Origin: Escherichia coli phage NG_A1 | Length of the DNA: 64,000 nucleotides | Sequence record: LC788705.1 | Reading direction: 5' to 3' (one strand) | Part shown: positions 1-64,000 of the stretch, in pieces | Layout: each line of letters opens with the position of its first letter | How positions within the stretch are numbered: position 1 is the stretch's first letter | Translations under genes and position numbers: made by a program | The notes under the pieces: model-generated | Told to the model about the DNA's origin: nothing | Database searches by the model: none | What the model saw: only the letters and a program-made list of their open reading frames with translations

Positions 1-684
1 GATAATAGCGGTAATGATATTCCTGATATTAGTAATAATGTCCTTCCTCCTAGAGACTTTAAGTATACCCCTACTCCTGGCGGTTTAGTAGGCTCTATAG
101 GTAAAAATGGTGAGTTATCCTGGCTTCCGAGTCTAACCAATAATGTAGTTTATTACTCTATTGTACATTCAGGCCATGCCGAACCTTACATAGTACAACA
201 GTTAGAGACCAACCCTAACGAACGTATGATCCAAGAAATAATTGGAGAACCAGCAGGTCTGGCTATATTTGAGATAAGGGCAGTAGATATTAATGGTAGA
301 AGAAGTTCCCCGGTGACTCTGTCTATAGAACTTAACTCTGCTAAAAACCTTAGTGTAGTATCCAATTTTAGGGTAATTAATACTGCTTCCGGAGATGTAA
401 CTGAGTTTGTTGGCCCAGATGTGAAACTAGCCTGGGATAGAATACCTGAAGAAGATATAATAGAGAGTATATTTTATACCCTTGAAATACACGATTCACA
501 AAATAGGATGTTAAGAAGTGTACGTATTGAAAATCAGTACACTTATGACTATTTATTAACGTATAATAAGGCAGACTTCGCTCTCCAGAACAGCGGTGCT
601 CTAGGTATAAATAGAAAATTATATTTTCGTATTAGGGCTGAAGGGGATGATGGAGAACAGTCTGTGGAGTGGGCATCCATTTAA
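1..684 (+). CDS. Tail baseplate/hub-like protein, C-terminal fragment with fibronectin-III-like domain (5' end outside window)
   Basis: Frame 1 open from base 1 to TAA 682-684; beta-sandwich FN3-like signature (LAWDRIPEED...YFRIRAEGDDGEQSVEW); TAATG coupling to next tail gene. Confidence 0.5.
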   Translation, partial: DNSGNDIPDISNNVLPPRDFKYTPTPGGLVGSIGKNGELSWLPSLTNNVVYYSIVHSGHAEPYIVQQLETNPNERMIQEIIGEPAGLAIFEIRAVDINGRRSSPVTLSIELNSAKNLSVVSNFRVINTASGDVTEFVGPDVKLAWDRIPEEDIIESIFYTLEIHDSQNRMLRSVRIENQYTYDYLLTYNKADFALQNSGALGINRKLYFRIRAEGDDGEQSVEWASI

Positions 685-2741
685 TGATTTCAAATAATGC
701 ACCAGCCAAAATGGTCTTAAATAGTATAATGACTGGATATACTTTGGCTTATGTCCAGCACTCCATCTATACTGATTATGATGTTATTGGTAGATCTTTT
801 TGGTTAAAAATAGGAGAAAGTATAGATAGACGTGATTACACCGGTATAGATACTTTCTTCGTAATGATTAATAATCTAACCCCCTCTACCTCCTATGAGA
901 TTCAGGGGGCTTTCTATGACTCAATTATTGACTCAGAGCTTTTAAATGCAAAAATTGGTATCAACCTCTCTAATGAAACTAACTTTAGAACAAAGGAAAA
1001 GCCAATAATTGTTGCAGCAAGATCTGAATCAGAACCCGTCGACGTAGGTGTTGGTGCTCCAATAGTTGTTGTAGATACTACTGGTGAAGCTAGTTACTGC
1101 ACTATTGAATTAAAAAGTACTGCATCAGAAGATAGTGAATGGGTTAAGTATTATATAGGTGCGCTGGGACCTACTATCAAATTTGGTGGTGTTCCTGTTG
1201 GTGACTATAAGATCAGAATATCTGGTCAAGTTACGATGCCAGATGGTGTTACAGTTGACTCATCTGGTTATTATGAATATCCTAGCGTTTTCACTGTAGC
1301 TTATAATTTCGTACCCCCTACTGCACCTACTAACATTGCCTTTAAAGCTGCACGAATTGCAGATGGTAAGGAACGATATGATGTTAGAATAGAATGGGAC
1401 TGGGAACGTGGTGCTGGTGCTAATGTCCGTGAATTTCTGGTTACTTATATAAACTCTGAAGAATATGCCAAGACTGGCTGGGCTAAAGCTCAAAAGATAA
1501 ACGTTGGAGCTGCTAGAGCTGCAACGATTATATCATTCCCATGGAAAGTTGAGCATACTTTTAAGGTATCATCAATTGCCTGGGGACCAAATAAGCAAGA
1601 TATAACAGAATCAGCTCCTGCAACATTTATATTGAATGAAGATACTCCTCTAGACAACAGTTTTGTCAATGAGACGGGTATTGATGTTAATTATGCCTTT
1701 ATTAAGGGCAGCATGAAAGATGGAGAAATCTGGAGACAGACATTCTTAATCGACGCAGCTACTGGTGCTATTAACATTGGTCTGCTAGATGAAGAAGGAA
1801 AAGCACCTATTTCTTTTGACCCTATAAACCGTGTTGTTAACGTTGATGGTAAAGTAATTACTAGAGATATTAATGCTGCGAACTTTATCATGACTAACTT
1901 ATCAGGTAAGGATAATCCAGCAATTTACACTCAAGGTAAATCTTGGGGGGATAATAATTCAGGTATTTGGATGGGTATGGATAATACCTCTGCCAAAGCT
2001 AAACTAGACATTGGTAATGCTACACAATGGATACGTTATGATGGTACTACTTTGCGTATCTCTAGTGGTGTAGTAATTGGAACACCAAATGGTGACGTAG
2101 ATATTGAAACTGGTTTACAAGGTAAACAGACAGTATTTGTTTATAAGTTAGCAACATCTCTACCTGCTAAACCACTAGAACAAGATTATCCGCCTCCTGG
2201 TTGGTCAAAAACTCCACCTAACCGTACAGATATGACACAGAATATCTATGCCACTACAGGTACGCTTGATCCCGTTACTAACAAACTTCTTGAAGGTACT
2301 AGCTGGTCTGATGTAGTTCAGTGGAGTGGTACTGAGGGTACTATAGGACATGATGGACAACGTGGTCCTGGAATGTACTCCTTAGGTATTCCTGGTCTTG
2401 GGGGCTGGGATGATGGGCAGGCTAATGCCTTCTTCCAGAATAACTTTGGTAGTCCTCCTGTTAGATATGATGTATTAACCGAATTTAATAGTAATGCTCC
2501 ACAATCAGCATTTACAAGGCAATGGAATGGGTCTGGTTGGGTTAGCCCTGCAATGGTTCTCCACGGAAACATGATTGTTAATGGGACGGTGACGGCAGAT
2601 AAAATTGTAGCAGGAAATGCTTTCTTATCTCAGATCGGTGTTAACATCATTTATGATAGAAATGCTGCGTTATCCGGGAATCCTGAGGCATACTACAAGA
2701 TGAAGATAGACCTAAATAGTGGGTATATCCATATAAGGTAA
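684..2741 (+). CDS. Tail tip/central fibre protein with FN3-like domain (T5 pb4-like)
   Basis: About 685 aa from ATG 684 overlapping upstream stop (TAATG); FN3-like segment (RYDVRIEWDWERGAGANVREFLVTY); Gly/Thr/Asn-rich beta-rich C-terminus; sits in tail gene block. Confidence 0.5.
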   Translation: MISNNAPAKMVLNSIMTGYTLAYVQHSIYTDYDVIGRSFWLKIGESIDRRDYTGIDTFFVMINNLTPSTSYEIQGAFYDSIIDSELLNAKIGINLSNETNFRTKEKPIIVAARSESEPVDVGVGAPIVVVDTTGEASYCTIELKSTASEDSEWVKYYIGALGPTIKFGGVPVGDYKIRISGQVTMPDGVTVDSSGYYEYPSVFTVAYNFVPPTAPTNIAFKAARIADGKERYDVRIEWDWERGAGANVREFLVTYINSEEYAKTGWAKAQKINVGAARAATIISFPWKVEHTFKVSSIAWGPNKQDITESAPATFILNEDTPLDNSFVNETGIDVNYAFIKGSMKDGEIWRQTFLIDAATGAINIGLLDEEGKAPISFDPINRVVNVDGKVITRDINAANFIMTNLSGKDNPAIYTQGKSWGDNNSGIWMGMDNTSAKAKLDIGNATQWIRYDGTTLRISSGVVIGTPNGDVDIETGLQGKQTVFVYKLATSLPAKPLEQDYPPPGWSKTPPNRTDMTQNIYATTGTLDPVTNKLLEGTSWSDVVQWSGTEGTIGHDGQRGPGMYSLGIPGLGGWDDGQANAFFQNNFGSPPVRYDVLTEFNSNAPQSAFTRQWNGSGWVSPAMVLHGNMIVNGTVTADKIVAGNAFLSQIGVNIIYDRNAALSGNPEAYYKMKIDLNSGYIHIR

Positions 2742-2747
2742 TAAATA

Positions 2748-3083
2748 ATGAGTACTGAAAATAGAGTTATAGACTTAGTGATAGATGAGAAAGTACCTTA
2801 TGGTCTAATGATGCAATTCTTAGATGTTGATGATAGTACTTATCCACCTACAAATACCCCTGTTAACTTAACGGGGTATTCTCTAAGGGGTACTATAAAG
2901 GCCGGGCTTGATGAGAATGCGGAAACTTTGGCATCTTTTACTACTAAAATTATTGATGCTGCTCAAGGTGCCATAGCTATAAGTTTACCTGTAGAGGCGG
3001 TAGATAATATTGGTGAAAAAGCTACCAAAGAGAGAGAGATAAGTATAACCCTCGCCAACGTTTTGCAGGATACTATGATATAA
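2748..3083 (+). CDS. Small tail-associated protein (possible collar/Ig-like protein)
   Basis: 111-aa ORF tightly packed between tail-tip and fibre genes; no catalytic motif. Confidence 0.4.
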
Positions 3084-3171
3084 TTATGACACGAGATGTC
3101 ATAGGATCAGCTATTAGCTCTTTTCGTATAATGGAGGGTAAAGTATTTATCAGTGATGGGGTAACTAGATA

Positions 3172-5226
3172 ATGGCAATAACTACTAAGATTATTGTACA
3201 ACAAATATTAAATATTGATGATACTAAAGCTACTGCTAGTAAATTTCCTAGATACACAGTAACTCTTGGAAATTCTATTAGCTCTATTACTGCTAATGAG
3301 TTAGTATCCTCTATAGAGGCCGCTGCTAAATCTGCTGCGGCTGCAAAAGATTCTGAAATAGCTGCTAAAACCTCAGAACTTAATGCTAAGAATTCGGAGC
3401 AGGAAGCTGCTATTTCTGCCGGGGCTTCAGAAGCTTCTGCTACTCAGTCTGCTACATCTGCTACTCAATCTGCTGCATCAGCTGATAAATCTGCAGAATC
3501 AGCCGCAGCAGCTAAAGTATCCGAGACTAATGCGAAGGCTAGTGAAACTAATGCTGCAGGATCTGCAACTTCTGCCAACCAATCTGTAACTACTATTCAA
3601 GGGCTTAAATCAGATGTTGAACAATTAAAATCTGATACCCAGGCCATTAAAAATAGTGCTGTAACAGAGACAGCAGCTTTAAAAGCAGATGTTGAGCAAT
3701 TAAAAACAGATACACAAGGTATTAAGGATAGCACGGTATCTGAGACAACAACTTTAAAAAACCAAGCTGCAACTTCTGCAACTAGTGCTGCTAATTCTGC
3801 TACTGAAGCAGGAAAACAAGCTACTAGTGCTGCCAATAGTGCTAATACTGCTAAAACTGAAGCCGACCGTTCAAAAACTGAGGCTGATAGATCAGAAGCT
3901 GCTGCTAATTCTACCCCCGACATTCAACCTCTTCCAGATGTATGGATACCGTTTAATGATTCTCTAGATATGATCACCGGCTTTGCACCAGGCTATAAAA
4001 AAATAACAGTTGGTGATGAGGAAATAACACTGCCTAGCGACAAGATTGTTAGCTTTACTCGTGCATCAACTGCGACCTATATCAATAAGTCCGGTATATT
4101 GACCATTGCTGAAGTTGACGAACCGCGATTTGAACGTGAAGGTTTGCTGATTGAAGGACAAAGAACTAACCTGCTAATCAATTCAACTGATCCGACTAAA
4201 TGGAACAAGTCATCAAATATGATCTTAGATAGATCAGGTGTAGATGATTTCGGATTCCAGTACGCAAAATTTACATTAAAACCAGAAATGGTAGGGCAAA
4301 CTTCAGCGATTAACATAGTAACCGTTTCCGGCAGCAGAGGTTTTGATGTAACAGGAAATGAAAAGTATGTAACCATATCATGCAGGGCGCAAAGTGGGAC
4401 TCCAAATTTAAGATGCCGATTACGATTTGAAAACTACGATGGATCTGCTTATACATTTTTGGGTGATGCTTACGTAAATCTGACAGATTTATCAATTGAA
4501 AAAACTGGCGGCGCTGCAAATCGTATTACTGCAAGGGCTGTTAAAGATGAAGCAAGCAAATGGATTTTCTTTGAGGCAACAATTAAAGCACTTGATACAG
4601 AAAATATGATCGGTGCAATGGTGCATTATGCACCAGCAAAAGGGGGAGGTACTGGTGTAGATGATTATATTTATATTGCGACCCCTCAAGTTGAAGGTGG
4701 GGCATGTGCTTCATCCTTTATTATTACAGAAGCAACTCCAGTGACAAGGGCTAGTGATATGGTTACAATGCCAATCAAAAACAACCTTTACAATTTGCCG
4801 TTTACAGTACTTGTGGAAGCTAATAAAAACTGGAGTATAACGCCAAATGCTGCGCCTCGTGTTTTCGATACTAGAGGTCATCAATCTGGTGCGGCAATTA
4901 TTCTTGCTTTCGGATCTGCCGAAGGCGATAATGATGGATTCCCTTATTGCGATATAGGTAAATCAAACAGAAGGGTTTACGAGAATGCAAAACTAAAAAA
5001 GATGATTATGGGAATGAGAGTAAAGAGTGATTACAATAATTGCTGTGTAAGTAATGCCAGAATATCAAGCGAAACAAAAACGGAATGGAGATACATACAA
5101 TCAACGGCTACTATAAGGATTGGAGGACAAACAAATACTGGAGAACGACATTTATTTGGCCATATCCGAAACTTTAGAATCTGGCATAAGGAACTAACTG
5201 ATAGACAAATGAAGGAGTATGTATGA
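3172..5226 (+). CDS. L-shaped tail fibre protein (LtfA-like) with Ala/Ser/Thr-rich repetitive shaft
   Basis: 684 aa; N-terminal low-complexity region with tandem ~20-aa repeats (SDVEQLKSDTQAIKNSAVTETAALKADVEQLKTDTQGIK); beta-rich C-terminal domain; context. Confidence 0.6.
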   Translation: MAITTKIIVQQILNIDDTKATASKFPRYTVTLGNSISSITANELVSSIEAAAKSAAAAKDSEIAAKTSELNAKNSEQEAAISAGASEASATQSATSATQSAASADKSAESAAAAKVSETNAKASETNAAGSATSANQSVTTIQGLKSDVEQLKSDTQAIKNSAVTETAALKADVEQLKTDTQGIKDSTVSETTTLKNQAATSATSAANSATEAGKQATSAANSANTAKTEADRSKTEADRSEAAANSTPDIQPLPDVWIPFNDSLDMITGFAPGYKKITVGDEEITLPSDKIVSFTRASTATYINKSGILTIAEVDEPRFEREGLLIEGQRTNLLINSTDPTKWNKSSNMILDRSGVDDFGFQYAKFTLKPEMVGQTSAINIVTVSGSRGFDVTGNEKYVTISCRAQSGTPNLRCRLRFENYDGSAYTFLGDAYVNLTDLSIEKTGGAANRITARAVKDEASKWIFFEATIKALDTENMIGAMVHYAPAKGGGTGVDDYIYIATPQVEGGACASSFIITEATPVTRASDMVTMPIKNNLYNLPFTVLVEANKNWSITPNAAPRVFDTRGHQSGAAIILAFGSAEGDNDGFPYCDIGKSNRRVYENAKLKKMIMGMRVKSDYNNCCVSNARISSETKTEWRYIQSTATIRIGGQTNTGERHLFGHIRNFRIWHKELTDRQMKEYV

Positions 5227-5501
5227 GAGATATAATCCTAAAGTTCACAGATAAATCAACATATAAAGATTTTCTCATTCAAATAGGGTGGGATACTAAT
5301 GAAACTTTGCAAAACCAAATAATGCTTGATGAAATTGGCTATACTTATACTGAAATCTCTCCGCTAGGCGATGAGGAGCCTAGATGCATCCGTAATGAAG
5401 GGTATTATGTTAATGTAAGGATTCTTGATGAATCCTTTACTTACGAATACTTCGAGCCTTTTATAGTTCAGCTAGAACAGCCTCTTAGAGTATGGGCATA
5501 A
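5223..5501 (+). CDS. Hypothetical protein between tail fibre genes
   Basis: 92-aa ORF, start overlaps upstream stop; no recognisable motif. Confidence 0.4.
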   Translation: MRDIILKFTDKSTYKDFLIQIGWDTNETLQNQIMLDEIGYTYTEISPLGDEEPRCIRNEGYYVNVRILDESFTYEYFEPFIVQLEQPLRVWA

Positions 5502-5510
5502 GGTTTTATA

Positions 5511-6122
5511 ATGGTAACTAAAACAGTAATTCCTACGGATATTACAAAACTTAAAAATGAGTCACTTAACAAGAATAATAACTTAAGTGACTTAGCAGAC
5601 CGTGCAGCAGCATGGCTAAATGTGCGTCCTATTGGGTCCACCCCTCTTGCGGGGGACCCTGTTGGGGACTACGATGCTGCAACCAAACGTTGGGTAGAGA
5701 ATAAGATTAACACTGGTACAGTCGGCCCCACTATGAATGGTGTTATGAACTACGGCGTTGGTGATTTCCACCTTCGAGATAGTCGTGCATATATTCAACC
5801 ATACGAAGTCGTTTCTGACGGACAGCTTCTTAATAGGGCTGACTGGCCTGAACTTTGGGCGTATGCACAAATGGTTGGGGCTATAGATGATTCAGTTTGG
5901 TTAGGAGATAAATTCCAGCGCGGTAAGTACTCATCAGGTAATGGAACAACAACCTTTCGTGTTCCAGATAAGAATGGGGTGCAGGAGGGATCAATACGCG
6001 CTCTTTATGGCCGTGGAGATGGTGGGAATAGTGGTGCAAATGGGCAACTGTTCGAATCCGCTGCGCCTAATATTACAGGTTTTTCACCACATATGCCTCT
6101 CAAACCTATGCCCAGGCATTAG
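5511..6122 (+). CDS. Tail fibre protein, N-terminal part with phage tail-collar domain (frame continues in -1 frame)
   Basis: Collar-domain signature (SDGQLLNRADWPELWAY...TTFRVPDKNGVQEGSIRALYGRGDGG); stops at TAG 6120-6122 while the -1 frame is open from 6071 to 7240. Confidence 0.55.
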   Translation: MVTKTVIPTDITKLKNESLNKNNNLSDLADRAAAWLNVRPIGSTPLAGDPVGDYDAATKRWVENKINTGTVGPTMNGVMNYGVGDFHLRDSRAYIQPYEVVSDGQLLNRADWPELWAYAQMVGAIDDSVWLGDKFQRGKYSSGNGTTTFRVPDKNGVQEGSIRALYGRGDGGNSGANGQLFESAAPNITGFSPHMPLKPMPRH

Positions 6123-6334
6123 GACATACAGGTGGTTGCTTTAGTGCAAACAATAATGCGTTTCCTGACGGAAGAGGTGACGGAATCGCTCCAGGGTCTA
6201 CAGCTCTTGCTGGACGTTATAATACCTGCGACTTCAATGCCTCAATATCAAGTCCGATTTACGGGGCATCAACAGATGAGATTCTTACACGAAACTTTGT
6301 CGGCGTCTGGGTAATCCGTGCTTCTGGTGGGTTC

Positions 6335-7240
6335 GTGGCAGCAAATACATCATGGAGTGTTATTAACGCTGATAAAACAACCCCCGATTCAGGTGTTGTT
6401 GTTTCTGGTGGTAGTGTTAAATCTGAATATAAATCTCCCAGTGCAAGTGTAACAGCGGAACTAAAATCAAGTAAAGTAATTAATGGTGCATGGGGTGTTA
6501 GCTTAACTATAACAGATGATAGAGGGATCCCTGTAAGCATTAAGTATGACAGTAATGGTCAGTTTTCAACATCTCATAGGCCATCTGGAGTCGGTACTGG
6601 GAGTTCCTATACTCATTGCGCTTATCGCGCGCCAGACTGGTGGAATAACACAGCATATAGTGCCTTCGTACCAATTCTTGGAGGTGGTAGCGGTAATTCA
6701 CTAAAGAACTATAGATCTTTTGCTTGTTTTGGACAAATATCTTATCCTGATTCTAGTAATAGTTATCCTAGAGCTGCAATTGCTCAAGTAAGGGATTGGG
6801 CACTACCAGATGGTGAACAAGGTAACGGCAAGAGTATTACCGTGTTTACGTTTATTGATAATTCATTTGACCTTCAATATGGGTACAACGATGGTTCGCT
6901 AAACTATATTTTTTCAAAATCTCCAATTTGTGATGAAAGATTAAAGAAAAATATTGAATCCATTGATACTAATATTGCAATAAGTAATATTAAGCAGATG
7001 TCATATAAATCATACATCTATAAAAATGACGAGAATGAACAGGTGCGCCGTGGTTTTATAGCTCAGGATTTACAGAAAATAGATCCCCAATATGTACGGG
7101 AATATGGAGATCCTGGAAGAGAGAAAACGTTGGCCATTGATGAAAACGTTATGTTGCTTGATTCAGTTGCTGCGGTTAAGTGGCTTATTAATAAAGTTGA
7201 GGAGTTGCAAGAAGAAATAAATGTATTGAAAGCTAAGTAA
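6335..7240 (+). CDS. Tail fibre C-terminal part with intramolecular chaperone / autoproteolytic (S74-like) domain; reading frame open from 6071
   Basis: C-terminus DERLKKNIESI...GFIAQDLQKIDPQYV matches the intramolecular chaperone domain of phage fibres; coding-like conserved sequence upstream of first ATG. Confidence 0.55.
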   Translation: MAANTSWSVINADKTTPDSGVVVSGGSVKSEYKSPSASVTAELKSSKVINGAWGVSLTITDDRGIPVSIKYDSNGQFSTSHRPSGVGTGSSYTHCAYRAPDWWNNTAYSAFVPILGGGSGNSLKNYRSFACFGQISYPDSSNSYPRAAIAQVRDWALPDGEQGNGKSITVFTFIDNSFDLQYGYNDGSLNYIFSKSPICDERLKKNIESIDTNIAISNIKQMSYKSYIYKNDENEQVRRGFIAQDLQKIDPQYVREYGDPGREKTLAIDENVMLLDSVAAVKWLINKVEELQEEINVLKAK

Positions 7241-7243
7241 AAG

Positions 7244-7277
7244 AAAACCCCAGAGGGATATCCCTCTGGGGTTTATT
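7244..7277. terminator. Bidirectional rho-independent terminator between convergent tail and dUTPase genes
   Basis: 10-bp perfect stem CCCCAGAGGG/CCCTCTGGGG with ATAT loop, flanked by A-run upstream and T-run downstream. Confidence 0.8.
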
Positions 7278-7301
7278 ATTATTATTTATTTGATACGTAG
7301 A

Positions 7302-7748
7302 TTATTTACTTCCTGAGCTTCCAAAGCCGCCTTCTCCACGATTAGTCTCCCCTAGTTCGTCAACGATTTCAAAATTATGGGTTGAATAGTGGGGTAGTAC
7401 CACTAGCTGACAAAGTCTTTCAAAATTTTCCAAAGTTTGAATTTCAGAACCATAGTTGAACAGGTTCATCTTAATAGTTCCACGATAGTCTGAGTCGATC
7501 ACTCCTGCAGTATTTGCAATCATCAGATGGCGTTTACCTAAAGAGCTGCGTGGAACTACCAAACCGAACCAACCTCGCGGAATTTCCACCGCGACACCGG
7601 TGTCAATCATTAAGGATTTGCCTGGTGCAATAGCGCGTAAGTCTGCGGCAGGGTTAGTACCAAAGAATGCTCGCAGATCCATACCTGCGGCATCTTCGGA
7701 ACCAATCTTAGGCATACAATCTGGATGAGTTAATTTAATTTTAATCAT
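7302..7748 (-). CDS. dut: dUTPase
   Basis: 148 aa; trimeric dUTPase motifs (AGMDLRA, VIDSDYRGTIKMNLFNYG, RGEGGFGSSG). Confidence 0.9.
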   Translation of the reverse strand: MIKIKLTHPDCMPKIGSEDAAGMDLRAFFGTNPAADLRAIAPGKSLMIDTGVAVEIPRGWFGLVVPRSSLGKRHLMIANTAGVIDSDYRGTIKMNLFNYGSEIQTLENFERLCQLVVLPHYSTHNFEIVDELGETNRGEGGFGSSGSK

Positions 7749-8620
7749 TGTTCTGCAATCTCCAAAATATCTTTTGTAAACTTATCTAATACATCTTGAC
7801 CTACAGCAGCAATAGCATCCACACAGTAGGTAGGTAAATCAACCAGAATTAGGTTTCGATAAAGCAATTCTTCCGAAGCATTTAAATTCTGTATATATTT
7901 CTGTTTTCCAGGCAGTGGAAGCTGCTCAATAATATCCAGAACGTTACCAAATTCACGAATAATGTTATACCCGCGTTTTGCCCCAATACCTTCAACACCA
8001 CGGATATTATCCCCTAAATCACCCATAATTGCTTTTAGAGAGATAAACTGCTCTACATCATCAACATTATGATGCTCATACATATCACGAAGATGGTATT
8101 CACGACGTGTTGTGAAAGAGAAACGAGAAACTTTATCTGTTAATAAAGTATCCCAGTCACCGTCTGTAGAGATTAACCAAACATGATCATATAGATGCCC
8201 GATCAGCTTAACAATATAAGCCGCCATATCATCTGCTTCTACACCACGAATAGTGAAAGTTGGGAATGTAGTTTCACACAATTCGAAAGCATCTTTCAAA
8301 TACTCGAAGAACTGCTCATCTAGTGCTTTCTCCTCTTCCGTACGCTGCGAGTATTTCTCATCTCGATTCCCCTTATACTCAGGGAGATGCTCTAAGCGGA
8401 ATGCAGACTTCCCTTTATCCCCTAAAACTATTGTAGTTCTAGCAGAATAAGATTTTGCTAGAGACTGAATAGTGGAAACATAACTTGAGGCAAATGGTTT
8501 TTTACTGTTGTTATGTTTGAAGCGAAAGCCTAAGTTAGTTCCATCGACAATCATTAGATTACGACGGGAAGCCATTTCAGCTTCCTCTTCTTCAATAAAT
8601 TTTCCCCAGGATTTACTCAT
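7745..8620 (-). CDS. Flap endonuclease / 5'-3' exonuclease (T5 D15-type)
   Basis: 291 aa; FEN/5'-nuclease family fold (LMIVDGTNLGFR..., acidic metal-binding residues, H3TH-like GDLGDNIRGVEGIG). Confidence 0.85.
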   Translation of the reverse strand: MSKSWGKFIEEEEAEMASRRNLMIVDGTNLGFRFKHNNSKKPFASSYVSTIQSLAKSYSARTTIVLGDKGKSAFRLEHLPEYKGNRDEKYSQRTEEEKALDEQFFEYLKDAFELCETTFPTFTIRGVEADDMAAYIVKLIGHLYDHVWLISTDGDWDTLLTDKVSRFSFTTRREYHLRDMYEHHNVDDVEQFISLKAIMGDLGDNIRGVEGIGAKRGYNIIREFGNVLDIIEQLPLPGKQKYIQNLNASEELLYRNLILVDLPTYCVDAIAAVGQDVLDKFTKDILEIAEQ

Positions 8621-9102
8621 TATTTAATTAAGTCCTCAACAGATGCATGATGTAGCCACGGCTCAAATAAACCAATTACGATTTCCATGTCTTTCTTATT
8701 TAACACCATATGGGTACGACTCATTAAGTTGTCAACCATCTGGTCTGAGCTATCCAAAGCTATTAACCACTGTCCTCTGTCTTTCTTGAATATTAATGCA
8801 GGTTTGGAGTTCATCTGCTCACCTTCACGTGAGCACTGCTGCCACCACTTCTCTAGAGTGGATTCACCAACATTAAATAAATTACTTGATAATGCGTCAT
8901 CTTTATACCACTTAACTTCGAAGCAGTATTTACTAATGTGTCCACTTTGTGGTGGAAGGTAGATGTCACCCTTCAATCCGTGGCTCTGGCCAAAAGCACC
9001 AGAACCAGGAACACGTTCCCACTCAAGACCCGTACGTTCACGTAAAATATCTCTTACCTGATATTCACCACGTTTACCTTTCTCTCTACTATCTACAGCC
9101 AT
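8620..9102 (-). CDS. Putative PD-(D/E)xK-type nuclease / resolvase-like protein (T5 D14 position)
   Basis: 160 aa; KGKRGE...GSGA...GDIYL...EVK pattern reminiscent of Hjc-like nucleases; position between FEN and SbcC-like gene. Confidence 0.45.
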   Translation of the reverse strand: MAVDSREKGKRGEYQVRDILRERTGLEWERVPGSGAFGQSHGLKGDIYLPPQSGHISKYCFEVKWYKDDALSSNLFNVGESTLEKWWQQCSREGEQMNSKPALIFKKDRGQWLIALDSSDQMVDNLMSRTHMVLNKKDMEIVIGLFEPWLHHASVEDLIK

Positions 9103-9105
9103 GTT

Positions 9106-10943
9106 TTATTCTAAGTAGGAAAATCCTTCTGCATCTTTTTTGACAGTAATCTTATGAGCTAATGGATGCGTATGCCCATGAGAAACAATGATAGAATTTA
9201 GACTTTCTTCCTCATTTAATAGCTCAACGAGAGTATCAAGTCCTTTCGTATCAATAAAGCTAATTACTTCATCAAGGAATAGAAGATTAATATTAACTTT
9301 ACTAATAGATGTTAACAGCATCCGAATAGCTAACAGGGTTGCTAGATTAATTCGACTTTGCTGACCAGTAGAGCAGTTTTCCATACTGGTACGGTTTCCA
9401 TCATTGAAGATTACTACTTGTAATTTAGTTTCATCTAGTTCAAATCCAAGTGCGAATTTACCGCCAGTCATAATAGAAAGATATTTATTAATTAGCTCTT
9501 CAAATACTTTCACACTATGCTCTAGTTTATATCCAACCAGATTTTTCAATGCAGCAATTAGAATATCGAGATCAGCAACAGCTTCTGATACTCCATCCAG
9601 TTTGGAAGTAATCTCAGACATTTCTGCCTCAGCTTTCTCAATCTGTTCTAGTTTCGCCTTATATTTTGCATTGGCTAACTCAATATTTGCATTATGTTCT
9701 TTAGCAATTGCAACCTTAGAACGTCCATCAGCTATTTCCTGTTCTAATTGTCGGATTTGCACCTGTAGGATTTGCACATTGAGTTCTTCAAAAGAAGCAT
9801 CACTCATTGAATTTTTGAACTCGTCTCTAGCTACCACTGCCTTATCCAAAGCATCCTTTGCTCTAGTATACGCAACGTACTCAAGTTGTTCCTTCTTCAA
9901 CTGTTCTAGCTTAGCTTCAAGAGATTGCTTCTCTTTGAACAGAGGATCATATTCTACTCTAGCCATATCCATTGCTTTTTGAGCAGTAGTTGTATCCAGG
10001 TGAGTACCACAAGTAGGGCATTCAGTATTTGAAGCCTCTTGCTTGAACTTCTGATAACGTTTCTTAACTTCGCTCGCACGTGAGGTCACAATCGTTAGGT
10101 CACGCGTAACACTCGAGATCTCTTCATTTTGGTCGGTGGGCGCGGGCAAATTTTTGAAAGGTTCGAAAGATTGTTCGGCAACTTGTACAGCTTTGTCCAA
10201 ATTACGCAACTTAGTAATATTAGCCTCTTGAGACTTGGCTAATGCCGCCTTAATTTTCGATTCAGTAAGTTCTTGTGCTAATGGCTCTTCATCAAACTCC
10301 GGTACTTCTACAGGTTCCTGCAAAGTTCCTAGATTATTTTTCCCATTAAGGATTTTCGTAATTACAGCCATCTGGCCCTGCAAATTATTTAAGGTATTTG
10401 CTATTTCTTTACGGTCGGCCTTAATAGTTTCCGACATTTCTTTGTATTGCTCTTGATTGAACAAGTTAACAAGAAACGCTTTACGTGTTGCATCCGTTGC
10501 TTTTAGAAAGTCTAGGTTGGAACCCACTGATTGATAAATCAGTTTGGTGAATGTTTGAAAGTCACCACCCATAATCTCTTCAATCATCTTGTATGTTTGG
10601 GTTGCAGTATGCCCGCTAATATCTTCCCCATTCTTAATCAACGTTACTTTAGCAGTTGACTTGACAACTTTATGCAGCTCATACTCATCATCATCTTTTG
10701 AAAAGTAAGCGTGCATATCGTATTCTTTCTTGGGGGCATTCCAAGAGAATAATGCATCTTTCTTAATACCACGTGAGTTCTTGTTATAAAACAATTCCTC
10801 GATAACCGTAGCGATGGTGGATTTCCCTAGCCCATTGCCACCAATTAGTTGAGTAACGGGATTCTTATCGAAATGAATTACGATGTCCTTACCGTAAGAC
10901 ATAACGTTACTAAATTTTAGTGTCTTAATTGTAATCTTTGACA
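9106..10943 (-). CDS. SbcC/Rad50-like recombination ATPase (T5 D13-type)
   Basis: Walker A GGNGLGKST, long coiled coil with CPTCG zinc hook, Walker B/D-loop LLFLDEVISFID; start taken at ATG 10943 (MSKITIK) rather than the longer 11025 extension. Confidence 0.8.
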
Positions 10944-11902
10944 TATTTCGCAGCTCTAGCCAAGATTCTATCAATGTCGCCTTGAGATAGCTTCTCGACT
11001 TCACGGAAGTAAAGTTCAAGTTCACCTAACATATCAAGATCAACAAGATTTAACTTAGCGTCTTTAGTAACTCGATGGTTAATCTTCTTATCTAATAAAT
11101 CAGAGTCTTTGATAGACTTTAATTGAACAACGTCACCAGTAACTTCGTAGACTACACGATCATAATCACTAGGTTCCATCTCTTCACCAGCTCCGATTGT
11201 TTTACGAATCAGTTGTGGTAAATCACCTAGTTCAATCCATTCTACTTTTAATGTGTCGGTATCAATGATAAAGCAACCATTTGTACCTTTTGTGCGTTCT
11301 CTATGGAACGATGTAGTTAATGGAGATCCTGGGTAGAGAAGTCTAGTAGATCCGATAGTCTGGCTATTAGTATAAGAATGTAAATCGCCAGCAATTACAG
11401 TATCATAACAGTTGTACTTAGTTAGATCAATTTCTGGTTTTACATGTGGAGGGATTTCACCACGAACATGCGTGAAACATAGTTTTGATTCAGCAGGTTT
11501 CCACTTGGGTTTATGAATCTCATCATATGGGACAATATCAAATTCAGGGGAACGATATGGTTTGGTAATTACTTCCCATTTCCCACTAGTTACTTTATTA
11601 ATAACCCCCGCATAATGATATAGACATGAAATGGTTTTAGTTAACATTTCATGATTTCCAGTAAAGATTTTACCTGGATGGTCAAGTCTTGACATGAACT
11701 GTTCAAGCAGTTCTATTTCTTCTGACGACGGGTCGGCAACATCAAGTATATCACCACCAGCAATATGAAGATCACAGTTATGATTATGGAATATATCATT
11801 TAACCGTTCTCCTAGCATCAGGAAGCGACGCTTCTGCCATTCCTTTGGAACTTTATCTTGTCCTAGTTTGATATGATGATCAGCACTAAATAATATTCTC
11901 AT
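10925..11902 (-). CDS. SbcD/Mre11-like nuclease (T5 D12-type)
   Basis: Calcineurin-like phosphoesterase motifs (ILFSADHH, GGDILD, GNHE); paired with SbcC-like gene. Confidence 0.8.
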   Translation of the reverse strand: MRILFSADHHIKLGQDKVPKEWQKRRFLMLGERLNDIFHNHNCDLHIAGGDILDVADPSSEEIELLEQFMSRLDHPGKIFTGNHEMLTKTISCLYHYAGVINKVTSGKWEVITKPYRSPEFDIVPYDEIHKPKWKPAESKLCFTHVRGEIPPHVKPEIDLTKYNCYDTVIAGDLHSYTNSQTIGSTRLLYPGSPLTTSFHRERTKGTNGCFIIDTDTLKVEWIELGDLPQLIRKTIGAGEEMEPSDYDRVVYEVTGDVVQLKSIKDSDLLDKKINHRVTKDAKLNLVDLDMLGELELYFREVEKLSQGDIDRILARAAKYVKDYN

Positions 11903-11904
11903 AT

Positions 11905-11931
11905 GTTAAAAAGAAAGGGGCCGAAGCCCCT
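11905..11931 (-). terminator. Rho-independent terminator/attenuator immediately upstream of SbcD-like start
   Basis: Minus-strand hairpin GGGGC-TTCG-GCCCC followed by TTCTTTTT, then the ATG of the next gene. Confidence 0.6.
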
Positions 11932-11938
11932 CTATTTA

Positions 11939-12712
11939 TTAGTCGTCCAGATCACTTGCAGCTTCTTGGTCAATACCTTTCTGGGAGCCAGCATTGCTGT
12001 TACCAGATTTGGCATCATCATCTTTATTCTCACGACCTTCCATGAAGGCTTGAATTGCTTCTTTCTGCTCTTCATAGGTAGGAACCGGATAGGTTTGTTC
12101 CAGAGAAGGGACTTTCTCAAACTTAATGATGTCGCCATCTTCATCACACATAGCTTCACCAATCAGATCTACATCTGCAGCATATTGCTTAGATTCTGCA
12201 CTGTTAGGATCTTGCAGCTTAATCTGGAACTGCATAGCAGCAATCTGCTGTACATCATACTCAGTATCGAAACCTTTGCCTTTTTTCTCGATAGAAATAT
12301 CAATATCAAACGGAGTTGCCAGATTCAGCTGCTTCATGATAGACTGGATGCCTTTCAGAATAGTAGCTTTGACTTCCATTACTTTCAGTTTGTTATCAGA
12401 ACGGTCGATAACAAAAGCGATATAGTTTTTCTTCGGTTTCAGCGGAACGCGATTGCCATCTTTATCCAGCTCTTTCTCAAAGAAGCCCATCTCATGAACC
12501 GGATCAGCTTTACCACGAACAAAGCTCTCTTTGTCGCGGTTAAAACGGAGACATTCGAAAGGAGCTACGCTACCTTCTTTATTAGTCAGCCAATAGACAT
12601 AACGTGGAAGAACACCAGAAACGATACGAACACGAGTGATACCGTTGTTGAACTTCAGGAATTCGATTTTATCGTTAGAACCGCCAGTAGTTTCGCCCCA
12701 AGACTTAGCCAT
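11939..12712 (-). CDS. Hypothetical replication-associated protein with acidic C-terminal tail (T5 D11 position)
   Basis: 257 aa; acidic C-terminus (EAASDLDD) as seen in SSB-type partner-binding tails; function not assignable. Confidence 0.45.
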   Translation of the reverse strand: MAKSWGETTGGSNDKIEFLKFNNGITRVRIVSGVLPRYVYWLTNKEGSVAPFECLRFNRDKESFVRGKADPVHEMGFFEKELDKDGNRVPLKPKKNYIAFVIDRSDNKLKVMEVKATILKGIQSIMKQLNLATPFDIDISIEKKGKGFDTEYDVQQIAAMQFQIKLQDPNSAESKQYAADVDLIGEAMCDEDGDIIKFEKVPSLEQTYPVPTYEEQKEAIQAFMEGRENKDDDAKSGNSNAGSQKGIDQEAASDLDD

Positions 12713-12989
12713 ATTTTATTTCCTCTTTAAAGATTAATTTCGATTTGTTAATTGCGATTAGTGGGTTAGTGTCGATTACTAAACGTGGTATCCATACTGG
12801 AACATATTGTATGTCCAAACTAGGATCGTTTGTAAACTTGTATTCGGCATAATTTCGTAGACTTAAAATTCCTAGATATTCTGCCAGTTGTCTATTAGAC
12901 AATTTATTTGGATTATCAATTATTGTTGATTCATTCAAAATGAATGAGGAACCGACCAATAATTGGTGAGCATCAGGCTCTGTAAGCAT
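12705..12989 (-). CDS. Hypothetical protein
   Basis: 94-aa ORF downstream of two tandem promoters. Confidence 0.4.
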   Translation of the reverse strand: MLTEPDAHQLLVGSSFILNESTIIDNPNKLSNRQLAEYLGILSLRNYAEYKFTNDPSLDIQYVPVWIPRLVIDTNPLIAINKSKLIFKEEIKYG

Positions 12990-13088
12990 TCTTTTGAATA
13001 GCTTAATAATTAGGTCGGAATTTCCTCTAGCTAGTAAGTATAGCTTTTCATAATCGAAGAATTTAATTTTTGTTTTCTCCTCGAATTT

Positions 13089-13118
13089 ATGTATATATTA
13101 TACTAGATTTCGAGAGAA
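13089..13118 (-). promoter_or_regulatory. Sigma70-type early promoter, copy 1 of tandem pair
   Basis: Minus-strand TTGCTA-N18-TATAAT with A/T-rich upstream element; the 17-nt block TTATGTATATATTATAC recurs about 100 nt away. Confidence 0.6.
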
Positions 13119-13188
13119 TTTAGCAACTAAAATTTTTATTTTTCTGCTTCGGACTTTCTTATCAATCCGAAACTTTCTCTCTCAAATT

Positions 13189-13235
13189 TATGTATATATT
13201 ATACATCATTTATGAGCTGTTGCCAAATGCAATTT
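13189..13235 (-). promoter_or_regulatory. Sigma70-type early promoter, copy 2 of tandem pair
   Basis: Minus-strand TTGGCA-N17-TATAAT; -35 lies in the 3' end of the helicase gene. Confidence 0.55.
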
Positions 13236-14562
13236 TAGCTAATTGAACTGCTTTCTCCGGAGTCATAGTAATAGTTTTCCACCCGTTGTTACGATACACT
13301 GCCATACGTCCAGAAGCCTGTCTTAGTCCAGTGCCACCTTTCATAATTAGATCTACAACAATAGGGTCGAGTTTGCCCTCGACAATACGTTGAACACGGC
13401 CTGCAAGCTGTTCAATGAGAGATTCATTATTAATGAGGCTTCCCATTATTAAACAAGACAGCTCATTAAGGGAAATGCCTTCAGAGAAGATACTTTGAGC
13501 TGCTGCAAGTACACAAGGCCCACCTTTTGCTATATCTTCCTGAATTTTTAATCGATCATCAAGTGGGGTTGCGCCAATAATCTCATAGATTATGACTCCT
13601 CGCTGAGATAATGCTTCTAGTACTGTTTGGATTAACTCTGTTCTATCACTTACAATGAGTACTTTATGTCCCATATTCACATATAAATGTGCTAGGTTTA
13701 TAATAGTCTCTCGATATTCGGGATGGTTATACACATCATTAGCACGTAATGCCCACGGTACGTTTTGGTTTCCTGATAGCTCAACAGGCACGGAGTACCT
13801 ATGGATTGTAGGTGCAACAGTATTATTAACCGGTGGGCTAAATATCTTATATCCAAAGAAATCTTTGAACATAACTTGTAAACCATCTTTTCGTTTTAGC
13901 GTACCGGATAGTCCAATTTTATAGCGAGCACATGATATTTCTAGGAAGTTAGTGAAAGTTGTAGCCACACAATGGTGAACTTCATCAACTATAACAGTAC
14001 CGAATACTTTAGAAAGATTATTCGCATGTTTATTCACTGTTTGAATATTACTGACCACAATTGGTGGATCAATATTGTATTTTCCAGAACCTATGATACC
14101 TGGTTCAAACCCAAACCATTTACGAACTTCTGCCGCCCACATTTCACGAATAGATGTGTTGGTACAAATTACCAAAGTTTTCTGGCCAAATTTATACGCA
14201 AGTGCCAGGGCTAGGATAGTTTTGCCAAATCCAGGCTTACCATTAATAATACAGGTATCATCGCACTCTTCATATATTGGGAGCTGGTCTTCTTCACGCA
14301 GCTTGAACTTAGGTCTTGGTATATCTACTGGAGCTAATGTGCGTTTATCGACTAATTCGTATTTTACTCCTTTAGCATCTAGTAAATCCAGACGCGTGAT
14401 AGGAATCCACTTAATCTCTTTGGCAACAACACCACTATTCTTATACATAATAGGGTATTTACTAGTCATTGTCTCAATGTGATAAGTGGTTTGTTTACTA
14501 CAATAATCCCAAAGTTCATCATCGGGCTTGAAATAGGCTTTATTAGATATAACAACCTTCAT
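13210..14562 (-). CDS. SF2 DNA helicase (T5 D10-type)
   Basis: Walker A GKPGFGKT, DEVH box (VIVDEVHH), helicase C-terminal motifs. Confidence 0.8.
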   Translation of the reverse strand: MKVVISNKAYFKPDDELWDYCSKQTTYHIETMTSKYPIMYKNSGVVAKEIKWIPITRLDLLDAKGVKYELVDKRTLAPVDIPRPKFKLREEDQLPIYEECDDTCIINGKPGFGKTILALALAYKFGQKTLVICTNTSIREMWAAEVRKWFGFEPGIIGSGKYNIDPPIVVSNIQTVNKHANNLSKVFGTVIVDEVHHCVATTFTNFLEISCARYKIGLSGTLKRKDGLQVMFKDFFGYKIFSPPVNNTVAPTIHRYSVPVELSGNQNVPWALRANDVYNHPEYRETIINLAHLYVNMGHKVLIVSDRTELIQTVLEALSQRGVIIYEIIGATPLDDRLKIQEDIAKGGPCVLAAAQSIFSEGISLNELSCLIMGSLINNESLIEQLAGRVQRIVEGKLDPIVVDLIMKGGTGLRQASGRMAVYRNNGWKTITMTPEKAVQLAKIAFGNSS

Positions 14563-15056
14563 AATTTTATTCTAAGTCTAGGAATTTCAGGCTCCTCTTG
14601 ATGGACTTGGTAAATAACAGGGCTATTATTTACCAGAATATAGCTTATATAAGCTGGAACATAGGATAATACAAATGGATATGGAACTTTAGCTACATAG
14701 CATTGGTATTTTCCGTTGTAAATTCTAGCTGAATGCAAAACTTTAGAGGTGACAACATCATAAAACGTAGTTTTCTTCCAGTTAATAAGATTTCCATCAG
14801 AATCTATAAATTGGCTACGCTTTGACCCAACTAATTGAGACAACATGGATATTCTGCCCCTAATAGGATAGAGCTTATATGGTAATTCTTTCCGTTTCTC
14901 AAATAGAATAAGCCTACGTTGAGAAAAAGTGCCAGGCAACTTCCTGTTATCTAGTACATATTTATTATATCTTGTTGTAATTACGGAATAATCACCTTCT
15001 TGCTCAATTGATACAAAAGCCCGTAAAGCATATACGGGCAATTTGAAATCAAGCAC
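14559..15056 (-). CDS. Hypothetical protein between polymerase and helicase
   Basis: 165-aa ORF with GTG start; no recognisable motif. Confidence 0.4.
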   Translation of the reverse strand: MLDFKLPVYALRAFVSIEQEGDYSVITTRYNKYVLDNRKLPGTFSQRRLILFEKRKELPYKLYPIRGRISMLSQLVGSKRSQFIDSDGNLINWKKTTFYDVVTSKVLHSARIYNGKYQCYVAKVPYPFVLSYVPAYISYILVNNSPVIYQVHQEEPEIPRLRIKL

Positions 15057-17616
15057 CGAGAATCCTTCTCACGTTATCCAAATCTTTACATACAGCAATA
15101 AACTTATCATCCTTGTATTTGCTATGATCTGGATGCTCTTTATCCATTGCAGCTAGTTTCTTATACTCGAATTCTGCATCAAGTAATACACCCTTGACAT
15201 AACGAGTATATTCATCATCATCAATACAAGCGATTGATGGGTGCTGTTTCTTCATCTTACCACAAGAGTAGTCGCGAGAACCTCCAGCTTCAGAATCTGA
15301 ATCAATACCAATCGGACAGCCAGGAATACTAATACCGCGGTCTTTCTGAATATTACGAATCAGGATTTCATTGTATTGGTCGATCAAATCCTCACGAACA
15401 ATAGCAACTACGGAGTCGTGAACCAGCATAACAATCTTCATCTCTTGTTCTAGGCCAAGAGAAATGATCTCATTATCTGCATCTACAGCACCTAAAAGGA
15501 GACTATCAGAAGAAGCAGACTGAATGATTGCGTTAAATCCAGAACGGATTTCTTCACCTTGAACACCACGGTCTTCGGAGTGGATATTATGCAGACGACG
15601 TTTACGACCAAAGTGACTATAGATAAATCCATGATTCTTGATCTGATCATGGCACTTATCAATCCAACGCTTAAGCTGCGGGAACTGACCGAAGTAAGTT
15701 TCTATATACTCTTTAGCATCTGCAACCGTACACTCTACAAACGGTTCGCCTGTCTTAGCAGCCTGTTCCAGAAGAGCTTCGTTAACAGAATGAGCTACTT
15801 TAGCTGGGCCAGAACCATACAGAATACCAAAGGTGATTGCTTTAGCTGCTTGACGCAGAGCTGGGAATAACTTTTTAACATCACGAGGCTCGCATTGGAG
15901 CTTAAATACCATGTGTGCGATGTTAGAGTGGAAGTCGGGGTATTTATCTGGTTCATTTCTCATGTTGATAAATACTTGTTGCATATTTCTATCACCAGAT
16001 AGAACAGCAGCATAATAAACTTCCGCAGTTGTTAAGTCCCATGCAATTACACGATACCCGGGAGGAGCTACTACACAACCCTTGATAATAGATTCATCAC
16101 GAGGTAACTGTTGCAGGTTCAGTTTACCAGAAGAACTCAGACGACCAGAAGTAGTCATATGTTCATGGAAACCAGTACGAATGCAACCATCTGCATCAAT
16201 ACTCAGAAGAATCTTCTCAACATAAGTAGAGATCAGCTTAGTCAGCTTACGAATCTCTAGTAGAGTCTTAGCAATTGGATGCTGCGTAGACAATTCGTTC
16301 AGAGCTTCTGCATCTGTAGAGTCTGCTCCAGTATCCGTCAATTTACCTGTTGGAGTTAAGCCAACATAATCAAATAGAAGAACACGGAGTTGTTTAACAG
16401 AGTTTGGGTTAAACGCTTCGTTCTGATCTTTCTCTAGCTGAACGACTTCTGGATAAGTATACAGTTTTTCACGAGCTTTATTCAGATTATGGGTTAACTG
16501 GTACTGAGCTTCTTTTAAACGATCAATAGAAATAGGTACACCACGATCCTCAACACGCTGGAGAAATACACAACCAGGCATTAGGACATCATAATACAGA
16601 CTACAAAGTTTTTCATTCTTCTCAATTTTTGGTAAGAAGAAGTTGTGCAAACGTATGGTAGCATCGGTATCTTTCGCAGCGTAAGGCCACATAATATCAA
16701 ACGGAATTAAATCATAGGTGAAATCTTCTTTCTTGATTTTATGTGCTTTGCAGTAATCCTCTTTGAACTTATCTAGTTCGAAGTCATAGTCACCCATATC
16801 GGTATACTTCATTGCTAGAGATTTCAAGCCATGAGTACCACGACGTTCATCTAGAACATAATGCTGCAACATAGTATCATGGAGCCTGCGTTCTTTATGC
16901 GCTTTATCAAAAGTAAGTCCCAGATGGTACTTATAAAAGTGCATATCAAACTTCAGGTTGTGAAAAACAATAGTGTGGTTTTCACTATCCAGAATTTTCT
17001 GGAGATAATATACTGCAACCTCTGTGAGACAATCAGAATCGATATATACACCCTGATACTCTTGGTGAGACATAGAAACACCAAGCAGATAACCATCTCG
17101 ACAGTATAGTGCTGAGGTTTCGGAGTCGAATGCGACAGGTCCGATAACCATATTATACACCATCTTGATATATTCTTCCGCCTCGTCAGGGTCAGTAATA
17201 GGACGGTAATCACCAGCTTTTGCAACCTTCTCACGACCATTGATAATATCGTGGATATTTTCTACTGTTGCATCGAAAACTGGTTTCATTTCAGGTTTAA
17301 AGTGTAACTGGGCTGGGCTGATACTCGCAATCCAGTTAGCATATCCATTATACTCTACACGTTTACCAGTATAGTCACCAATGCCTTTCTTACCTGCGAA
17401 ATACAGGAAAGGTTCAGCACCTACTAGTATAACAAAATCGTAATCATTCGGATCAAATGGGTTTTCTGGTGTTCCAATAGTAATGTGCTTTTTAAGCAAA
17501 CGACCAGATAACTTCTCATTACACATATGGAATACATCAACTTCCTCGCCGTATAGCTGGAAATGTTTATCGTAACGAGTGTTGTTTAGGGCTTTATCAA
17601 CTACTGCGATTTTCAA
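15049..17616 (-). CDS. DNA polymerase, family A with 3'-5' exonuclease domain
   Basis: 855 aa; exo motifs (FDSETS), Pol A motif B (RQAAKAITFGILYGSG) and motif C (VMLVHDSVV); TTG start preceded by GAGGAG. Confidence 0.95.
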   Translation of the reverse strand: MKIAVVDKALNNTRYDKHFQLYGEEVDVFHMCNEKLSGRLLKKHITIGTPENPFDPNDYDFVILVGAEPFLYFAGKKGIGDYTGKRVEYNGYANWIASISPAQLHFKPEMKPVFDATVENIHDIINGREKVAKAGDYRPITDPDEAEEYIKMVYNMVIGPVAFDSETSALYCRDGYLLGVSMSHQEYQGVYIDSDCLTEVAVYYLQKILDSENHTIVFHNLKFDMHFYKYHLGLTFDKAHKERRLHDTMLQHYVLDERRGTHGLKSLAMKYTDMGDYDFELDKFKEDYCKAHKIKKEDFTYDLIPFDIMWPYAAKDTDATIRLHNFFLPKIEKNEKLCSLYYDVLMPGCVFLQRVEDRGVPISIDRLKEAQYQLTHNLNKAREKLYTYPEVVQLEKDQNEAFNPNSVKQLRVLLFDYVGLTPTGKLTDTGADSTDAEALNELSTQHPIAKTLLEIRKLTKLISTYVEKILLSIDADGCIRTGFHEHMTTSGRLSSSGKLNLQQLPRDESIIKGCVVAPPGYRVIAWDLTTAEVYYAAVLSGDRNMQQVFINMRNEPDKYPDFHSNIAHMVFKLQCEPRDVKKLFPALRQAAKAITFGILYGSGPAKVAHSVNEALLEQAAKTGEPFVECTVADAKEYIETYFGQFPQLKRWIDKCHDQIKNHGFIYSHFGRKRRLHNIHSEDRGVQGEEIRSGFNAIIQSASSDSLLLGAVDADNEIISLGLEQEMKIVMLVHDSVVAIVREDLIDQYNEILIRNIQKDRGISIPGCPIGIDSDSEAGGSRDYSCGKMKKQHPSIACIDDDEYTRYVKGVLLDAEFEYKKLAAMDKEHPDHSKYKDDKFIAVCKDLDNVRRILGA

Positions 17617-17677
17617 ATTTAATCTCCTCTTGGTAAGTAAGTATAACTTCAGTGTTTCTTCTCTAACTTACCAATAT

Positions 17678-17706
17678 ATTATACCAAATCTTTAAGCGAT
17701 TCAGCA
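17678..17706 (-). promoter_or_regulatory. Promoter for DNA polymerase embedded in 3' end of primase gene
   Basis: Minus-strand TTGCTG-N17-TATAAT; followed by a 9-bp stem hairpin (17629-17673) in the polymerase leader. Confidence 0.55.
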
Positions 17707-18569
17707 ACTAAAATTTCAATACGTTTTGCTAACATATCAATTTCTTCTTTATTTAAGTCACCGGGGTCTTTACCTTCGGGTAGAAGAAAGTTAGCAACTA
17801 CAGGTGTTAAACGCGTTTTTGTACGAATTAACTTGGCCAATGCTTGTGCAGCCTTATTACCAGAAGCATCATTATCTAGTAAGATAACAACAACTTTTAC
17901 ACCAGCAATAATATAAGGGCTGAACTTATCTGCAATATTATCCGAGGTAAACTGATGTGTACCAAAGCAACAAGAAGCATAGTCTATACCATTATCCTCT
18001 AGGTTCAGCATATCAAAGATACCTTCAACTAGAATAAGAACTGGAGTATTATATCGTACAGGGAAAATCGGTGGTGAAACTTGTTTTGGTTTTACTAAGT
18101 ATTTAGGAGGGGCAGAACTGTTTATAGAACGACCCAAAAATAGGATATTGCGTCCAACAGCATCTGTGATTGGGAATACAATTCTGCCTTCCCAGTCTGC
18201 TTGGTGTTGGAAAGCAAAATATTTCTTCAAGGTCTTAGAACTTATACCTCGGAAATCACCTTCGAAAAGGTAAGCAGATTCAGGAATTGCAAGATTTGTA
18301 GATCCATTCCTAATCTCTGAAATCTTTTTACGTACCTGCGATAGTCTTGGAGACTGTCGGTACTGAGTCTCATTAAAATAATGGTAAATGCTCGGTATAC
18401 CTTTACCGAAGCCACAACTCAAGCAGTGCATAATACCTGTTTCAGGATCAATACGCAAACTTGGATGTTTATCGTCATGATCTGGATTTAAGCAACAGAT
18501 TAAAATATCTCCACCAGTATCTTTATACTCAATTCCCTTAAGATCAAGTAATTCTGTTATTCGACTCAT
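17679..18569 (-). CDS. DNA primase (zinc-finger + TOPRIM)
   Basis: CxxH...CxxC zinc-binding region (CCLNPDHDDKH...CLSCG), TOPRIM motif (LILVEGIFDMLN, DNDASG). Confidence 0.85.
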   Translation of the reverse strand: MSRITELLDLKGIEYKDTGGDILICCLNPDHDDKHPSLRIDPETGIMHCLSCGFGKGIPSIYHYFNETQYRQSPRLSQVRKKISEIRNGSTNLAIPESAYLFEGDFRGISSKTLKKYFAFQHQADWEGRIVFPITDAVGRNILFLGRSINSSAPPKYLVKPKQVSPPIFPVRYNTPVLILVEGIFDMLNLEDNGIDYASCCFGTHQFTSDNIADKFSPYIIAGVKVVVILLDNDASGNKAAQALAKLIRTKTRLTPVVANFLLPEGKDPGDLNKEEIDMLAKRIEILVAESLKDLV

Positions 18570-19087
18570 GAATTTAACTCCTCCAGTGAAGGATACTTAG
18601 TTGGATCAAAAATCTCTTGAACAGCATTTTCTCCATGTAATTGTAGACGTAGTTCATTGGCTTTAGTGACTGCAAGCTTTAGATCTGCATAATTAAAGAG
18701 CCCACCGTGAACTTTTTCTCCCATAGAATTTACTACTCTTACATGCCATTTGTGATCCCGCTTAAACCAGAAAACTCCCAAGTACCCAGATTTACTTCTA
18801 GCTGTTTTATTTCTGCTATTTTCTTGCCGGGTGGATGGCCTAATATTAATCCATCTATTATCCCAAGTAATTCGATTAATATGGTCTACTTCCCCTGGCA
18901 TATATCCTTCCATATATAGGAAGGCTAGTTGGTGTGCAAAGTATAATTTTCTATCTACCTTTATCCGTATGTATCCACTATCTAGAGTACCCGCAATACT
19001 ACCAGCTTTCTGATTGCCTCTAGATACTTTTCTAGTAAACTCCCCAGTCTCTGGGGAGTAGTCAAATAGTTCTGTTATTCTACTCAT
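18566..19087 (-). CDS. HNH homing endonuclease with AP2-like DNA-binding domain
   Basis: HNH motif (EVDHINRITWDNRWINIR...ENSRN) and YLGVFW AP2-like segment; paralog of 42577-43125. Confidence 0.8.
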   Translation of the reverse strand: MSRITELFDYSPETGEFTRKVSRGNQKAGSIAGTLDSGYIRIKVDRKLYFAHQLAFLYMEGYMPGEVDHINRITWDNRWINIRPSTRQENSRNKTARSKSGYLGVFWFKRDHKWHVRVVNSMGEKVHGGLFNYADLKLAVTKANELRLQLHGENAVQEIFDPTKYPSLEELNS

Positions 19088-20556
19088 ATATCGCTGGCCT
19101 GTTCACCTGTTGAATTTTCAGCTTTGTCTTTCTTAGCACGTTTAGATTGAGCCGGCTTATCCTTCTCAATAGGGATAACGAACTCAGCTTCCATTTGAGA
19201 TATATCTTCCATTGCTAGATTGGTAGTGTTATCCATCCGCAGGGTTTCCCAGTTCATTTTAGGCATAAACTTCACGCTATCAGAAGAACGAGTCTTAACG
19301 AAGTCAAACATAATAGCACCTTGACCATTATCAGCTTTTGCAGCATTAAGATTAGCAGCCATGTCTGCGGAATCAAGAATCCCCTTTGACATACGTGTTC
19401 TACCATCTTGATCGATCTGGTAAGGAGCTACGCCAGCCACGTTATGTTTCTGGCAGATGGATTTGAAAGACGAGCTAACAACCATCTGTTCTTTCCAGTC
19501 ATACATATCAATGGTTTTAGAATCTGGAAGTCGGGTTTGGTTAATATAGTCCAGTAAAGCTACTGTAACTTTATCACCATATCTAGCAACTAATTTATTT
19601 AATTCTACGTCAACTGTTGTAATGGACAGTTCAGGGTCATAAACGATAATCATAGGAGTATGTAGTTCATACCCTTCTATTAGCTTACTCTCCATATCGT
19701 AGAAATCACTCATCTTAGCCATTGTATACTGTTTAACGAAGTTATCGAAAAGCTCTTCACCACCGTTGAACATTCTAGCTCTAGTTCTGGCTAATCTCAA
19801 TAGAGCTGCACCTTCTAGAGTATTATTACGCATTGCTAGTGCTGATACCCCGGCTAACATGGCTAGATTACGTCTAAATACTTCATGTTCTTTCATCTCA
19901 ATTGAGAAGTATGGAGCAATATCTCCATTCAAATATTGCTGAACCTGTATGTTTGAACAGATAATGGATTTACCAGTACCACGCCAACCACCAAGCAGTA
20001 ACGTTTCTGTGCGAGCTAAACCAATTTGAGCGTCGAACTCATTACAAATACCAAGAGCGATTAAGTTCAGTTTGGTATCTTCTTCTCTCTGGAAAATACG
20101 CATGTTATCTGCGTTGAATACTTTTCCAGTATTCGTTACTTTCTCTTCTAATTTTAAGTGAAGGGAGGCAACTCGGTTGAGAATTTCTCCCTGATCCAGC
20201 ATTGTTAAATCTTGAAGCACGTCTGTTTCTAGAAGCTTCAGGAATAAATCCTGTGTATATTCAGCCTCTAGGACTTCAAGTGCCTGTTCCATGCTCACTT
20301 CTGGAATTTGAGTGTTAGCTAAGACGACTAGAGCTTGAGAAAGGCGGGCGTTCCTATTAGCTTCAAGCATAAGTGCGTCAATGGACGGCATTGTGTTATA
20401 TTTTTTATAATAATTCTGGACGGCTTGGTAAATTGAGGAGAAAGCGTCATTAAAATGATCTTTATGCAGTTTTGAGAATGTTTCCAATGCTATTTGCTTC
20501 TGTTCGGAAGCTAGAAGCATCTTCAACACTACAGCTTGCACGTTAAACAAGGTCAT
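19084..20556 (-). CDS. Replicative helicase-like ATPase (DnaB/RecA-fold)
   Basis: Walker A GGWRGTGKS, Walker B IIVYDPE; start placed at ATG 20556 with AAGGAG RBS because the longer ORF start lies inside a terminator hairpin. Confidence 0.7.
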   Translation of the reverse strand: MTLFNVQAVVLKMLLASEQKQIALETFSKLHKDHFNDAFSSIYQAVQNYYKKYNTMPSIDALMLEANRNARLSQALVVLANTQIPEVSMEQALEVLEAEYTQDLFLKLLETDVLQDLTMLDQGEILNRVASLHLKLEEKVTNTGKVFNADNMRIFQREEDTKLNLIALGICNEFDAQIGLARTETLLLGGWRGTGKSIICSNIQVQQYLNGDIAPYFSIEMKEHEVFRRNLAMLAGVSALAMRNNTLEGAALLRLARTRARMFNGGEELFDNFVKQYTMAKMSDFYDMESKLIEGYELHTPMIIVYDPELSITTVDVELNKLVARYGDKVTVALLDYINQTRLPDSKTIDMYDWKEQMVVSSSFKSICQKHNVAGVAPYQIDQDGRTRMSKGILDSADMAANLNAAKADNGQGAIMFDFVKTRSSDSVKFMPKMNWETLRMDNTTNLAMEDISQMEAEFVIPIEKDKPAQSKRAKKDKAENSTGEQASDI

Positions 20557-20590
20557 TCTCCTTTGCACGCTTTCGTGCCTTCTAAATGCA

Positions 20591-20628
20591 AAAAGGGGAA
20601 GGAGCATAGCCCCCTCCCCTTAGGTTTA
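20591..20628 (-). terminator. Rho-independent terminator after D5-like gene
   Basis: Minus-strand G/C-rich hairpin (AAGGGGA...TCCCCTT) followed by a T-run. Confidence 0.65.
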
Positions 20629-20638
20629 ATTTACCAGA

Positions 20639-21406
20639 TTATTCAGCAGCCGCAGCTTTTGCATCCAGTTTAGCACGCTTAGCGGCACCATCATAGTCCT
20701 TAGCAACCAGACCACGACGAGACAGCATAGATTTAACACCGCGCTCAGACTTACCAGTTTTCTCAGCGATCTCAGCAACAGTCATGTTAACCAGATCCAG
20801 ACCTTCTAACAGATCTTCACGAGTTTTAGCACTTGAGGTTTCCTGTACCGGCATAGCAGCGATACGACCTTCACGAAGCAGGCTCAGAGCTTTACCGCGG
20901 ATCTGCTTAATATTACGACCGAAGTGAGCAGCGATAGCTTCAATAGTAGCACCAGCAACAACCTGATTAACAAAATCAGTTTCTTCATCTGGAGTGAAGG
21001 AACGAACAGCAGCAGCTTTTTCGGTTGGCTTAACAGAAGCGGTCATTTCCAGACTCAGAATCTTACCCTGTACCTGCTTAGCACCGAACTGACCACCAGC
21101 CACAGCAGCAGCGATTTCAGCATAGGTATACTGACCAGCATGAGCGTTCAGGAAATCAACCAGTTCAGCTTCCTGCTCAGGAGTCCACGGGGATTTCTGT
21201 ACTTCGTTAGCTTTCTGTACTTCAAAACCTTCTTTACGCAGTTTAGAGCCAACAGAGCGAGCGGTAACATCTTTGCCAGTTTCAGCGGCCAGTTCAGCAG
21301 CGATAGCAGCTACTTGTTCTTGAGAGATTACAGCAACACCCAGAGCAGTGGCTTTTGCTTTCAGAGACTCGGTTACACCTTCTACGTTCCAGTTCAGTTT
21401 AGACAT
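20639..21406 (-). CDS. DNA-binding protein with three HTH-like repeat modules (T5 D5-like)
   Basis: 255 aa, Ala-rich; three ~45-aa repeats each ending in a helix-turn-helix-like stretch (e.g. MTVAEIAEKTGKSERGVKSMLSRRGL). Confidence 0.5.
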   Translation of the reverse strand: MSKLNWNVEGVTESLKAKATALGVAVISQEQVAAIAAELAAETGKDVTARSVGSKLRKEGFEVQKANEVQKSPWTPEQEAELVDFLNAHAGQYTYAEIAAAVAGGQFGAKQVQGKILSLEMTASVKPTEKAAAVRSFTPDEETDFVNQVVAGATIEAIAAHFGRNIKQIRGKALSLLREGRIAAMPVQETSSAKTREDLLEGLDLVNMTVAEIAEKTGKSERGVKSMLSRRGLVAKDYDGAAKRAKLDAKAAAAE

Positions 21407-22172
21407 TATTATTTTTCTCCAATAGTTCTTTAATCGACAGGATTTCTATCCCATTCGTTTCGGCTTTCTTATAAGATGAGGAAGAACGTTTTGATTCATC
21501 CTCACAGATTAGGTATTTGACGTCTTTGGTAACGGATTTCTTAACCGTGTATCCTAGACCTTCTAAGTAGTTTGTTGCATCCGTTCGATTTGCAAAATCT
21601 TGCAAAGATCCGGTAATACATACCGCGATTCCATTTGGCTGGGCAACTAAATCATCAGTAACGACGGTTTTAGCTTTAGCACCAGTTGAGAATTTCCACG
21701 GTAATTCGATAACATCCTTGCCTTGTGGGGAATTTAGCCAGGCTTTATAATTTTCTCCAGCCTTGCCGTCAGCCTTCACATCATGGAAGCTAGTGCAATT
21801 TTGGGATAATTTCTTTGCTGCAACCTCTCCAATTAGAGGGATTCCTAAAGAACCGAGAACTGAACCAAAGTCAATGTCTCCGCGAACTTTAGTATTTAAT
21901 TCGCTAATTAACTTAGCGGCAACCTTGCTACCCACGGCTCTAACCAAATCTTCTTCGGTTAGGTAAAAGAGTTCTGAAATCTTCGTCAGCTCCAGCTTCT
22001 CAATAGTTTTCGGGCCAAAGCCCTTTAACTTCATTTTTGAACAGAAGTTCTCAATTAACTTACTTGATTGCGCTGGACAGTTGGACTTATTCCGACAGAA
22101 TAATTGTCCGTTGACAAGATCTAGCTTAGAACCACAAGAGGGACATTGTGTTGGAATTTCGATTTTCATCAA
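21399..22172 (-). CDS. ligB: NAD-dependent DNA ligase, C-terminal subunit (Zn finger, HhH, BRCT)
   Basis: CPSCGSKL...C...C zinc finger, HhH segments, BRCT-like C-terminus (IAVCITGSL...YLICE). Confidence 0.8.
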   Translation of the reverse strand: MMKIEIPTQCPSCGSKLDLVNGQLFCRNKSNCPAQSSKLIENFCSKMKLKGFGPKTIEKLELTKISELFYLTEEDLVRAVGSKVAAKLISELNTKVRGDIDFGSVLGSLGIPLIGEVAAKKLSQNCTSFHDVKADGKAGENYKAWLNSPQGKDVIELPWKFSTGAKAKTVVTDDLVAQPNGIAVCITGSLQDFANRTDATNYLEGLGYTVKKSVTKDVKYLICEDESKRSSSSYKKAETNGIEILSIKELLEKNNNV

Positions 22173-22199
22173 ATTTCTTCCTTATCAATTTATATAAAT

Positions 22200-22228
22200 A
22201 TTATAGCAAGTATTTAAGCATTTAGCAA
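22200..22228 (-). promoter_or_regulatory. Early promoter inside the ligA-ligB spacer
   Basis: Minus-strand TTGCTA-N17-TATAAT with A/T-rich UP element; a second TTGACA-N17-TATACT lies about 100 nt upstream. Confidence 0.65.
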
Positions 22229-22371
22229 CTACAATTTTAACTAACTTTGCTTACCCTCGCCATAACTTTCTATCCCTCAACTGAATGATAATAGTATATA
22301 CCTAAGCGGCGAAAATGTCAATAACCACTTTATAATTCCGATATGGTAGATGGGTAGCAAAGGGTTATGTA

Positions 22372-23343
22372 TTAATCGTATACTCGCTCTACTATGCACG
22401 GGATTACACCACCAGCACGAATCACTCGAATTTGGCAACCGATCTCTAGATCAAGAGAGTTAATATAATCAACGTTATTAAGAGTCGCTTTAACAATTGT
22501 AGCATCATCAATAATTACCGGTTCGAAATAACCAACTGGAGTTACTTTACCAGAAGCCCCTACCTGCCATTCAACTTTAGTAAGAGTTGTAATCTCACCT
22601 TCTTCATCCTCTTTAATAGCGAATGCTCCACGAGGGAATTTATTAGTCCAGCCTTCTCGGAAGAACTTGTTGTTGTCGTTAATACGAACAACTTTACCGT
22701 CCGTCGGAATCCATTTAAAGAAGGAACGCACATTAACAACTGTTAAGAAGTTCTCATTCTCTAGCCAAAGCATATCTTTTAAATACGCTTCTGTAATACC
22801 TACAGATTCAGCAGAACACTGGATACCATATGCAACGAAGATTAAACCACCTTCCCCGATACGTTGTACAAAATCATCACTATCTTTGAGGTTAATAGCA
22901 CCAGAGGCAAAGTTACGTTTATTTTCTACTTCTTTTGTAATTAGAACTTCACCAGTGATTTGAGTAGGTACTTTTTGGGAAATCTTTTTAGGGATGTTCA
23001 GCAATCTTACGTTGCTTGTGACATCATTCCCTAGAATACCATTACCACGAGTTAGTGCTTGAACAAATTCGCCATTAATATATAACAGAGAAATCGCACA
23101 ACCATCTAACTTATCAGTTTCTACTTGACCTAACGGGTTAAATGGGGGTTTATCTCCACGATTATAATAAACTTTCTGTAAAGAATACATACGATACAGA
23201 TGTGGAATATCACCCTTAGGTCCGATCTCTTCTTCTAACGGGAAGCGTTTTACCAGGCAATCATACTCCTCATCTGAGATTAAAGACATACCTTGATAAT
23301 ATGCTTCTTGGCAACGTTTAATAAAGTCTTTTACATTGGTCAT
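22372..23343 (-). CDS. ligA: NAD-dependent DNA ligase, N-terminal subunit (adenylation + OB domain)
   Basis: KxDG adenylation motif (ETDKLDGCAISLLY), NAD-ligase motifs, OB-fold C-terminus. Confidence 0.85.
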   Translation of the reverse strand: MTNVKDFIKRCQEAYYQGMSLISDEEYDCLVKRFPLEEEIGPKGDIPHLYRMYSLQKVYYNRGDKPPFNPLGQVETDKLDGCAISLLYINGEFVQALTRGNGILGNDVTSNVRLLNIPKKISQKVPTQITGEVLITKEVENKRNFASGAINLKDSDDFVQRIGEGGLIFVAYGIQCSAESVGITEAYLKDMLWLENENFLTVVNVRSFFKWIPTDGKVVRINDNNKFFREGWTNKFPRGAFAIKEDEEGEITTLTKVEWQVGASGKVTPVGYFEPVIIDDATIVKATLNNVDYINSLDLEIGCQIRVIRAGGVIPCIVERVYD

Positions 23344-23616
23344 TTATTCTGCCTCATAGTATGTGGGTTGTCTAGTGGATCCGTGCCATGTATAATTTTT
23401 GCAAAGATGCAAATATGTAGTTTTTACTAGCCTATCTGACAACGGAGAGTATATTTCAGCTACTAATACTTCTTTTTCGTAATGAAGTGAAATCAGCTTA
23501 TACCCACTTCTAGTTTTAGTATACTTTTCTCCATTAATCTTCTCCTCCCACATAAGTATAAGAGGCTGTCCGATGTACGGGAAAGGTTTAAGTGTACTTA
23601 TACTTATCTTTTTCAC
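23344..23616 (-). CDS. Hypothetical protein
   Basis: 90-aa ORF immediately downstream of ligA start region; own promoter at 23647-23675. Confidence 0.45.
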   Translation of the reverse strand: MKKISISTLKPFPYIGQPLILMWEEKINGEKYTKTRSGYKLISLHYEKEVLVAEIYSPLSDRLVKTTYLHLCKNYTWHGSTRQPTYYEAE

Positions 23617-23646
23617 TTTGCAACCCTCTCATTAATTTATATAAAT

Positions 23647-23675
23647 ATTATATAACAAAACTGAGTTGAAAGCAA
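23647..23675 (-). promoter_or_regulatory. Early promoter
   Basis: Minus-strand TTGCTT-N17-TATAAT followed by the conserved AAATTAATGAGAGG leader. Confidence 0.65.
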
Positions 23676-23702
23676 GTACATTTATAAAGAAAAAGCCAAG
23701 AA

Positions 23703-24011
23703 CTAGGCATTCTTGGCTTTGAGTTCTTCAGCTCGTTTCTGTACTTCATGTAAAACCTCAGATTCGCTAAGAATCTGTGTAAACGCATAGAAAAGCTGTG
23801 ATGTTGTTTCTAGGGTGTAAGGAAAAGAGAAGCCAGATTTCGTTGGAAACCATTCATCATTAATATCAAGAAGCCAGTAACGAATACCCATGTATAGATT
23901 CCCACGAAATTCAGATACTGTTAATCTTACTTGTTCCCCCTCCTTCTCCCAAAGTATGATGGACTGGTCATCAACGTGTCCTTCATAGTTTTGATTTACC
24001 TGTTCGCTCAT
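23703..24011 (-). CDS. Hypothetical protein
   Basis: 102-aa ORF. Confidence 0.45.
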   Translation of the reverse strand: MSEQVNQNYEGHVDDQSIILWEKEGEQVRLTVSEFRGNLYMGIRYWLLDINDEWFPTKSGFSFPYTLETTSQLFYAFTQILSESEVLHEVQKRAEELKAKNA

Positions 24012-24026
24012 TTACATATCCCAAAT

Positions 24027-24051
24027 ACACAAAAAGCCCCATATAGGGGCT
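24027..24051 (-). terminator. Rho-independent terminator
   Basis: Minus-strand AGCCCC-TATAT-GGGGCT hairpin followed by TTTTTGTG. Confidence 0.65.
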
Positions 24052-24061
24052 AATTGGTTTC

Positions 24062-24358
24062 TTATCGGCCTACTGGAGAAGCACGATCTAACTCTGATTG
24101 GAGGCTAGTCACACGACGGACTTTCTCGACAGGAATAAAACGGAAGCTATCATTAGTACGAGAGAAGACAAGGATCTCATCATCTTTCGCTTTACGAATA
24201 CGTTCACGTTTAATACGCTCAGCCAGATATTTATCTTGGGCTGGATCAAATTCCATCGTACCCTGAAGGTACGTGGTTCCTTTCTGACGAAGTTTCTCGT
24301 AATGAAGATAAAACTCACCAAATTTTTCACATTGTGCGATAATTTCAGCTTTGGTCAT
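24062..24358 (-). CDS. Hypothetical protein
   Basis: 98-aa ORF with ATG start. Confidence 0.45.
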   Translation of the reverse strand: MTKAEIIAQCEKFGEFYLHYEKLRQKGTTYLQGTMEFDPAQDKYLAERIKRERIRKAKDDEILVFSRTNDSFRFIPVEKVRRVTSLQSELDRASPVGR

Positions 24359-24394
24359 AACTGTGTTCCTTTTGTTGGTGGATTTATCTAAAAA

Positions 24395-24805
24395 TTACTT
24401 AGTGATAGCTCGGATTGCTTCTGCCAGATGAGCAGCCGCTTTACCGGTCAGTTTGTCGATAATTGCATCATCCAGAAAATCTGGTGCTAGGCCAGCATCA
24501 GAGAATGCTGAACGAAGATCGGCATGAGCTTGGGCTTTGGAAGTGCGAGAACCACCAGAAGCTTTTTCTCCAGTAGATGCACTAGATTTAGAAGCAGAGC
24601 CAGCAGCTTTCTTGATATATACACCTGCTTTGGTCAACTTCATACGAAAACCGTTCGGAGTTACACCATTTTCCTGAGCAATTTCGCTAACAATTTCCAT
24701 GCTAACACCCGGACGTTCATCCTCTGGGAATTGCTCCATACGAGCAACGTATTCGGAAGACATTTTTTCGAACAGTTCATCAGTCCACTGAGTTGGAGTA
24801 GTCAT
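24395..24805 (-). CDS. DNA-binding protein, single-module paralog of the D5-like repeat protein
   Basis: 136 aa; HTH-like module and Ala/Ser-rich linker resembling the repeats of 20639-21406. Confidence 0.45.
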   Translation of the reverse strand: MTTPTQWTDELFEKMSSEYVARMEQFPEDERPGVSMEIVSEIAQENGVTPNGFRMKLTKAGVYIKKAAGSASKSSASTGEKASGGSRTSKAQAHADLRSAFSDAGLAPDFLDDAIIDKLTGKAAAHLAEAIRAITK

Positions 24806-24862
24806 ATTTTATATTTCCTTAATTAAGAATTAAACAGAATAGTTCTTTCAAACTATGAGAAT

Positions 24863-24891
24863 ATTATATCAAGAATTATAGGATTAAGCAA
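24863..24891 (-). promoter_or_regulatory. Early promoter
   Basis: Minus-strand TTGCTT-N17-TATAAT with A/T-rich upstream element. Confidence 0.65.
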
Positions 24892-24908
24892 CTGAAATTT
24901 TTCTGTAG

Positions 24909-25184
24909 TTACTCCACCAGGCCAACAGCAAGCATATCATCAATGCTGGCAATCTCCCAATCGTCAGCAATAGCTTCGCATACTGTTAACGTAACAACCT
25001 CACTATAGGGATAATTACCAGCTACCCAGGTATGTTGGGTAACTACATCTGAGTCAGCGTCTAAAGTTAGTAACACTAAGCCATTATTGTCATTATCCCA
25101 GCTTCTACGATATAGAGTTTTTACTTCCCCATCTTTAAGCAAATCTGTTAGCTTACTCACGGCGTTTTCCTTTTTCTTTATCAA
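24909..25184 (-). CDS. Hypothetical protein
   Basis: 91-aa ORF. Confidence 0.4.
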   Translation of the reverse strand: MIKKKENAVSKLTDLLKDGEVKTLYRRSWDNDNNGLVLLTLDADSDVVTQHTWVAGNYPYSEVVTLTVCEAIADDWEIASIDDMLAVGLVE

Positions 25185-25857
25185 GTTTCAGGGCAGCCTT
25201 AGCAGCTTCGTTAATCAACGTAATAATTTCTTCACGAGTCCACTTATATCCTAGAGATTTTACGTCTACCCCTAACTTTTCCAGATGTTTAACAGAAGCC
25301 AGCTCGTAATTCATATAATGAACGTTCTGTTGTTTGCCTTCTGATAGAAGCCATACACGGTAACAACCAACAGGGTTATCCATTGCTTTTTTGATTTCAC
25401 CGATACACTGGTATCCAGGAACCCAAACAAGCTCACCAACTGCAAATTCTTCTGCTACAGCATCATCAGGAATAATTGGAGGATTCAATGGATCTACAAT
25501 ATCATTCAAACGAAGCAGAGCACCATATCGTTCCAGAACAGATTTAACCATTGCTACAGAGCGGTAATTACGATCGGCAATCTCTTCGAAAGAATCACCA
25601 GATAAATACTGCTCAATAACGTTAGCTAACTCAATGCCTTCAATGAGTGTGCCACGTTTCTTTTTCTTCATTTCGGCAACTTGAATCTGGCGGTCTTGCC
25701 ATTCTTCAATCATCCTTTCCATAGTTGTGTTGGATGATACGCCAAGCATTTCACATGCTGCTTTCTTAGTACCACCGTTCTCTAGATGCTCTATAACTTT
25801 TTTAAAGACTTCATCAGGGATTTCATGGATATGTTTCTTTCTGCGAGAACCAGCCAT
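25153..25857 (-). CDS. Putative HTH DNA-binding/regulatory protein
   Basis: 234 aa; N-terminal HTH (GGTKKAACEMLGVSSNTTMERM) as in small-terminase/transposase-type HTH domains. Confidence 0.5.
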   Translation of the reverse strand: MAGSRRKKHIHEIPDEVFKKVIEHLENGGTKKAACEMLGVSSNTTMERMIEEWQDRQIQVAEMKKKKRGTLIEGIELANVIEQYLSGDSFEEIADRNYRSVAMVKSVLERYGALLRLNDIVDPLNPPIIPDDAVAEEFAVGELVWVPGYQCIGEIKKAMDNPVGCYRVWLLSEGKQQNVHYMNYELASVKHLEKLGVDVKSLGYKWTREEIITLINEAAKAALKLDKEKGKRRE

Positions 25858-25888
25858 ATTTAAACTCCTCTCTCAAATTTATGAATCT

Positions 25889-25917
25889 ATTATACAGAAA
25901 AATTTTCCTGAAAGCAA
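25889..25917 (-). promoter_or_regulatory. Early promoter
   Basis: Minus-strand TTGCTT-N17-TATAAT plus conserved AAATTTGAGAGAGG leader. Confidence 0.65.
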
Positions 25918-25925
25918 ATAAATTT

Positions 25926-26384
25926 TTAATTTGGATAGAGTTCGGACTTAAAATTAGCCCTAACTTTTTTAGCCTCTTCTATAGTATTGCACTGCTGGTA
26001 CTTACGAATAGACCCTTTCTGCATTAGCACACAGTATTTATCGCCCCTCATGTAGATATTAGGCTCGCCCAACTTATTGTCTTTACGTACATTAATATTG
26101 TGCATTTGCTTAGATCTATTGGAGTCTTCTAAATTCTCTATAAAGTTGCAATCTTTAATCCTGTTTTTGTGGTCTATCTCTTCTGGTATATACCCCTTAT
26201 GATATAAGAATACCAGCTGATGCTCTCCCCAGTGCCTACGCTTAAACCCTATTCTTATATACCCTTTATGTTTACCCCCGGCAAACTTACCTACTAGACT
26301 CTTCTGTCTTGTTTTCTTCCATTTAAGATGGCCTGTTTCAGGATCATACTCAAAAGCCTCCCTAACCTCTTCCTGTGTTATCAT
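25926..26384 (-). CDS. HNH homing endonuclease
   Basis: HNH motif (EEIDHKNRIKDCNFIENL...SNRSKQ). Confidence 0.75.
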   Translation of the reverse strand: MITQEEVREAFEYDPETGHLKWKKTRQKSLVGKFAGGKHKGYIRIGFKRRHWGEHQLVFLYHKGYIPEEIDHKNRIKDCNFIENLEDSNRSKQMHNINVRKDNKLGEPNIYMRGDKYCVLMQKGSIRKYQQCNTIEEAKKVRANFKSELYPN

Positions 26385-26622
26385 TTTCTTTAATCAATTC
26401 TCCCAATTCTCTATAGATTTGATCTAACTCAAAAGATATACGTAATGATATACTTTGCTTTCTCTGCTTTAGCAACCATGCGCCTATACCATTTATGGAT
26501 GCTAGTCTAGCAGGAACCACCCTACATAGCTTTTCCGAAGTATCATAAACAGGAACTTTACGTTCTTTTACTGGAAACTTCCTTGTTTCCCATTTTTTAT
26601 TCTTCACTGTCATTTCTAGCAC
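26362..26622 (-). CDS. Hypothetical protein
   Basis: 86-aa ORF overlapping neighbours. Confidence 0.35.
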   Translation of the reverse strand: MLEMTVKNKKWETRKFPVKERKVPVYDTSEKLCRVVPARLASINGIGAWLLKQRKQSISLRISFELDQIYRELGELIKENDNTGRG

Positions 26623-29386
26623 CTAGCTCTGACATTGCTTCATCGTGCATATGTTTTTCCTCGTCAGTCATGAACTTATAAGGAATCGGCATACATTCGA
26701 TTTTACAATAGGTTCTGTACCAGTCTACTATATTTTCAGTGTTCATATCCTTACCAATACCCATCATACCAAGATACATTCTTGCATATTTTGGATTAGC
26801 ACTCTGACCTGTTTTAAGGAAGAAGTCCTTCTTCTTACCTTTCAGAGCTTCTATGAATGGTTTAATGGTCACATTTGAACACTTCTTAATATCTTCCCAG
26901 AACATCTCGTGCATCTTATGAAAGAATGCAGCTCGATCATTTGGTTTATCTTTGATATATTGTTCAACATGCTCAACTGTTACATCTTTAATAGACTCAA
27001 GATGATAATAGCGAACAAGAAGTAGTTTAGCTTCATACGCATCTGCATGACGTGGGGCACAGTAATCCGGAGTTGAATGTAGGATAGCTTTGATTCGCTC
27101 TTCTGTATATTCTTTGCCTGCACCTTCGATAGTTCCCCAGCTTTCACTGAAAATATCAATAGTTGCACCCTGATCAAGCAAGTAATAACGTAAGGTACTA
27201 GTATAGTTCCTAGATTCCAGCTCCCTACGACGTGCGTATAATTGCTGTGCTAACTCCAGCCAACCCTCATCAATATTATATTGTTCAGAACCTGCGGAGA
27301 ATCCACTCGTAGATTTATCAATAAAGTAATAAATGTTCTGAGCACCACGGTCGCGCCTGATTGCTTGGAAACGCATGTTTGGCGCTTGGTTGCTGGTTCT
27401 AGTAATAACGAATACGTTATCAAAATAGTTGAAGTCAACGCCACTTGTTACGGATGGACTACATAATAAGCAATCAATTTGTTGGTCAATTAGCTCATTA
27501 GTTGTGTAATCCAGAATACGTCGAATATCTACATCGGATGTAGAATTTGAGTGGATTTCCTTAACTAACGCACCCGTATTACGACGCAATGCCATGCCCT
27601 TCTCATTCAGTTCATCCGGTCCACAGTCAGATACTAGGATAGATTTCTCACCCATCTCTAGAGAAGTCTGAAGTGCAACCCAAATACTGGATTCATCAGG
27701 GAACTCATAAGCATGAGCTTTTGACAGCATTTTACGGTGATGATTATAAAATGCAACTGGTTTATCAAACTCAATCAAAGAACCATATGCTTCAATTGTT
27801 TCTGCACTAATATCCCCATCAGATAATATAATGATTTTTGCAGTTGCAAGAATATCCCGAAGAACCTGAATACATTCACGACGTTGTTTAACAACCGGGG
27901 CGAATAATAGGTCGTTCATTACTGCATCACATTCATCGATAAAGATTGCATCAATTTGACCAATAAAACTCTTGAACTTATGCAAAGAGTGAATAGTTGT
28001 GGACATACGGTCAATAGCACCACGCTTAAAATTAAGCATATCTACAGACTTATCGTATTGTCCTGCACTAAATTTCTTAGCATTTGAAGATACCAGTGCT
28101 CTAGTATTGGTAATTGCTAAAAAATTACCTTTAATAACTCCTGAATCTAACCAACGCACAACCGCCGTGGTTTTACCTGTGCCTAAACTCGCTTTTACAA
28201 AAGTCATATAACCTTCTGGTGGCACAGTATTTAGTTTCAAGAAATTATCAGTTTCTAGAGAATTAGTTTCTAGCTTTTTAAGTGGAATACCTTTTAAAAT
28301 ATCGGGTATATCGCGTTTAGAATTATTAACAAACGCTTTCAGAGCCTGCTTACGACCGTTATTAAAATAATCTTGAATATTACGACTGTTATCTTTAGTT
28401 GCGATATATTCTGATAAGGCTGGACGGATTTCTTTTTCTAGCCATGCAAAATCAACACCATCCTCTAATGCTCTATGGTATAGTTTGGGGATAATACGCA
28501 AGTACACCCCATCCTCAGCTTCTTCTAGTTCGCTGATAGTTTCCTCTACTTTATCAGAGGCAGCTTTTTTACCTTTAATTTGATCGAGTAAAGAGTAAAA
28601 CTCCTCCTTAAACTCACCTCTAGTTGTTTCATAGTCAACCAGATTATTTGGTAAATTTACTTTAGAACCTTTAACAAATACCAGACGTGAAGCACCCTCC
28701 GCTTTAAACGGATCTACTATACCATCGGTAAATAACGGATCTGCAAAATAATGGAGCTGTACGGAAGAGTAATAAGCTAAGTCGGCAATATCAAAGCCGT
28801 ACTTTTGTCTACTACTTTCATTGATAGATGTAAATAAGAATTTGATTTGACCCTGAGTTACTTTAACATTAGATTCTAGTATTAAGTGCATTCGGATACC
28901 TGGTTTTAGCCCAGCCGAAGACGATGCATGAGCGATAAACCCTGCATCAAGAGGAAACATATCCTCACTAATACTATTTAACATCCTAATAATATGTCGA
29001 GCCATGCCAACAAGATCAAACTTGTTACAACCACCTGTATCTACAATACCATCCACGTCCATTGCAATTATATGACTTGGGTTAGATACATTAAAGTTGC
29101 CCTTCTTACGTCGCACATTATTTTTAGGTGCAAGACATCGACCTCGTACCGCAACGATATGAGGGTCAGACGTTAAACGTCTCATAAGAGGAAGCATTTC
29201 TACTAGGGTTTGAGGATCAACTTCATCAATTACATCAAACTTGAAGGGCATTGAGGCTGGTTTACCTTCAGGATGCTTTGAGGAAAATCTTTTAGCAAAA
29301 AGATAGTCTTCTGCTTTAACTTCTCGCCAATTGCCTGTGGCTAAATCGCGATGAAATCCTGCATGACCTTGTAGGATTGAGAACAT
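26597..29386 (-). CDS. Replication origin-binding-protein-like SF2 helicase
   Basis: About 929 aa; Walker A (GTGKTT), DExD-like Walker B (IFIDECDAV); start placed at ATG 29386 with AGGAG RBS, not the TTG at 29464. Confidence 0.7.
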   Translation of the reverse strand: MFSILQGHAGFHRDLATGNWREVKAEDYLFAKRFSSKHPEGKPASMPFKFDVIDEVDPQTLVEMLPLMRRLTSDPHIVAVRGRCLAPKNNVRRKKGNFNVSNPSHIIAMDVDGIVDTGGCNKFDLVGMARHIIRMLNSISEDMFPLDAGFIAHASSSAGLKPGIRMHLILESNVKVTQGQIKFLFTSINESSRQKYGFDIADLAYYSSVQLHYFADPLFTDGIVDPFKAEGASRLVFVKGSKVNLPNNLVDYETTRGEFKEEFYSLLDQIKGKKAASDKVEETISELEEAEDGVYLRIIPKLYHRALEDGVDFAWLEKEIRPALSEYIATKDNSRNIQDYFNNGRKQALKAFVNNSKRDIPDILKGIPLKKLETNSLETDNFLKLNTVPPEGYMTFVKASLGTGKTTAVVRWLDSGVIKGNFLAITNTRALVSSNAKKFSAGQYDKSVDMLNFKRGAIDRMSTTIHSLHKFKSFIGQIDAIFIDECDAVMNDLLFAPVVKQRRECIQVLRDILATAKIIILSDGDISAETIEAYGSLIEFDKPVAFYNHHRKMLSKAHAYEFPDESSIWVALQTSLEMGEKSILVSDCGPDELNEKGMALRRNTGALVKEIHSNSTSDVDIRRILDYTTNELIDQQIDCLLCSPSVTSGVDFNYFDNVFVITRTSNQAPNMRFQAIRRDRGAQNIYYFIDKSTSGFSAGSEQYNIDEGWLELAQQLYARRRELESRNYTSTLRYYLLDQGATIDIFSESWGTIEGAGKEYTEERIKAILHSTPDYCAPRHADAYEAKLLLVRYYHLESIKDVTVEHVEQYIKDKPNDRAAFFHKMHEMFWEDIKKCSNVTIKPFIEALKGKKKDFFLKTGQSANPKYARMYLGMMGIGKDMNTENIVDWYRTYCKIECMPIPYKFMTDEEKHMHDEAMSELGARNDSEE

Positions 29387-29885
29387 AACAATACTCCTGT
29401 GTTGGAAATAAAATAAGTTTTCTTTAGGACTATTCAGAAAGAATAGAACAACTGTTACTGTCAATTTCTCAACAAATTAATCGCAAATACTGAAGTGGGG
29501 TGGCAACTTCCACTTTCACGCTGCGCTGCTGCTTTGCTATATCGCACAAATCCTTGAGGATGGCCGCTAAGCCAGATTTGCTCACCTAATGCTTCATATA
29601 CTAGCTCATACTAGATGCAATATAACTTACAGAATCACGTCTCGGAGTTTTTCACTCCTCCCATCTCACTTCACAACCACCTCATACTAGGTTGCTTCGA
29701 GGCCTTACCAGGGTTCCTATGGGACGCAGATCGCTAAGTATTCTATTAACTATTTGTTTAAAAACTAACACGTAACAGTTAAAACAACCCTTAATGGGGC
29801 AGCCTAACTGTTCCGTATCGCGGATTGTAAACAAGAAAAATTAGCAAAATCAATTTTTACTAATGTCTCTCAATTCAATATAAAT

Positions 29886-29914
29886 ATTATATCAAGATTT
29901 TGGGCATCCTGCAA
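29886..29914 (-). promoter_or_regulatory. Promoter driving the long non-coding leader upstream of the origin-binding-protein gene
   Basis: Minus-strand TTGCAG-N17-TATAAT; about 480 nt of ORF-free transcript would precede the gene. Confidence 0.55.
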
Positions 29915-30005
29915 GTAAAATTTTCCGGATGGTGCTATCATTGGTCTTGAGTACGGATAAAACCGAGCCAAAATGACTCGGTAATCAGAGTTCAGCTAAT
30001 AAAAA

Positions 30006-30398
30006 TCATTCATCATTTAAGCCTGGAACATAAATCCCAACACGGTTTAATTGTTCTTTAGCTTCTTTGAGAATATCTGGAGTGTACTCCCAAATATCAT
30101 CTTCCACCTGTAAAAGATGGGGCGAACAACCATCATCCGACACACGACATATGGCCAAACCACGTGGGTGGAACAAAGAGAAATTTAGGGCAACAATTAA
30201 ACCCATAGCAGACAACTCATTCCAATCCAACTCCCATTCCCCCGCGTAGCCGGATAGGAAAACACCAACACAGGGATCATCTATTTGCTGCTCCGGAAAA
30301 GTGAAGGAGGCTTGTCTTACCCCCAACCAACGTTGCAGCAGCTTCTCCCCACGTTTCACCAAACTAGGATCAATCTGACGCCAATATACTTGTTCCAT
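30006..30398 (-). CDS. Hypothetical protein, tandem paralog A
   Basis: 130 aa; shares PC(V/I)G...W.EL..MGL..ALN..LF.P...PGL pattern with 30408-30836. Confidence 0.5.
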   Translation of the reverse strand: MEQVYWRQIDPSLVKRGEKLLQRWLGVRQASFTFPEQQIDDPCVGVFLSGYAGEWELDWNELSAMGLIVALNFSLFHPRGLAICRVSDDGCSPHLLQVEDDIWEYTPDILKEAKEQLNRVGIYVPGLNDE

Positions 30399-30407
30399 TC
30401 TGCCTCC

Positions 30408-30836
30408 TTAAGCAGTTAAACCTGGGATCATATACCCGAAACGTCGAAGTTTCTGAATCCCCTCATTTACTTCTTCCGGTGAGTAAGACCAACCATAACG
30501 TTCATTAACCTGAAAACCAGGAGATTCACTAGTTTTATAGTTAACAACAAGGCGATGCTTAGCAGGCATAAACAGCTTATAATTTAACGCAAAAACTAAG
30601 CCCATTTCGTCTAACTCTTTCCAGCCCACAATCTCTTCAAGACCCTCCTCTACCTGCACAATTAAACCAATACAGGGAGCCTCATCAATATCATCTTTAA
30701 AAGCAAAGGAGATTTCGTTATTCTCACACCATATTTTCAAAGAGTTAATAGCCTCATTATACAGGCTAGCTGGGAGAGTACGCCAAAAGTTAGCCAAAAT
30801 TGGGTTAGCTTTTTTAGAGAATACATTATTGAACAT
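30408..30836 (-). CDS. Hypothetical protein, tandem paralog B
   Basis: 142 aa; paralog of 30006-30398. Confidence 0.5.
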   Translation of the reverse strand: MFNNVFSKKANPILANFWRTLPASLYNEAINSLKIWCENNEISFAFKDDIDEAPCIGLIVQVEEGLEEIVGWKELDEMGLVFALNYKLFMPAKHRLVVNYKTSESPGFQVNERYGWSYSPEEVNEGIQKLRRFGYMIPGLTA

Positions 30837-30838
30837 AT

Positions 30839-31345
30839 TTACACCTTAAATTGTTGCAAGGATTTACACATTTCAAGATCTGGGCTAAATTCTAGCATAT
30901 AGCTAACAGCTTTTAAATCTTGAAGATTTATCCCAGTCCTACCATTGACTATAACCGTTGGATACTGGTACATCATAGCACCAGCGTCATCCAGAACACA
31001 CCAATGTTTGAGCTTATGCTTTTCAACGAAGCGAAGAACAGAATTACCCCTAGATAATCCACCCCCAGTAAAATCCGTTGTACCAAGAAAACGATCGATA
31101 AGACCTAATCCGGTCATAATCTGAACGTTCTCCATCTCATTCCTGACAGAGAACCATGAGGATACTCCAACAATCATTATCGGAGAAGGACGAATAAAGT
31201 CCTGAAAAGCCTTGAGAAGCGGTTTGAAAACCCAATCACTTCCAAAGAAAATCTTTTCGTCATCAGGTGCATGATGGTGGGAGATGCTCGAATTGAGCAC
31301 CCCATCAATATCTAGAAAAATAATTGGAGTATTACTTATTTCCAT
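30839..31345 (-). CDS. HAD-superfamily phosphatase-like protein
   Basis: N-terminal DxDGV motif (IIFLDIDGVLN) and later VLDDAG typical of HAD hydrolases. Confidence 0.6.
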   Translation of the reverse strand: MEISNTPIIFLDIDGVLNSSISHHHAPDDEKIFFGSDWVFKPLLKAFQDFIRPSPIMIVGVSSWFSVRNEMENVQIMTGLGLIDRFLGTTDFTGGGLSRGNSVLRFVEKHKLKHWCVLDDAGAMMYQYPTVIVNGRTGINLQDLKAVSYMLEFSPDLEMCKSLQQFKV

Positions 31346-31541
31346 TTTTGTTCCTTTCTAAGAACCTATCATACTCAACCGTATCAACATATATAACACC
31401 ATAGTCATCGGATTTATAGTCCATCTCCCACAGCTCACAGCGATAGCACCAACTACCATCCGCCCATACAAATATATCATCGGGGTGTGTATACACAGAT
31501 TTAACTATGGACATACCTGTTTCCCTTGCTTCTCGACACAT
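31332..31541 (-). CDS. Hypothetical small protein
   Basis: 69-aa ORF overlapping neighbours. Confidence 0.35.
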   Translation of the reverse strand: MCREARETGMSIVKSVYTHPDDIFVWADGSWCYRCELWEMDYKSDDYGVIYVDTVEYDRFLERNKNGNK

Positions 31542-32337
31542 AAGGTCTACCCTCTAAATGAGCTTCTACACGAGCAATAAAATCAGGATCACTAAAAGCA
31601 TCTACCGCACCTTTACTCCAGTAAGGGACACCACGTTCTTCCAGCTGGTACATCTCACTACGAGTCATACCTTGATAGCCCGGTTCCGCCGCGAGGGCAC
31701 TATCATAGTAGTTAACTACCATAAATTTCGCAGCAGTCCTATTAAGAACAGGAAATAATTCCCAGTAGAAGTTAATTACTTGGTTAGAGCAACCAACCAC
31801 AATGATCATATCTTGACTGGTAATACCATCAAAAACATTATACATTTCTGCGTATGCAGGAGCATGCTCTCCAAAGAAGATTACATTAGGTTTAACCCAT
31901 TTATAATCATCTGGATCAATAGAATTGTATCCTACATCAATAATCCGTTTATTGCTACTATTGTAGCTATCAGCTACAACAACCTCTTTTAAATATCCGT
32001 GAATATGCAGAATGTCACTATGTGGAACGCCAGCACGCTCAATAAGGTCATCAACGTTGGTAGTCAAGTTTACTACTTGACCTGGATATTGTTTATACCA
32101 TTCACCAATACGCAAATGCGCAAGATTGGGTTCAACAGTTTTTAGCTCTTCACGACGCTTGTTGTAAAACATATGGGTTTTATGATAAAAATTACCACGA
32201 AAGGCATGAATATTACATACTTCTTCTAGATCATAGTCATCCCACAATGCTTTACCACTAGCAGTATCAGTACGGAAGGCTCGTACACCACTTTCAACAC
32301 TCAAACCCGCACCACTAATAATAATTAATCTACGCAT
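31501..32337 (-). CDS. Sir2-family (sirtuin-like) NAD-dependent enzyme lacking the zinc ribbon
   Basis: Sirtuin motifs GAGxS...G...FR (ISGAGLSVESGVRAFR), TQN(I/V)D-like (LTTNVDDL), catalytic HG (ILHIHG); no CxxC...CxxC zinc module. Confidence 0.65.
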   Translation of the reverse strand: MRRLIIISGAGLSVESGVRAFRTDTASGKALWDDYDLEEVCNIHAFRGNFYHKTHMFYNKRREELKTVEPNLAHLRIGEWYKQYPGQVVNLTTNVDDLIERAGVPHSDILHIHGYLKEVVVADSYNSSNKRIIDVGYNSIDPDDYKWVKPNVIFFGEHAPAYAEMYNVFDGITSQDMIIVVGCSNQVINFYWELFPVLNRTAAKFMVVNYYDSALAAEPGYQGMTRSEMYQLEERGVPYWSKGAVDAFSDPDFIARVEAHLEGRPYVSRSKGNRYVHS

Positions 32338-32551
32338 TTTTCACCTGTTCTCTGAAGTTTTGCCCAATACTGTCTAATAGCTCAGCTAATTCTTTATTGC
32401 CTTTCTCCATTAAGGTATTAGCAATAACTTCTAGCATAGTAGCGCAGGATTCAACACCATCCTTATAGCCAGTTTCCCAGTGCTGCATTAATGCGTTTTC
32501 CAAAGCGGCGTTTAAACCCTTATCTGGTAGCATCGGCTTCGAGAATGCCAT
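32330..32551 (-). CDS. Hypothetical protein
   Basis: 73-aa ORF. Confidence 0.4.
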   Translation of the reverse strand: MAFSKPMLPDKGLNAALENALMQHWETGYKDGVESCATMLEVIANTLMEKGNKELAELLDSIGQNFREQVKNA

Positions 32552-32744
32552 AAAGTTTCTCCTCTAGTTCCATAACACGATTTTCATAAGAGGCACGCAA
32601 CTTTTCAATTGCCAGCGCACGCACTGTAACCTCATTAGAATTAATAGCTAACTGGGCCAGATCTTCTGTTTCCATACGTCCATTGTAAATTAAGCGATAT
32701 TTAAGATGTTTTACATTCTTAGTCATTATTAAACTCCACTGCAA
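32520..32744 (-). CDS. Hypothetical protein
   Basis: 74-aa ORF. Confidence 0.4.
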   Translation of the reverse strand: MQWSLIMTKNVKHLKYRLIYNGRMETEDLAQLAINSNEVTVRALAIEKLRASYENRVMELEEKLYGILEADATR

Positions 32745-33099
32745 CTGTTTCTAGGTCTTCATCAGAAAAATTAGAGTATACATCTTTAAGATATTGTTTA
32801 ATGCCTTCAGTAATATCTTCGTATCCCTCAGGACTACGTTGGTATACTTTTAGTACTCTATTATAAACAAATTCAATATCATACTTTATTTCACCCTCAT
32901 CCTCTTCAAACAAGCAATCTGAGTTATACGGTGATACATCTAGATTTGTTTCTACCCAATCACCAATAATTGATGAATATCCAATACCCTCTAGATGGGA
33001 ATAATCTCCAGTAGATGCAAAAATAGCTTCTCTAAGATCGTCTACGCCAAGATGGAAACCACCACATGTAGACTCAACTATATAGGGCTTTAATTCCAT
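32719..33099 (-). CDS. Hypothetical acidic protein
   Basis: 126-aa ORF downstream of promoter 33128-33156. Confidence 0.45.
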   Translation of the reverse strand: MELKPYIVESTCGGFHLGVDDLREAIFASTGDYSHLEGIGYSSIIGDWVETNLDVSPYNSDCLFEEDEGEIKYDIEFVYNRVLKVYQRSPEGYEDITEGIKQYLKDVYSNFSDEDLETVAVEFNND

Positions 33100-33127
33100 A
33101 TCTTTCTCCTCTCAAATTTATAAATCT

Positions 33128-33156
33128 ATTATATATAAATTTTTGGCTGAAAGCAA
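33128..33156 (-). promoter_or_regulatory. Early promoter
   Basis: Minus-strand TTGCTT-N17-TATAAT; conserved AAATTTGAGAGGAG leader. Confidence 0.65.
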
Positions 33157-33162
33157 ATAAAA

Positions 33163-33195
33163 TAAAAGCCAGGTCGACTAGCAACCCGGCTGATT
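33163..33195 (-). terminator. Terminator downstream of nrdD
   Basis: Minus-strand hairpin (AGCCGG...CCTGGCT) followed by TTTTATTTT. Confidence 0.55.
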
Positions 33196-33198
33196 AGC

Positions 33199-35046
33199 TT
33201 ATTTAGCTCGAATATCCTGATGTTTCACCCTGCCCATCACCTCGTGCTGTTTGCCAGGGTTAAATGGACGAGCACCCGGATTTCCAAGATACCCACAAAC
33301 TCGACGAGTTACTTCAAGAGTTTCGGGGTCATGATTACCACAGATAGGGCACTTAAATCCATCTTCGGATGCTATTGTTTCACCTAAGAATCCACATTTA
33401 CCACAAGAATCCACTGGAGTATTAATACCGAAGTAATGAACTTTACTAGCAGCATAATTAATAACCCATTCCAGTGCATCTGGGAATCGTTTCATATCTG
33501 GTAGTTCTACATAGGAAATGCACCCACCAGAAGCAATCGGAGTAAAATTAGATTCATAATCAAATTTCACATTGGGAGCAACTTTGCGTTCTACATCAAG
33601 GTGGTGCGAGTTAGTGTAGTATCCTTTAGACAGAATATCTTCATGCTCCGGGAAATATTCACGGTCTAGACGACAAAAACGATCACATAGGGATTCTGAT
33701 GGTGTAGCATACAGGCTATAACCTAACTTAGTTTCTTCCTTCTTCTGATCGACTCTATCCCGCATGTACTGCAATACACGCTGAACAAATTTGATGCAGG
33801 TCTCGGACATTGTGTCCACATCTTTGCCAAACATGAACTGTAGCATTTCATGGCAACCAATATACCCTAGAGATACAGAAGCACGGTTATAGAAATGATC
33901 AAATACATATTCATCAGGCTCCAAGCGTAACCCAAAGGCTCCTGACATATAGAGGATGGGTGCAGCTTTAGCTTGGATGTATTTTAAGCGATCAACTCTC
34001 CACTCCAATGCTTTTAACGCTGTATCCACACGTAGCTCAAGCAAATCAAAGAATAGATCAATATTTCCTTCAGCTTCGATAGCAATTCTAGGCAAGTTTA
34101 CAGAAACAACACCTAAGTTATTACGACCGGCAGTTTCACCATCTTCTGTAGCAGCTAGGAATGAACGGCAACCCATAGAAACTTTATAGTCTCCAGTAAC
34201 TTCCACAACCTTATCATAGCTGATATAATCTGGATACATACGTTCAGACGTACATTTCATAGCTAACTTCTTGATGTCATAATTAACATCTCCTGGTTTC
34301 ATATTTACGCCATCACGAAGTACAAATACCAGTTTCGGGAAGATAGCTGTACGTTTATTGATACCTAAACCATCCATGCGTACTTTCAGTATTGCTTTCT
34401 GTACTAGACGTGCTTCCCAAGAAGTTCCTAGACCAAAACCAAAGGTAATAAATGGACTCTGACCGTTAGAGTTGAACATCGTATTGATTTCATACTCTAG
34501 ACCCTGACAGGCATCATAGACTTCCTTTTCAGTCATCTCCGTAGCCATTACGGATGCTTTGGCTTCATCCTTAGTCCAACGTTTTGCAAACGCATGATTT
34601 TTGTCATATGATTTACGAACATAAGGGGCTAATACTTCATCAAGGCGGTCTACAGAAGTACCACCATACTGATGGGAGCTAACCTGAGTGATAATCTGAG
34701 CAGTAATAGCCGCCGCAGTAGTGATAGAGTTTGGAGTGCTAATTTCAGCATTACCAACCTTCATACCATTCTTCAACATATCTTCCAAAGCTACCAGACA
34801 ACAGTTAGTCATGCCTAATGCAGCATAATCAGCATCATGGAAATGAATATCCCCAATCATATGAGCATTTCGAATCTGGATTGGCATTTCTTCTAGAATT
34901 AGATACTTACTCAATTCACCTGCAAGCATATCCCTTTGTGTAGGGAAACGTTCTGAGGGTTTATTAGCATTATTAAACAGCAGCTCTTCATCTGCTGACC
35001 CTTCGATAATCTCTTTGCAGTTTCTAATCAATTCATCTTTGTTCAT
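33199..35046 (-). CDS. nrdD: Anaerobic ribonucleoside-triphosphate reductase (class III)
   Basis: 615 aa; C-terminal glycyl-radical motif RVCGYLG and Zn site (CGKCG...CPICG). Confidence 0.9.
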   Translation of the reverse strand: MNKDELIRNCKEIIEGSADEELLFNNANKPSERFPTQRDMLAGELSKYLILEEMPIQIRNAHMIGDIHFHDADYAALGMTNCCLVALEDMLKNGMKVGNAEISTPNSITTAAAITAQIITQVSSHQYGGTSVDRLDEVLAPYVRKSYDKNHAFAKRWTKDEAKASVMATEMTEKEVYDACQGLEYEINTMFNSNGQSPFITFGFGLGTSWEARLVQKAILKVRMDGLGINKRTAIFPKLVFVLRDGVNMKPGDVNYDIKKLAMKCTSERMYPDYISYDKVVEVTGDYKVSMGCRSFLAATEDGETAGRNNLGVVSVNLPRIAIEAEGNIDLFFDLLELRVDTALKALEWRVDRLKYIQAKAAPILYMSGAFGLRLEPDEYVFDHFYNRASVSLGYIGCHEMLQFMFGKDVDTMSETCIKFVQRVLQYMRDRVDQKKEETKLGYSLYATPSESLCDRFCRLDREYFPEHEDILSKGYYTNSHHLDVERKVAPNVKFDYESNFTPIASGGCISYVELPDMKRFPDALEWVINYAASKVHYFGINTPVDSCGKCGFLGETIASEDGFKCPICGNHDPETLEVTRRVCGYLGNPGARPFNPGKQHEVMGRVKHQDIRAK

Positions 35047-35704
35047 TAATTATTTCCTCAATAAACCTTGCTACTACTTCTGGCTCAATACTAAAAAATT
35101 CTGTAGCACCATCAAAATCTTTATATTGACAATTATATTCCTTAAACTGTAAATGGGTTTCTCTCTCAATATGCATAGCTTTTGATCTATCTGAAAAGCT
35201 ATACTCCTTAAATATTTTTAAATCATGTATGTTAGAGGAAGTTTTAATATCTCTGAGTCTATCTTTAGTTCTGCTAGACACACCTATTTTGGTTCCCACA
35301 TTACTTACTAAAATATATACGTTAGTAGGATAATTATCCTTCTCTAATAAACATATAGGACAACCAGAATTATGATTTCTAACACTATCAAGTGTAGACT
35401 CCCATTTATGATCATTCTCACAGCTGAACATGATTTTACTCTTGGAATTGATGTATTTACCTTCCATCTTTATTCCACGGGCAGCTAAAGATTCATTTAC
35501 TTCTTTAAGATCTAAAGTACGGCTAGCACAATAAGGGCAACCTCTACCACCTTTTACGTTATCTACTCTAGCTTCCCAACTATGCCCATTAGAGCACTTA
35601 AATATAGCCTTGGATTTAGCTGATATATACGTGCTTAGCATAACTATCCCTCTAGGAGCAAGTGCTAAGTTCACATCTTCTGTAGTTATTTTCTTTCTTA
35701 CCAT
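35033..35704 (-). CDS. Putative endonuclease with tandem zinc ribbons and GIY-YIG/T5orf172-like C-terminal domain
   Basis: Two CxxGHxW...CPxC zinc ribbons; C-terminal YILVSN...KIGVSSR...R pattern resembling GIY-YIG-related domain. Confidence 0.45.
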   Translation of the reverse strand: MVRKKITTEDVNLALAPRGIVMLSTYISAKSKAIFKCSNGHSWEARVDNVKGGRGCPYCASRTLDLKEVNESLAARGIKMEGKYINSKSKIMFSCENDHKWESTLDSVRNHNSGCPICLLEKDNYPTNVYILVSNVGTKIGVSSRTKDRLRDIKTSSNIHDLKIFKEYSFSDRSKAMHIERETHLQFKEYNCQYKDFDGATEFFSIEPEVVARFIEEIINEQR

Positions 35705-35720
35705 TAAATTCTCCTTAATT

Positions 35721-35751
35721 CACATATTATACATAATTCCACCCCATACGT
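35721..35751 (-). promoter_or_regulatory. Leftward promoter of divergent control region
   Basis: Minus-strand TTGACG-N17-TATAAT at the edge of the AT-rich 35705-36031 spacer. Confidence 0.5.
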
Positions 35752-35926
35752 CAACTACATTTTTCTAATACTATTTGACTTTTGATTTTTATCAATTTTT
35801 ATTGATGCTATACAGCATAATATCTTTACATATAAATAAATGATTATCTAGTATCATATTTCTACCTTTATAAGCAAGTAAATTTTTTATTTAAAAGCAA
35901 TATCATAGGTTTATTTAAAATTATAC

Positions 35927-35955
35927 TTGCTTTTTGCTGTAAACCTTGTTATAAT
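35927..35955 (+). promoter_or_regulatory. Rightward early promoter (phoH operon)
   Basis: TTGCTT-N17-TATAAT with A/T-rich upstream element. Confidence 0.65.
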
Positions 35956-36031
35956 ATATTTGTAAGTTGATAAACAAGATCTCTTTGTTGATCCTCTGTT
36001 AGAAGCGAAGTACACTATAGGAGTGTTATTT

Positions 36032-36784
36032 ATGGGAAAAGCACGTCAAAAAAGAGAGAACCGTAATGGTTCAAGAAAGCGTGGCAACAAATATGAGAAT
36101 AACGTAATTCAGGCTGATTTTTCTAATGATTACGCTAACCCAGTTGCTAAATCCCTAGTAGGTAAAAACCGCGAGCAAAAATCATATATCAATATGATCA
36201 AGAACAACACAGTGACTGTGGGTATTGGTGAGCCGGGTACTGGTAAAACCTTTATCCCGTCTGTTCTTGCAGCTCAGGAACTCGTAGACATTCACTCAGA
36301 TATTGAGCAAGTGATTCTCGTACGTCCTAATGAACCTCTAGGTAAGTCTCTTGGTATGCTTCCTGGTGATCTAGCAGAAAAGCTAGAGCCTTGGTTGGAG
36401 CCAATAGCTGATGGTATGAAATGGGCCATCGGTGATCATGCCTATAAGGGATATGTCGAACGCCAGAAAATTAAATTTTTGGCTATAGAACATGCTCGTG
36501 GCAGAACTTTCAACAACTCCTATGTAATTGTCGATGAAGCTCAGAATATTTCCGTTGAGGCAATGGTTTGTCTCCTAACTCGTGTAGGACAAGACTGCCG
36601 TTTAATTATCTGCGGAGATATAGCTCAGAAAGACATTAAAGGTGACTCAGGTCTAGCACTTCTTATGGAAGTTTATGAGAAATATGAAAATGCTCCATTC
36701 TCAATGATCGAATTGATTGATAACGTTCGTTCTGCTGAGTCTAAAGCATTCTACGATATTTTTAAAGACATGGGGAAGGTGTAA
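36032..36784 (+). CDS. phoH: PhoH-like ATPase
   Basis: Walker A GEPGTGKTF, Walker B VIVDEAQN; TAGGAG RBS 8 nt upstream of ATG 36032. Confidence 0.85.
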   Translation: MGKARQKRENRNGSRKRGNKYENNVIQADFSNDYANPVAKSLVGKNREQKSYINMIKNNTVTVGIGEPGTGKTFIPSVLAAQELVDIHSDIEQVILVRPNEPLGKSLGMLPGDLAEKLEPWLEPIADGMKWAIGDHAYKGYVERQKIKFLAIEHARGRTFNNSYVIVDEAQNISVEAMVCLLTRVGQDCRLIICGDIAQKDIKGDSGLALLMEVYEKYENAPFSMIELIDNVRSAESKAFYDIFKDMGKV

Positions 36785-36785
36785 T

Positions 36786-37028
36786 ATGGGAAACGTCGTA
36801 CATCTACACCGTAAAACTAAAATACATCGTACTTCACTGAGTGCTGCTAATATGATTACACGTAAGGAAGGGGAAGAAAGTCCTAAGACTACCCTAGCGT
36901 GGAAAATTGTAACCTCAAATCCAAATCGGCCCTTCAATTATAACGAGCTGAGCACCTCCATAGATATTCTATTAAAAGAAGTAGCTAGAGCTAAAGTAAT
37001 TGAACAAGCTAAAAAGCTAGACTGGTAA
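36786..37028 (+). CDS. Hypothetical small protein
   Basis: About 80 aa from ATG directly after the phoH stop; followed by terminator. Confidence 0.45.
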   Translation: MGNVVHLHRKTKIHRTSLSAANMITRKEGEESPKTTLAWKIVTSNPNRPFNYNELSTSIDILLKEVARAKVIEQAKKLDW

Positions 37029-37033
37029 TATAC

Positions 37034-37070
37034 AGGGCCTGGGTATGAAAATACTCGGGCCTTTTCTATC
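37034..37070 (+). terminator. Rho-independent terminator
   Basis: About 11-bp stem (GGGCCTGGGTAT...ATACTCGGGCC) followed by TTTTCT. Confidence 0.7.
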
Positions 37071-37149
37071 AGAAAATTTTATTTGCCTAATGACCAATAA
37101 TAAAGTAGAATATTCCTTAAATCCTGATAACTATAAAAAGGAAAGCCAA

Positions 37150-39480
37150 ATGAGCCATCGCATTGAAAAAGTAATTAAACGTGACGGTACTGTAGAAGAC
37201 TTTGCTCCTGAAAAACTCAATGGTTGGGCGGAGTATGGTTGCAAAACAGTTGATGTAAGTTGGTCAGCCATTACTATGGCTGCCCAAAAAACTCTGCCTA
37301 AAGGGGTTGTAGATTCCGACACTCTGATGGATGCATTAATTAAAGCTGCTGAAAGTCTTATCAAAGATAATCCAGCATACGATGTGCCAGCAAAGGAGTT
37401 ACGTCTTGCGCAAATGCGTAAACGCCTTTATGATTCTTTCGAACCACCTTCTCTACGATTCTTCCATGACCATATGGTTAGCGTAGGTGCATGGGAAGAC
37501 ATGAGTGCATGGATTACCGATGAGCAATTTGAAGCTCTGAATCAGGTTATCGACCATGATCGTGATCGTCTTTTTACTAGTGGTGGGCTGAAGCAGTTCT
37601 TTGATAAGTATTCCCGTCGTAACATAGCCACTGGTGAAATTTATGAAACTCCGCAGTTTGCCTACATGGGTATGGCAATGGCGATGTTATCTCAACCTAA
37701 CTGGACAATTCTAGATGCAATCGACCTCTACAACGCAATGTCACTCCACAAAATCAACGTCCCTACGCCGCCACTGGTTGGTCTGCGCTCTAGTGACCGT
37801 GGATTCGCTAGTTGCTGCCTCGTGGATTCCACTGACACGTTGGATTCAATCGATACCGCCGAGCACATCGTCTTCAAAATGGTCGCAGCCAGAGCGGGAA
37901 TCGGGTATCATCTTGAAAGCCGATCAATTGCTGATCCGGTGCGAAATGGGGCATTCCCGCATTCCGGAAAACTGCCATATTATCGACACATTGACCGCTC
38001 AGTAAAGGCCAATACTCAGCAAACTCGTGGTGGTTCTGCTACAGTGTCTTATCCATACTTCGACCCTGAAATCATTCAATTGATGCAGGTTAAGCAACAA
38101 CGTGCTACAGATGAGAATAAAATCGATAAGATGGATTATTCTCTGAGCTTTAACAATCTTTTGTTAAAACGTTATCTTAAAAACGAAGATATTACGCTAA
38201 TGTCATACTTCTATGCTCCAGAAGTTCATGAAGCGTTTTATAGTGATGACGAGGCTAAATTTGAAGAAAACTACGTGGCAGCGGAGAAACGTGTGGCATC
38301 TCTTACAAAGATCGACCACGAAGGAAAAACAGTTCCAGCAGCTCCTAAAGTCTCTGCAAAAGAAATCCTAGATACTTGGCTACGTATCCGAATGGAAACA
38401 GGACGTATGTATGCGCATCACATCGGGGAATCTAATCGTCACGGTAATTTCCTTGATCCGATCCGTATGACAAACCTTTGTGTTGAGATTACTCAGCCTA
38501 CACGCCCGTTCCACCATATCACGGAACTGTATAAAACAAAAGAACAACTTGATCAAACGAAGCCGGAGGATATTGGTGAAGTATCTCTGTGTAACTTAGG
38601 TGGTGTTGTACTTGGACGCATGGAATCTCTGGCCGAGTGGGAAAAAACTTGCTACATCCTCCTGAAATTCGTTGATACAATTATTGAAATTCAGGATTAT
38701 CCGTTCCCAACTATGGAATATACGGCTAAGAAACGTCGTAATGTTGGTATTGGCCTGATGAACGCAGCGGGTGCAATGGCAGCAGAAGGTCTGGCTTACG
38801 AAGGTATTGAAGCCCGTAACTGGATTCATCGTGAGGCTGAAAAACTGTCTTACTTCCTGCATAAAGCCTCCGTACGCCTAGCTAAAGAACAGGGTGCATG
38901 TGAGTGGTTTGATCGTACTAAACCATCTAAAGGAATTCTGGTAATCGACACGTACAAGAAAACTGTTGATGAACTGGTATCCGTAGGTCTAGAAATGGAT
39001 TGGGAGTCTCTGCGTGCAGATATCCTGAAATACGGTATGCGTAACTCTGTTCTGACTGCTCAGATGCCTGGAGAAAGTTCTTCTGTTCTGTTAGGTGTTA
39101 CTAACTCTATCGAACCACCTCGTAAGATTGTATCTATCAAGGGTAGTGCAGTAAATAAAGTAATTGCAATTGCTCCAGGTGCAACCGATTGGGAAACGTT
39201 AATGAGCTATAAACTGGCTTATGATGTAGATCGTATCGAGTGGATCAAATGGGTAGCAACTATGCAGAAATTCTTCAGTCAGTCTATCAGTACGAATATG
39301 TATTATGACTACACCAAGTTTGAGAATGAAATCATTCCTGGCCCAGTAGTAGTTCGTGATTTCATGACTGCTGTTAAGTATGGGTGGAAAACTTGGTATT
39401 ATGCTAACTTCAATACCGCAAATGGTGGAGGTGCTGGAGAAGAAGCAGCCGGTTGTGCATCCGGTGGTTGTACTATTTAA
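37150..39480 (+). CDS. nrdA: Ribonucleotide reductase class Ia large subunit
   Basis: ATP-cone N-terminus (HRIEKVIKRDGTVEDF), active-site NLCVEI, C-terminal Cys pair; start at ATG 37150 with AAAGGAAAG RBS (the longer ORF start lies in the terminator hairpin). Confidence 0.9.
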   Translation: MSHRIEKVIKRDGTVEDFAPEKLNGWAEYGCKTVDVSWSAITMAAQKTLPKGVVDSDTLMDALIKAAESLIKDNPAYDVPAKELRLAQMRKRLYDSFEPPSLRFFHDHMVSVGAWEDMSAWITDEQFEALNQVIDHDRDRLFTSGGLKQFFDKYSRRNIATGEIYETPQFAYMGMAMAMLSQPNWTILDAIDLYNAMSLHKINVPTPPLVGLRSSDRGFASCCLVDSTDTLDSIDTAEHIVFKMVAARAGIGYHLESRSIADPVRNGAFPHSGKLPYYRHIDRSVKANTQQTRGGSATVSYPYFDPEIIQLMQVKQQRATDENKIDKMDYSLSFNNLLLKRYLKNEDITLMSYFYAPEVHEAFYSDDEAKFEENYVAAEKRVASLTKIDHEGKTVPAAPKVSAKEILDTWLRIRMETGRMYAHHIGESNRHGNFLDPIRMTNLCVEITQPTRPFHHITELYKTKEQLDQTKPEDIGEVSLCNLGGVVLGRMESLAEWEKTCYILLKFVDTIIEIQDYPFPTMEYTAKKRRNVGIGLMNAAGAMAAEGLAYEGIEARNWIHREAEKLSYFLHKASVRLAKEQGACEWFDRTKPSKGILVIDTYKKTVDELVSVGLEMDWESLRADILKYGMRNSVLTAQMPGESSSVLLGVTNSIEPPRKIVSIKGSAVNKVIAIAPGATDWETLMSYKLAYDVDRIEWIKWVATMQKFFSQSISTNMYYDYTKFENEIIPGPVVVRDFMTAVKYGWKTWYYANFNTANGGGAGEEAAGCASGGCTI

Positions 39481-39490
39481 TAAAAACAAG

Positions 39491-39515
39491 GAGATCTTCG
39501 GGTCTCCTTTTTCTT
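39491..39515 (+). terminator. Rho-independent terminator after nrdA
   Basis: GGAGATC-TTCG-GGTCTCC hairpin followed by TTTTTCTTT. Confidence 0.75.
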
Positions 39516-39526
39516 TGAAATTTTAC

Positions 39527-39555
39527 TTGCTAATCGCTACCAGATTTGCTATAAT
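39527..39555 (+). promoter_or_regulatory. Early promoter (nrdB-frd-thyA)
   Basis: TTGCTA-N17-TATAAT. Confidence 0.65.
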
Positions 39556-39586
39556 ATTCCTGAAATAGTGAGAAAGAGGAAAATCA

Positions 39587-40732
39587 ATGACTACTTTACT
39601 AAACCTGAATTGGGATCATACTAACGCTGACCTTTTCCTGGGAGATTCTCTCGGTATCGCAGATTATGTACGTGTAGCACATCCAGAACTAGAACGTCTG
39701 GCACTTCTGCAACGCTCTCAATTTTGGACTGAAACTGAAATCAGTCTGGAAGCAGATAAGAAACAATGGCCTAATCTCCCACGTGAAATTCAGGAAATTA
39801 CACTCCTGAACTTAGCATGGCAGACTCAAACAGATTCCTTTATCAGTCGTGCTCCTGAAGCAGCTATTATGCCGCTTGTAAGTCGTCCAGAATTGGAAGG
39901 TATGCTCAAACAGTGGAGCTATTTTGAAGACTTGCATAGTCGTGCTTATAGCAATATTATTCGTAATGTGCTGACTGATCCAGCAGAATTTATTGATTCT
40001 GTAACCAAAAACCAAGAAGCATTCGCACGCATCGCTGATTCTGTTGAACTATTCGATGAACTGTACCAGTTAGGTCAGTATTTCATCGCAGTACGCGATC
40101 ATCGTGGCGACAATACATATCCAGAAACTGAGTTCCCTGAAGTTAAACGTGAAACTCAGGCTAAACTATTAGACGCTTACTTTGCGATCTATGGTCTGGA
40201 AGCAATGCAGTTTTACGCATCCTTTGCATGTACCTTTGCATTAGCAGAGAACGATATTCTGCAAGGTATTGCTAAAAATCTGCAATTAATCGCTAAAGAT
40301 GAAGCTCTGCACACTCAGATGTCCAAAGCAATCATCCAGATTATGTTTCAGCAATTTGACAAAGATCTGGTAGATGAAGCAGTGGCTAAAGCACCAGCAC
40401 AGCTCCTGAAAACTCTGAAAACTGAAATTGAATGGGGTCATTTCATTTTCAAAGGTCGTAGTCTGATTGGCTTGAATGCAGAACTTCTAGAAGAATATCT
40501 GTACTTTGTGGGGCGCAATGCATTTATGCACATCGGTGTAGAATGGCCAAGTAATCTGCCGGTAATCACCAAAAACCCTATTCCGTGGATCATGAACTGG
40601 TTGGATACCACTTCTTTACAGCCTGCTCCACAAGAAATCCAGATTGGTGCAGCATATCGTGTAGGTCAGGTAACTGAGACCTCTACTGATACTCTGAAAG
40701 ATCTGGGTAATGAATTTGGAGATTTCTTATGA
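39587..40732 (+). CDS. nrdB: Ribonucleotide reductase class Ia small subunit
   Basis: 381 aa; di-iron ligand pattern (E..H pairs) of R2 proteins (EALHTQMSK); follows nrdA. Confidence 0.9.
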   Translation: MTTLLNLNWDHTNADLFLGDSLGIADYVRVAHPELERLALLQRSQFWTETEISLEADKKQWPNLPREIQEITLLNLAWQTQTDSFISRAPEAAIMPLVSRPELEGMLKQWSYFEDLHSRAYSNIIRNVLTDPAEFIDSVTKNQEAFARIADSVELFDELYQLGQYFIAVRDHRGDNTYPETEFPEVKRETQAKLLDAYFAIYGLEAMQFYASFACTFALAENDILQGIAKNLQLIAKDEALHTQMSKAIIQIMFQQFDKDLVDEAVAKAPAQLLKTLKTEIEWGHFIFKGRSLIGLNAELLEEYLYFVGRNAFMHIGVEWPSNLPVITKNPIPWIMNWLDTTSLQPAPQEIQIGAAYRVGQVTETSTDTLKDLGNEFGDFL

Positions 40733-41262
40733 TTACAGCAATGTATGCAGTTGGGCCGAATGGGGAGTTCGGCCTCCGCGGTAAACTTCCATGGGGTTCC
40801 TTCAAAGAAGAACTAGATGCTTTCTATTCTCAACTGGACGTGTTGAATCCAGATAACATCATCATTGGTGCGGGTACTTATTTAGCTCTTCCATATGCCG
40901 TTAGGGAACGTATGATTGGAGCTTCTGACCTATTTATTCGTGCTGATCGTCCATTGCCAGACGATATTACACATGATATTTACACTCCCATATCAATGAT
41001 AGGTGATACATTACCTACCTTTCTAAAAGATCAACAAACAGTAGTTCTAGGCGGAGCTAATCTTCTTCTAGAAATGTACCAACATGGGCATATAGAAAGT
41101 GCTTTTGTATCTACAATCTTTAGCGAACAGAAGCTAGAGGCAGATATACACCTAGATAGTATGATACTGGATTATAACTATGAATCCACCCGATTAGTCT
41201 ATGCAGTTGGCGCAAACAGTGATAACAGCCTGCGATTTGTACAGGAATTGGTTACTTATTAA
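40729..41262 (+). CDS. frd: Dihydrofolate reductase
   Basis: 177 aa; N-terminal DHFR-like pattern (MYAVGPNGEFGLRGKLPW); position between nrdB and thyA; ATGA overlap with nrdB. Confidence 0.6.
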   Translation: MITAMYAVGPNGEFGLRGKLPWGSFKEELDAFYSQLDVLNPDNIIIGAGTYLALPYAVRERMIGASDLFIRADRPLPDDITHDIYTPISMIGDTLPTFLKDQQTVVLGGANLLLEMYQHGHIESAFVSTIFSEQKLEADIHLDSMILDYNYESTRLVYAVGANSDNSLRFVQELVTY

Positions 41263-42101
41263 TGCAACAATACTTAAAAATTTTGACAGATGTAATTTTA
41301 CTAGGTGAACCCCGTAATGACCGTACAGGAACAGGCACAGTTTCAATTTTTGATTCCTATGCTAAGTTCGACCTACGTGAAGGGTTCCCGGCTGTAACTA
41401 CTAAACGCCTGGCCTGGAAATCAGTAGTAGGAGAACTTTTATGGTTCTTGTCTGGTTCCACAAATCTTCATGATCTACGTGTATTCACATTTGGTCGTGA
41501 CGAAGGACAGTGGACTATCTGGACTCCAAATTATGAAGACCAAGCTATAAGTATGGGTTATGATAAGGGTAATCTAGGACCAGTATATGGTAAACAGTGG
41601 CGCAACTTTGGTGGGCGAGATCAGATTCTAGAACTTATTGAAGGACTCAAGAATAATCCTCATGGCCGCAGACATCTAGTTTCTGCATGGAACGTAGCTG
41701 AACTTGATAAAATGGCATTACCACCCTGTCACTACGGCTTCCAGTGCTATGTAAGTAACGATGGATACTTAGATCTTAAATGGACACAACGCTCTGTGGA
41801 TTGTTTCCTCGGTTTACCTTTCAATATTGCTAGTTATGCTTTATTAACACATATATTAGCAAAACTGACAGGATTAAAACCTCGTTATCTTATCTTTAGT
41901 GGCGGTGATACTCATATCTATAATGACCACATGGAACAGGTAGAAGAACAGGTAAAACGCAAGCCACGCCCTCTGCCAACTCTAGTAATGCCAGAGTTTG
42001 TAGATCTCTACGATTTACTGGAGAATAATACTGTAGCTTGGTCATTCCATTTAGAGGGGTACGATCCTCACCCAGCTCTTAAAGCTAAGATGTCTTCTTA
42101 A
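41262..42101 (+). CDS. thyA: Thymidylate synthase
   Basis: Active-site PPCH..FQCYV, DCFLGLPFNIASYALL, GDTHIY motifs. Confidence 0.9.
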   Translation: MQQYLKILTDVILLGEPRNDRTGTGTVSIFDSYAKFDLREGFPAVTTKRLAWKSVVGELLWFLSGSTNLHDLRVFTFGRDEGQWTIWTPNYEDQAISMGYDKGNLGPVYGKQWRNFGGRDQILELIEGLKNNPHGRRHLVSAWNVAELDKMALPPCHYGFQCYVSNDGYLDLKWTQRSVDCFLGLPFNIASYALLTHILAKLTGLKPRYLIFSGGDTHIYNDHMEQVEEQVKRKPRPLPTLVMPEFVDLYDLLENNTVAWSFHLEGYDPHPALKAKMSS

Positions 42102-42103
42102 TT

Positions 42104-42128
42104 TAAATAGCCCTTCGGGGCTATTATA
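42104..42128 (+). terminator. Rho-independent terminator after thyA
   Basis: TAGCCC-TTCG-GGGCTA hairpin followed by T-rich tract. Confidence 0.7.
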
Positions 42129-42165
42129 TTTGAAATTGTACTTGCTTATTAAGTACAATTTCAAA
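42129..42165. repeat. Perfect 15-bp inverted repeat overlapping promoter -35
   Basis: TTTGAAATTGTACTT-GCTTATT-AAGTACAATTTCAAA; the TTGCTT -35 lies in the loop, TATAAT just downstream. Confidence 0.8.
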
Positions 42166-42171
42166 TATAAT
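42142..42171 (+). promoter_or_regulatory. Early promoter embedded in palindrome
   Basis: TTGCTT-N18-TATAAT. Confidence 0.55.
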
Positions 42172-42200
42172 ATACTCAATAAGTACAAAAGGATAATAAA

Positions 42201-42584
42201 ATGAGTAAAGAAATTGAATTAGAACAAGCCCTTCTGAATTACTCCAATTACTTGCAGGGTGATAAAGAAACTATTACTAAGGAACAGGTATTACTAATAC
42301 TAGACTCTATCACTTCTAAATTCAGGACTTTAGAAGACTACTACTCTGTAGGCAATGGAGATGAGAAGATAGAGTTATGTCTAAATCTCCTAGAAGATAT
42401 GGGCTGGAATGTGGAAGATCAAGTAGGATATTTAGGTATATCTACAGAAATTCTAGAAAATACAGAGCATGAAAATATACTTGAAGTAAAGAGCAGAAGT
42501 GCTATTCGGTATAATACTTATGGTACAGGTATTACAGGAATAAAAGCATTACTTAGTATAGATATAGGATGGTTAGATGAATAA
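42201..42584 (+). CDS. Hypothetical protein
   Basis: 127-aa ORF with RBS AAAGGA. Confidence 0.5.
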   Translation: MSKEIELEQALLNYSNYLQGDKETITKEQVLLILDSITSKFRTLEDYYSVGNGDEKIELCLNLLEDMGWNVEDQVGYLGISTEILENTEHENILEVKSRSAIRYNTYGTGITGIKALLSIDIGWLDE

Positions 42585-43125
42585 AAAGTTACCTAGCCAA
42601 GAAAGATTAAAAGAATTATTAATCTATGATCCAGATACCGGTATATTTACTAATAAGGTAAGTCGTGGTAGGGGAGGAAAAGCAGGTTCACCCGCTGGAT
42701 ACCTAAGAAAAGATGGCTATATAACTATTAAGATAGATAAAATAGATTATTTAGCACATAGACTAGCCTTTCTATACATGACAGGATCAATACCAGATTT
42801 AATAGACCACAAAAATAGGATTAGGTCAGATAATAGGTGGATAAACCTAAGAGAAGCTACAAGCCAGTCTAATAATAGAAACTGTACCGCATCGAGTAAA
42901 TCTGGATATCTAGGTGTACACTGGAACAAACAACTACAGAAATGGCAAGTACAGGTGATTGATAATAAGGGTAAAAATATTTATGGGGGTGTTTTTGACT
43001 ACTTAGACCTAGAAAGTGCGGTCATAAAGGCTAATGAACTGAGAAAAACACTTCATGGTAGCGAAGCAGTTATAGAAGATTTCTATACTAACTATTACCC
43101 ACCAGTAGAGGAACTTAATAAGTGA
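42577..43125 (+). CDS. HNH homing endonuclease with AP2-like domain
   Basis: HNH motif (DLIDHKNRIRSDNRWINLR...QSNNRN), YLGVHW segment; paralog of 18566-19087. Confidence 0.8.
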   Translation: MNKKLPSQERLKELLIYDPDTGIFTNKVSRGRGGKAGSPAGYLRKDGYITIKIDKIDYLAHRLAFLYMTGSIPDLIDHKNRIRSDNRWINLREATSQSNNRNCTASSKSGYLGVHWNKQLQKWQVQVIDNKGKNIYGGVFDYLDLESAVIKANELRKTLHGSEAVIEDFYTNYYPPVEELNK

Positions 43126-43598
43126 GCGTTTTCCACATTTACACAGATGGTGCTTGTAAGTCTAACCCAGGTCCAGGTGCTTGGGGATTTATTGTCTATG
43201 ATGATAACGATGATCGTTTAGGTTCTAAATCTGGATATAGTCCTAAAACTACAAATAATGAGATGGAACTCACGGCTATTGTAGAGGCTCTACGTTGGTC
43301 AGTTAAAAAAGATAATAGACCAATTGTTATCTATACTGATTCTGCTTATTGCAAAAATGGTATGGAAAGTTGGATGTTTTCTTGGCAAAGGAAAGGCTGG
43401 AAGAAAGCAGATGGTGAAGTTCCTCTTAATCTAGAACTTTGGCAGGAAGCATTTAAATTAACACAACAGTATATCAACTTTCATAATACTAATCCTACCT
43501 TTATTAAGGTTAAAGGACATTCTGGTATTAGTGGTAATGAAGCTGTAGACGCCTTATGTAACACAGTTATTACTGAAGCTGAAATGGCTGAGATGTGA
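43122..43598 (+). CDS. rnh: Ribonuclease H
   Basis: RNase HI motifs (IYTDGACKSNPGPGAWG, ELTAIVEAL, IYTDSAY, GHSG...NE.VD). Confidence 0.85.
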   Translation: MSVFHIYTDGACKSNPGPGAWGFIVYDDNDDRLGSKSGYSPKTTNNEMELTAIVEALRWSVKKDNRPIVIYTDSAYCKNGMESWMFSWQRKGWKKADGEVPLNLELWQEAFKLTQQYINFHNTNPTFIKVKGHSGISGNEAVDALCNTVITEAEMAEM

Positions 43599-43619
43599 TA
43601 AATAAATTAAAAAATTTTC

Positions 43620-43648
43620 TTGCTTAAAGCCCTCTAATTTAGTATAAT
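43620..43648 (+). promoter_or_regulatory. Early promoter
   Basis: TTGCTT-N17-TATAAT with AAAAAATTTT UP-like element. Confidence 0.65.
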
Positions 43649-43675
43649 ATTCGTATTGAAAGTGAGGAGGGCTTT

Positions 43676-43954
43676 ATGAGAATTTATAACTCAAATTCAT
43701 TAGGATTTAAACCGTTGAGAAAACGTGCACAATCACCTCGTCAAATAAGAAAGGCTAATATTGGTGAGCCAGAAACACGTCTTCCACCTCCTCCGGAACA
43801 GCGTTTAGTTTATCTGGATGAAGAATTAGCTGAACGCGAAAGAAAAGCTCAAGAAGAGATTGAGCGTAAGAAAATGTGTACTGCTCCAGCGTATAATAAA
43901 GGAGCATATCAATATGTTTCCGATGCAGAACAAGCCAAGATGGTTGGTAGATAA
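43676..43954 (+). CDS. Hypothetical protein
   Basis: 92-aa ORF with GAGGAGG RBS. Confidence 0.5.
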   Translation: MRIYNSNSLGFKPLRKRAQSPRQIRKANIGEPETRLPPPPEQRLVYLDEELAERERKAQEEIERKKMCTAPAYNKGAYQYVSDAEQAKMVGR

Positions 43955-43970
43955 TTTTTAAAAAATTCAT

Positions 43971-43999
43971 TTGCTAAACGCTTCAAATTCTCGTATAAT
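43971..43999 (+). promoter_or_regulatory. Early promoter
   Basis: TTGCTA-N17-TATAAT. Confidence 0.65.
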
Positions 44000-44037
44000 A
44001 TACTTCATAAATTGATAAACAAAAAGGAAAATAAATA

Positions 44038-44553
44038 ATGGCTAAGCAGAAAAACGCAAAAACTCAAGCAGCCCCGGCAGTTAAAACTTTCCCTCAGACT
44101 GAGGCTAACCGCAAAGCTCGTCTGGAACGCCACCTGCGCAAGCACCCTACTGATGCTCAAGCTGCACAGGCACTGAATCGTCCGGCTCCGATTCGTCAAA
44201 AGCCGAAGGCTAAGAATGCCACTCGTTCTGTAGCCCGCCTTGTGACCTATGTACAGGGTTATGGTCACAAATCTGTTCCAGTAGCACTGAGTTTCAATGC
44301 TGGAGCAGAATTGTTCCCTCGTAATGGCATGTCCATGAAAGATTACGAGAAAGCAGTTAACCAGAAACGCAAACCAACGGCAGATGTATTGCGTGATACT
44401 CGTGGACAGTTTGGTTCTGTTAAGCCAAATATCTTTGGCGTAGAGTATAGTAAAGATAATGTTCGTGCTCTGTGTTACGGTGTAGGTATTAAGTTCACGG
44501 GTGATTCTGCTCGTAAATCTGCTAAACCAGCTCATAAGCGTAAAGCGAAGTAA
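44038..44553 (+). CDS. Basic (Lys/Arg-rich) protein, possible nucleic-acid binding
   Basis: 171 aa, strongly basic, Ala-rich; AAAGGAAAA RBS. Confidence 0.5.
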   Translation: MAKQKNAKTQAAPAVKTFPQTEANRKARLERHLRKHPTDAQAAQALNRPAPIRQKPKAKNATRSVARLVTYVQGYGHKSVPVALSFNAGAELFPRNGMSMKDYEKAVNQKRKPTADVLRDTRGQFGSVKPNIFGVEYSKDNVRALCYGVGIKFTGDSARKSAKPAHKRKAK

Positions 44554-44559
44554 TAGATA

Positions 44560-44578
44560 AATAGGGGCGAGAGCCCCT
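44560..44578 (+). terminator. GNRA-tetraloop hairpin (terminator or processing/stability element)
   Basis: GGGGC-GAGA-GCCCC; a related GGGGGC-GAAA-GCTCC hairpin sits at 44846-44863. Confidence 0.5.
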
Positions 44579-44617
44579 ACAATCTACTGATTCTCTAACT
44601 AATCAAGGATATTTTTT

Positions 44618-44833
44618 ATGTTCTCTAAGAAACCACGTTCCGTTACTGAAATCGTTGCTTCCTTTACCACTATCACTGATGAGCTTCAAGCTCGTATTGA
44701 GGCTGATCAAAAAATTGCTGCGGATATTCAGAAACAGCAGGAAGAGCTCGCTTTAAAGTTGGCTGAAACCAACAAGAGTGAAAAATCTGCCCAAACTATT
44801 ATGGAAAATATCCTTAAACTGCTGGGCAAGTAA
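44618..44833 (+). CDS. Hypothetical small protein
   Basis: 71-aa ORF. Confidence 0.45.
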   Translation: MFSKKPRSVTEIVASFTTITDELQARIEADQKIAADIQKQQEELALKLAETNKSEKSAQTIMENILKLLGK

Positions 44834-44874
44834 TTTAAATTAGGGGGCGAAAGCTCCTCTTATTTGGAGAAACT

Positions 44875-45111
44875 ATGCGTAATTTTGTAGCAAAGAATGA
44901 TTTTAACCGTGCTAGCACCCATAAGTCAGTTAGGGATTATACACGACTTTCTAGTCATGAGGTAATGGATACCTGTTATGAAGAGCTGGAAGGTAGCTGG
45001 GATGAATGGCCCGACTTCTCTATGGAAGAGAACTGGGATGTCAGTGAGGATATGCTTCCTGGTTTTAAAGACCCCAAGAAGTGGGAGTCTATTAAAGAGC
45101 TGTCTCTTTAA
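44875..45111 (+). CDS. Hypothetical acidic small protein
   Basis: 78-aa ORF. Confidence 0.45.
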   Translation: MRNFVAKNDFNRASTHKSVRDYTRLSSHEVMDTCYEELEGSWDEWPDFSMEENWDVSEDMLPGFKDPKKWESIKELSL

Positions 45112-45139
45112 TAGTTTTCTACACAATAAAGGATAAGTT

Positions 45140-45841
45140 ATGAAAGTAAAACCATTTGGTATGCTAGATATTGAATCTCTGGGAACTCCAGGAGATTGTG
45201 GTACTACTCATATCGCAATGCCTTCTTTCGCTTTTGTGGCTATGCATGGAATTGATAAAGACCCTGATCTAATATTTGTTACTTTGGATGTACAAGATCA
45301 GCTTAATTCTGGTGCCAAAGTTACAGCATCTACTCTAGCATTCTGGATGGATCAAGCTAAAAATAGCCCGTCTGCTATCCACATTATGGAAGCTATGAAG
45401 GAACGTAATCCAAAACTGATTGCCTTCCAAAATGGTAAACATCATTGCACTAATAAATTAGGCTCAAACTATGCTGCCTTCTCTATGGCTCAAAATATTA
45501 TGGAGTTGGCTCTAGGCGAAAATGCTTTGTATTACGGCAATGGCCCAGAGTTTGATATGACTATCTACTCTGCAAACACGTTCCATGCTGGAACCAATGA
45601 AGAGGTAGTTCCGTGGAAATTCTGGAATTTAGGCAATGTTCGATCTCTTCGTAATCTCTGGATGCAAGCTGGTTATAGTTACAAAGATCTAGAGGCTGAA
45701 GGTATTAGCTGGGCAATAGCTAAAATGGAGAAGATGGACACTATTCGTTATGGGATCTATCCGGCTAAGCACGACCCAGCATTTGATGCCTTAGTTGAGA
45801 GCTATTGTGTTGCAGCTATGATCGAAAAAATGAAAATTTGA
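45140..45841 (+). CDS. Hypothetical protein, possible DEDD-type 3'-5' exonuclease
   Basis: 233 aa; N-terminal LDIESLG (Exo I-like D.E) and C-terminal H..FDA pattern; weak assignment. Confidence 0.4.
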   Translation: MKVKPFGMLDIESLGTPGDCGTTHIAMPSFAFVAMHGIDKDPDLIFVTLDVQDQLNSGAKVTASTLAFWMDQAKNSPSAIHIMEAMKERNPKLIAFQNGKHHCTNKLGSNYAAFSMAQNIMELALGENALYYGNGPEFDMTIYSANTFHAGTNEEVVPWKFWNLGNVRSLRNLWMQAGYSYKDLEAEGISWAIAKMEKMDTIRYGIYPAKHDPAFDALVESYCVAAMIEKMKI

Positions 45842-45842
45842 T

Positions 45843-45871
45843 TTGCTTCCGGCTCCAAAATTCTGTATAAT
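45843..45871 (+). promoter_or_regulatory. Early promoter
   Basis: TTGCTT-N17-TATAAT. Confidence 0.65.
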
Positions 45872-45911
45872 ATATTCATAAATTTGAGAAAACAATAAAA
45901 GGAAAACAAAT

Positions 45912-46094
45912 ATGCCAGTATCTAAAAATATTCGTAAAAATGGTAAGAAAGCTACTCGTAATCTGGGTATCCGTCGTATGGCTGAACGTCAATCAGGTAT
46001 CCAGAAAATCTTTGATCTGTTAAATCGTGCTAATCCTAAAATTGATAACAGTAATGATACTGTTCTGCGCACTCTGCTGGCAATTGGTCTGTAA
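45912..46094 (+). CDS. Hypothetical small basic protein
   Basis: 60-aa ORF downstream of promoter with AAAGGAAAA RBS. Confidence 0.45.
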   Translation: MPVSKNIRKNGKKATRNLGIRRMAERQSGIQKIFDLLNRANPKIDNSNDTVLRTLLAIGL

Positions 46095-46147
46095 TAGATC
46101 AAATTTAAACAAATTCAAATCTCAAACTTCATATAAGGAAGCAAATA

Positions 46148-46786
46148 ATGACTACTCGTATTTCTAAAACTCGCGCTCTGGCAACTATCAAATCTCTGGA
46201 AGCTAAAATCCGTAAAGCTACTGAACAACAGCTTCTGATCGCTGTTGGTGAAGGTAAGGATAAAAATAAGGTTGTAGTTGGCGCTGCAATCGAAGTAGAC
46301 GATCTATCTGCTCGTATTAAGGCAGATTTCCAATCTCTCCTAGATATGATGTCCCAGCGTGATCGTATCAAAGCTGCTCTGATTAAGAGCAATGCGGAAA
46401 CAATCGTTGAGATTGGCTCTTGTAAGATGACTGTTGCGGAAGCAATTGAAGCTAAGCGTTCTATGGAGCTTAAAGCTCAGCTGCTGGCTAACATGCGTAA
46501 GCAGTTCCATGCCGCTACGGTTAAGTTTAATACGCAGAAAGCACAGTTTGATGCTAAATATGAGCGTTTGCAGGATAGCATGGCTACTCGCGATAAGAAA
46601 ACTTCCGAAGATGAAGTTAAAATGCAGCTCAACCTGCTGGAACTCAAGAATACTCCATTCTTGATTGATCCGCTGGAACTGGAGAAGCTGATTAAGCAGC
46701 ATGACGAGGAATACCAGGACTTTGCAACAAATGTTGACTTTGTTCTGTCCGAGTCTAACGCCTCTACCTTCATTGAAGTAGAGTAA
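46148..46786 (+). CDS. Hypothetical coiled-coil protein
   Basis: 212-aa ORF with GGAAG RBS. Confidence 0.5.
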   Translation: MTTRISKTRALATIKSLEAKIRKATEQQLLIAVGEGKDKNKVVVGAAIEVDDLSARIKADFQSLLDMMSQRDRIKAALIKSNAETIVEIGSCKMTVAEAIEAKRSMELKAQLLANMRKQFHAATVKFNTQKAQFDAKYERLQDSMATRDKKTSEDEVKMQLNLLELKNTPFLIDPLELEKLIKQHDEEYQDFATNVDFVLSESNASTFIEVE

Positions 46787-47169
46787 TAATTTAAAAGCTA
46801 GTAAATCGGTAGACGAAAGCCCAAGCATCTTACCTCGCAGCAGCGGTTGAAATACGAGGTTAAATAAGACCGCTGACCATACTATAAAGTATAATCTATT
46901 GGAGATTATGTTTATTACACCAGCCTTTTAAGCTGACACGTAAGAACAAAGCGTCGTTGATATTACCGACACAACTTCAAAGATCAACATTTAAGTATGA
47001 AAGCTGAAAAGTTTAAAGAACTCAAACTTCTAAACTTCTAAAGCTAAAAGATGCAAAGTATTCGTTGATGATTCAAACCCTAGATCAAAGGTACATGGCT
47101 CGTAAGATATGGCCTGTGGCGCCTCTAGGCTGTTTATCGGTTTACTAGTTTCACAATTTAAAAATGTAT

Positions 47170-47198
47170 TTGCTAATTTATTAAGTTTTCTGTATAAT
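47170..47198 (+). promoter_or_regulatory. Early promoter
   Basis: TTGCTA-N17-TATAAT. Confidence 0.65.
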
Positions 47199-47228
47199 AT
47201 ATTTTTAAATTGATGAAACGAGGCTATT

Positions 47229-47546
47229 ATGACTTTTCATATTTTGATTGATGATGTGCGTAATCTTCATGGAATGGACATTATCATTCGAACCCCAGAA
47301 GCCGCTGTCGAGTTTCTGAATAAAACTGATACCACAGGCCACTTTGTTTATATGGATAATGACTTGGCTGTAGATGGTATGGAAGGTTATCAAATTCTTC
47401 GTTTACTCTTAGAATTTGGGCAGAGACCAAAGAAAGTGGTACTAGTAACCTCGAATCCCGTAGCTAAGCAAACTATGCGTAATGATTTGCTTGACTTAGG
47501 GTATAAAGAAAATCCCAATCGTGTCGAATATGATTGGCAGGAGTAA
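47229..47546 (+). CDS. Hypothetical protein
   Basis: 105-aa ORF. Confidence 0.5.
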   Translation: MTFHILIDDVRNLHGMDIIIRTPEAAVEFLNKTDTTGHFVYMDNDLAVDGMEGYQILRLLLEFGQRPKKVVLVTSNPVAKQTMRNDLLDLGYKENPNRVEYDWQE

Positions 47547-47551
47547 AAAGA

Positions 47552-48001
47552 ATGAAGACAGCTTTGCTTTTAGTAGCTGCCCTTACCTTCAGCTTTAGTA
47601 GTCAGGCATCGCACGATGCAAAAGAAATAGATTGCATTGCTAAAAATATCTATTTCGAAAGTCGTGGTGAGGGCATAAAGGGAATGACGGCGATTGCACA
47701 TGTTACTAAAAACCGTGTAAACTCCGGTAAATTCCCAGATTCCTACTGTAAAGTAGTATATCAGTCTAACCAGTTCTCTTGGGTATCTAAGAGACCAAAA
47801 GTTGATAAAACTGATGAGGCTTGGCAAACCGCCAAGAATTTAGCTAGAGTGATATACTACGTTGATTTACCACAAGATCCTACACATGGAGCTTTATACT
47901 TCCATAGTGGTAAAGATAAACCATACTGGACAAAGAAGTTTAAGAAAACAACTAAGATTAAGGGACATACATTTTATAAGCCTGTTGTCACTAAAACTTA
48001 A
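47552..48001 (+). CDS. Secreted cell-wall hydrolase, SleB/CwlJ-like
   Basis: Signal peptide (MKTALLLVAALTFSFSSQA), Hydrolase_2-like core (NIYFESRGEG...TKNRV...FHS); AGGAG RBS. Confidence 0.65.
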   Translation: MKTALLLVAALTFSFSSQASHDAKEIDCIAKNIYFESRGEGIKGMTAIAHVTKNRVNSGKFPDSYCKVVYQSNQFSWVSKRPKVDKTDEAWQTAKNLARVIYYVDLPQDPTHGALYFHSGKDKPYWTKKFKKTTKIKGHTFYKPVVTKT

Positions 48002-48009
48002 AAATTTAT

Positions 48010-48038
48010 TTGCTTAAATACTTAAACTTCTGTATAAT
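48010..48038 (+). promoter_or_regulatory. Early promoter
   Basis: TTGCTT-N17-TATAAT. Confidence 0.65.
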
Positions 48039-48069
48039 ACTTTCATAAATTAATGAGGGGAAGCGAAAT

Positions 48070-48240
48070 ATGAAATCAGTTGTAATTATTGGTGTTAATA
48101 CTCGCGGTATTCGTACTACGAAAACTGTTAAAACTTCCAACGTTGCTGAGATCACTACGAACCCTAAAAAGTTTGATTTCGCCAAAGTCTCAGCAGTTAT
48201 GACAGAACAATCTTTTAACCAAGCGTTAGGAATGAAATAA
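48070..48240 (+). CDS. Hypothetical small protein (56 aa)
   Basis: Below ORF-track cut-off; GAGGGG RBS; stop overlaps next ATG (TAATG). Confidence 0.4.
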   Translation: MKSVVIIGVNTRGIRTTKTVKTSNVAEITTNPKKFDFAKVSAVMTEQSFNQALGMK

Positions 48241-48683
48241 TGGAAGAGGATATTTTAGATGTTTTGCGTAGAGCTTTGCAGGATTCTAAGTTTAATGGTT
48301 CTGATAAAGAAGTCGCTAAAAGCTATCAGACCATAATCGGGGATCTTCAGCGTATTAATAAAGATTTCATCACTTCTGAACAATTTGTGTCTTATCTCAA
48401 AGCTCAACTAAAAAGCATTAACCAGATGAAAGCTAAACTTCATGGTCAAGATCTTGATAGTTATAGCTTGCAGTCCGCTCAGTATGAATACATTCTAAAT
48501 AAGTGGTTGCAGGAGTATCTGCCCTCTCAGTTATCTGATACTGAGATTCGTAAATACTTTGCAGAATTAGTTAAGCTAAACCCTGGAATTACAAAAGGTA
48601 TGCTGATGAAAGCGATCAAGGAAGAATTTCCTGGGCGTTATGATGGTGGTACTGCTGCTCAGATTGCTGGCGAATTTAATTAA
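48240..48683 (+). CDS. Hypothetical protein
   Basis: 147-aa ORF. Confidence 0.5.
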   Translation: MEEDILDVLRRALQDSKFNGSDKEVAKSYQTIIGDLQRINKDFITSEQFVSYLKAQLKSINQMKAKLHGQDLDSYSLQSAQYEYILNKWLQEYLPSQLSDTEIRKYFAELVKLNPGITKGMLMKAIKEEFPGRYDGGTAAQIAGEFN

Positions 48684-48691
48684 AAATTTAT

Positions 48692-48720
48692 TTGCTAAAT
48701 GCTTATAAATTCTGTATAAT
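48692..48720 (+). promoter_or_regulatory. Early promoter heading the tRNA/structured-RNA island
   Basis: TTGCTA-N17-TATAAT; no ORF for about 1 kb downstream. Confidence 0.65.
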
Positions 48721-49732
48721 ATATTCATAAATTAGAGAACAGCGAGCCGATTACGCTGAACTTGTCTTAATGTAAGATGCGTCGAGCACTAAGATTCGTT
48801 GAATAGAGTCGGTGGGTTAGTTGTAAAACTAGTACACAGGGGGCGGCAATCCCGGTTAGTGGCTAGAACGTGTAAAATGAGGCGTCTGAAACCTCTCCCC
48901 TAAACTCTTCTCTAATTTATAAATAGTGGGGTGTGGAAATCACTTATGTAGTAACACTGCCGTCCTAGTATAATTGGTATTATCAAGCCGTAACTGGTGG
49001 AAGATGTAGGTTCGAATCCTACGGTCGGTAAGAACTGGATAACTGATGCTTTTAATGTAAAAGCTTCCGAGGTTAGTTGCGCACTGCCTAAACCACGCGG
49101 TAGTTGGTTCCAGACTAACCAACCAGTCTGCTGAATAGTTTTATTACGATTTAACTATGTCCAGGCTAAAGAAGAACTTTAGAAGGTATTCTAGGATAGT
49201 GAAGTTCTTTCTCCATATCGGAGTAGTTTTTCAAGCTATCCACAAAGTGGGAAATGCTGACATGAGAGATGTCACTAATGGTGCACAATAGCACAGGTAA
49301 TTCGCGATAACTCCTGTTGAGTAGCAGCAAAAGGTGGGAAGTCATGACCCCAAGCCTAACCGAGTCCTCAATATACCGCAGGACATAACTACTAAGTCAC
49401 CCTGACTTAAACTGGAAAATAATAGACGTTACTGTATTTTGTCTTGAAATACTTAATGAGTGAGACTTATGACTCTCCCGGTATCGTCTGTATTTTTAAG
49501 AGTTTTTACGAGAGTTCTTAAAAATACTTAAACGGGGTGTAGTCTAAGGGAGAGGCAGGAGTCTTCTAAATTCCTTTATGCAGGTTCGAATCCCTTGTCA
49601 CGCACCAAATTTGATGGTCAGAGTAAATTAAACCTACTATCTCGGTTGAGCTGTTTTAATGGGTTCGAATCCCAGCGAGGCGTAACTGCCTGGTGTGATA
49701 GAGGCATCATTCCACTAACATTGGAAAAACTA

Positions 49733-49963
49733 ATGAAACGAAAATTAAAAAAGTCTTATATAATTAAGATAAATAAGCTACGAAGTAGGGCAAAAGGATG
49801 GCCACTTCGAATATTAATTGCGGATAACCATACTAGATACCATGCGGAACAACGTCATTACAAACAGTGGGAGTCATACTGCCGCTCAAAAGCAGGTCGT
49901 TTAGATGGATCTTATGAGTTTCTATTTGGTAAAAAGCCTACTAGAGTAGCTTTAGGTAATTAA
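49733..49963 (+). CDS. Hypothetical small basic protein inside tRNA island
   Basis: 76 aa from internal ATG of the 49595 ORF; weak RBS; the upstream part of that ORF overlaps tRNA-like motifs. Confidence 0.3.
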   Translation: MKRKLKKSYIIKINKLRSRAKGWPLRILIADNHTRYHAEQRHYKQWESYCRSKAGRLDGSYEFLFGKKPTRVALGN

Positions 49964-49968
49964 TACTT

Positions 49969-50059
49969 GGAAGAGCAAATCGAATTGGCGACGAAAACCG
50001 CTTGGAAAGTGGCTGACTGGTAAAACGGCTTGAGAGTTCAAATCTCTCCTCTTCCGCCA
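49969..50059 (+). tRNA. tRNA-Ser(GGA)-like, type II, CCA encoded
   Basis: 7-bp acceptor GGAAGAG/CTCTTCC, T-arm GAGAG-TTCAAAT-CTCTC, discriminator G + CCA, anticodon loop TTGGAAA; D-arm atypical (4-nt linker). Confidence 0.5.
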
Positions 50060-50071
50060 AACAATTTATAT

Positions 50072-50166
50072 GGTAGGTCAATCCAACGGCTGGCGCTGGA
50101 CTCCGACTTGAAATCGGTTGATCGTAGTGATACGGTGTAAGGGTTCGATCCCCTTACCTACCTCCA
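50072..50166 (+). tRNA. tRNA-Ser(TGA), type II, CCA encoded
   Basis: Acceptor GGTAGGT/ACCTACC, anticodon stem-loop CCGA-CTTGAAA-TCGG, variable arm CGTA-GTGA-TACG, T-arm AAGGG-TTCGATC-CCCTT. Confidence 0.6.
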
Positions 50167-50171
50167 AATCT

Positions 50172-50302
50172 TGGAATATGCCGGAATTGGTAGACGGGAC
50201 TGCCGAATAGGTTTACTAGGAACATCCACTCCTAGAAATATACCTTAAAAGCGGTTGAGTTAAATGGTCTAACTCATGAAGGTTCAAGCCCTTCTATTCC
50301 TT
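50172..50302 (+). ncRNA. Oversized tRNA-like element (131 nt) with Leu-type D-arm and canonical T-arm
   Basis: 5' TGGAATA-TG-CCG-GAATTGGTAGA-CGG; 3' GAAGG-TTCAAGC-CCTTC + TATTCCT pairing the 5' end; internal arms do not fit a cloverleaf. Confidence 0.4.
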
Positions 50303-50531
50303 GATACATCAATGGCTCAAAGTGTAACGGTGCTATTTGATGCTCTTGGAAAGACTTTCCCGACATGCGTTCGGGGGTAAGCTTCTGAGGCTAGAATAGA
50401 AGAGTTTCTGAGAGCCGCCACAATTGAAAATTCGTACTCGTCTTGAGCTGCATGCAATAGGAGATAACTTGATTAGTATTCTAGAACATGCTAATTGAGG
50501 ATGGTTTCGCTAACCCTGCGAGTTTTCAATT

Positions 50532-50605
50532 GTGGCTATATCATAATTGGTTAATGATCCTGATTGTGAATCAGGCCTATGTGGATTCGAATTCCACTAG
50601 CCACC
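50532..50605 (+). tRNA. tRNA-His(GTG)
   Basis: Acceptor GTGGCTA/TAGCCAC, D-arm TCAT-AATTGGTTA-ATGA, anticodon arm CCTGA-TTGTGAA-TCAGG, T-arm GTGGA-TTCGAAT-TCCAC. Confidence 0.85.
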
Positions 50606-50634
50606 CCCAAATTAACTTAAATAGGAAATAAAAT

Positions 50635-50829
50635 ATGGCTGATTTCTGCAAACAATGCTCCATTGATATGTGGGGCAGAGATACTGGTGATCTTTCTGGG
50701 CTGATTACAGAAGCCGAAGTCAAAGAAGGTTATGGTGCAGTTGTGGTTTGTGAAGGATGCGGAGTCATTCGAGTAGATCATGAGGGTAAGCGCCTTGAAG
50801 AACCTGAGCCAGTTACCCTATTTCCCTAA
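50635..50829 (+). CDS. Small zinc-ribbon protein
   Basis: 64 aa with CxxC...CxxC (CKQC...CEGC); AGGAAATAAAAT RBS. Confidence 0.45.
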   Translation: MADFCKQCSIDMWGRDTGDLSGLITEAEVKEGYGAVVVCEGCGVIRVDHEGKRLEEPEPVTLFP

Positions 50830-50842
50830 AGTAAAGAATTAT

Positions 50843-50918
50843 TGGGATGTAGATCAATTGGCAGATCGTCGGCCTCTGACTCCGAAGGTTCCACGTTCGA
50901 TCCGTGGCATCCCAGCCA
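50843..50918 (+). tRNA. tRNA-Gln(CTG), CCA encoded
   Basis: U1-A72 acceptor TGGGATG/CATCCCA, D-arm GATC-AATTGGCA-GATC, anticodon loop CTCTGAC, T-arm CCACG-TTCGATC-CGTGG. Confidence 0.75.
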
Positions 50919-50924
50919 AATACT

Positions 50925-51000
50925 TGGAGAGTAGTGTAACGGTTAGCACAACGGCCTTTGACTCCGTTAATGGTAGGTTCGATTCCTCCTTCTCCAGCCA
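50925..51000 (+). tRNA. tRNA-Gln(TTG), CCA encoded
   Basis: Acceptor TGGAGAG/TTCTCCA, anticodon loop CTTTGAC; near-duplicate architecture of the preceding tRNA-Gln. Confidence 0.7.
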
Positions 51001-51007
51001 AATTAAT

Positions 51008-51082
51008 GCGTGATTAGTTCAGTGGCTAGAATAACTGGCTTCCAACCAGTAGACACGAGTTCGACTCTCGTATCCCGCACCA
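51008..51082 (+). tRNA. tRNA-Gly(TCC), CCA encoded
   Basis: Anticodon arm ACTGG-CTTCCAA-CCAGT, T-arm ACGAG-TTCGACT-CTCGT, acceptor with one mismatch. Confidence 0.8.
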
Positions 51083-51096
51083 AATAAGGAAACACT

Positions 51097-51348
51097 ATGC
51101 ACGTTTTTGAGTTTCGTAATAAAAGTACTGATAAGCGAGTTATCATTATTGGAGAAACATATCGAGCATATGAACAAACTGATGGCTCTGTTATCTTGAA
51201 TGATGAGAAAGGAGGTTTTAGCTTTTATCCAGAAGAACCTTATGAAGAGTTTCGAAAACAATTTAACCTAGACTGGAGAAAGCATTTAAACACTGTTGCT
51301 TCATCTGTAGTATTGCCAACTACCAGTACTGTACTCTCTAATGGCTGA
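51097..51348 (+). CDS. Hypothetical small protein
   Basis: 83-aa ORF with AAGGAAAC RBS directly after the tRNA-Gly gene. Confidence 0.45.
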   Translation: MHVFEFRNKSTDKRVIIIGETYRAYEQTDGSVILNDEKGGFSFYPEEPYEEFRKQFNLDWRKHLNTVASSVVLPTTSTVLSNG

Positions 51349-51505
51349 CAACCTAAAAGTAAAGATTGATAAACAAAAGAAACGTGTAGAAGTAGAGATT
51401 GGTGAAGAACGTGTTGCCTTTACTTTTGAATTTCTACAGCAAATGGCAATGGCAGTTATGACTGATAAGTCTCCTGTTATTGAAAAAGAAATCCCGTTGA
51501 AATAA
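51341..51505 (+). CDS. Hypothetical small protein (54 aa)
   Basis: Translationally coupled ATG overlapping upstream stop; below ORF-track cut-off. Confidence 0.35.
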   Translation: MADNLKVKIDKQKKRVEVEIGEERVAFTFEFLQQMAMAVMTDKSPVIEKEIPLK

Positions 51506-51515
51506 CGGGATCATC

Positions 51516-51590
51516 GCTCCTAAAGCATTGCTGGCGATGCAGTTGCCTTGTAAGCATCTGAACCGGGTTCGATTCCTGGTGGGAGCACCA
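51516..51590 (+). tRNA. tRNA-Thr(TGT), CCA encoded
   Basis: Acceptor GCTCCTA/TGGGAGC, D-arm GCAT-TGCTGGCG-ATGC, anticodon loop CTTGTAA, T-arm CCGGG-TTCGATT-CCTGG. Confidence 0.65.
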
Positions 51591-51605
51591 AATTTAAAAA
51601 TTCAT

Positions 51606-51634
51606 TTGCCTTCTCTCTTATTTATTGTTATAAT
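51606..51634 (+). promoter_or_regulatory. Early promoter
   Basis: TTGCCT-N17-TATAAT. Confidence 0.6.
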
Positions 51635-51664
51635 ATTTATATAAATTAATGAGAGGGAAACCAA

Positions 51665-51955
51665 ATGAAACGTTATCTTTCTATTGTATTCCAAACTGGT
51701 GGTCAAAGATATACCTATGAATTTCCATCTTCTTGGAAAATCAAAGAAGGTGATCAAGTAGTAGTGTTAACACCGCGTGAAGGGTATAAAGTAGTAATGG
51801 TTAAACAAGTATTCCCAAAAGATCATGAACCAGCTAAAGGCATTCGCTATAAGATGATTCATGGTGTGGTCCGTCAAGTACCACGAACTGAGGTAGAAGT
51901 AGATAAGACTGGAGAAACTAAATTCCATTATACTTCTTACTTAGATAGTGTGTGA
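51665..51955 (+). CDS. Hypothetical protein
   Basis: 96-aa ORF with GAGAGGGAAA RBS. Confidence 0.5.
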   Translation: MKRYLSIVFQTGGQRYTYEFPSSWKIKEGDQVVVLTPREGYKVVMVKQVFPKDHEPAKGIRYKMIHGVVRQVPRTEVEVDKTGETKFHYTSYLDSV

Positions 51956-51970
51956 TGTAAATATTCTAAT

Positions 51971-52047
51971 ACTTCGGTAGCTTAGCGATCTAAAGCACCC
52001 GGCTGATAACCGAGAGATCGGGGGTTTAAATCCCTCCCGGAGTACCA
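51971..52047 (+). tRNA. tRNA-Ile(GAT), CCA encoded
   Basis: Acceptor ACTTCGG/CCGGAGT, anticodon loop CTGATAA, atypical T-loop TTTAAAT. Confidence 0.55.
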
Positions 52048-52143
52048 AATTTAGGAATTAAGACTATGCGTCCAGGAAAGTTTAAAAAAGCTAATTGGTC
52101 TAAAGAGTATAAAGAATACTTACTTAGTCTAGTAAAACATAAC

Positions 52144-52219
52144 AGTTAGTTGGCAGAGTGGTTATGCACCTCCTTCATACGGAGCGACTACAGTGGTTCA
52201 AATCCACTACTAACTACCA
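52144..52219 (+). tRNA. tRNA-Met(CAT), CCA encoded (initiator/elongator/Ile2 not resolved)
   Basis: Acceptor AGTTAGT/ACTAACT, D-arm GCA-GAGTGGTTA-TGC, anticodon loop TTCATAC, T-arm AGTGG-TTCAAAT-CCACT. Confidence 0.75.
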
Positions 52220-52256
52220 TTAAAAGAGCTAGAGATAGCTAAATTTAGGAGCAGCT

Positions 52257-52451
52257 ATGTTAACAATTAAAATAATGTCAGCCAAGAATGGTGAACATAT
52301 CCATACAGGCAAAAGTGTAAGCTTTAATCCTAGAAATAAAAGATTGGCTATAGTTGGAGTAGACCAAGCCATCTTTTTAAAAGAAGATGAAGTAGCATAT
52401 GTCATGAACCAAACTGGTAAGACAGTTTCCGTATACTATGGAAAAGTATAA
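52257..52451 (+). CDS. Hypothetical small protein
   Basis: 64-aa ORF with TAGGAG RBS. Confidence 0.45.
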   Translation: MLTIKIMSAKNGEHIHTGKSVSFNPRNKRLAIVGVDQAIFLKEDEVAYVMNQTGKTVSVYYGKV

Positions 52452-52493
52452 AGAATAAATAGCTGAGCCAAATTCTAACATCGGGGAGATCTA

Positions 52494-52862
52494 ATGAAAG
52501 CATATCAAAGTCTTAAATCTGGCGTAATTAACCTTGTTCATGAAAATCAGATTATTCAGCTATACTCCGACAACGGTGAACTTAAACAGAAAGTTCTAGT
52601 TGAAGATCTAGAAGGTATCACACCACAATTCGATCCCGAAGCCTTCCGTGAAGTCAAAGTGGAAGTCGCCCCTCAAATCGAAGGTGGTCAGCACCTAAAT
52701 GTCAATGTGTTAAGCCGTGATCAGCTTTTGGATGTGCAGAAACATCCTGAAAAATATCCTCAGTTGACCATCCGTGTCTCTGGCTACGCTGTTCGATTTA
52801 ACGCACTGACTCGTGAACAACAGAACGACGTTATTAGTCGTACATTTACTCAGGCGATGTAA
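52494..52862 (+). CDS. Hypothetical protein
   Basis: 122-aa ORF with GGGGAG RBS. Confidence 0.5.
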
Positions 52863-52943
52863 TGGGGTTTGGATACGATTTCTCCCAGCTACGCAAGGTA
52901 GTCGAGCAAACTCCGTTTATCTCCCAAGTTTTAGGAGAAATGG

Positions 52944-53258
52944 GTGGATCGAGCATTAAGACGCCATCACCGGCAACGTGTGAAGAACAACCGCAAGAAG
53001 TATTGGACAGTCTTTCCACATGAAGAAAGCCCTAAGCGGTTAGGTATTATCACTACTACTCCTTGCATCTGTTCTTGCTGGATGTGTGGGAACCCTCGCA
53101 AATATTATAAGAATAGTAAAGCAGGTATGAAAACCTCGGAGATTAGGAAAATGGAAGCAATGATTACGGATATTTCAAATGATGAATTTGATGGCTTTGT
53201 AGGATTCGGAGAAGGAATTAGCTCAGGCTGTTTCGAAGATGTACGCCCCGATTTGTAA
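52944..53258 (+). CDS. Basic Cys-rich small protein
   Basis: GTG start 6 nt after AGGAG; Arg/Lys-rich N-terminus and CICSCWMC cluster. Confidence 0.4.
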   Translation: MDRALRRHHRQRVKNNRKKYWTVFPHEESPKRLGIITTTPCICSCWMCGNPRKYYKNSKAGMKTSEIRKMEAMITDISNDEFDGFVGFGEGISSGCFEDVRPDL

Positions 53259-53267
53259 TTAATAACA

Positions 53268-53304
53268 AACCCCAGCTATTGAATAGGTAGTCTGGGGTTT
53301 TTCT
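53268..53304 (+). terminator. Rho-independent terminator
   Basis: AAACCCCAG...CTGGGGTTT stem followed by T-run. Confidence 0.7.
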
Positions 53305-53379
53305 GTATACAGGTAGATAATTTATGTATAATAAAATTCATCCACATTAGGTTAATTTAAAAAACTTAATGGAGGTAAT

Positions 53380-53727
53380 ATGAGCCGTACTTATCGTAAA
53401 CAATCTGGTGATCAGTGGTGGAAGTCTAAAGAACAATTCTCTCAAGAATATTCTTTCATCAAAGAAAATGGATACTGGATTCGTGTTATTTATGCCAAAT
53501 CTTGGGACGACATCAAAAAAGAAATGAAGGAAGCAACCATTCGTAATGAGAAAAAGGATGGTTATAACTGGAATTCTATTAGCAAGAATGTTAAGTGGCA
53601 TTCTAATAAAATGGTTCGTCAAGGAAATCGTCAAGAACTCCACCGCGTGATGAAAGATCCAGAAAATTACGACTATAATCGCGATCATGACATGCGTAAG
53701 CGTGGATTATGGTGGTGCTATGACTAA
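53380..53727 (+). CDS. Hypothetical protein
   Basis: 115-aa ORF with GGAGG RBS. Confidence 0.5.
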   Translation: MSRTYRKQSGDQWWKSKEQFSQEYSFIKENGYWIRVIYAKSWDDIKKEMKEATIRNEKKDGYNWNSISKNVKWHSNKMVRQGNRQELHRVMKDPENYDYNRDHDMRKRGLWWCYD

Positions 53728-53744
53728 TTTCTGAAATAATTCAT

Positions 53745-53773
53745 TTGCTAAACCTCTCTTTTCTTGTTATAAT
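53745..53773 (+). promoter_or_regulatory. Early promoter
   Basis: TTGCTA-N17-TATAAT. Confidence 0.65.
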
Positions 53774-53803
53774 ATTTATATAAATTGATGAGAGAGGTTT
53801 GAA

Positions 53804-54085
53804 ATGAAAACTCGTCTAGACTGTGCTATTCACGTTGTCGAGCATAGTGTTGTTGGAACCTGTATGTCTTACCATGAAGCAGGTCGTTTAATTAAAGAAC
53901 GTGTGGCAGATGTGTGTGGATTGAAGATTACTGCTGAGGAATCTGATGATCTTTTAGGTCAAGCACTGGAGAAAACCGAAATGTTCCTCTGCGATTCTTG
54001 TTCTTGGTGGTGTGAAGCTCACGAACGTTCTTTCAATGATTATGATGTATGTCGTGATTGTAGTGGGGAGGATGAAGATGAATAA
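53804..54085 (+). CDS. Small Cys-rich zinc-ribbon protein with acidic C-terminus
   Basis: CDSCSWWC...CRDC cluster and C-terminal GEDEDE. Confidence 0.5.
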   Translation: MKTRLDCAIHVVEHSVVGTCMSYHEAGRLIKERVADVCGLKITAEESDDLLGQALEKTEMFLCDSCSWWCEAHERSFNDYDVCRDCSGEDEDE

Positions 54086-54377
54086 GTTTATTATTGCACT
54101 GATGATCTCCGCAGTTAGTTTCGGTTCTCTGGCATCTACCAAAGTTTCTATGAAAAATGGTAATGTTAAAGTCCAACAGAACGGCATTATTACCGAGTAT
54201 GGTAAAGTTCGTGATGTTAAGGAACGTAATGGTAAAGTAGAAATATATACTAATAAAAACTTCACTACTCCAGCCGTTACTATTAGCAAACGTGGTGAGA
54301 TAACTACTCAACGTACTAATAGCTCTAGTTCTTTTACTTGTCGTTATGATTGCGACTTTGAAGGTGAAGATGAATAA
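54072..54377 (+). CDS. Secreted small protein (signal peptide)
   Basis: N-terminal hydrophobic signal (MKMNKFIIALMISAVSFGSLA); ends in CDFEGEDE. Confidence 0.5.
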   Translation: MKMNKFIIALMISAVSFGSLASTKVSMKNGNVKVQQNGIITEYGKVRDVKERNGKVEIYTNKNFTTPAVTISKRGEITTQRTNSSSSFTCRYDCDFEGEDE

Positions 54378-54789
54378 TTTAGATCCTAGAATTAATTTTG
54401 CTATTACAGAAATCCAAGATCAAATTGATGAGGACTTCACTGTTTGGTCAAGGTCTGGCAATGGAGAGTATTGCCAGCTTTATAGCATGAAAATGGGTAT
54501 CTCAATTGAGCTTAATATCAACTCTGAAGGTAGAGTAGAAGCCCAGCCCATGTTCAGTGTTCCAGGCTTCTCTGGATTTGTTGCAGGTATAAAATTGTGT
54601 CTACCAAATAACCATCTTCATCGAGTTATTTGTCAGCTAGTGACTATTAAGCATTTCTTGCCAGAAGGTAATATTAATGACTACTACCACGAAGTTGTAG
54701 CAGCTCATATGATGAAAGAACGCAAACGTCGGAGAGAAGAACGTGAAAAGACTAAACATCAACAGCACAGTGCAGATTCCAGCAACTAA
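54370..54789 (+). CDS. Hypothetical protein
   Basis: About 139 aa from ATG 54370 embedded in the repeated GAAGATGAATAA junction. Confidence 0.45.
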   Translation: MNNLDPRINFAITEIQDQIDEDFTVWSRSGNGEYCQLYSMKMGISIELNINSEGRVEAQPMFSVPGFSGFVAGIKLCLPNNHLHRVICQLVTIKHFLPEGNINDYYHEVVAAHMMKERKRRREEREKTKHQQHSADSSN

Positions 54790-55039
54790 GGATGTTTTAA
54801 TATTCCTACGTAGTGAGAATACCCAGTTTTGGCATGACTATATTCAGGAAAATAAAAATAATCCAGACATAGTTGCTTTTGCCAAGAAACGTATTGGTGA
54901 ATATAAAGATCCAGAGATTAAAGATGGGATGATTACCATGCAGTTATGGATAGCTATGAAAACCTTTGGACCCACTATGAGTCTAGGATTTACTCCGCTG
55001 TTTACTAATATTCTAATTAATGAAAAGGATCTGAAATGA
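54743..55039 (+). CDS. Hypothetical protein (start uncertain)
   Basis: 98-aa ORF with GTG start overlapping the previous gene. Confidence 0.35.
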   Translation: MKRLNINSTVQIPATKDVLIFLRSENTQFWHDYIQENKNNPDIVAFAKKRIGEYKDPEIKDGMITMQLWIAMKTFGPTMSLGFTPLFTNILINEKDLK

Positions 55040-55287
55040 TTATCTCTCCATTTGCTCTTTGGTTCATCATTGGATCTGTAGTTGCTATTTACAGCTTGGT
55101 TGATGATCTGTATATTTCTAAGAATAAAGATGTAATATTATACGTTATACATAAAACTCGACCGTTAGATCTGCCACCTCTTGATGATAAAACATTACTC
55201 AGATGTGCTAGATCTGTGATATTTATTGTGGATATTCTTCTAGGCCCAACATCTGTGTTTTTCTTTATAGAAAAACTCGTAATATGA
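55036..55287 (+). CDS. Small membrane protein
   Basis: 83 aa with N-terminal TM helix. Confidence 0.45.
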   Translation: MIISPFALWFIIGSVVAIYSLVDDLYISKNKDVILYVIHKTRPLDLPPLDDKTLLRCARSVIFIVDILLGPTSVFFFIEKLVI

Positions 55288-55429
55288 AAAAATTTAAAGC
55301 TGAAATGCAGAATACTTAAAGAACTCGCGTAGGACCGAGTTGCGTCACCTGCAACTGTTACGGATAAGGGAGTCGTGCCCCTTAGTGCGGTAAGTGGTGA
55401 GGTGGCTGCTAGCCCTAACTGGAGATAAT

Positions 55430-55774
55430 ATGACTATATTACTAATTCTTGTTACAACTTGGTTTTTAATCGGTGCTGGATATGCGATAGCTATTATTAG
55501 ACATTTGGACGAACATTCTGCTGAATGGTTTGTTAAGTATCTACGTATTGATGATCAAGAACAGAAGTTTAAAGATGAAAAGCAGAAAAAAGCAGTAAAT
55601 AATATGACAGCCAAAGAATGCTTGTTCTACATGCGTATTGTAGGGTTCTTTGGACTATTAGTTGCTGGCCCAATTGGTTCTACCATTGCTCCATATAAAG
55701 AAACAGTTGCTGACATCAAATTGTGGAGAAATGCAGGGGTACTACGCAAAGCTAGAGAAACTAATATTACATAA
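55430..55774 (+). CDS. Small membrane protein (two predicted TM helices)
   Basis: ATG 55430 after GGAG; TM segments ILLILVTTWFLIGAGYAIAII and VGFFGLLVAGPIGSTIA. Confidence 0.45.
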   Translation: MTILLILVTTWFLIGAGYAIAIIRHLDEHSAEWFVKYLRIDDQEQKFKDEKQKKAVNNMTAKECLFYMRIVGFFGLLVAGPIGSTIAPYKETVADIKLWRNAGVLRKARETNIT

Positions 55775-55821
55775 GATTGACACTAAGTCAGCTTACTAGC
55801 AAAAGCAAATAATGACAAAGC

Positions 55822-55856
55822 CCAGCCTGCACTTTTGCGACTGGGCTATTTTTATA
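55822..55856 (+). terminator. Rho-independent terminator
   Basis: GCCCAG...CTGGGC stem followed by TATTTTT. Confidence 0.7.
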
Positions 55857-55868
55857 ATAAAATTTTAG

Positions 55869-55897
55869 TTGCTTAGATGCCCAAACTTTTGTATAAT
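55869..55897 (+). promoter_or_regulatory. Early promoter
   Basis: TTGCTT-N17-TATAAT. Confidence 0.65.
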
Positions 55898-55928
55898 ATG
55901 TTTATAGATTGAGGCAAGAGGATTAAAT

Positions 55929-56627
55929 ATGAGGATTATTTCTAAGTTCGCCGATGTGTATGATTTGCAGAACAGTTTGTTCGACCCAGATCGTGTGTGG
56001 GAACGTAAAACCGAGGAGTTGCTGGTTAAAGTAACCGATGATGCAGAAAAGAACATTGTGCATACTCGCCAGGTATTTCGTGATGGTTCGCTATCTTTCC
56101 GTGGTGATTTCGAATACTTTGTAAACCCACTATTTGTTGCGGGTGAAGTTTACTGGTTACACGAGCTGTACTGCTGGCATCCAACATTTAGCTTCAAAAC
56201 GTTCGACCTCGACACTATGTTCGATAAAATGGAAGAGATGGGATTGCATGCTCGCTCTTACTTAATGGATAAGAGTCGTGGAGATGTTCGTGAAACAATG
56301 CGTGATCTGCTCGCTGAAGCAAAACCTAAAGCAGAACGTATCTTATCCGAACTGCGTGTACCGATTGCATATGTGAAAGGTATTAAAAAGAACGATAACG
56401 ATGATGTTCGTAACTTCGTAATTCAGACTAACATTCGTTTCCATCAGTCCGGTATTCCGTGGCAGGAAATTGAAAGTAACTTATACCGTTTACACCAAGT
56501 TCTCGAACAGTATATCTTCGGTGTACTAGGAACTGGTGAGCCTGATATGATTAAAGTATCAGATAAAGACAGGTTAGCAGCGCATGGATTTGATACAAAA
56601 ACTTCTTTCAGGAATATGGCACGGTAA
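55929..56627 (+). CDS. Hypothetical protein
   Basis: 232-aa ORF with GAGGA RBS. Confidence 0.5.
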   Translation: MRIISKFADVYDLQNSLFDPDRVWERKTEELLVKVTDDAEKNIVHTRQVFRDGSLSFRGDFEYFVNPLFVAGEVYWLHELYCWHPTFSFKTFDLDTMFDKMEEMGLHARSYLMDKSRGDVRETMRDLLAEAKPKAERILSELRVPIAYVKGIKKNDNDDVRNFVIQTNIRFHQSGIPWQEIESNLYRLHQVLEQYIFGVLGTGEPDMIKVSDKDRLAAHGFDTKTSFRNMAR

Positions 56628-57033
56628 GTGGTATATCCTGGGAGCAGGTCTAGCGATAGGCATCGGGTTCGGTGCTTATCACTTAGTAGATAAAGTGGAG
56701 ACTTTAGCAGGAGATCTTGCGGTAGCTACTAAAAAGATTTCTTCTCTAGAGACTTCCCTCAATAAGGTGAAAGGTGAAAGCGAACTTCGTGAGACTAGAA
56801 TGAATCAGTATTTCACAATGAATAATATTTCGCAAGCAGATCTAGACAAAAAGATTAAGCAGTTAGACAAAGCTCTTAGTCGCCAAGATATTATAGCTGC
56901 AAAGCCTGGATTGGTAACATTAATTGCTAAAAAGCAGAGTAAAGAGTTCGAGGAAAGATTAGCATGTTTAACTGGAAACTTGGAATACTGCTCGCAGCCG
57001 CAATCACAATCACAGGCTGTGCAGAAGAAATAA
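56584..57033 (+). CDS. Putative i-spanin (inner-membrane anchored coiled-coil protein)
   Basis: N-terminal TM helix (WYILGAGLAIGIGFGAY) followed by coiled-coil periplasmic domain; gene overlaps a lipoprotein gene. Confidence 0.5.
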   Translation: MDLIQKLLSGIWHGKWYILGAGLAIGIGFGAYHLVDKVETLAGDLAVATKKISSLETSLNKVKGESELRETRMNQYFTMNNISQADLDKKIKQLDKALSRQDIIAAKPGLVTLIAKKQSKEFEERLACLTGNLEYCSQPQSQSQAVQKK

Positions 57034-57317
57034 AACCAGAGCCATCTCATGAGTTAAAGCAAGCTCATGTAGACTGGCCTAAAGGACTTCAACCTTGTAG
57101 CTTTGACTTTAAGTTTGAAAAGAAAGTAGCTACAAATGGAGAAGATGGCGTAGTAGTTGTTGTACCATATAAAGATTGGAATATGTTGGCAAAATGCCGT
57201 GAGGCAGAATATTCATATATTTCACGACTGACAAGTATGGTTTGCTTCTATCGCCAAGATTTACAAGAAAAACGTTGCTTAGTTTACTATCCACCCATTA
57301 CAAATAGGAAAGATTAA
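56964..57317 (+). CDS. Putative o-spanin (outer-membrane lipoprotein)
   Basis: Signal peptide with lipobox (LLAAAITITGC), several periplasmic Cys; starts inside the 3' end of the i-spanin-like gene in another frame. Confidence 0.5.
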   Translation: MFNWKLGILLAAAITITGCAEEIKPEPSHELKQAHVDWPKGLQPCSFDFKFEKKVATNGEDGVVVVVPYKDWNMLAKCREAEYSYISRLTSMVCFYRQDLQEKRCLVYYPPITNRKD

Positions 57318-58069
57318 TGTCAGTATTAGTCGGTTTACATGGTGAAGCTGGTTCGGGAAAAGATACCGTTGCAAAATTAATTATCGATTGGTGTAATGAC
57401 ACGTATCCAACGTGTTTACCCCGTCGTTATAGTTTTGCTAAGCCCGTTTATGAACTTGCATCCGTAATCCTCGGTGTAACTCCGGAGTTTCTAGGAGAGC
57501 GCAGGGGAAAAGAGGTTGACCAATGGTTTACGGTCACACAATCTCAATTGGAGCGAGCCAGAGATGTGTGGTTTAAGTATGGTATCGATAAGTTTGAAGA
57601 CTTCTCGTACGTTTGGCCTATTTTTGAGGAAAAATATCTTAATCCTCAACAACTTATCTCAGAGAGTAAAAAAGACGGACTTTATAGTTTATTTATTTCT
57701 CCGAGAAAAATGTTACAGCTCGTAGGGACAGAGCTAGGAAGGCAGCTGGTGCATGAACGCATTTGGCTCATAATTCTGGAGCAATCCATCGCTAAAGACG
57801 ACCCAGATGTCGCCGTAATAACAGATGTTAGATTCCCCAATGAAGGAGAGTTACTCAGAGAAACAAACCATTTAGATATGGATTCTTTGATAGTAAATGT
57901 AGTACCCGCTGAGCAGAAGTTCACTATTAAATCAGATCATCCATCTGAAAGTGGTATTCCTGCAAAATATATTACTCACGAATTAGTTAATAAATTCGAT
58001 GGTATCAATAACCTTAAACTAGAAGTTTATAACTTCTGTGACTTAGAGCTAGAACCACTAGTTGGATAA
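57317..58069 (+). CDS. Deoxynucleoside monophosphate kinase-like P-loop kinase
   Basis: P-loop GLHGEAGSGKDT; 250 aa. Confidence 0.65.
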   Translation: MSVLVGLHGEAGSGKDTVAKLIIDWCNDTYPTCLPRRYSFAKPVYELASVILGVTPEFLGERRGKEVDQWFTVTQSQLERARDVWFKYGIDKFEDFSYVWPIFEEKYLNPQQLISESKKDGLYSLFISPRKMLQLVGTELGRQLVHERIWLIILEQSIAKDDPDVAVITDVRFPNEGELLRETNHLDMDSLIVNVVPAEQKFTIKSDHPSESGIPAKYITHELVNKFDGINNLKLEVYNFCDLELEPLVG

Positions 58070-58081
58070 TCAAGGATCACT

Positions 58082-58681
58082 ATGACTAATAAAAAAGAAG
58101 AAAAGACTAACCTGTTTCACTCCATTCGCCAATCTAATGAGTATACCTTTTTCTTTGATGAAGAATTAGGCCCGCCGGATGAATACCGTGATTTATCAAT
58201 GGTACTTATGCAAGCAAATGAGGACGACGAAATTAATCTGATGATTAATGGCCCTGGTGGTTATGTTGATACTGCTGCACAGTTATCTAACTTAATTGCT
58301 AATTGCCGTGGAACAGTTATAGGACATCTGGTTGGTCCTAGTGCTTCTGCTTACTGCACAATTTTCCTATCCTGTCATGGGTGGGTAGTACATCCACATG
58401 CTACGCTAATGGGACACACGTTCTCTGGCGGATTCTGTGAGAAGGGTCAAGAAATCAAGAAAGCCTATGAATCTTACAACAAGTTCGTAGAAGATATGAT
58501 GCTAGATGTCTACTATCCGTTTTTCTCAATAGACGAAATCGATGAGATGGTAAAAGACAACAAAAATATCTATCTAGATAGCAAAGAAATCCATAAGCGT
58601 ATTGAAATCTTGGCAAAATATCGATCTGAGCAGTATAATAAAGCCCAGTTACCTCAATCAGAGGAGCATAAAGAAGAGTAA
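58082..58681 (+). CDS. ClpP-like serine protease
   Basis: ClpP-type motif LMINGPGGYVDTAAQL with downstream Ser and His candidates. Confidence 0.55.
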   Translation: MTNKKEEKTNLFHSIRQSNEYTFFFDEELGPPDEYRDLSMVLMQANEDDEINLMINGPGGYVDTAAQLSNLIANCRGTVIGHLVGPSASAYCTIFLSCHGWVVHPHATLMGHTFSGGFCEKGQEIKKAYESYNKFVEDMMLDVYYPFFSIDEIDEMVKDNKNIYLDSKEIHKRIEILAKYRSEQYNKAQLPQSEEHKEE

Positions 58682-58684
58682 GTA

Positions 58685-58712
58685 GTTTTAAGCCAGGGTT
58701 TAACGACCCTGG
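58685..58712 (+). terminator. Rho-independent terminator
   Basis: GCCAGGG...CCCTGGC stem followed by TTTTCTTTT. Confidence 0.75.
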
Positions 58713-58784
58713 CTTTTCTTTTATCTAAAATTCTTCTTGACAACGACAAAATTTTGTGCTCCAAAGAAAATCTTTAAAAACACA

Positions 58785-58813
58785 TTGTAATTTTCCTCCA
58801 AAATTAGTATAAT
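58785..58813 (+). promoter_or_regulatory. Promoter of lysis cassette
   Basis: TTGTAA-N17-TATAAT; weaker -35 than the early promoters. Confidence 0.5.
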
Positions 58814-58837
58814 GGTACTGGTTAGAGGAGGTTACAA

Positions 58838-59494
58838 TTGGAAAAGTTCTTACAATTATTAACGGTACTGCTCCAAGAAGCGAAAGATCCAGCATCGCTT
58901 CTTAAACGTCTGCTAACTATCTTAGTTGCTGTCATTATTTTCTTATTTGTTAGTAATACTAGCGAGGTGATGTCATTCTTAAAGACTTTCTCCACGTCTG
59001 CGGTTCTACAGGATGTTCAAACTCAAAGGATAGATAACTTTCCTAATGTAGCTAGAGAAAAGAGCATGGTACTCTTTTCTCAAACGGGTGCGGATGCTGT
59101 TTTTGTAGTCAAGTATAAACCCGATGCCATTAATGATTATTCTAACATTATTGCATGGGAAAGCAATGCGCAATTAGATAGGGCTGACTTGGCCGATAAA
59201 GCAGTAAATAAAACGTCTGAGCTATACAGACGTCACTTAGAGGGCTTTAACTACGCATCGGATTTAAGTGTAAGAGTAAATAAATATACGGGGTTAAATA
59301 TACCTGCGTTTAAGAACGTTACTTTTAATTACATATACACTTGTCCATATTTCAATCTAAACAATATCTATGCTGGATATATTGGTATTGCTTGGAAAGA
59401 TAATCCTGTAGATGCAGCCGATTCTGAGAAATTTAAGGAATATTTAACAAAGCTCTGTTCCCCACAACAGAGATCTTTAGGTAGATCAATATGA
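58838..59494 (+). CDS. Putative holin (single N-terminal TM)
   Basis: 218 aa, TTG start 6 nt after GAGGAGG; TM helix LTILVAVIIFLFV; immediately upstream of and overlapping the endolysin gene. Confidence 0.55.
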   Translation: MEKFLQLLTVLLQEAKDPASLLKRLLTILVAVIIFLFVSNTSEVMSFLKTFSTSAVLQDVQTQRIDNFPNVAREKSMVLFSQTGADAVFVVKYKPDAINDYSNIIAWESNAQLDRADLADKAVNKTSELYRRHLEGFNYASDLSVRVNKYTGLNIPAFKNVTFNYIYTCPYFNLNNIYAGYIGIAWKDNPVDAADSEKFKEYLTKLCSPQQRSLGRSI

Positions 59495-59904
59495 GTTTTA
59501 AATTTGGTAAAAATAGCGAAAAACAATTAGCTACCGTTAAGCCAGAGCTACAAAAAGTAGCTCGTAGAGCTTTAGAATTATCTCCATATGATTTCACGAT
59601 CGTACAGGGTATTCGTACAGTAGCACAAAGTGCCCAGAATATTGCTAATGGTACTTCATTTTTAAAAGATCCTAGTAAAAGCAAGCATATTACTGGGGAT
59701 GCCCTTGATTTTGCTCCATACATTAATGGCAAAATTGATTGGAATGATTTAGAAGCATTTTGGGCAGTTAAAAAGGCTTTTGAACAAGCGGGTAAAGAAC
59801 TAGGCATTAAACTTCGTTTTGGTGCTGATTGGAATGCTTCGGGAGATTATCACGACGAAATAAAACGTGGTACCTATGATGGCGGTCATGTCGAACTAGT
59901 TTAA
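59491..59904 (+). CDS. Endolysin, L-alanyl-D-glutamate peptidase type
   Basis: 137 aa; VanY/peptidase M15-like metal-binding pattern (H...D...H: KHITGDALDF...GGHVEL). Confidence 0.8.
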   Translation: MSFKFGKNSEKQLATVKPELQKVARRALELSPYDFTIVQGIRTVAQSAQNIANGTSFLKDPSKSKHITGDALDFAPYINGKIDWNDLEAFWAVKKAFEQAGKELGIKLRFGADWNASGDYHDEIKRGTYDGGHVELV

Positions 59905-59981
59905 TTAATAACTGAGGCGGGAATATTCCCGCCTTTTTAGGCAAAGGGGGCTTTAATAATTTTTGAAGATAGGAGAAAGCC

Positions 59982-60398
59982 ATGTTTGCAGAACTATTCA
60001 CTATGATGCTGCTAGGTATCTGGAAAATAAGTCTAGTAGTATTCGTTTTAATGATAGTCTTTACTATCATTGCATTAACTACCCGAAATAGCTTATTAAT
60101 AAAGGTTATTCACGGACTAGAGTATATAATTATGGGTTCATTCGGCGTTTGTAAATGCAATTGCCATAGAGATACGAAATATTGTTGGTTATGGATGGAA
60201 CTAGAGAATCCTATATCCATAGCTTTGGCTGTTTCATTCGGTATGATTCTTATGGCCCTTACTCTAGCATTAATACCTTTGATGTTAGCTGGGGGAGTTA
60301 CAGCGTATTTCACCCTTTTCTCCCCGATACTTATGTACTCAATTTACCCAATAACTATGTATCTAGTTAGGAAAAAATTTATACATACAGTAGATTAA
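59982..60398 (+). CDS. Polytopic membrane protein (possible lysis regulator)
   Basis: 138 aa with about four hydrophobic helices; AGGAGAAAGCC RBS. Confidence 0.45.
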   Translation: MFAELFTMMLLGIWKISLVVFVLMIVFTIIALTTRNSLLIKVIHGLEYIIMGSFGVCKCNCHRDTKYCWLWMELENPISIALAVSFGMILMALTLALIPLMLAGGVTAYFTLFSPILMYSIYPITMYLVRKKFIHTVD

Positions 60399-60411
60399 GA
60401 TAAAAAAGTAG

Positions 60412-60440
60412 TTGACTTTTAGCCCTAGTTATTATATAAT
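60412..60440 (+). promoter_or_regulatory. Early promoter
   Basis: TTGACT-N17-TATAAT. Confidence 0.65.
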
Positions 60441-60473
60441 ATATACATAAATTAGTTAAGAGAGGTATATATT

Positions 60474-60905
60474 ATGTCTGATCGTTTCTATACTCAAATG
60501 GCGGAACATTTTCGTATACCACATTACGAGCTAAACATTGCACTCCGTGATCATGACTCTCCTGAGTACAAAAAGCTCGAAAAGAAAGCGGAAAAATCTA
60601 TTGATACAAAGGTAGGTGCATCTATGTCTAAGGGCAAAAAGTTAACTCGTCTTGATCTTAATAAAATTTTAACTGAACTTTTGGGTACTGATATTGAAGG
60701 TGCTAAATTACCGCTTCTTGTACTAGAGACTATGATTAAAAAGGTCAAAAATAAAGAATATAAGAAGGTAGAAGTCCCGGAAGGCAGATTAAAAGCTCCT
60801 TATCAGGAAGCATTAACCGAGTGTTTGGGTGTAAATCTTGATCTAAGCACCGCAACCGTAAAAACTATGAAAAACTTCTTAGAGGCCATTAATAACTATG
60901 AGTAA
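60474..60905 (+). CDS. Hypothetical protein
   Basis: 143-aa ORF with GAGAGG RBS. Confidence 0.5.
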   Translation: MSDRFYTQMAEHFRIPHYELNIALRDHDSPEYKKLEKKAEKSIDTKVGASMSKGKKLTRLDLNKILTELLGTDIEGAKLPLLVLETMIKKVKNKEYKKVEVPEGRLKAPYQEALTECLGVNLDLSTATVKTMKNFLEAINNYE

Positions 60906-61188
60906 ATTAGTATATCTATTGAAAGGTTCCACTTGCAATCCTTGCAAAATGTTTGAGCCAGTATTTGATAAAGTAGTCAATGACTATAATTTGGAAATCC
61001 ATAAAGAGACTGATAATACAGAATTAATGCAGAAATTTGGTGTGCGCCAAGTTCCTGTAGTAGTTCTGGCAGATCGCTTACCTAATGGTCGAGTAGAAGC
61101 TAATCATATTCTGATTGGACGTCAGCTTCGTAAAGAAACTATGCACGAAGCTATTAAAAATTTCCTGGATGATAATCCAGAGGACTAA
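60898..61188 (+). CDS. Thioredoxin/glutaredoxin-like protein
   Basis: CxxC redox motif (STCNPCKMFEPVF) in a 96-aa thioredoxin-fold-sized protein. Confidence 0.55.
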   Translation: MSKLVYLLKGSTCNPCKMFEPVFDKVVNDYNLEIHKETDNTELMQKFGVRQVPVVVLADRLPNGRVEANHILIGRQLRKETMHEAIKNFLDDNPED

Positions 61189-61192
61189 TAAA

Positions 61193-61226
61193 CAAAGCCT
61201 GATCTTAGCGGATCAGGCTTTTATTT
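61193..61226 (+). terminator. Rho-independent terminator
   Basis: GCCTGATC...GATCAGGC stem followed by TTTTATTTT. Confidence 0.75.
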
Positions 61227-61229
61227 TAC

Positions 61230-61258
61230 TTGCTTTTTGCTAAAAATTTTGGTATAAT
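61230..61258 (+). promoter_or_regulatory. Early promoter
   Basis: TTGCTT-N17-TATAAT. Confidence 0.65.
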
Positions 61259-61285
61259 ATTTATATAAATTGATCGGAGGATTAA

Positions 61286-61531
61286 ATGTTAGCGGAACAG
61301 GCAAAACGTTTAGCCAGAATAAATAGAGCTGCACTTCTTAAAAGCAGAAAGAAACAATATAAGTATGTTAAAAAGAGAATAGTTTCTTCTGTGGGGATTG
61401 GAGGTTCTTTTGTACAGTTTAATCGTGATGAAATTGGTTATGAAGCTATAAAAGCCCTCTATAAAGAGGGTTATACCCTCCAACTATCTAATGATTATGG
61501 CACAACTATTTTAACTGTTATTTGGGAATAA
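61286..61531 (+). CDS. Hypothetical protein
   Basis: 81-aa ORF with GGAGG RBS. Confidence 0.5.
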   Translation: MLAEQAKRLARINRAALLKSRKKQYKYVKKRIVSSVGIGGSFVQFNRDEIGYEAIKALYKEGYTLQLSNDYGTTILTVIWE

Positions 61532-61533
61532 TT

Positions 61534-62397
61534 ATGAAAAAAGAATTTAATGTACATAAAACTCTAGTAGTGCCGGATGATGCCAACTTGTTTTTCGTTG
61601 GTGATATTCATGGGTGCAACGATTTGCTAGAAGATGCGTTAAAATTAGCTGGGTATAATAGCAAAAAAGATTGCGTAGTATGTGTTGGTGACTTAATTGA
61701 CCGAGGCACACAAAACTTACAAGTTTTAGCCAAATTCCTGTATAATCCACGCTTTATCAGTGTCCGTGGCAATCATGACCAATTTATGATTGTGGGAGAT
61801 TGGGCTAACTGGATGTATAATGGTGGTATGTGGGCCATGAATGAACTAGATGCTGACACCATTAAAAATATTGCCGAAGATATGGCTGAAAAAATGCCAG
61901 TATTCCTAACTGTTAGACATCGTGGTAAGAAGTTTGGTGTTGTTCATGGTGGTATACCTTTTACATACAAAGAATGTGGTAATGAAGTAGAAACCCCAGT
62001 ATGGGATAATCTTATTGCACAAGTAGAAGCAACTAAGGAAGACCCACATGACCATCCGGGATACCATGTTGAACCATATTTATGGGATCGAGATGTAATC
62101 CAAGAAATAGGCTTCTACTTGTCCAAAAATGGTGAGGAACACCCATATTTCCAGCGTTATGCAGGATTTAAAGAAAAATACATGGTAGAAGTGCCTGAAG
62201 TTAAAGGGGTAGATTTCGTGTTTCACGGGCATACTGGGGTCCCTTACCCACTTCTTTATAAAAACCGTGTTTATCTTGATACTGGCGGTGTTTTCAACGG
62301 GCAGTTGACGGTTGCGCAGGTTAATGATGAAACGGGCAAAATCACCACATTTACTACACTCCGGGAAGATAGCTGTGGTGTACAGAGGATTCTTTAA
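61534..62397 (+). CDS. Ser/Thr protein phosphatase (calcineurin-like metallophosphoesterase)
   Basis: GDIHG, GDLIDRG, GNHD motifs. Confidence 0.75.
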   Translation: MKKEFNVHKTLVVPDDANLFFVGDIHGCNDLLEDALKLAGYNSKKDCVVCVGDLIDRGTQNLQVLAKFLYNPRFISVRGNHDQFMIVGDWANWMYNGGMWAMNELDADTIKNIAEDMAEKMPVFLTVRHRGKKFGVVHGGIPFTYKECGNEVETPVWDNLIAQVEATKEDPHDHPGYHVEPYLWDRDVIQEIGFYLSKNGEEHPYFQRYAGFKEKYMVEVPEVKGVDFVFHGHTGVPYPLLYKNRVYLDTGGVFNGQLTVAQVNDETGKITTFTTLREDSCGVQRIL

Positions 62398-62684
62398 TGA
62401 ATGATAGAATGAAAGAAGTACGAGAAGAATTACGAGCAATGCGTATTGATGCCCTTCGTTGGAGGGCATTAGTTAATGCTTTCGTCAAAGGAGATACTGG
62501 GGTAATATATTCTGGGATAGCAGTCAATTTTTGTTTTAATTCTCCTGCTGAAATAGAGATAGAAACAAGGCTTACTACCTACCTTAATGAGGTAGACCTT
62601 AAGGAAGGAGAGACTCCAGAGGAGTTTAAAACTAGAGTATTAACTACCTGGGTTGATAATTTAATACAAAAAAGGAGTAAGTGA
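62397..62684 (+). CDS. Hypothetical protein
   Basis: 95-aa ORF, TAATG-coupled. Confidence 0.45.
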   Translation: MNDRMKEVREELRAMRIDALRWRALVNAFVKGDTGVIYSGIAVNFCFNSPAEIEIETRLTTYLNEVDLKEGETPEEFKTRVLTTWVDNLIQKRSK

Positions 62685-63274
62685 TGAAGGTTAAATTCTG
62701 GTCAGACTTGCACTTAGACCACCCTGGAGCACTACGTTTCCGTCCGTGGTTTAAGAACATGAAAGAGCACGATGAGTATATTCTAGATACTTTGTCCAAG
62801 CATATTGGTAAACGAACAAAACTTATTTTGCTAGGAGATATTGCAGTAGGTCGTGAAGGTCTGGCCAAGTTAAAGTCGGTTATCCACAATGTCCCTAATC
62901 AACTCATTATGGGTAATCATGATGCGGAGCGTCAAGGACTGAGTATTAGGGACTTAGCGGAAGTTTATGACGATATTCAAGCTCTAGGCAAACAGACTGG
63001 AGGTGGCAAAAAGTTTTGGCTATCTCACTGCCCTTTGCATCCCAATGAACTTCGTGGCAAACTAAATATTCACGGACATGTACATACTACTTCTTTACGT
63101 GACCCACGTTATATTAATGTCTCATTTGAAATGAGTAGAACTCCAATTCCACTAGAGGATATTGTGTCTGGTAAGTTTACTAGTTACGATAGAGTGGTTA
63201 ATTGTACTACCGGCGAGGTATTACAAATAGGAGAAGACGTAGCTGCTGTATTGCGTGGCGATATAAATGTCTAA
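62684..63274 (+). CDS. Metallophosphoesterase (second calcineurin-like enzyme)
   Basis: LGDIAVG, GNHD, GHVH motifs; AAGGAG RBS. Confidence 0.7.
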   Translation: MKVKFWSDLHLDHPGALRFRPWFKNMKEHDEYILDTLSKHIGKRTKLILLGDIAVGREGLAKLKSVIHNVPNQLIMGNHDAERQGLSIRDLAEVYDDIQALGKQTGGGKKFWLSHCPLHPNELRGKLNIHGHVHTTSLRDPRYINVSFEMSRTPIPLEDIVSGKFTSYDRVVNCTTGEVLQIGEDVAAVLRGDINV

Positions 63275-63381
63275 GTATATAGCTGAGGTTATTATTAAAC
63301 GAATCATACAGGCGATAGCAATACTTATAATCATTTGTATTGCTGTTGGCACAGGATTAGGCATTTTAATTAAAAGTTTTA

Positions 63382-63410
63382 TTTGCTAAAATGCTTAAGT
63401 TTCTGTATAA
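63382..63410 (+). promoter_or_regulatory. Early promoter
   Basis: TTGCTA-N17-TATAAT. Confidence 0.65.
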
Positions 63411-63441
63411 TTACTGTATAAATTGATGAGAAGGAATCAAA

Positions 63442-63873
63442 ATGAACAAAGTTGATAAAGCTCTAGTTTTTGCAGCAGCAGATAAGTTTGAACAAGTTAA
63501 AGCTACTTTCAGAACCCTGTTTCAGTCCTACGTTCAGGATAAGTCTAATCCTATTTCTGAACGCTTGATGGTTTGGGAGTGTCATGCTTGTAATGCCCTG
63601 CTAATTGCTGATTACCGTAGTGATATAGATAAAGATCTTTGTGAAATCCTTATCCCCGAGGAAGCAGAACGTTATCAGTTAATCTCTTTTCAAGATTTAG
63701 CAGAACACATCATCCCAGATGATCTTTGGGACAAGTATTATGGTGATCCTGAAGACGAAGGAATGGCTCCAGAAGCATGTATTGAGTTAATCTGTAAAGA
63801 TCATCCTGAAATTGCAGAAAAATTTGAAAAAGTTTTTGCTTCTGAGTTCTCAGGTTTCGTTAACGATTGGTAA
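63442..63873 (+). CDS. Hypothetical acidic protein
   Basis: 143-aa ORF with GAAGGAAT RBS. Confidence 0.5.
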   Translation: MNKVDKALVFAAADKFEQVKATFRTLFQSYVQDKSNPISERLMVWECHACNALLIADYRSDIDKDLCEILIPEEAERYQLISFQDLAEHIIPDDLWDKYYGDPEDEGMAPEACIELICKDHPEIAEKFEKVFASEFSGFVNDW

Positions 63874-63890
63874 GTAATTAAAAAATTCAG

Positions 63891-63919
63891 TTGCTTTAAG
63901 CCTTAAAATTCTGTATAAT
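63891..63919 (+). promoter_or_regulatory. Early promoter
   Basis: TTGCTT-N17-TATAAT. Confidence 0.65.
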
Positions 63920-63951
63920 AAGTTCATAAATTAATGAGAGAGGAAATTCTA

Positions 63952-64000
63952 ATGGAAAACATGACTAAAAATGAAATGGCTAACGTTCTGGCAATTCTCC
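63952..64000 (+). CDS. Hypothetical protein, 5' fragment (continues beyond window)
   Basis: ATG after GAGAGG RBS; open to the window end. Confidence 0.4.
   Translation, partial: MENMTKNEMANVLAIL

What the first reader, a model, noticed from the sequence alone, without database searches (positions are those of the whole stretch)
56584..60398. Lysis functions split into two loci with a signal-peptide SleB-like hydrolase elsewhere
An overlapping i-spanin/o-spanin-like pair (56584-57317) is separated from the holin-endolysin pair (58838-59904) by a dNMP-kinase-like gene and a ClpP-like protease gene. A second, secreted cell-wall hydrolase (SleB-like, 47552-48001) lies 9 kb away. A ClpP-like protease inside the lysis neighbourhood and a signal-peptide hydrolase may indicate additional control of lysis timing or ejection-stage wall remodelling.
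Basis: partly seen in the sequence, partly recalled or inferred. Interest (0 to 1): 0.35.

Follow-up and report, generated by a model that had tools for sequence, protein, structure and literature searches.

The report
Standard T5-phage lysis genes, already annotated
This is the normal, already described set of cell-bursting genes of a bacteriophage T5 relative (spanin pair, holin, endolysin and a second SleB-type wall hydrolase), laid out as in T5 itself, so it is ordinary.

Summary
Window 56000-60500 is 98.3% identical over its full length to T5_ev212 and EC148, and 454 phage records match. Every gene is 92-100% identical in protein to T5 T5.038-T5.047 and T5.083. The T5 RefSeq record and phage DaisyDussoix carry the same order and names: i-spanin, o-spanin, dNMP kinase, Clp-like protease, holin, endolysin. 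The endolysin differs from the solved EndoT5 structure (PDB 2MXZ) by one residue.

The literature already covers the T5 overlapped spanin family (PMC6139136). It also covers the T5-like lysis cassette (PMC4342426) and the SleB-domain "endolysin far from holin" (PMC11180984, PMC3326045).

The idea that the ClpP-like protease or the SleB-like hydrolase tunes lysis gets no support:
- A terminator and a promoter separate the protease from the holin.
- Outside Demerecviridae its homologues sit beside PhoH, nucleotide-metabolism or uncharacterised genes, not annotated lysis genes.
- In BF23 the Clp protease, not the SleB-like protein, appears in virion proteomics, "function unknown".

Side observation: a roughly 7.2 kb tRNA-region deletion, not seen in any database relative, explains the short 9 kb distance.

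The parts
55835..55863 (+). Promoter-like site upstream of the T5.047-like gene; probable start of the spanin-dnk-protease operon
   Evidence: TTGCGA-17-TAAAAT, 9 of 12 matches. T5 RefSeq annotates a promoter at the same relative place, upstream of T5.047. This is a consensus match only.
55929..56627 (+). T5.047 homologue, 232 aa, function unknown; overlaps the i-spanin start by 44 nt
   Evidence: 95% identical to T5.047. PHROG 4243, unknown function. No Pfam hit.
56584..57033 (+). i-spanin (T5.045 homologue): N-terminal membrane anchor, periplasmic domain, two conserved C-terminal Cys (C128, C136)
   Evidence: PHROG 739 'Rz-like spanin', E=5.7e-37. 92% identical to T5.045. Annotated i-spanin in DaisyDussoix. 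Hydrophobic peak ILGAGLAIGIGFGAYHL at aa 18-34. Cys invariant in My1 and Klebsiella relatives.
56964..57317 (+). o-spanin (T5.044 homologue): outer-membrane lipoprotein precursor; gene overlaps the i-spanin by 70 nt in another frame
   Evidence: PHROG 812, E=5.1e-30. Lipobox ITGC with Cys19 and Ala at +2. 95% identical to T5.044. G18, C19 and C45/C78/C94/C105 invariant at 44-47% identity.
57317..58069 (+). dNMP kinase (dnk, T5.043 homologue); its ATG shares one base with the o-spanin stop codon. Contains the T5 nick-site consensus at 57499.
   Evidence: Pfam PF21448, E=4.4e-11. PHROG 139. 98% identical to T5 dnk. GAGCGCAG context conserved where T5 annotates a major single-chain interruption.
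58082..58681 (+). ClpP-like serine protease homologue (T5.042), function unknown. Ser89 and His112 are conserved; Asn162 sits at the position of the ClpP catalytic Asp.
   Evidence: Pfam PF00574, 33.7 bits against a cut-off of 20.2. PHROG 1827, E=1.8e-90. PDB ClpP 3Q7H, E=1.9e-5, with alignment. S89 and H112 invariant in 7 divergent phage homologues. 98.5% identical to T5.042.
58690..58715 (+). Intrinsic terminator ending the spanin-dnk-protease transcription unit
   Evidence: 11-bp stem with 6 GC pairs, followed by TTCTTTT. T5 RefSeq annotates a rho-independent terminator at the same place.
58785..58813 (+). Promoter-like site for the holin-endolysin unit
   Evidence: TTGTAA-17-TATAAT, 10 of 12 matches. 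T5 RefSeq annotates a promoter directly upstream of the holin.
58838..59494 (+). T4-T-type holin (T5.041 / gene C1 homologue): TTG start behind AGGAGG, one TMD at about aa 20-38, large periplasmic domain with Cys169 and Cys207
   Evidence: Pfam PF11031, E=2.8e-112. PDB 6PXE, T4 holin T periplasmic domain, E=8e-16, with both Cys aligned. KD peak 2.44. 95% identical to T5.041.
59491..59904 (+). Endolysin, L-alanyl-D-glutamate peptidase (EndoT5, T5.040 lys); 4-nt ATGA overlap with the holin gene; no signal sequence
   Evidence: 136 of 137 residues identical to PDB 2MXZ/8P3A, E=1.3e-90, single I72L change. PHROG 465.
59916..59938 (+). Intrinsic terminator after the endolysin gene
   Evidence: GGCGGGAATATTCCCGCC followed by TTTTT, read directly from the sequence. 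T5 RefSeq annotates a terminator between lys and T5.039. The consensus scan did not list it.
59982..60398 (+). T5.039 homologue, 138 aa, about four TMDs, Cys-rich loop CKCNCH...C; function unknown.
   Evidence: PHROG 5944, unknown function, E=1.2e-82. Hydrophobic peaks. The T5 note reads 'contains four transmembrane domains'. 50% identical homologue at the same position in a Klebsiella phage; no homologous ORF at that position in My1.
47552..48001 (+). SleB/CwlJ-type (Hydrolase_2) cell-wall hydrolase with a Sec-type signal peptide (T5.083 homologue)
   Evidence: Pfam PF07486, E=2.4e-25. PDB 4F55, B. cereus SleB catalytic domain, E=2.7e-8, with the YxESRGE motif aligned. 97% identical to T5.083. 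Annotated 'SleB putative cell wall hydrolase' or 'endolysin' in many T5-like records.

Best explanation
The window comes from a Tequintavirus (T5-like virulent siphophage). The finding is that genus's ordinary early-region lysis gene set.

**Mechanism.** Steps 1-3 are inferred from homology to experimentally studied proteins.
1. The T4-T-type holin has one TMD and a large periplasmic domain. It accumulates in the inner membrane and at its trigger time opens holes.
2. The soluble cytoplasmic EndoT5-type Zn peptidase passes through the holes and cuts the L-Ala-D-Glu bond of the peptidoglycan stem peptide.
3. The i-spanin is an inner-membrane anchor and the o-spanin is an outer-membrane lipoprotein. 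The two span the periplasm. Once the wall is gone they fuse or disrupt the outer membrane.

**Transcription.** The genes form two adjacent early transcription units.
- Unit 1: T5.047-like, i-spanin, o-spanin, dnk and ClpP-like, tightly packed or overlapping, ending in a terminator.
- Unit 2: holin and endolysin, with their own promoter and terminator.

The dNMP kinase is a nucleotide-metabolism enzyme. The ClpP-like protein is a conserved protease homologue of unknown role. Both are best read as neighbours by family synteny, not as lysis components.

**SleB-like protein (T5.083).** It is a conserved, probably Sec-exported, second muralytic enzyme of unknown role.
For: - **Identity to known phages.** 98.3% identity over 100% of 56000-60500 to T5_ev212 and EC148; 454 matching records. 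Proteins are 92-100% identical to T5.038-T5.047 and T5.083.
- **Same annotation elsewhere.** Identical order and names in T5 RefSeq, including the promoter and terminator between protease and holin, in DaisyDussoix and in FGS009.
- **Family assignments**. Endolysin equals PDB 2MXZ apart from one residue. Holin periplasmic domain is homologous to T4 T, PDB 6PXE.
- **Spanin features.** Conserved at 38-47% identity.
- **Terminators and promoter in the window**.
- **Literature.** T5 spanin family, overlapped architecture, T4 spanins not near t/e, and T4 pseT.2/pseT.3 complementing lambda Rz/Rz1 (PMC6139136). [quoted passage not shown] SleB-domain endolysins far from the holin in Tequintavirus and Epseptimavirus (PMC11180984). 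AKFV33 lysozyme, holin and SleB in the early region (PMC3326045).
Against: - Nothing in the sequence contradicts this reading.
- Function of the T5-family spanins and holin rests on homology and sequence features, not on experiments with this phage.
- The coiled-coil character of the i-spanin was not computed.
- The roles of the ClpP-like and SleB-like proteins are unknown.
- The dnk-protease-(holin)-endolysin order is conserved across three Demerecviridae subfamilies, so a functional link cannot be excluded.
Confidence: 0.93

Rival explanations
1. The ClpP-like protease (T5.042 homologue) is a real lysis-timing component. For example, it could degrade or process holin, antiholin, spanin or a host factor. 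On this reading its position between the spanin and holin-endolysin genes is functional.
For: - The dnk, ClpP-like, (holin), endolysin order is kept in Pectobacterium My1, Klebsiella and Vibrio Demerecviridae.
- In Vibrio phage 70E35-4 the protease ORF directly abuts the endolysin.
- It is one of only 8 core genes above 80% identity among 185 Tequintavirus genomes (PMC12639943).
Against: - A terminator plus a promoter separate it from the holin unit.
- In the Rheinheimera and Pseudomonas phages examined, the homologue sits next to PhoH, dCMP deaminase, DNA ligase, methylase or uncharacterised genes, not annotated lysis genes.
- It is cytoplasmic: no TMD and no signal.
- It was detected in BF23 virion preparations with 'function currently unknown'.
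- PHROG relatives are head-maturation proteases.
- The ClpP Asp171-equivalent position is Asn162 here, so even its catalytic competence is uncertain.
Confidence: 0.05
2. The Sec-exported SleB-like hydrolase (T5.083 homologue) is a second, holin-independent endolysin or wall-remodelling enzyme. It would contribute to lysis, or to ejection-stage wall opening.
For: - Hydrolase_2 domain with the ESRGE motif aligned to B. cereus SleB.
- PHROG 938 and related families are labelled endolysin.
- SleB-domain proteins are annotated 'putative endolysin' or 'endolysin' in phiEcoM-GJ1-type phages.
- It is present in essentially all T5-like records.
- The signal peptide would place it in the periplasm without a holin.
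Against: - No experimental data were found. PMC11180984 explicitly says which endolysin is used remains to be studied.
- It is not among the BF23 virion proteins, which argues against an ejection role.
- It lies in a separate early operon, about 9 kb away here and about 19 kb away in T5.
- T5 already has a complete holin, endolysin and spanin set.
Confidence: 0.12
3. The overlapping 'spanin' ORFs are chance reading frames rather than genes.
For: Short overlapping ORFs are common in AT-rich phage DNA. The o-spanin lies partly inside another gene.
Against: - Strong PHROG matches, E=5.7e-37 and 5.1e-30.
- Both frames stay open, with the lipobox Cys and all periplasmic Cys invariant at 38-47% identity.
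- The pair is curated as the T5 spanin family in the spanin census (PMC6139136).
Confidence: 0.01

Closest known systems
Bacteriophage T5 genes T5.040 (lys, EndoT5), T5.041 (holin, C1), T5.042 (Clp-like protease), T5.043 (dnk), T5.044/T5.045 (o-/i-spanin), T5.039 and T5.083 (SleB-like)
   Same: Same genes in the same order and on the same strand, with the same terminator and promoter placement. Protein identity is 92-99%. The endolysin differs from the solved EndoT5 by one residue.
   Different: - The window lacks the HNH homing endonuclease hegF (T5.046) that sits between T5.045 and T5.047 in T5. As a result the T5.047 homologue overlaps the i-spanin start by 44 nt. The first ~14 residues of the i-spanin also differ from T5 and resemble the Klebsiella-phage version.
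- The SleB-like gene is about 9 kb from the spanins rather than about 19 kb, because the tRNA region is shorter.
Phage T4 lysis genes: t (holin), e (endolysin), pseT.3/pseT.2 (i-/o-spanin)
   Same: - The holin belongs to the same Pfam family and has a homologous periplasmic domain with both Cys.
- The T5 RefSeq notes call T5.044/T5.045 similar to T4 PseT.2/PseT.3.
- The lysis genes are not in one cassette in T4 either (PMC6139136).
   Different: - T4's spanin genes are 'separated'; here they overlap by 70 nt.
- T4's endolysin is a lysozyme (muramidase, from general knowledge); here it is an M15 L-Ala-D-Glu peptidase.
- Here holin and endolysin are adjacent and overlap by 4 nt; in T4 they are far apart.
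- No RI/RIII antiholin homologue was looked for.
Lambda S-R-Rz/Rz1 and P2 lysB/lysC lysis cassettes
   Same: The same three-step logic: holin, endolysin, two-component spanin. The overlapped spanin architecture is the P2 lysB/lysC type (PMC6139136).
   Different: There is no sequence homology to lambda Rz/Rz1. In lambda Rz1 is fully embedded. In lambda all four genes form one late cassette. Here there are two adjacent early-region units, interrupted by dnk and a protease gene.
Bacillus SleB/CwlJ spore-cortex lytic enzymes (Pfam Hydrolase_2)
   Same: Catalytic-domain homology, E=2.7e-8 to PDB 4F55, including the YxESRGE motif.
   Different: The phage protein is a bare catalytic domain behind a signal peptide, with no PG-binding N-terminal domain. 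Its substrate would be vegetative Gram-negative murein, not spore cortex. Activity is untested.

Membership tests
Two-component spanin (i-spanin + o-spanin), T5 family, overlapped architecture | i-spanin: a single N-terminal transmembrane anchor, with the rest of the protein periplasmic | tested here: met
   The only hydrophobic stretch is aa ~16-34 (WYILGAGLAIGIGFGAYHLV), 17-mer KD peak 1.56. It is Gly-rich and falls below a strict 1.6/19-mer cut-off. It is conserved in relatives.
Two-component spanin (i-spanin + o-spanin), T5 family, overlapped architecture | o-spanin: SPase II signal with a lipobox Cys and no inner-membrane retention residue (Asp) at +2 | tested here: met
   MFNWKLGILLAAAITITG|C19-A20. 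G18 and C19 are invariant in T5, My1 and Klebsiella homologues.
Two-component spanin (i-spanin + o-spanin), T5 family, overlapped architecture | o-spanin gene starts inside the i-spanin gene in another frame and extends beyond it | tested here: met
   70-nt overlap with a frame offset of 2. The same arrangement is seen in T5 (22802-22871 overlap). T5 is listed as overlapped in PMC6139136.
Two-component spanin (i-spanin + o-spanin), T5 family, overlapped architecture | Periplasmic cysteines available for intermolecular disulfides | tested here: met
   i-spanin C128 and C136; o-spanin C45, C78, C94 and C105. All are invariant at 38-47% identity. The general rule comes from PMC6139136.
Two-component spanin (i-spanin + o-spanin), T5 family, overlapped architecture | Sequence homology to recognised spanins | tested here: met
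   PHROG 739, E=5.7e-37, and PHROG 812, E=5.1e-30. 92% and 95% identical to T5.045 and T5.044.
Two-component spanin (i-spanin + o-spanin), T5 family, overlapped architecture | Helical or coiled-coil periplasmic domain of the i-spanin; complex formation; outer-membrane disruption (complementation of lambda Rz/Rz1) | not tested
   No structure or coiled-coil prediction was run. Complementation is an experiment. For this family, only the T4 homologues are reported to complement (PMC6139136).
T4 T-type holin (Pfam PF11031) | Full-length profile match; single N-terminal TMD; large periplasmic C-terminal domain with a conserved Cys pair | tested here: met
   PF11031, E=2.8e-112, over aa 3-217. One KD peak, aa 20-38. 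Homology to the T4 T periplasmic domain, PDB 6PXE, with C169 and C207 aligned to the T4 Cys. Both Cys are invariant in relatives.
T4 T-type holin (Pfam PF11031) | Hole formation and lysis timing; regulation by an antiholin | not testable with these tools
   Needs genetics or physiology. No RI/RIII homologue was searched for.
EndoT5-type M15 L-alanyl-D-glutamate peptidase | Near-identity to the biochemically and structurally characterised enzyme, with metal ligands retained and no export signal | tested here: met
   136 of 137 residues identical to PDB 2MXZ/8P3A 'L-alanyl-D-glutamate peptidase'. H66, D73 and H133 are present; I recall these as the Zn ligands, and did not check that here. No hydrophobic segment. 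The Pfam M15_4 hit is just below cut-off (23.2 against 25 bits), but identity to the solved enzyme settles membership.
ClpP (MEROPS S14) serine protease | Profile match above the curated threshold | tested here: met
   PF00574, 33.7 bits against a cut-off of 20.2, covering profile positions 39-139 of 182. PDB ClpP 3Q7H, E=1.9e-5.
ClpP (MEROPS S14) serine protease | Ser-His-Asp catalytic triad | tested here: inconclusive
   - Ser89 aligns with the GQAAS nucleophile and His112 with MIHQ. Both are invariant in 7 divergent phage homologues.
- The position aligned with ClpP Asp171 is Asn162 here and in T5. It is Asp in My1, Klebsiella and Vibrio homologues, Glu in two Pseudomonas phages, and Gln in the Rheinheimera phage. 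Asp159 lies three residues upstream.
- The E. coli numbering was checked on a sequence recalled from memory.
ClpP (MEROPS S14) serine protease | Tetradecameric barrel and partnership with a Clp ATPase | not testable with these tools
   No structure was predicted, and no ATPase partner gene lies adjacent. The database name 'ATP-dependent protease' is inherited from homology only.
SleB/CwlJ cell-wall hydrolase (Pfam PF07486 Hydrolase_2) | Full-domain profile match and a conserved catalytic-Glu motif | tested here: met
   PF07486, E=2.4e-25, over profile positions 1-100 of 100. YFESRGE aligns with YGESRGE of B. cereus SleB, PDB 4F55. That this Glu is the catalytic residue is from memory; the paper was not held.
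SleB/CwlJ cell-wall hydrolase (Pfam PF07486 Hydrolase_2) | Export to the periplasm through a cleavable signal peptide; muralytic activity | tested here: inconclusive
   An n-h-c pattern MK / TALLLVAALTFSF / SSQA|S is visible, but no signal-peptide predictor was available. Activity needs a zymogram.
T5-type dNMP kinase (Pfam PF21448) | Profile match, P-loop, and near-identity to characterised T5 dnk | tested here: met
   PF21448, 43.3 bits against a cut-off of 27.1. GEAGSGKD P-loop at aa 9-16. 98% identical to T5.043 dnk.

The most novel reading that the evidence does not exclude
The ClpP-like protease (with its non-canonical Asn at the triad Asp position), the Sec-exported SleB-like hydrolase, or both, could be genuine and so far unrecognised accessory lysis or envelope-remodelling factors of Demerecviridae. 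The four-TMD T5.039 protein, read through from the holin-endolysin unit, could be a further regulator. The evidence here neither supports nor excludes this. All three genes are conserved, uncharacterised, and sit in or next to the lysis units.
Probability: 0.1. Interest if true: 0.4.

Novelty: already known. Interest (0 to 1): 0.07.

Why it matters
It matters little as a discovery. The arrangement is the textbook and RefSeq layout of T5 and more than 400 sequenced relatives, and each element has been named in the literature.

Two things remain useful:
- Three conserved genes in or near the T5 lysis units are still untested: the Clp-like protease, the SleB-like exported hydrolase and the four-TMD T5.039.
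- This particular genome carries a tRNA-region deletion junction not present in any database relative.

Tried and rejected
- **Chance ORFs for the spanin pair.** Rejected by PHROG matches and cross-subfamily conservation of the lipobox and Cys residues.
- **Functional linkage of the ClpP-like gene to lysis, tested by synteny beyond the family.** In Barbavirus, Pakpunavirus and phage Kremar it sits with PhoH, nucleotide-metabolism or uncharacterised genes, so linkage is family synteny only.
- **A protease-holin fusion in Vibrio phage 70E35-4.** The 320-aa ORF there abuts the endolysin. Its extension is acidic and non-hydrophobic, so it is not a holin.
- **Direct alignment of the T4 pseT.2/pseT.3 genes.** I guessed the wrong T4 coordinates and did not repeat the attempt. 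Homology to T4 rests on the T5 RefSeq notes and on a 33%-identity, E=3e-7 hit in the 168-kb Proteus phage phiP4-3.
- **The SleB structure paper** (PMC3415495) is not held.
- **My1_037 as a T5.039 homologue.** The alignment shows it is not; it resembles T5.038.
- **Large-database searches.** The large protein searches, structure prediction and metagenome scans were deliberately not used. The phage-genome collection already gave near-identical annotated relatives.

Full report
**What is there**

| Coordinates | Length | Identity |
|---|---|---|
| 56584-57033 | 149 aa | i-spanin |
| 56964-57317 | 117 aa | o-spanin |
| 57317-58069 | 250 aa | dNMP kinase |
| 58082-58681 | 199 aa | ClpP-like protease |
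| 58838-59494 | 218 aa, TTG start | holin |
| 59491-59904 | 137 aa | endolysin |
| 47552-48001 | 149 aa | SleB-like hydrolase |

- PHROG 739 and 812, 'Rz-like spanin', E=5.7e-37 and 5.1e-30.
- Pfam DNMK.
- Pfam CLP_protease, 33.7 bits against a cut-off of 20.2.
- Pfam Phage_holin_T, E=2.8e-112.
- PHROG 465, endolysin.
- Pfam Hydrolase_2, E=2.4e-25.

**Where it comes from**

Megablast of 56000-60500 finds 454 phage records. The best match is 98.3% identical over 100% of the query, to Escherichia phages T5_ev212 and EC148. The records examined are Tequintavirus or other Demerecviridae.

Translated comparison with the T5 reference (NC_005859) gives these identities:

| Window protein | T5 gene | Identity |
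|---|---|---|
| i-spanin | T5.045 | 92% |
| o-spanin | T5.044 | 95% |
| dNMP kinase | T5.043 dnk | 98% |
| ClpP-like | T5.042 | 98.5% |
| holin | T5.041 | 95% |
| endolysin | T5.040 lys | 99.3% |
| four-TMD protein | T5.039 | 96% |
| SleB-like | T5.083 | 97% |

The T5 record shows exactly this order and these names, plus promoter and terminator features. BASEL phage DaisyDussoix annotates 'i-spanin, o-spanin, dNMP kinase, Clp-like protease, holin, endolysin'. The endolysin is the solved EndoT5 L-alanyl-D-glutamate peptidase (PDB 2MXZ/8P3A) with a single I72L change.

**Anatomy**

*i-spanin.* It has one Gly-rich hydrophobic segment near the N-terminus and two C-terminal Cys.

*o-spanin.* It has the lipobox ITG|C19 with Ala at +2, and four further Cys. 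Its gene starts 70 nt inside the i-spanin gene in another frame and runs beyond it, which is the overlapped architecture. These features are invariant in the Pectobacterium My1 and Klebsiella-phage homologues at only 38-47% identity, so the overlapping frames are real genes.

*Holin.* It has one TMD (aa 20-38). Its periplasmic domain is homologous to T4 holin T (PDB 6PXE), and both Cys are aligned.

*Gene packing in the first unit.*
- T5.047-like and i-spanin overlap by 44 nt.
- i-spanin and o-spanin overlap by 70 nt.
- The o-spanin stop and the dnk start share one base.
- dnk and the protease gene are 12 nt apart.

*Signals.*
- A strong hairpin plus T-run follows the protease gene (58690-58715).
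- A TTGTAA-17-TATAAT promoter-like site lies at 58785-58813.
- The holin has AGGAGG ahead of its TTG start.
- A second terminator follows the endolysin: GGCGGGAATATTCCCGCC-TTTTT, 59916-59938.

These signals coincide with the T5 annotation. There are therefore two adjacent early transcription units, not one cassette.

**How it works**

The mechanism is inferred from characterised homologues.
1. The T-type holin accumulates in the inner membrane and forms holes.
2. The soluble EndoT5-type peptidase reaches the murein and cuts the stem peptide.
3. [quoted passage not shown]

Kongari et al. (PMC6139136) list T5 as the type of a spanin family with overlapped members. They note that the T4 spanin genes are not near t and e. 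They also show that T4 pseT.2/pseT.3 complement lambda Rz/Rz1. Piya et al. [quoted passage not shown]

**The two 'extra' proteins**

*ClpP-like protease.* Ser89 and His112 align with the ClpP nucleophile and general base. Both are invariant in seven divergent phage homologues. The position aligned with ClpP Asp171 is Asn162 in the window and in T5. It is Asp, Glu or Gln in the other homologues.

The order dnk, protease, (holin), endolysin is kept across Demerecviridae: My1, Klebsiella phages and Vibrio phages. In Rheinheimera Barbavirus, Pseudomonas phage Kremar and Pakpunavirus, however, the homologue lies beside PhoH, dCMP deaminase, DNA ligase, methylase or unannotated ORFs. The linkage to lysis genes is therefore family synteny rather than a general association.

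BF23 virion mass spectrometry detected the Clp protease (ORF45) at low abundance and states that its function is unknown (PMC10644984). It is one of 8 core genes across 185 Tequintavirus genomes (PMC12639943).

*SleB-like protein.* It keeps the YxESRGE motif of B. cereus SleB and has a Sec-type N-terminus. It is present in essentially all T5-like genomes, under names such as 'SleB putative cell wall hydrolase', 'spore cortex-lytic enzyme precursor' or 'endolysin'. It is absent from the BF23 virion list, which argues against an ejection-stage role.

The literature has already remarked on it. Niu et al. 2012 (PMC3326045) mention it. Guzel et al. 2024 (PMC11180984) note 'endolysins, far from holin ... 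SleB domain' and say its use remains to be studied.

**Verdict**

The gene identifications are right. The layout is the known T5 layout, so the novelty class is 'already known'. The suggestion that the protease or the SleB-like enzyme tunes lysis or ejection is untested speculation. The comparative and literature evidence gathered here does not support it, and does not formally exclude it. Interest is low.

**Side observations**

*hegF.* The window lacks hegF (T5.046). Its i-spanin N-terminus resembles the Klebsiella-phage form rather than T5's.

*tRNA-region deletion.* The SleB-like gene is only about 9 kb from the spanins because about 7.2 kb of the tRNA region is missing relative to the closest relative, mar004NP2.
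- The junction lies in the shared T-loop GGTTCGAATCC. It joins the 5' part of tRNA-Arg(tct) to the 3' end of tRNA-Leu(tag).
- No record among 489 matches has this junction contiguous.
- From general knowledge, the T5 tRNA region is deletable, so this looks like a natural or laboratory deletion variant, or an assembly artefact.

Noticed in passing
window 49532-49607 (junction at about 49583-49602): About 7.2 kb of the tRNA region is missing relative to the closest relative, mar004NP2 (record 25200-32376). The missing stretch holds a T5.080-like lipoprotein, a T5.076-like primase-domain gene and 13 tRNAs. The breakpoint lies in the shared T-loop GGTTCGAATCC. It fuses the 5' part of tRNA-Arg(tct) to the 3' end of tRNA-Leu(tag), giving a chimeric and probably defective tRNA that ARAGORN still calls Arg. 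None of 489 matching phage records has this junction contiguous. It could be a natural or laboratory deletion variant, or an assembly artefact.
   Followed up: partly
window 56584-56627: The HNH homing endonuclease hegF (T5.046) of T5 is absent. The T5.047 homologue therefore overlaps the i-spanin start by 44 nt. The first ~14 residues of the i-spanin differ from T5 but resemble the Klebsiella-phage homologue. That pattern suggests T5's N-terminus was remodelled when hegF inserted.
   Followed up: partly
window 58082-58681 (codon 162): The ClpP-like protein has Asn162 where ClpP has the catalytic Asp171. The same position is Asp in My1, Klebsiella and Vibrio homologues, Glu in two Pseudomonas phages, and Gln in the Rheinheimera phage. 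Ser89 and His112 are invariant. Its catalytic status is uncertain.
   Followed up: partly
window 59982-60398: The T5.039 homologue has four TMDs and a Cys-rich loop (CKCNCH..C). It lies just behind the endolysin terminator with no obvious promoter of its own, so it would be expressed by read-through from the holin-endolysin unit. Its function is unknown (PHROG 5944). It is conserved in a Klebsiella phage at 50% identity, and My1 has no homologous ORF at that position.
   Followed up: partly
L006 3899-5249 (Vibrio phage 70E35-4): In this Vibrio T5-like phage the ClpP-like ORF is 320 aa, with a long acidic, non-hydrophobic C-terminal extension. It overlaps the endolysin start, and no T-type holin is annotated between them. 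Where that phage's holin is encoded was not investigated.
   Followed up: no
window 57499 (inside dnk): The GAGCGCAG context is conserved at the site where the T5 record annotates a 'major DNA single-chain interruption' (nick consensus Pu-GCGC). This phage probably carries the same genomic nick site.
   Followed up: no
L003 (NC_005859) features T5.036, T5.085, T5.083: Some RefSeq product names in this region look like propagated misannotations. An 81-aa protein is named 'major head protein' (T5.036). A 212-aa early-region protein is named 'tail fiber protein' (T5.085; window 46148-46786). The untested SleB-like T5.083 is named 'endolysin'.
   Followed up: no
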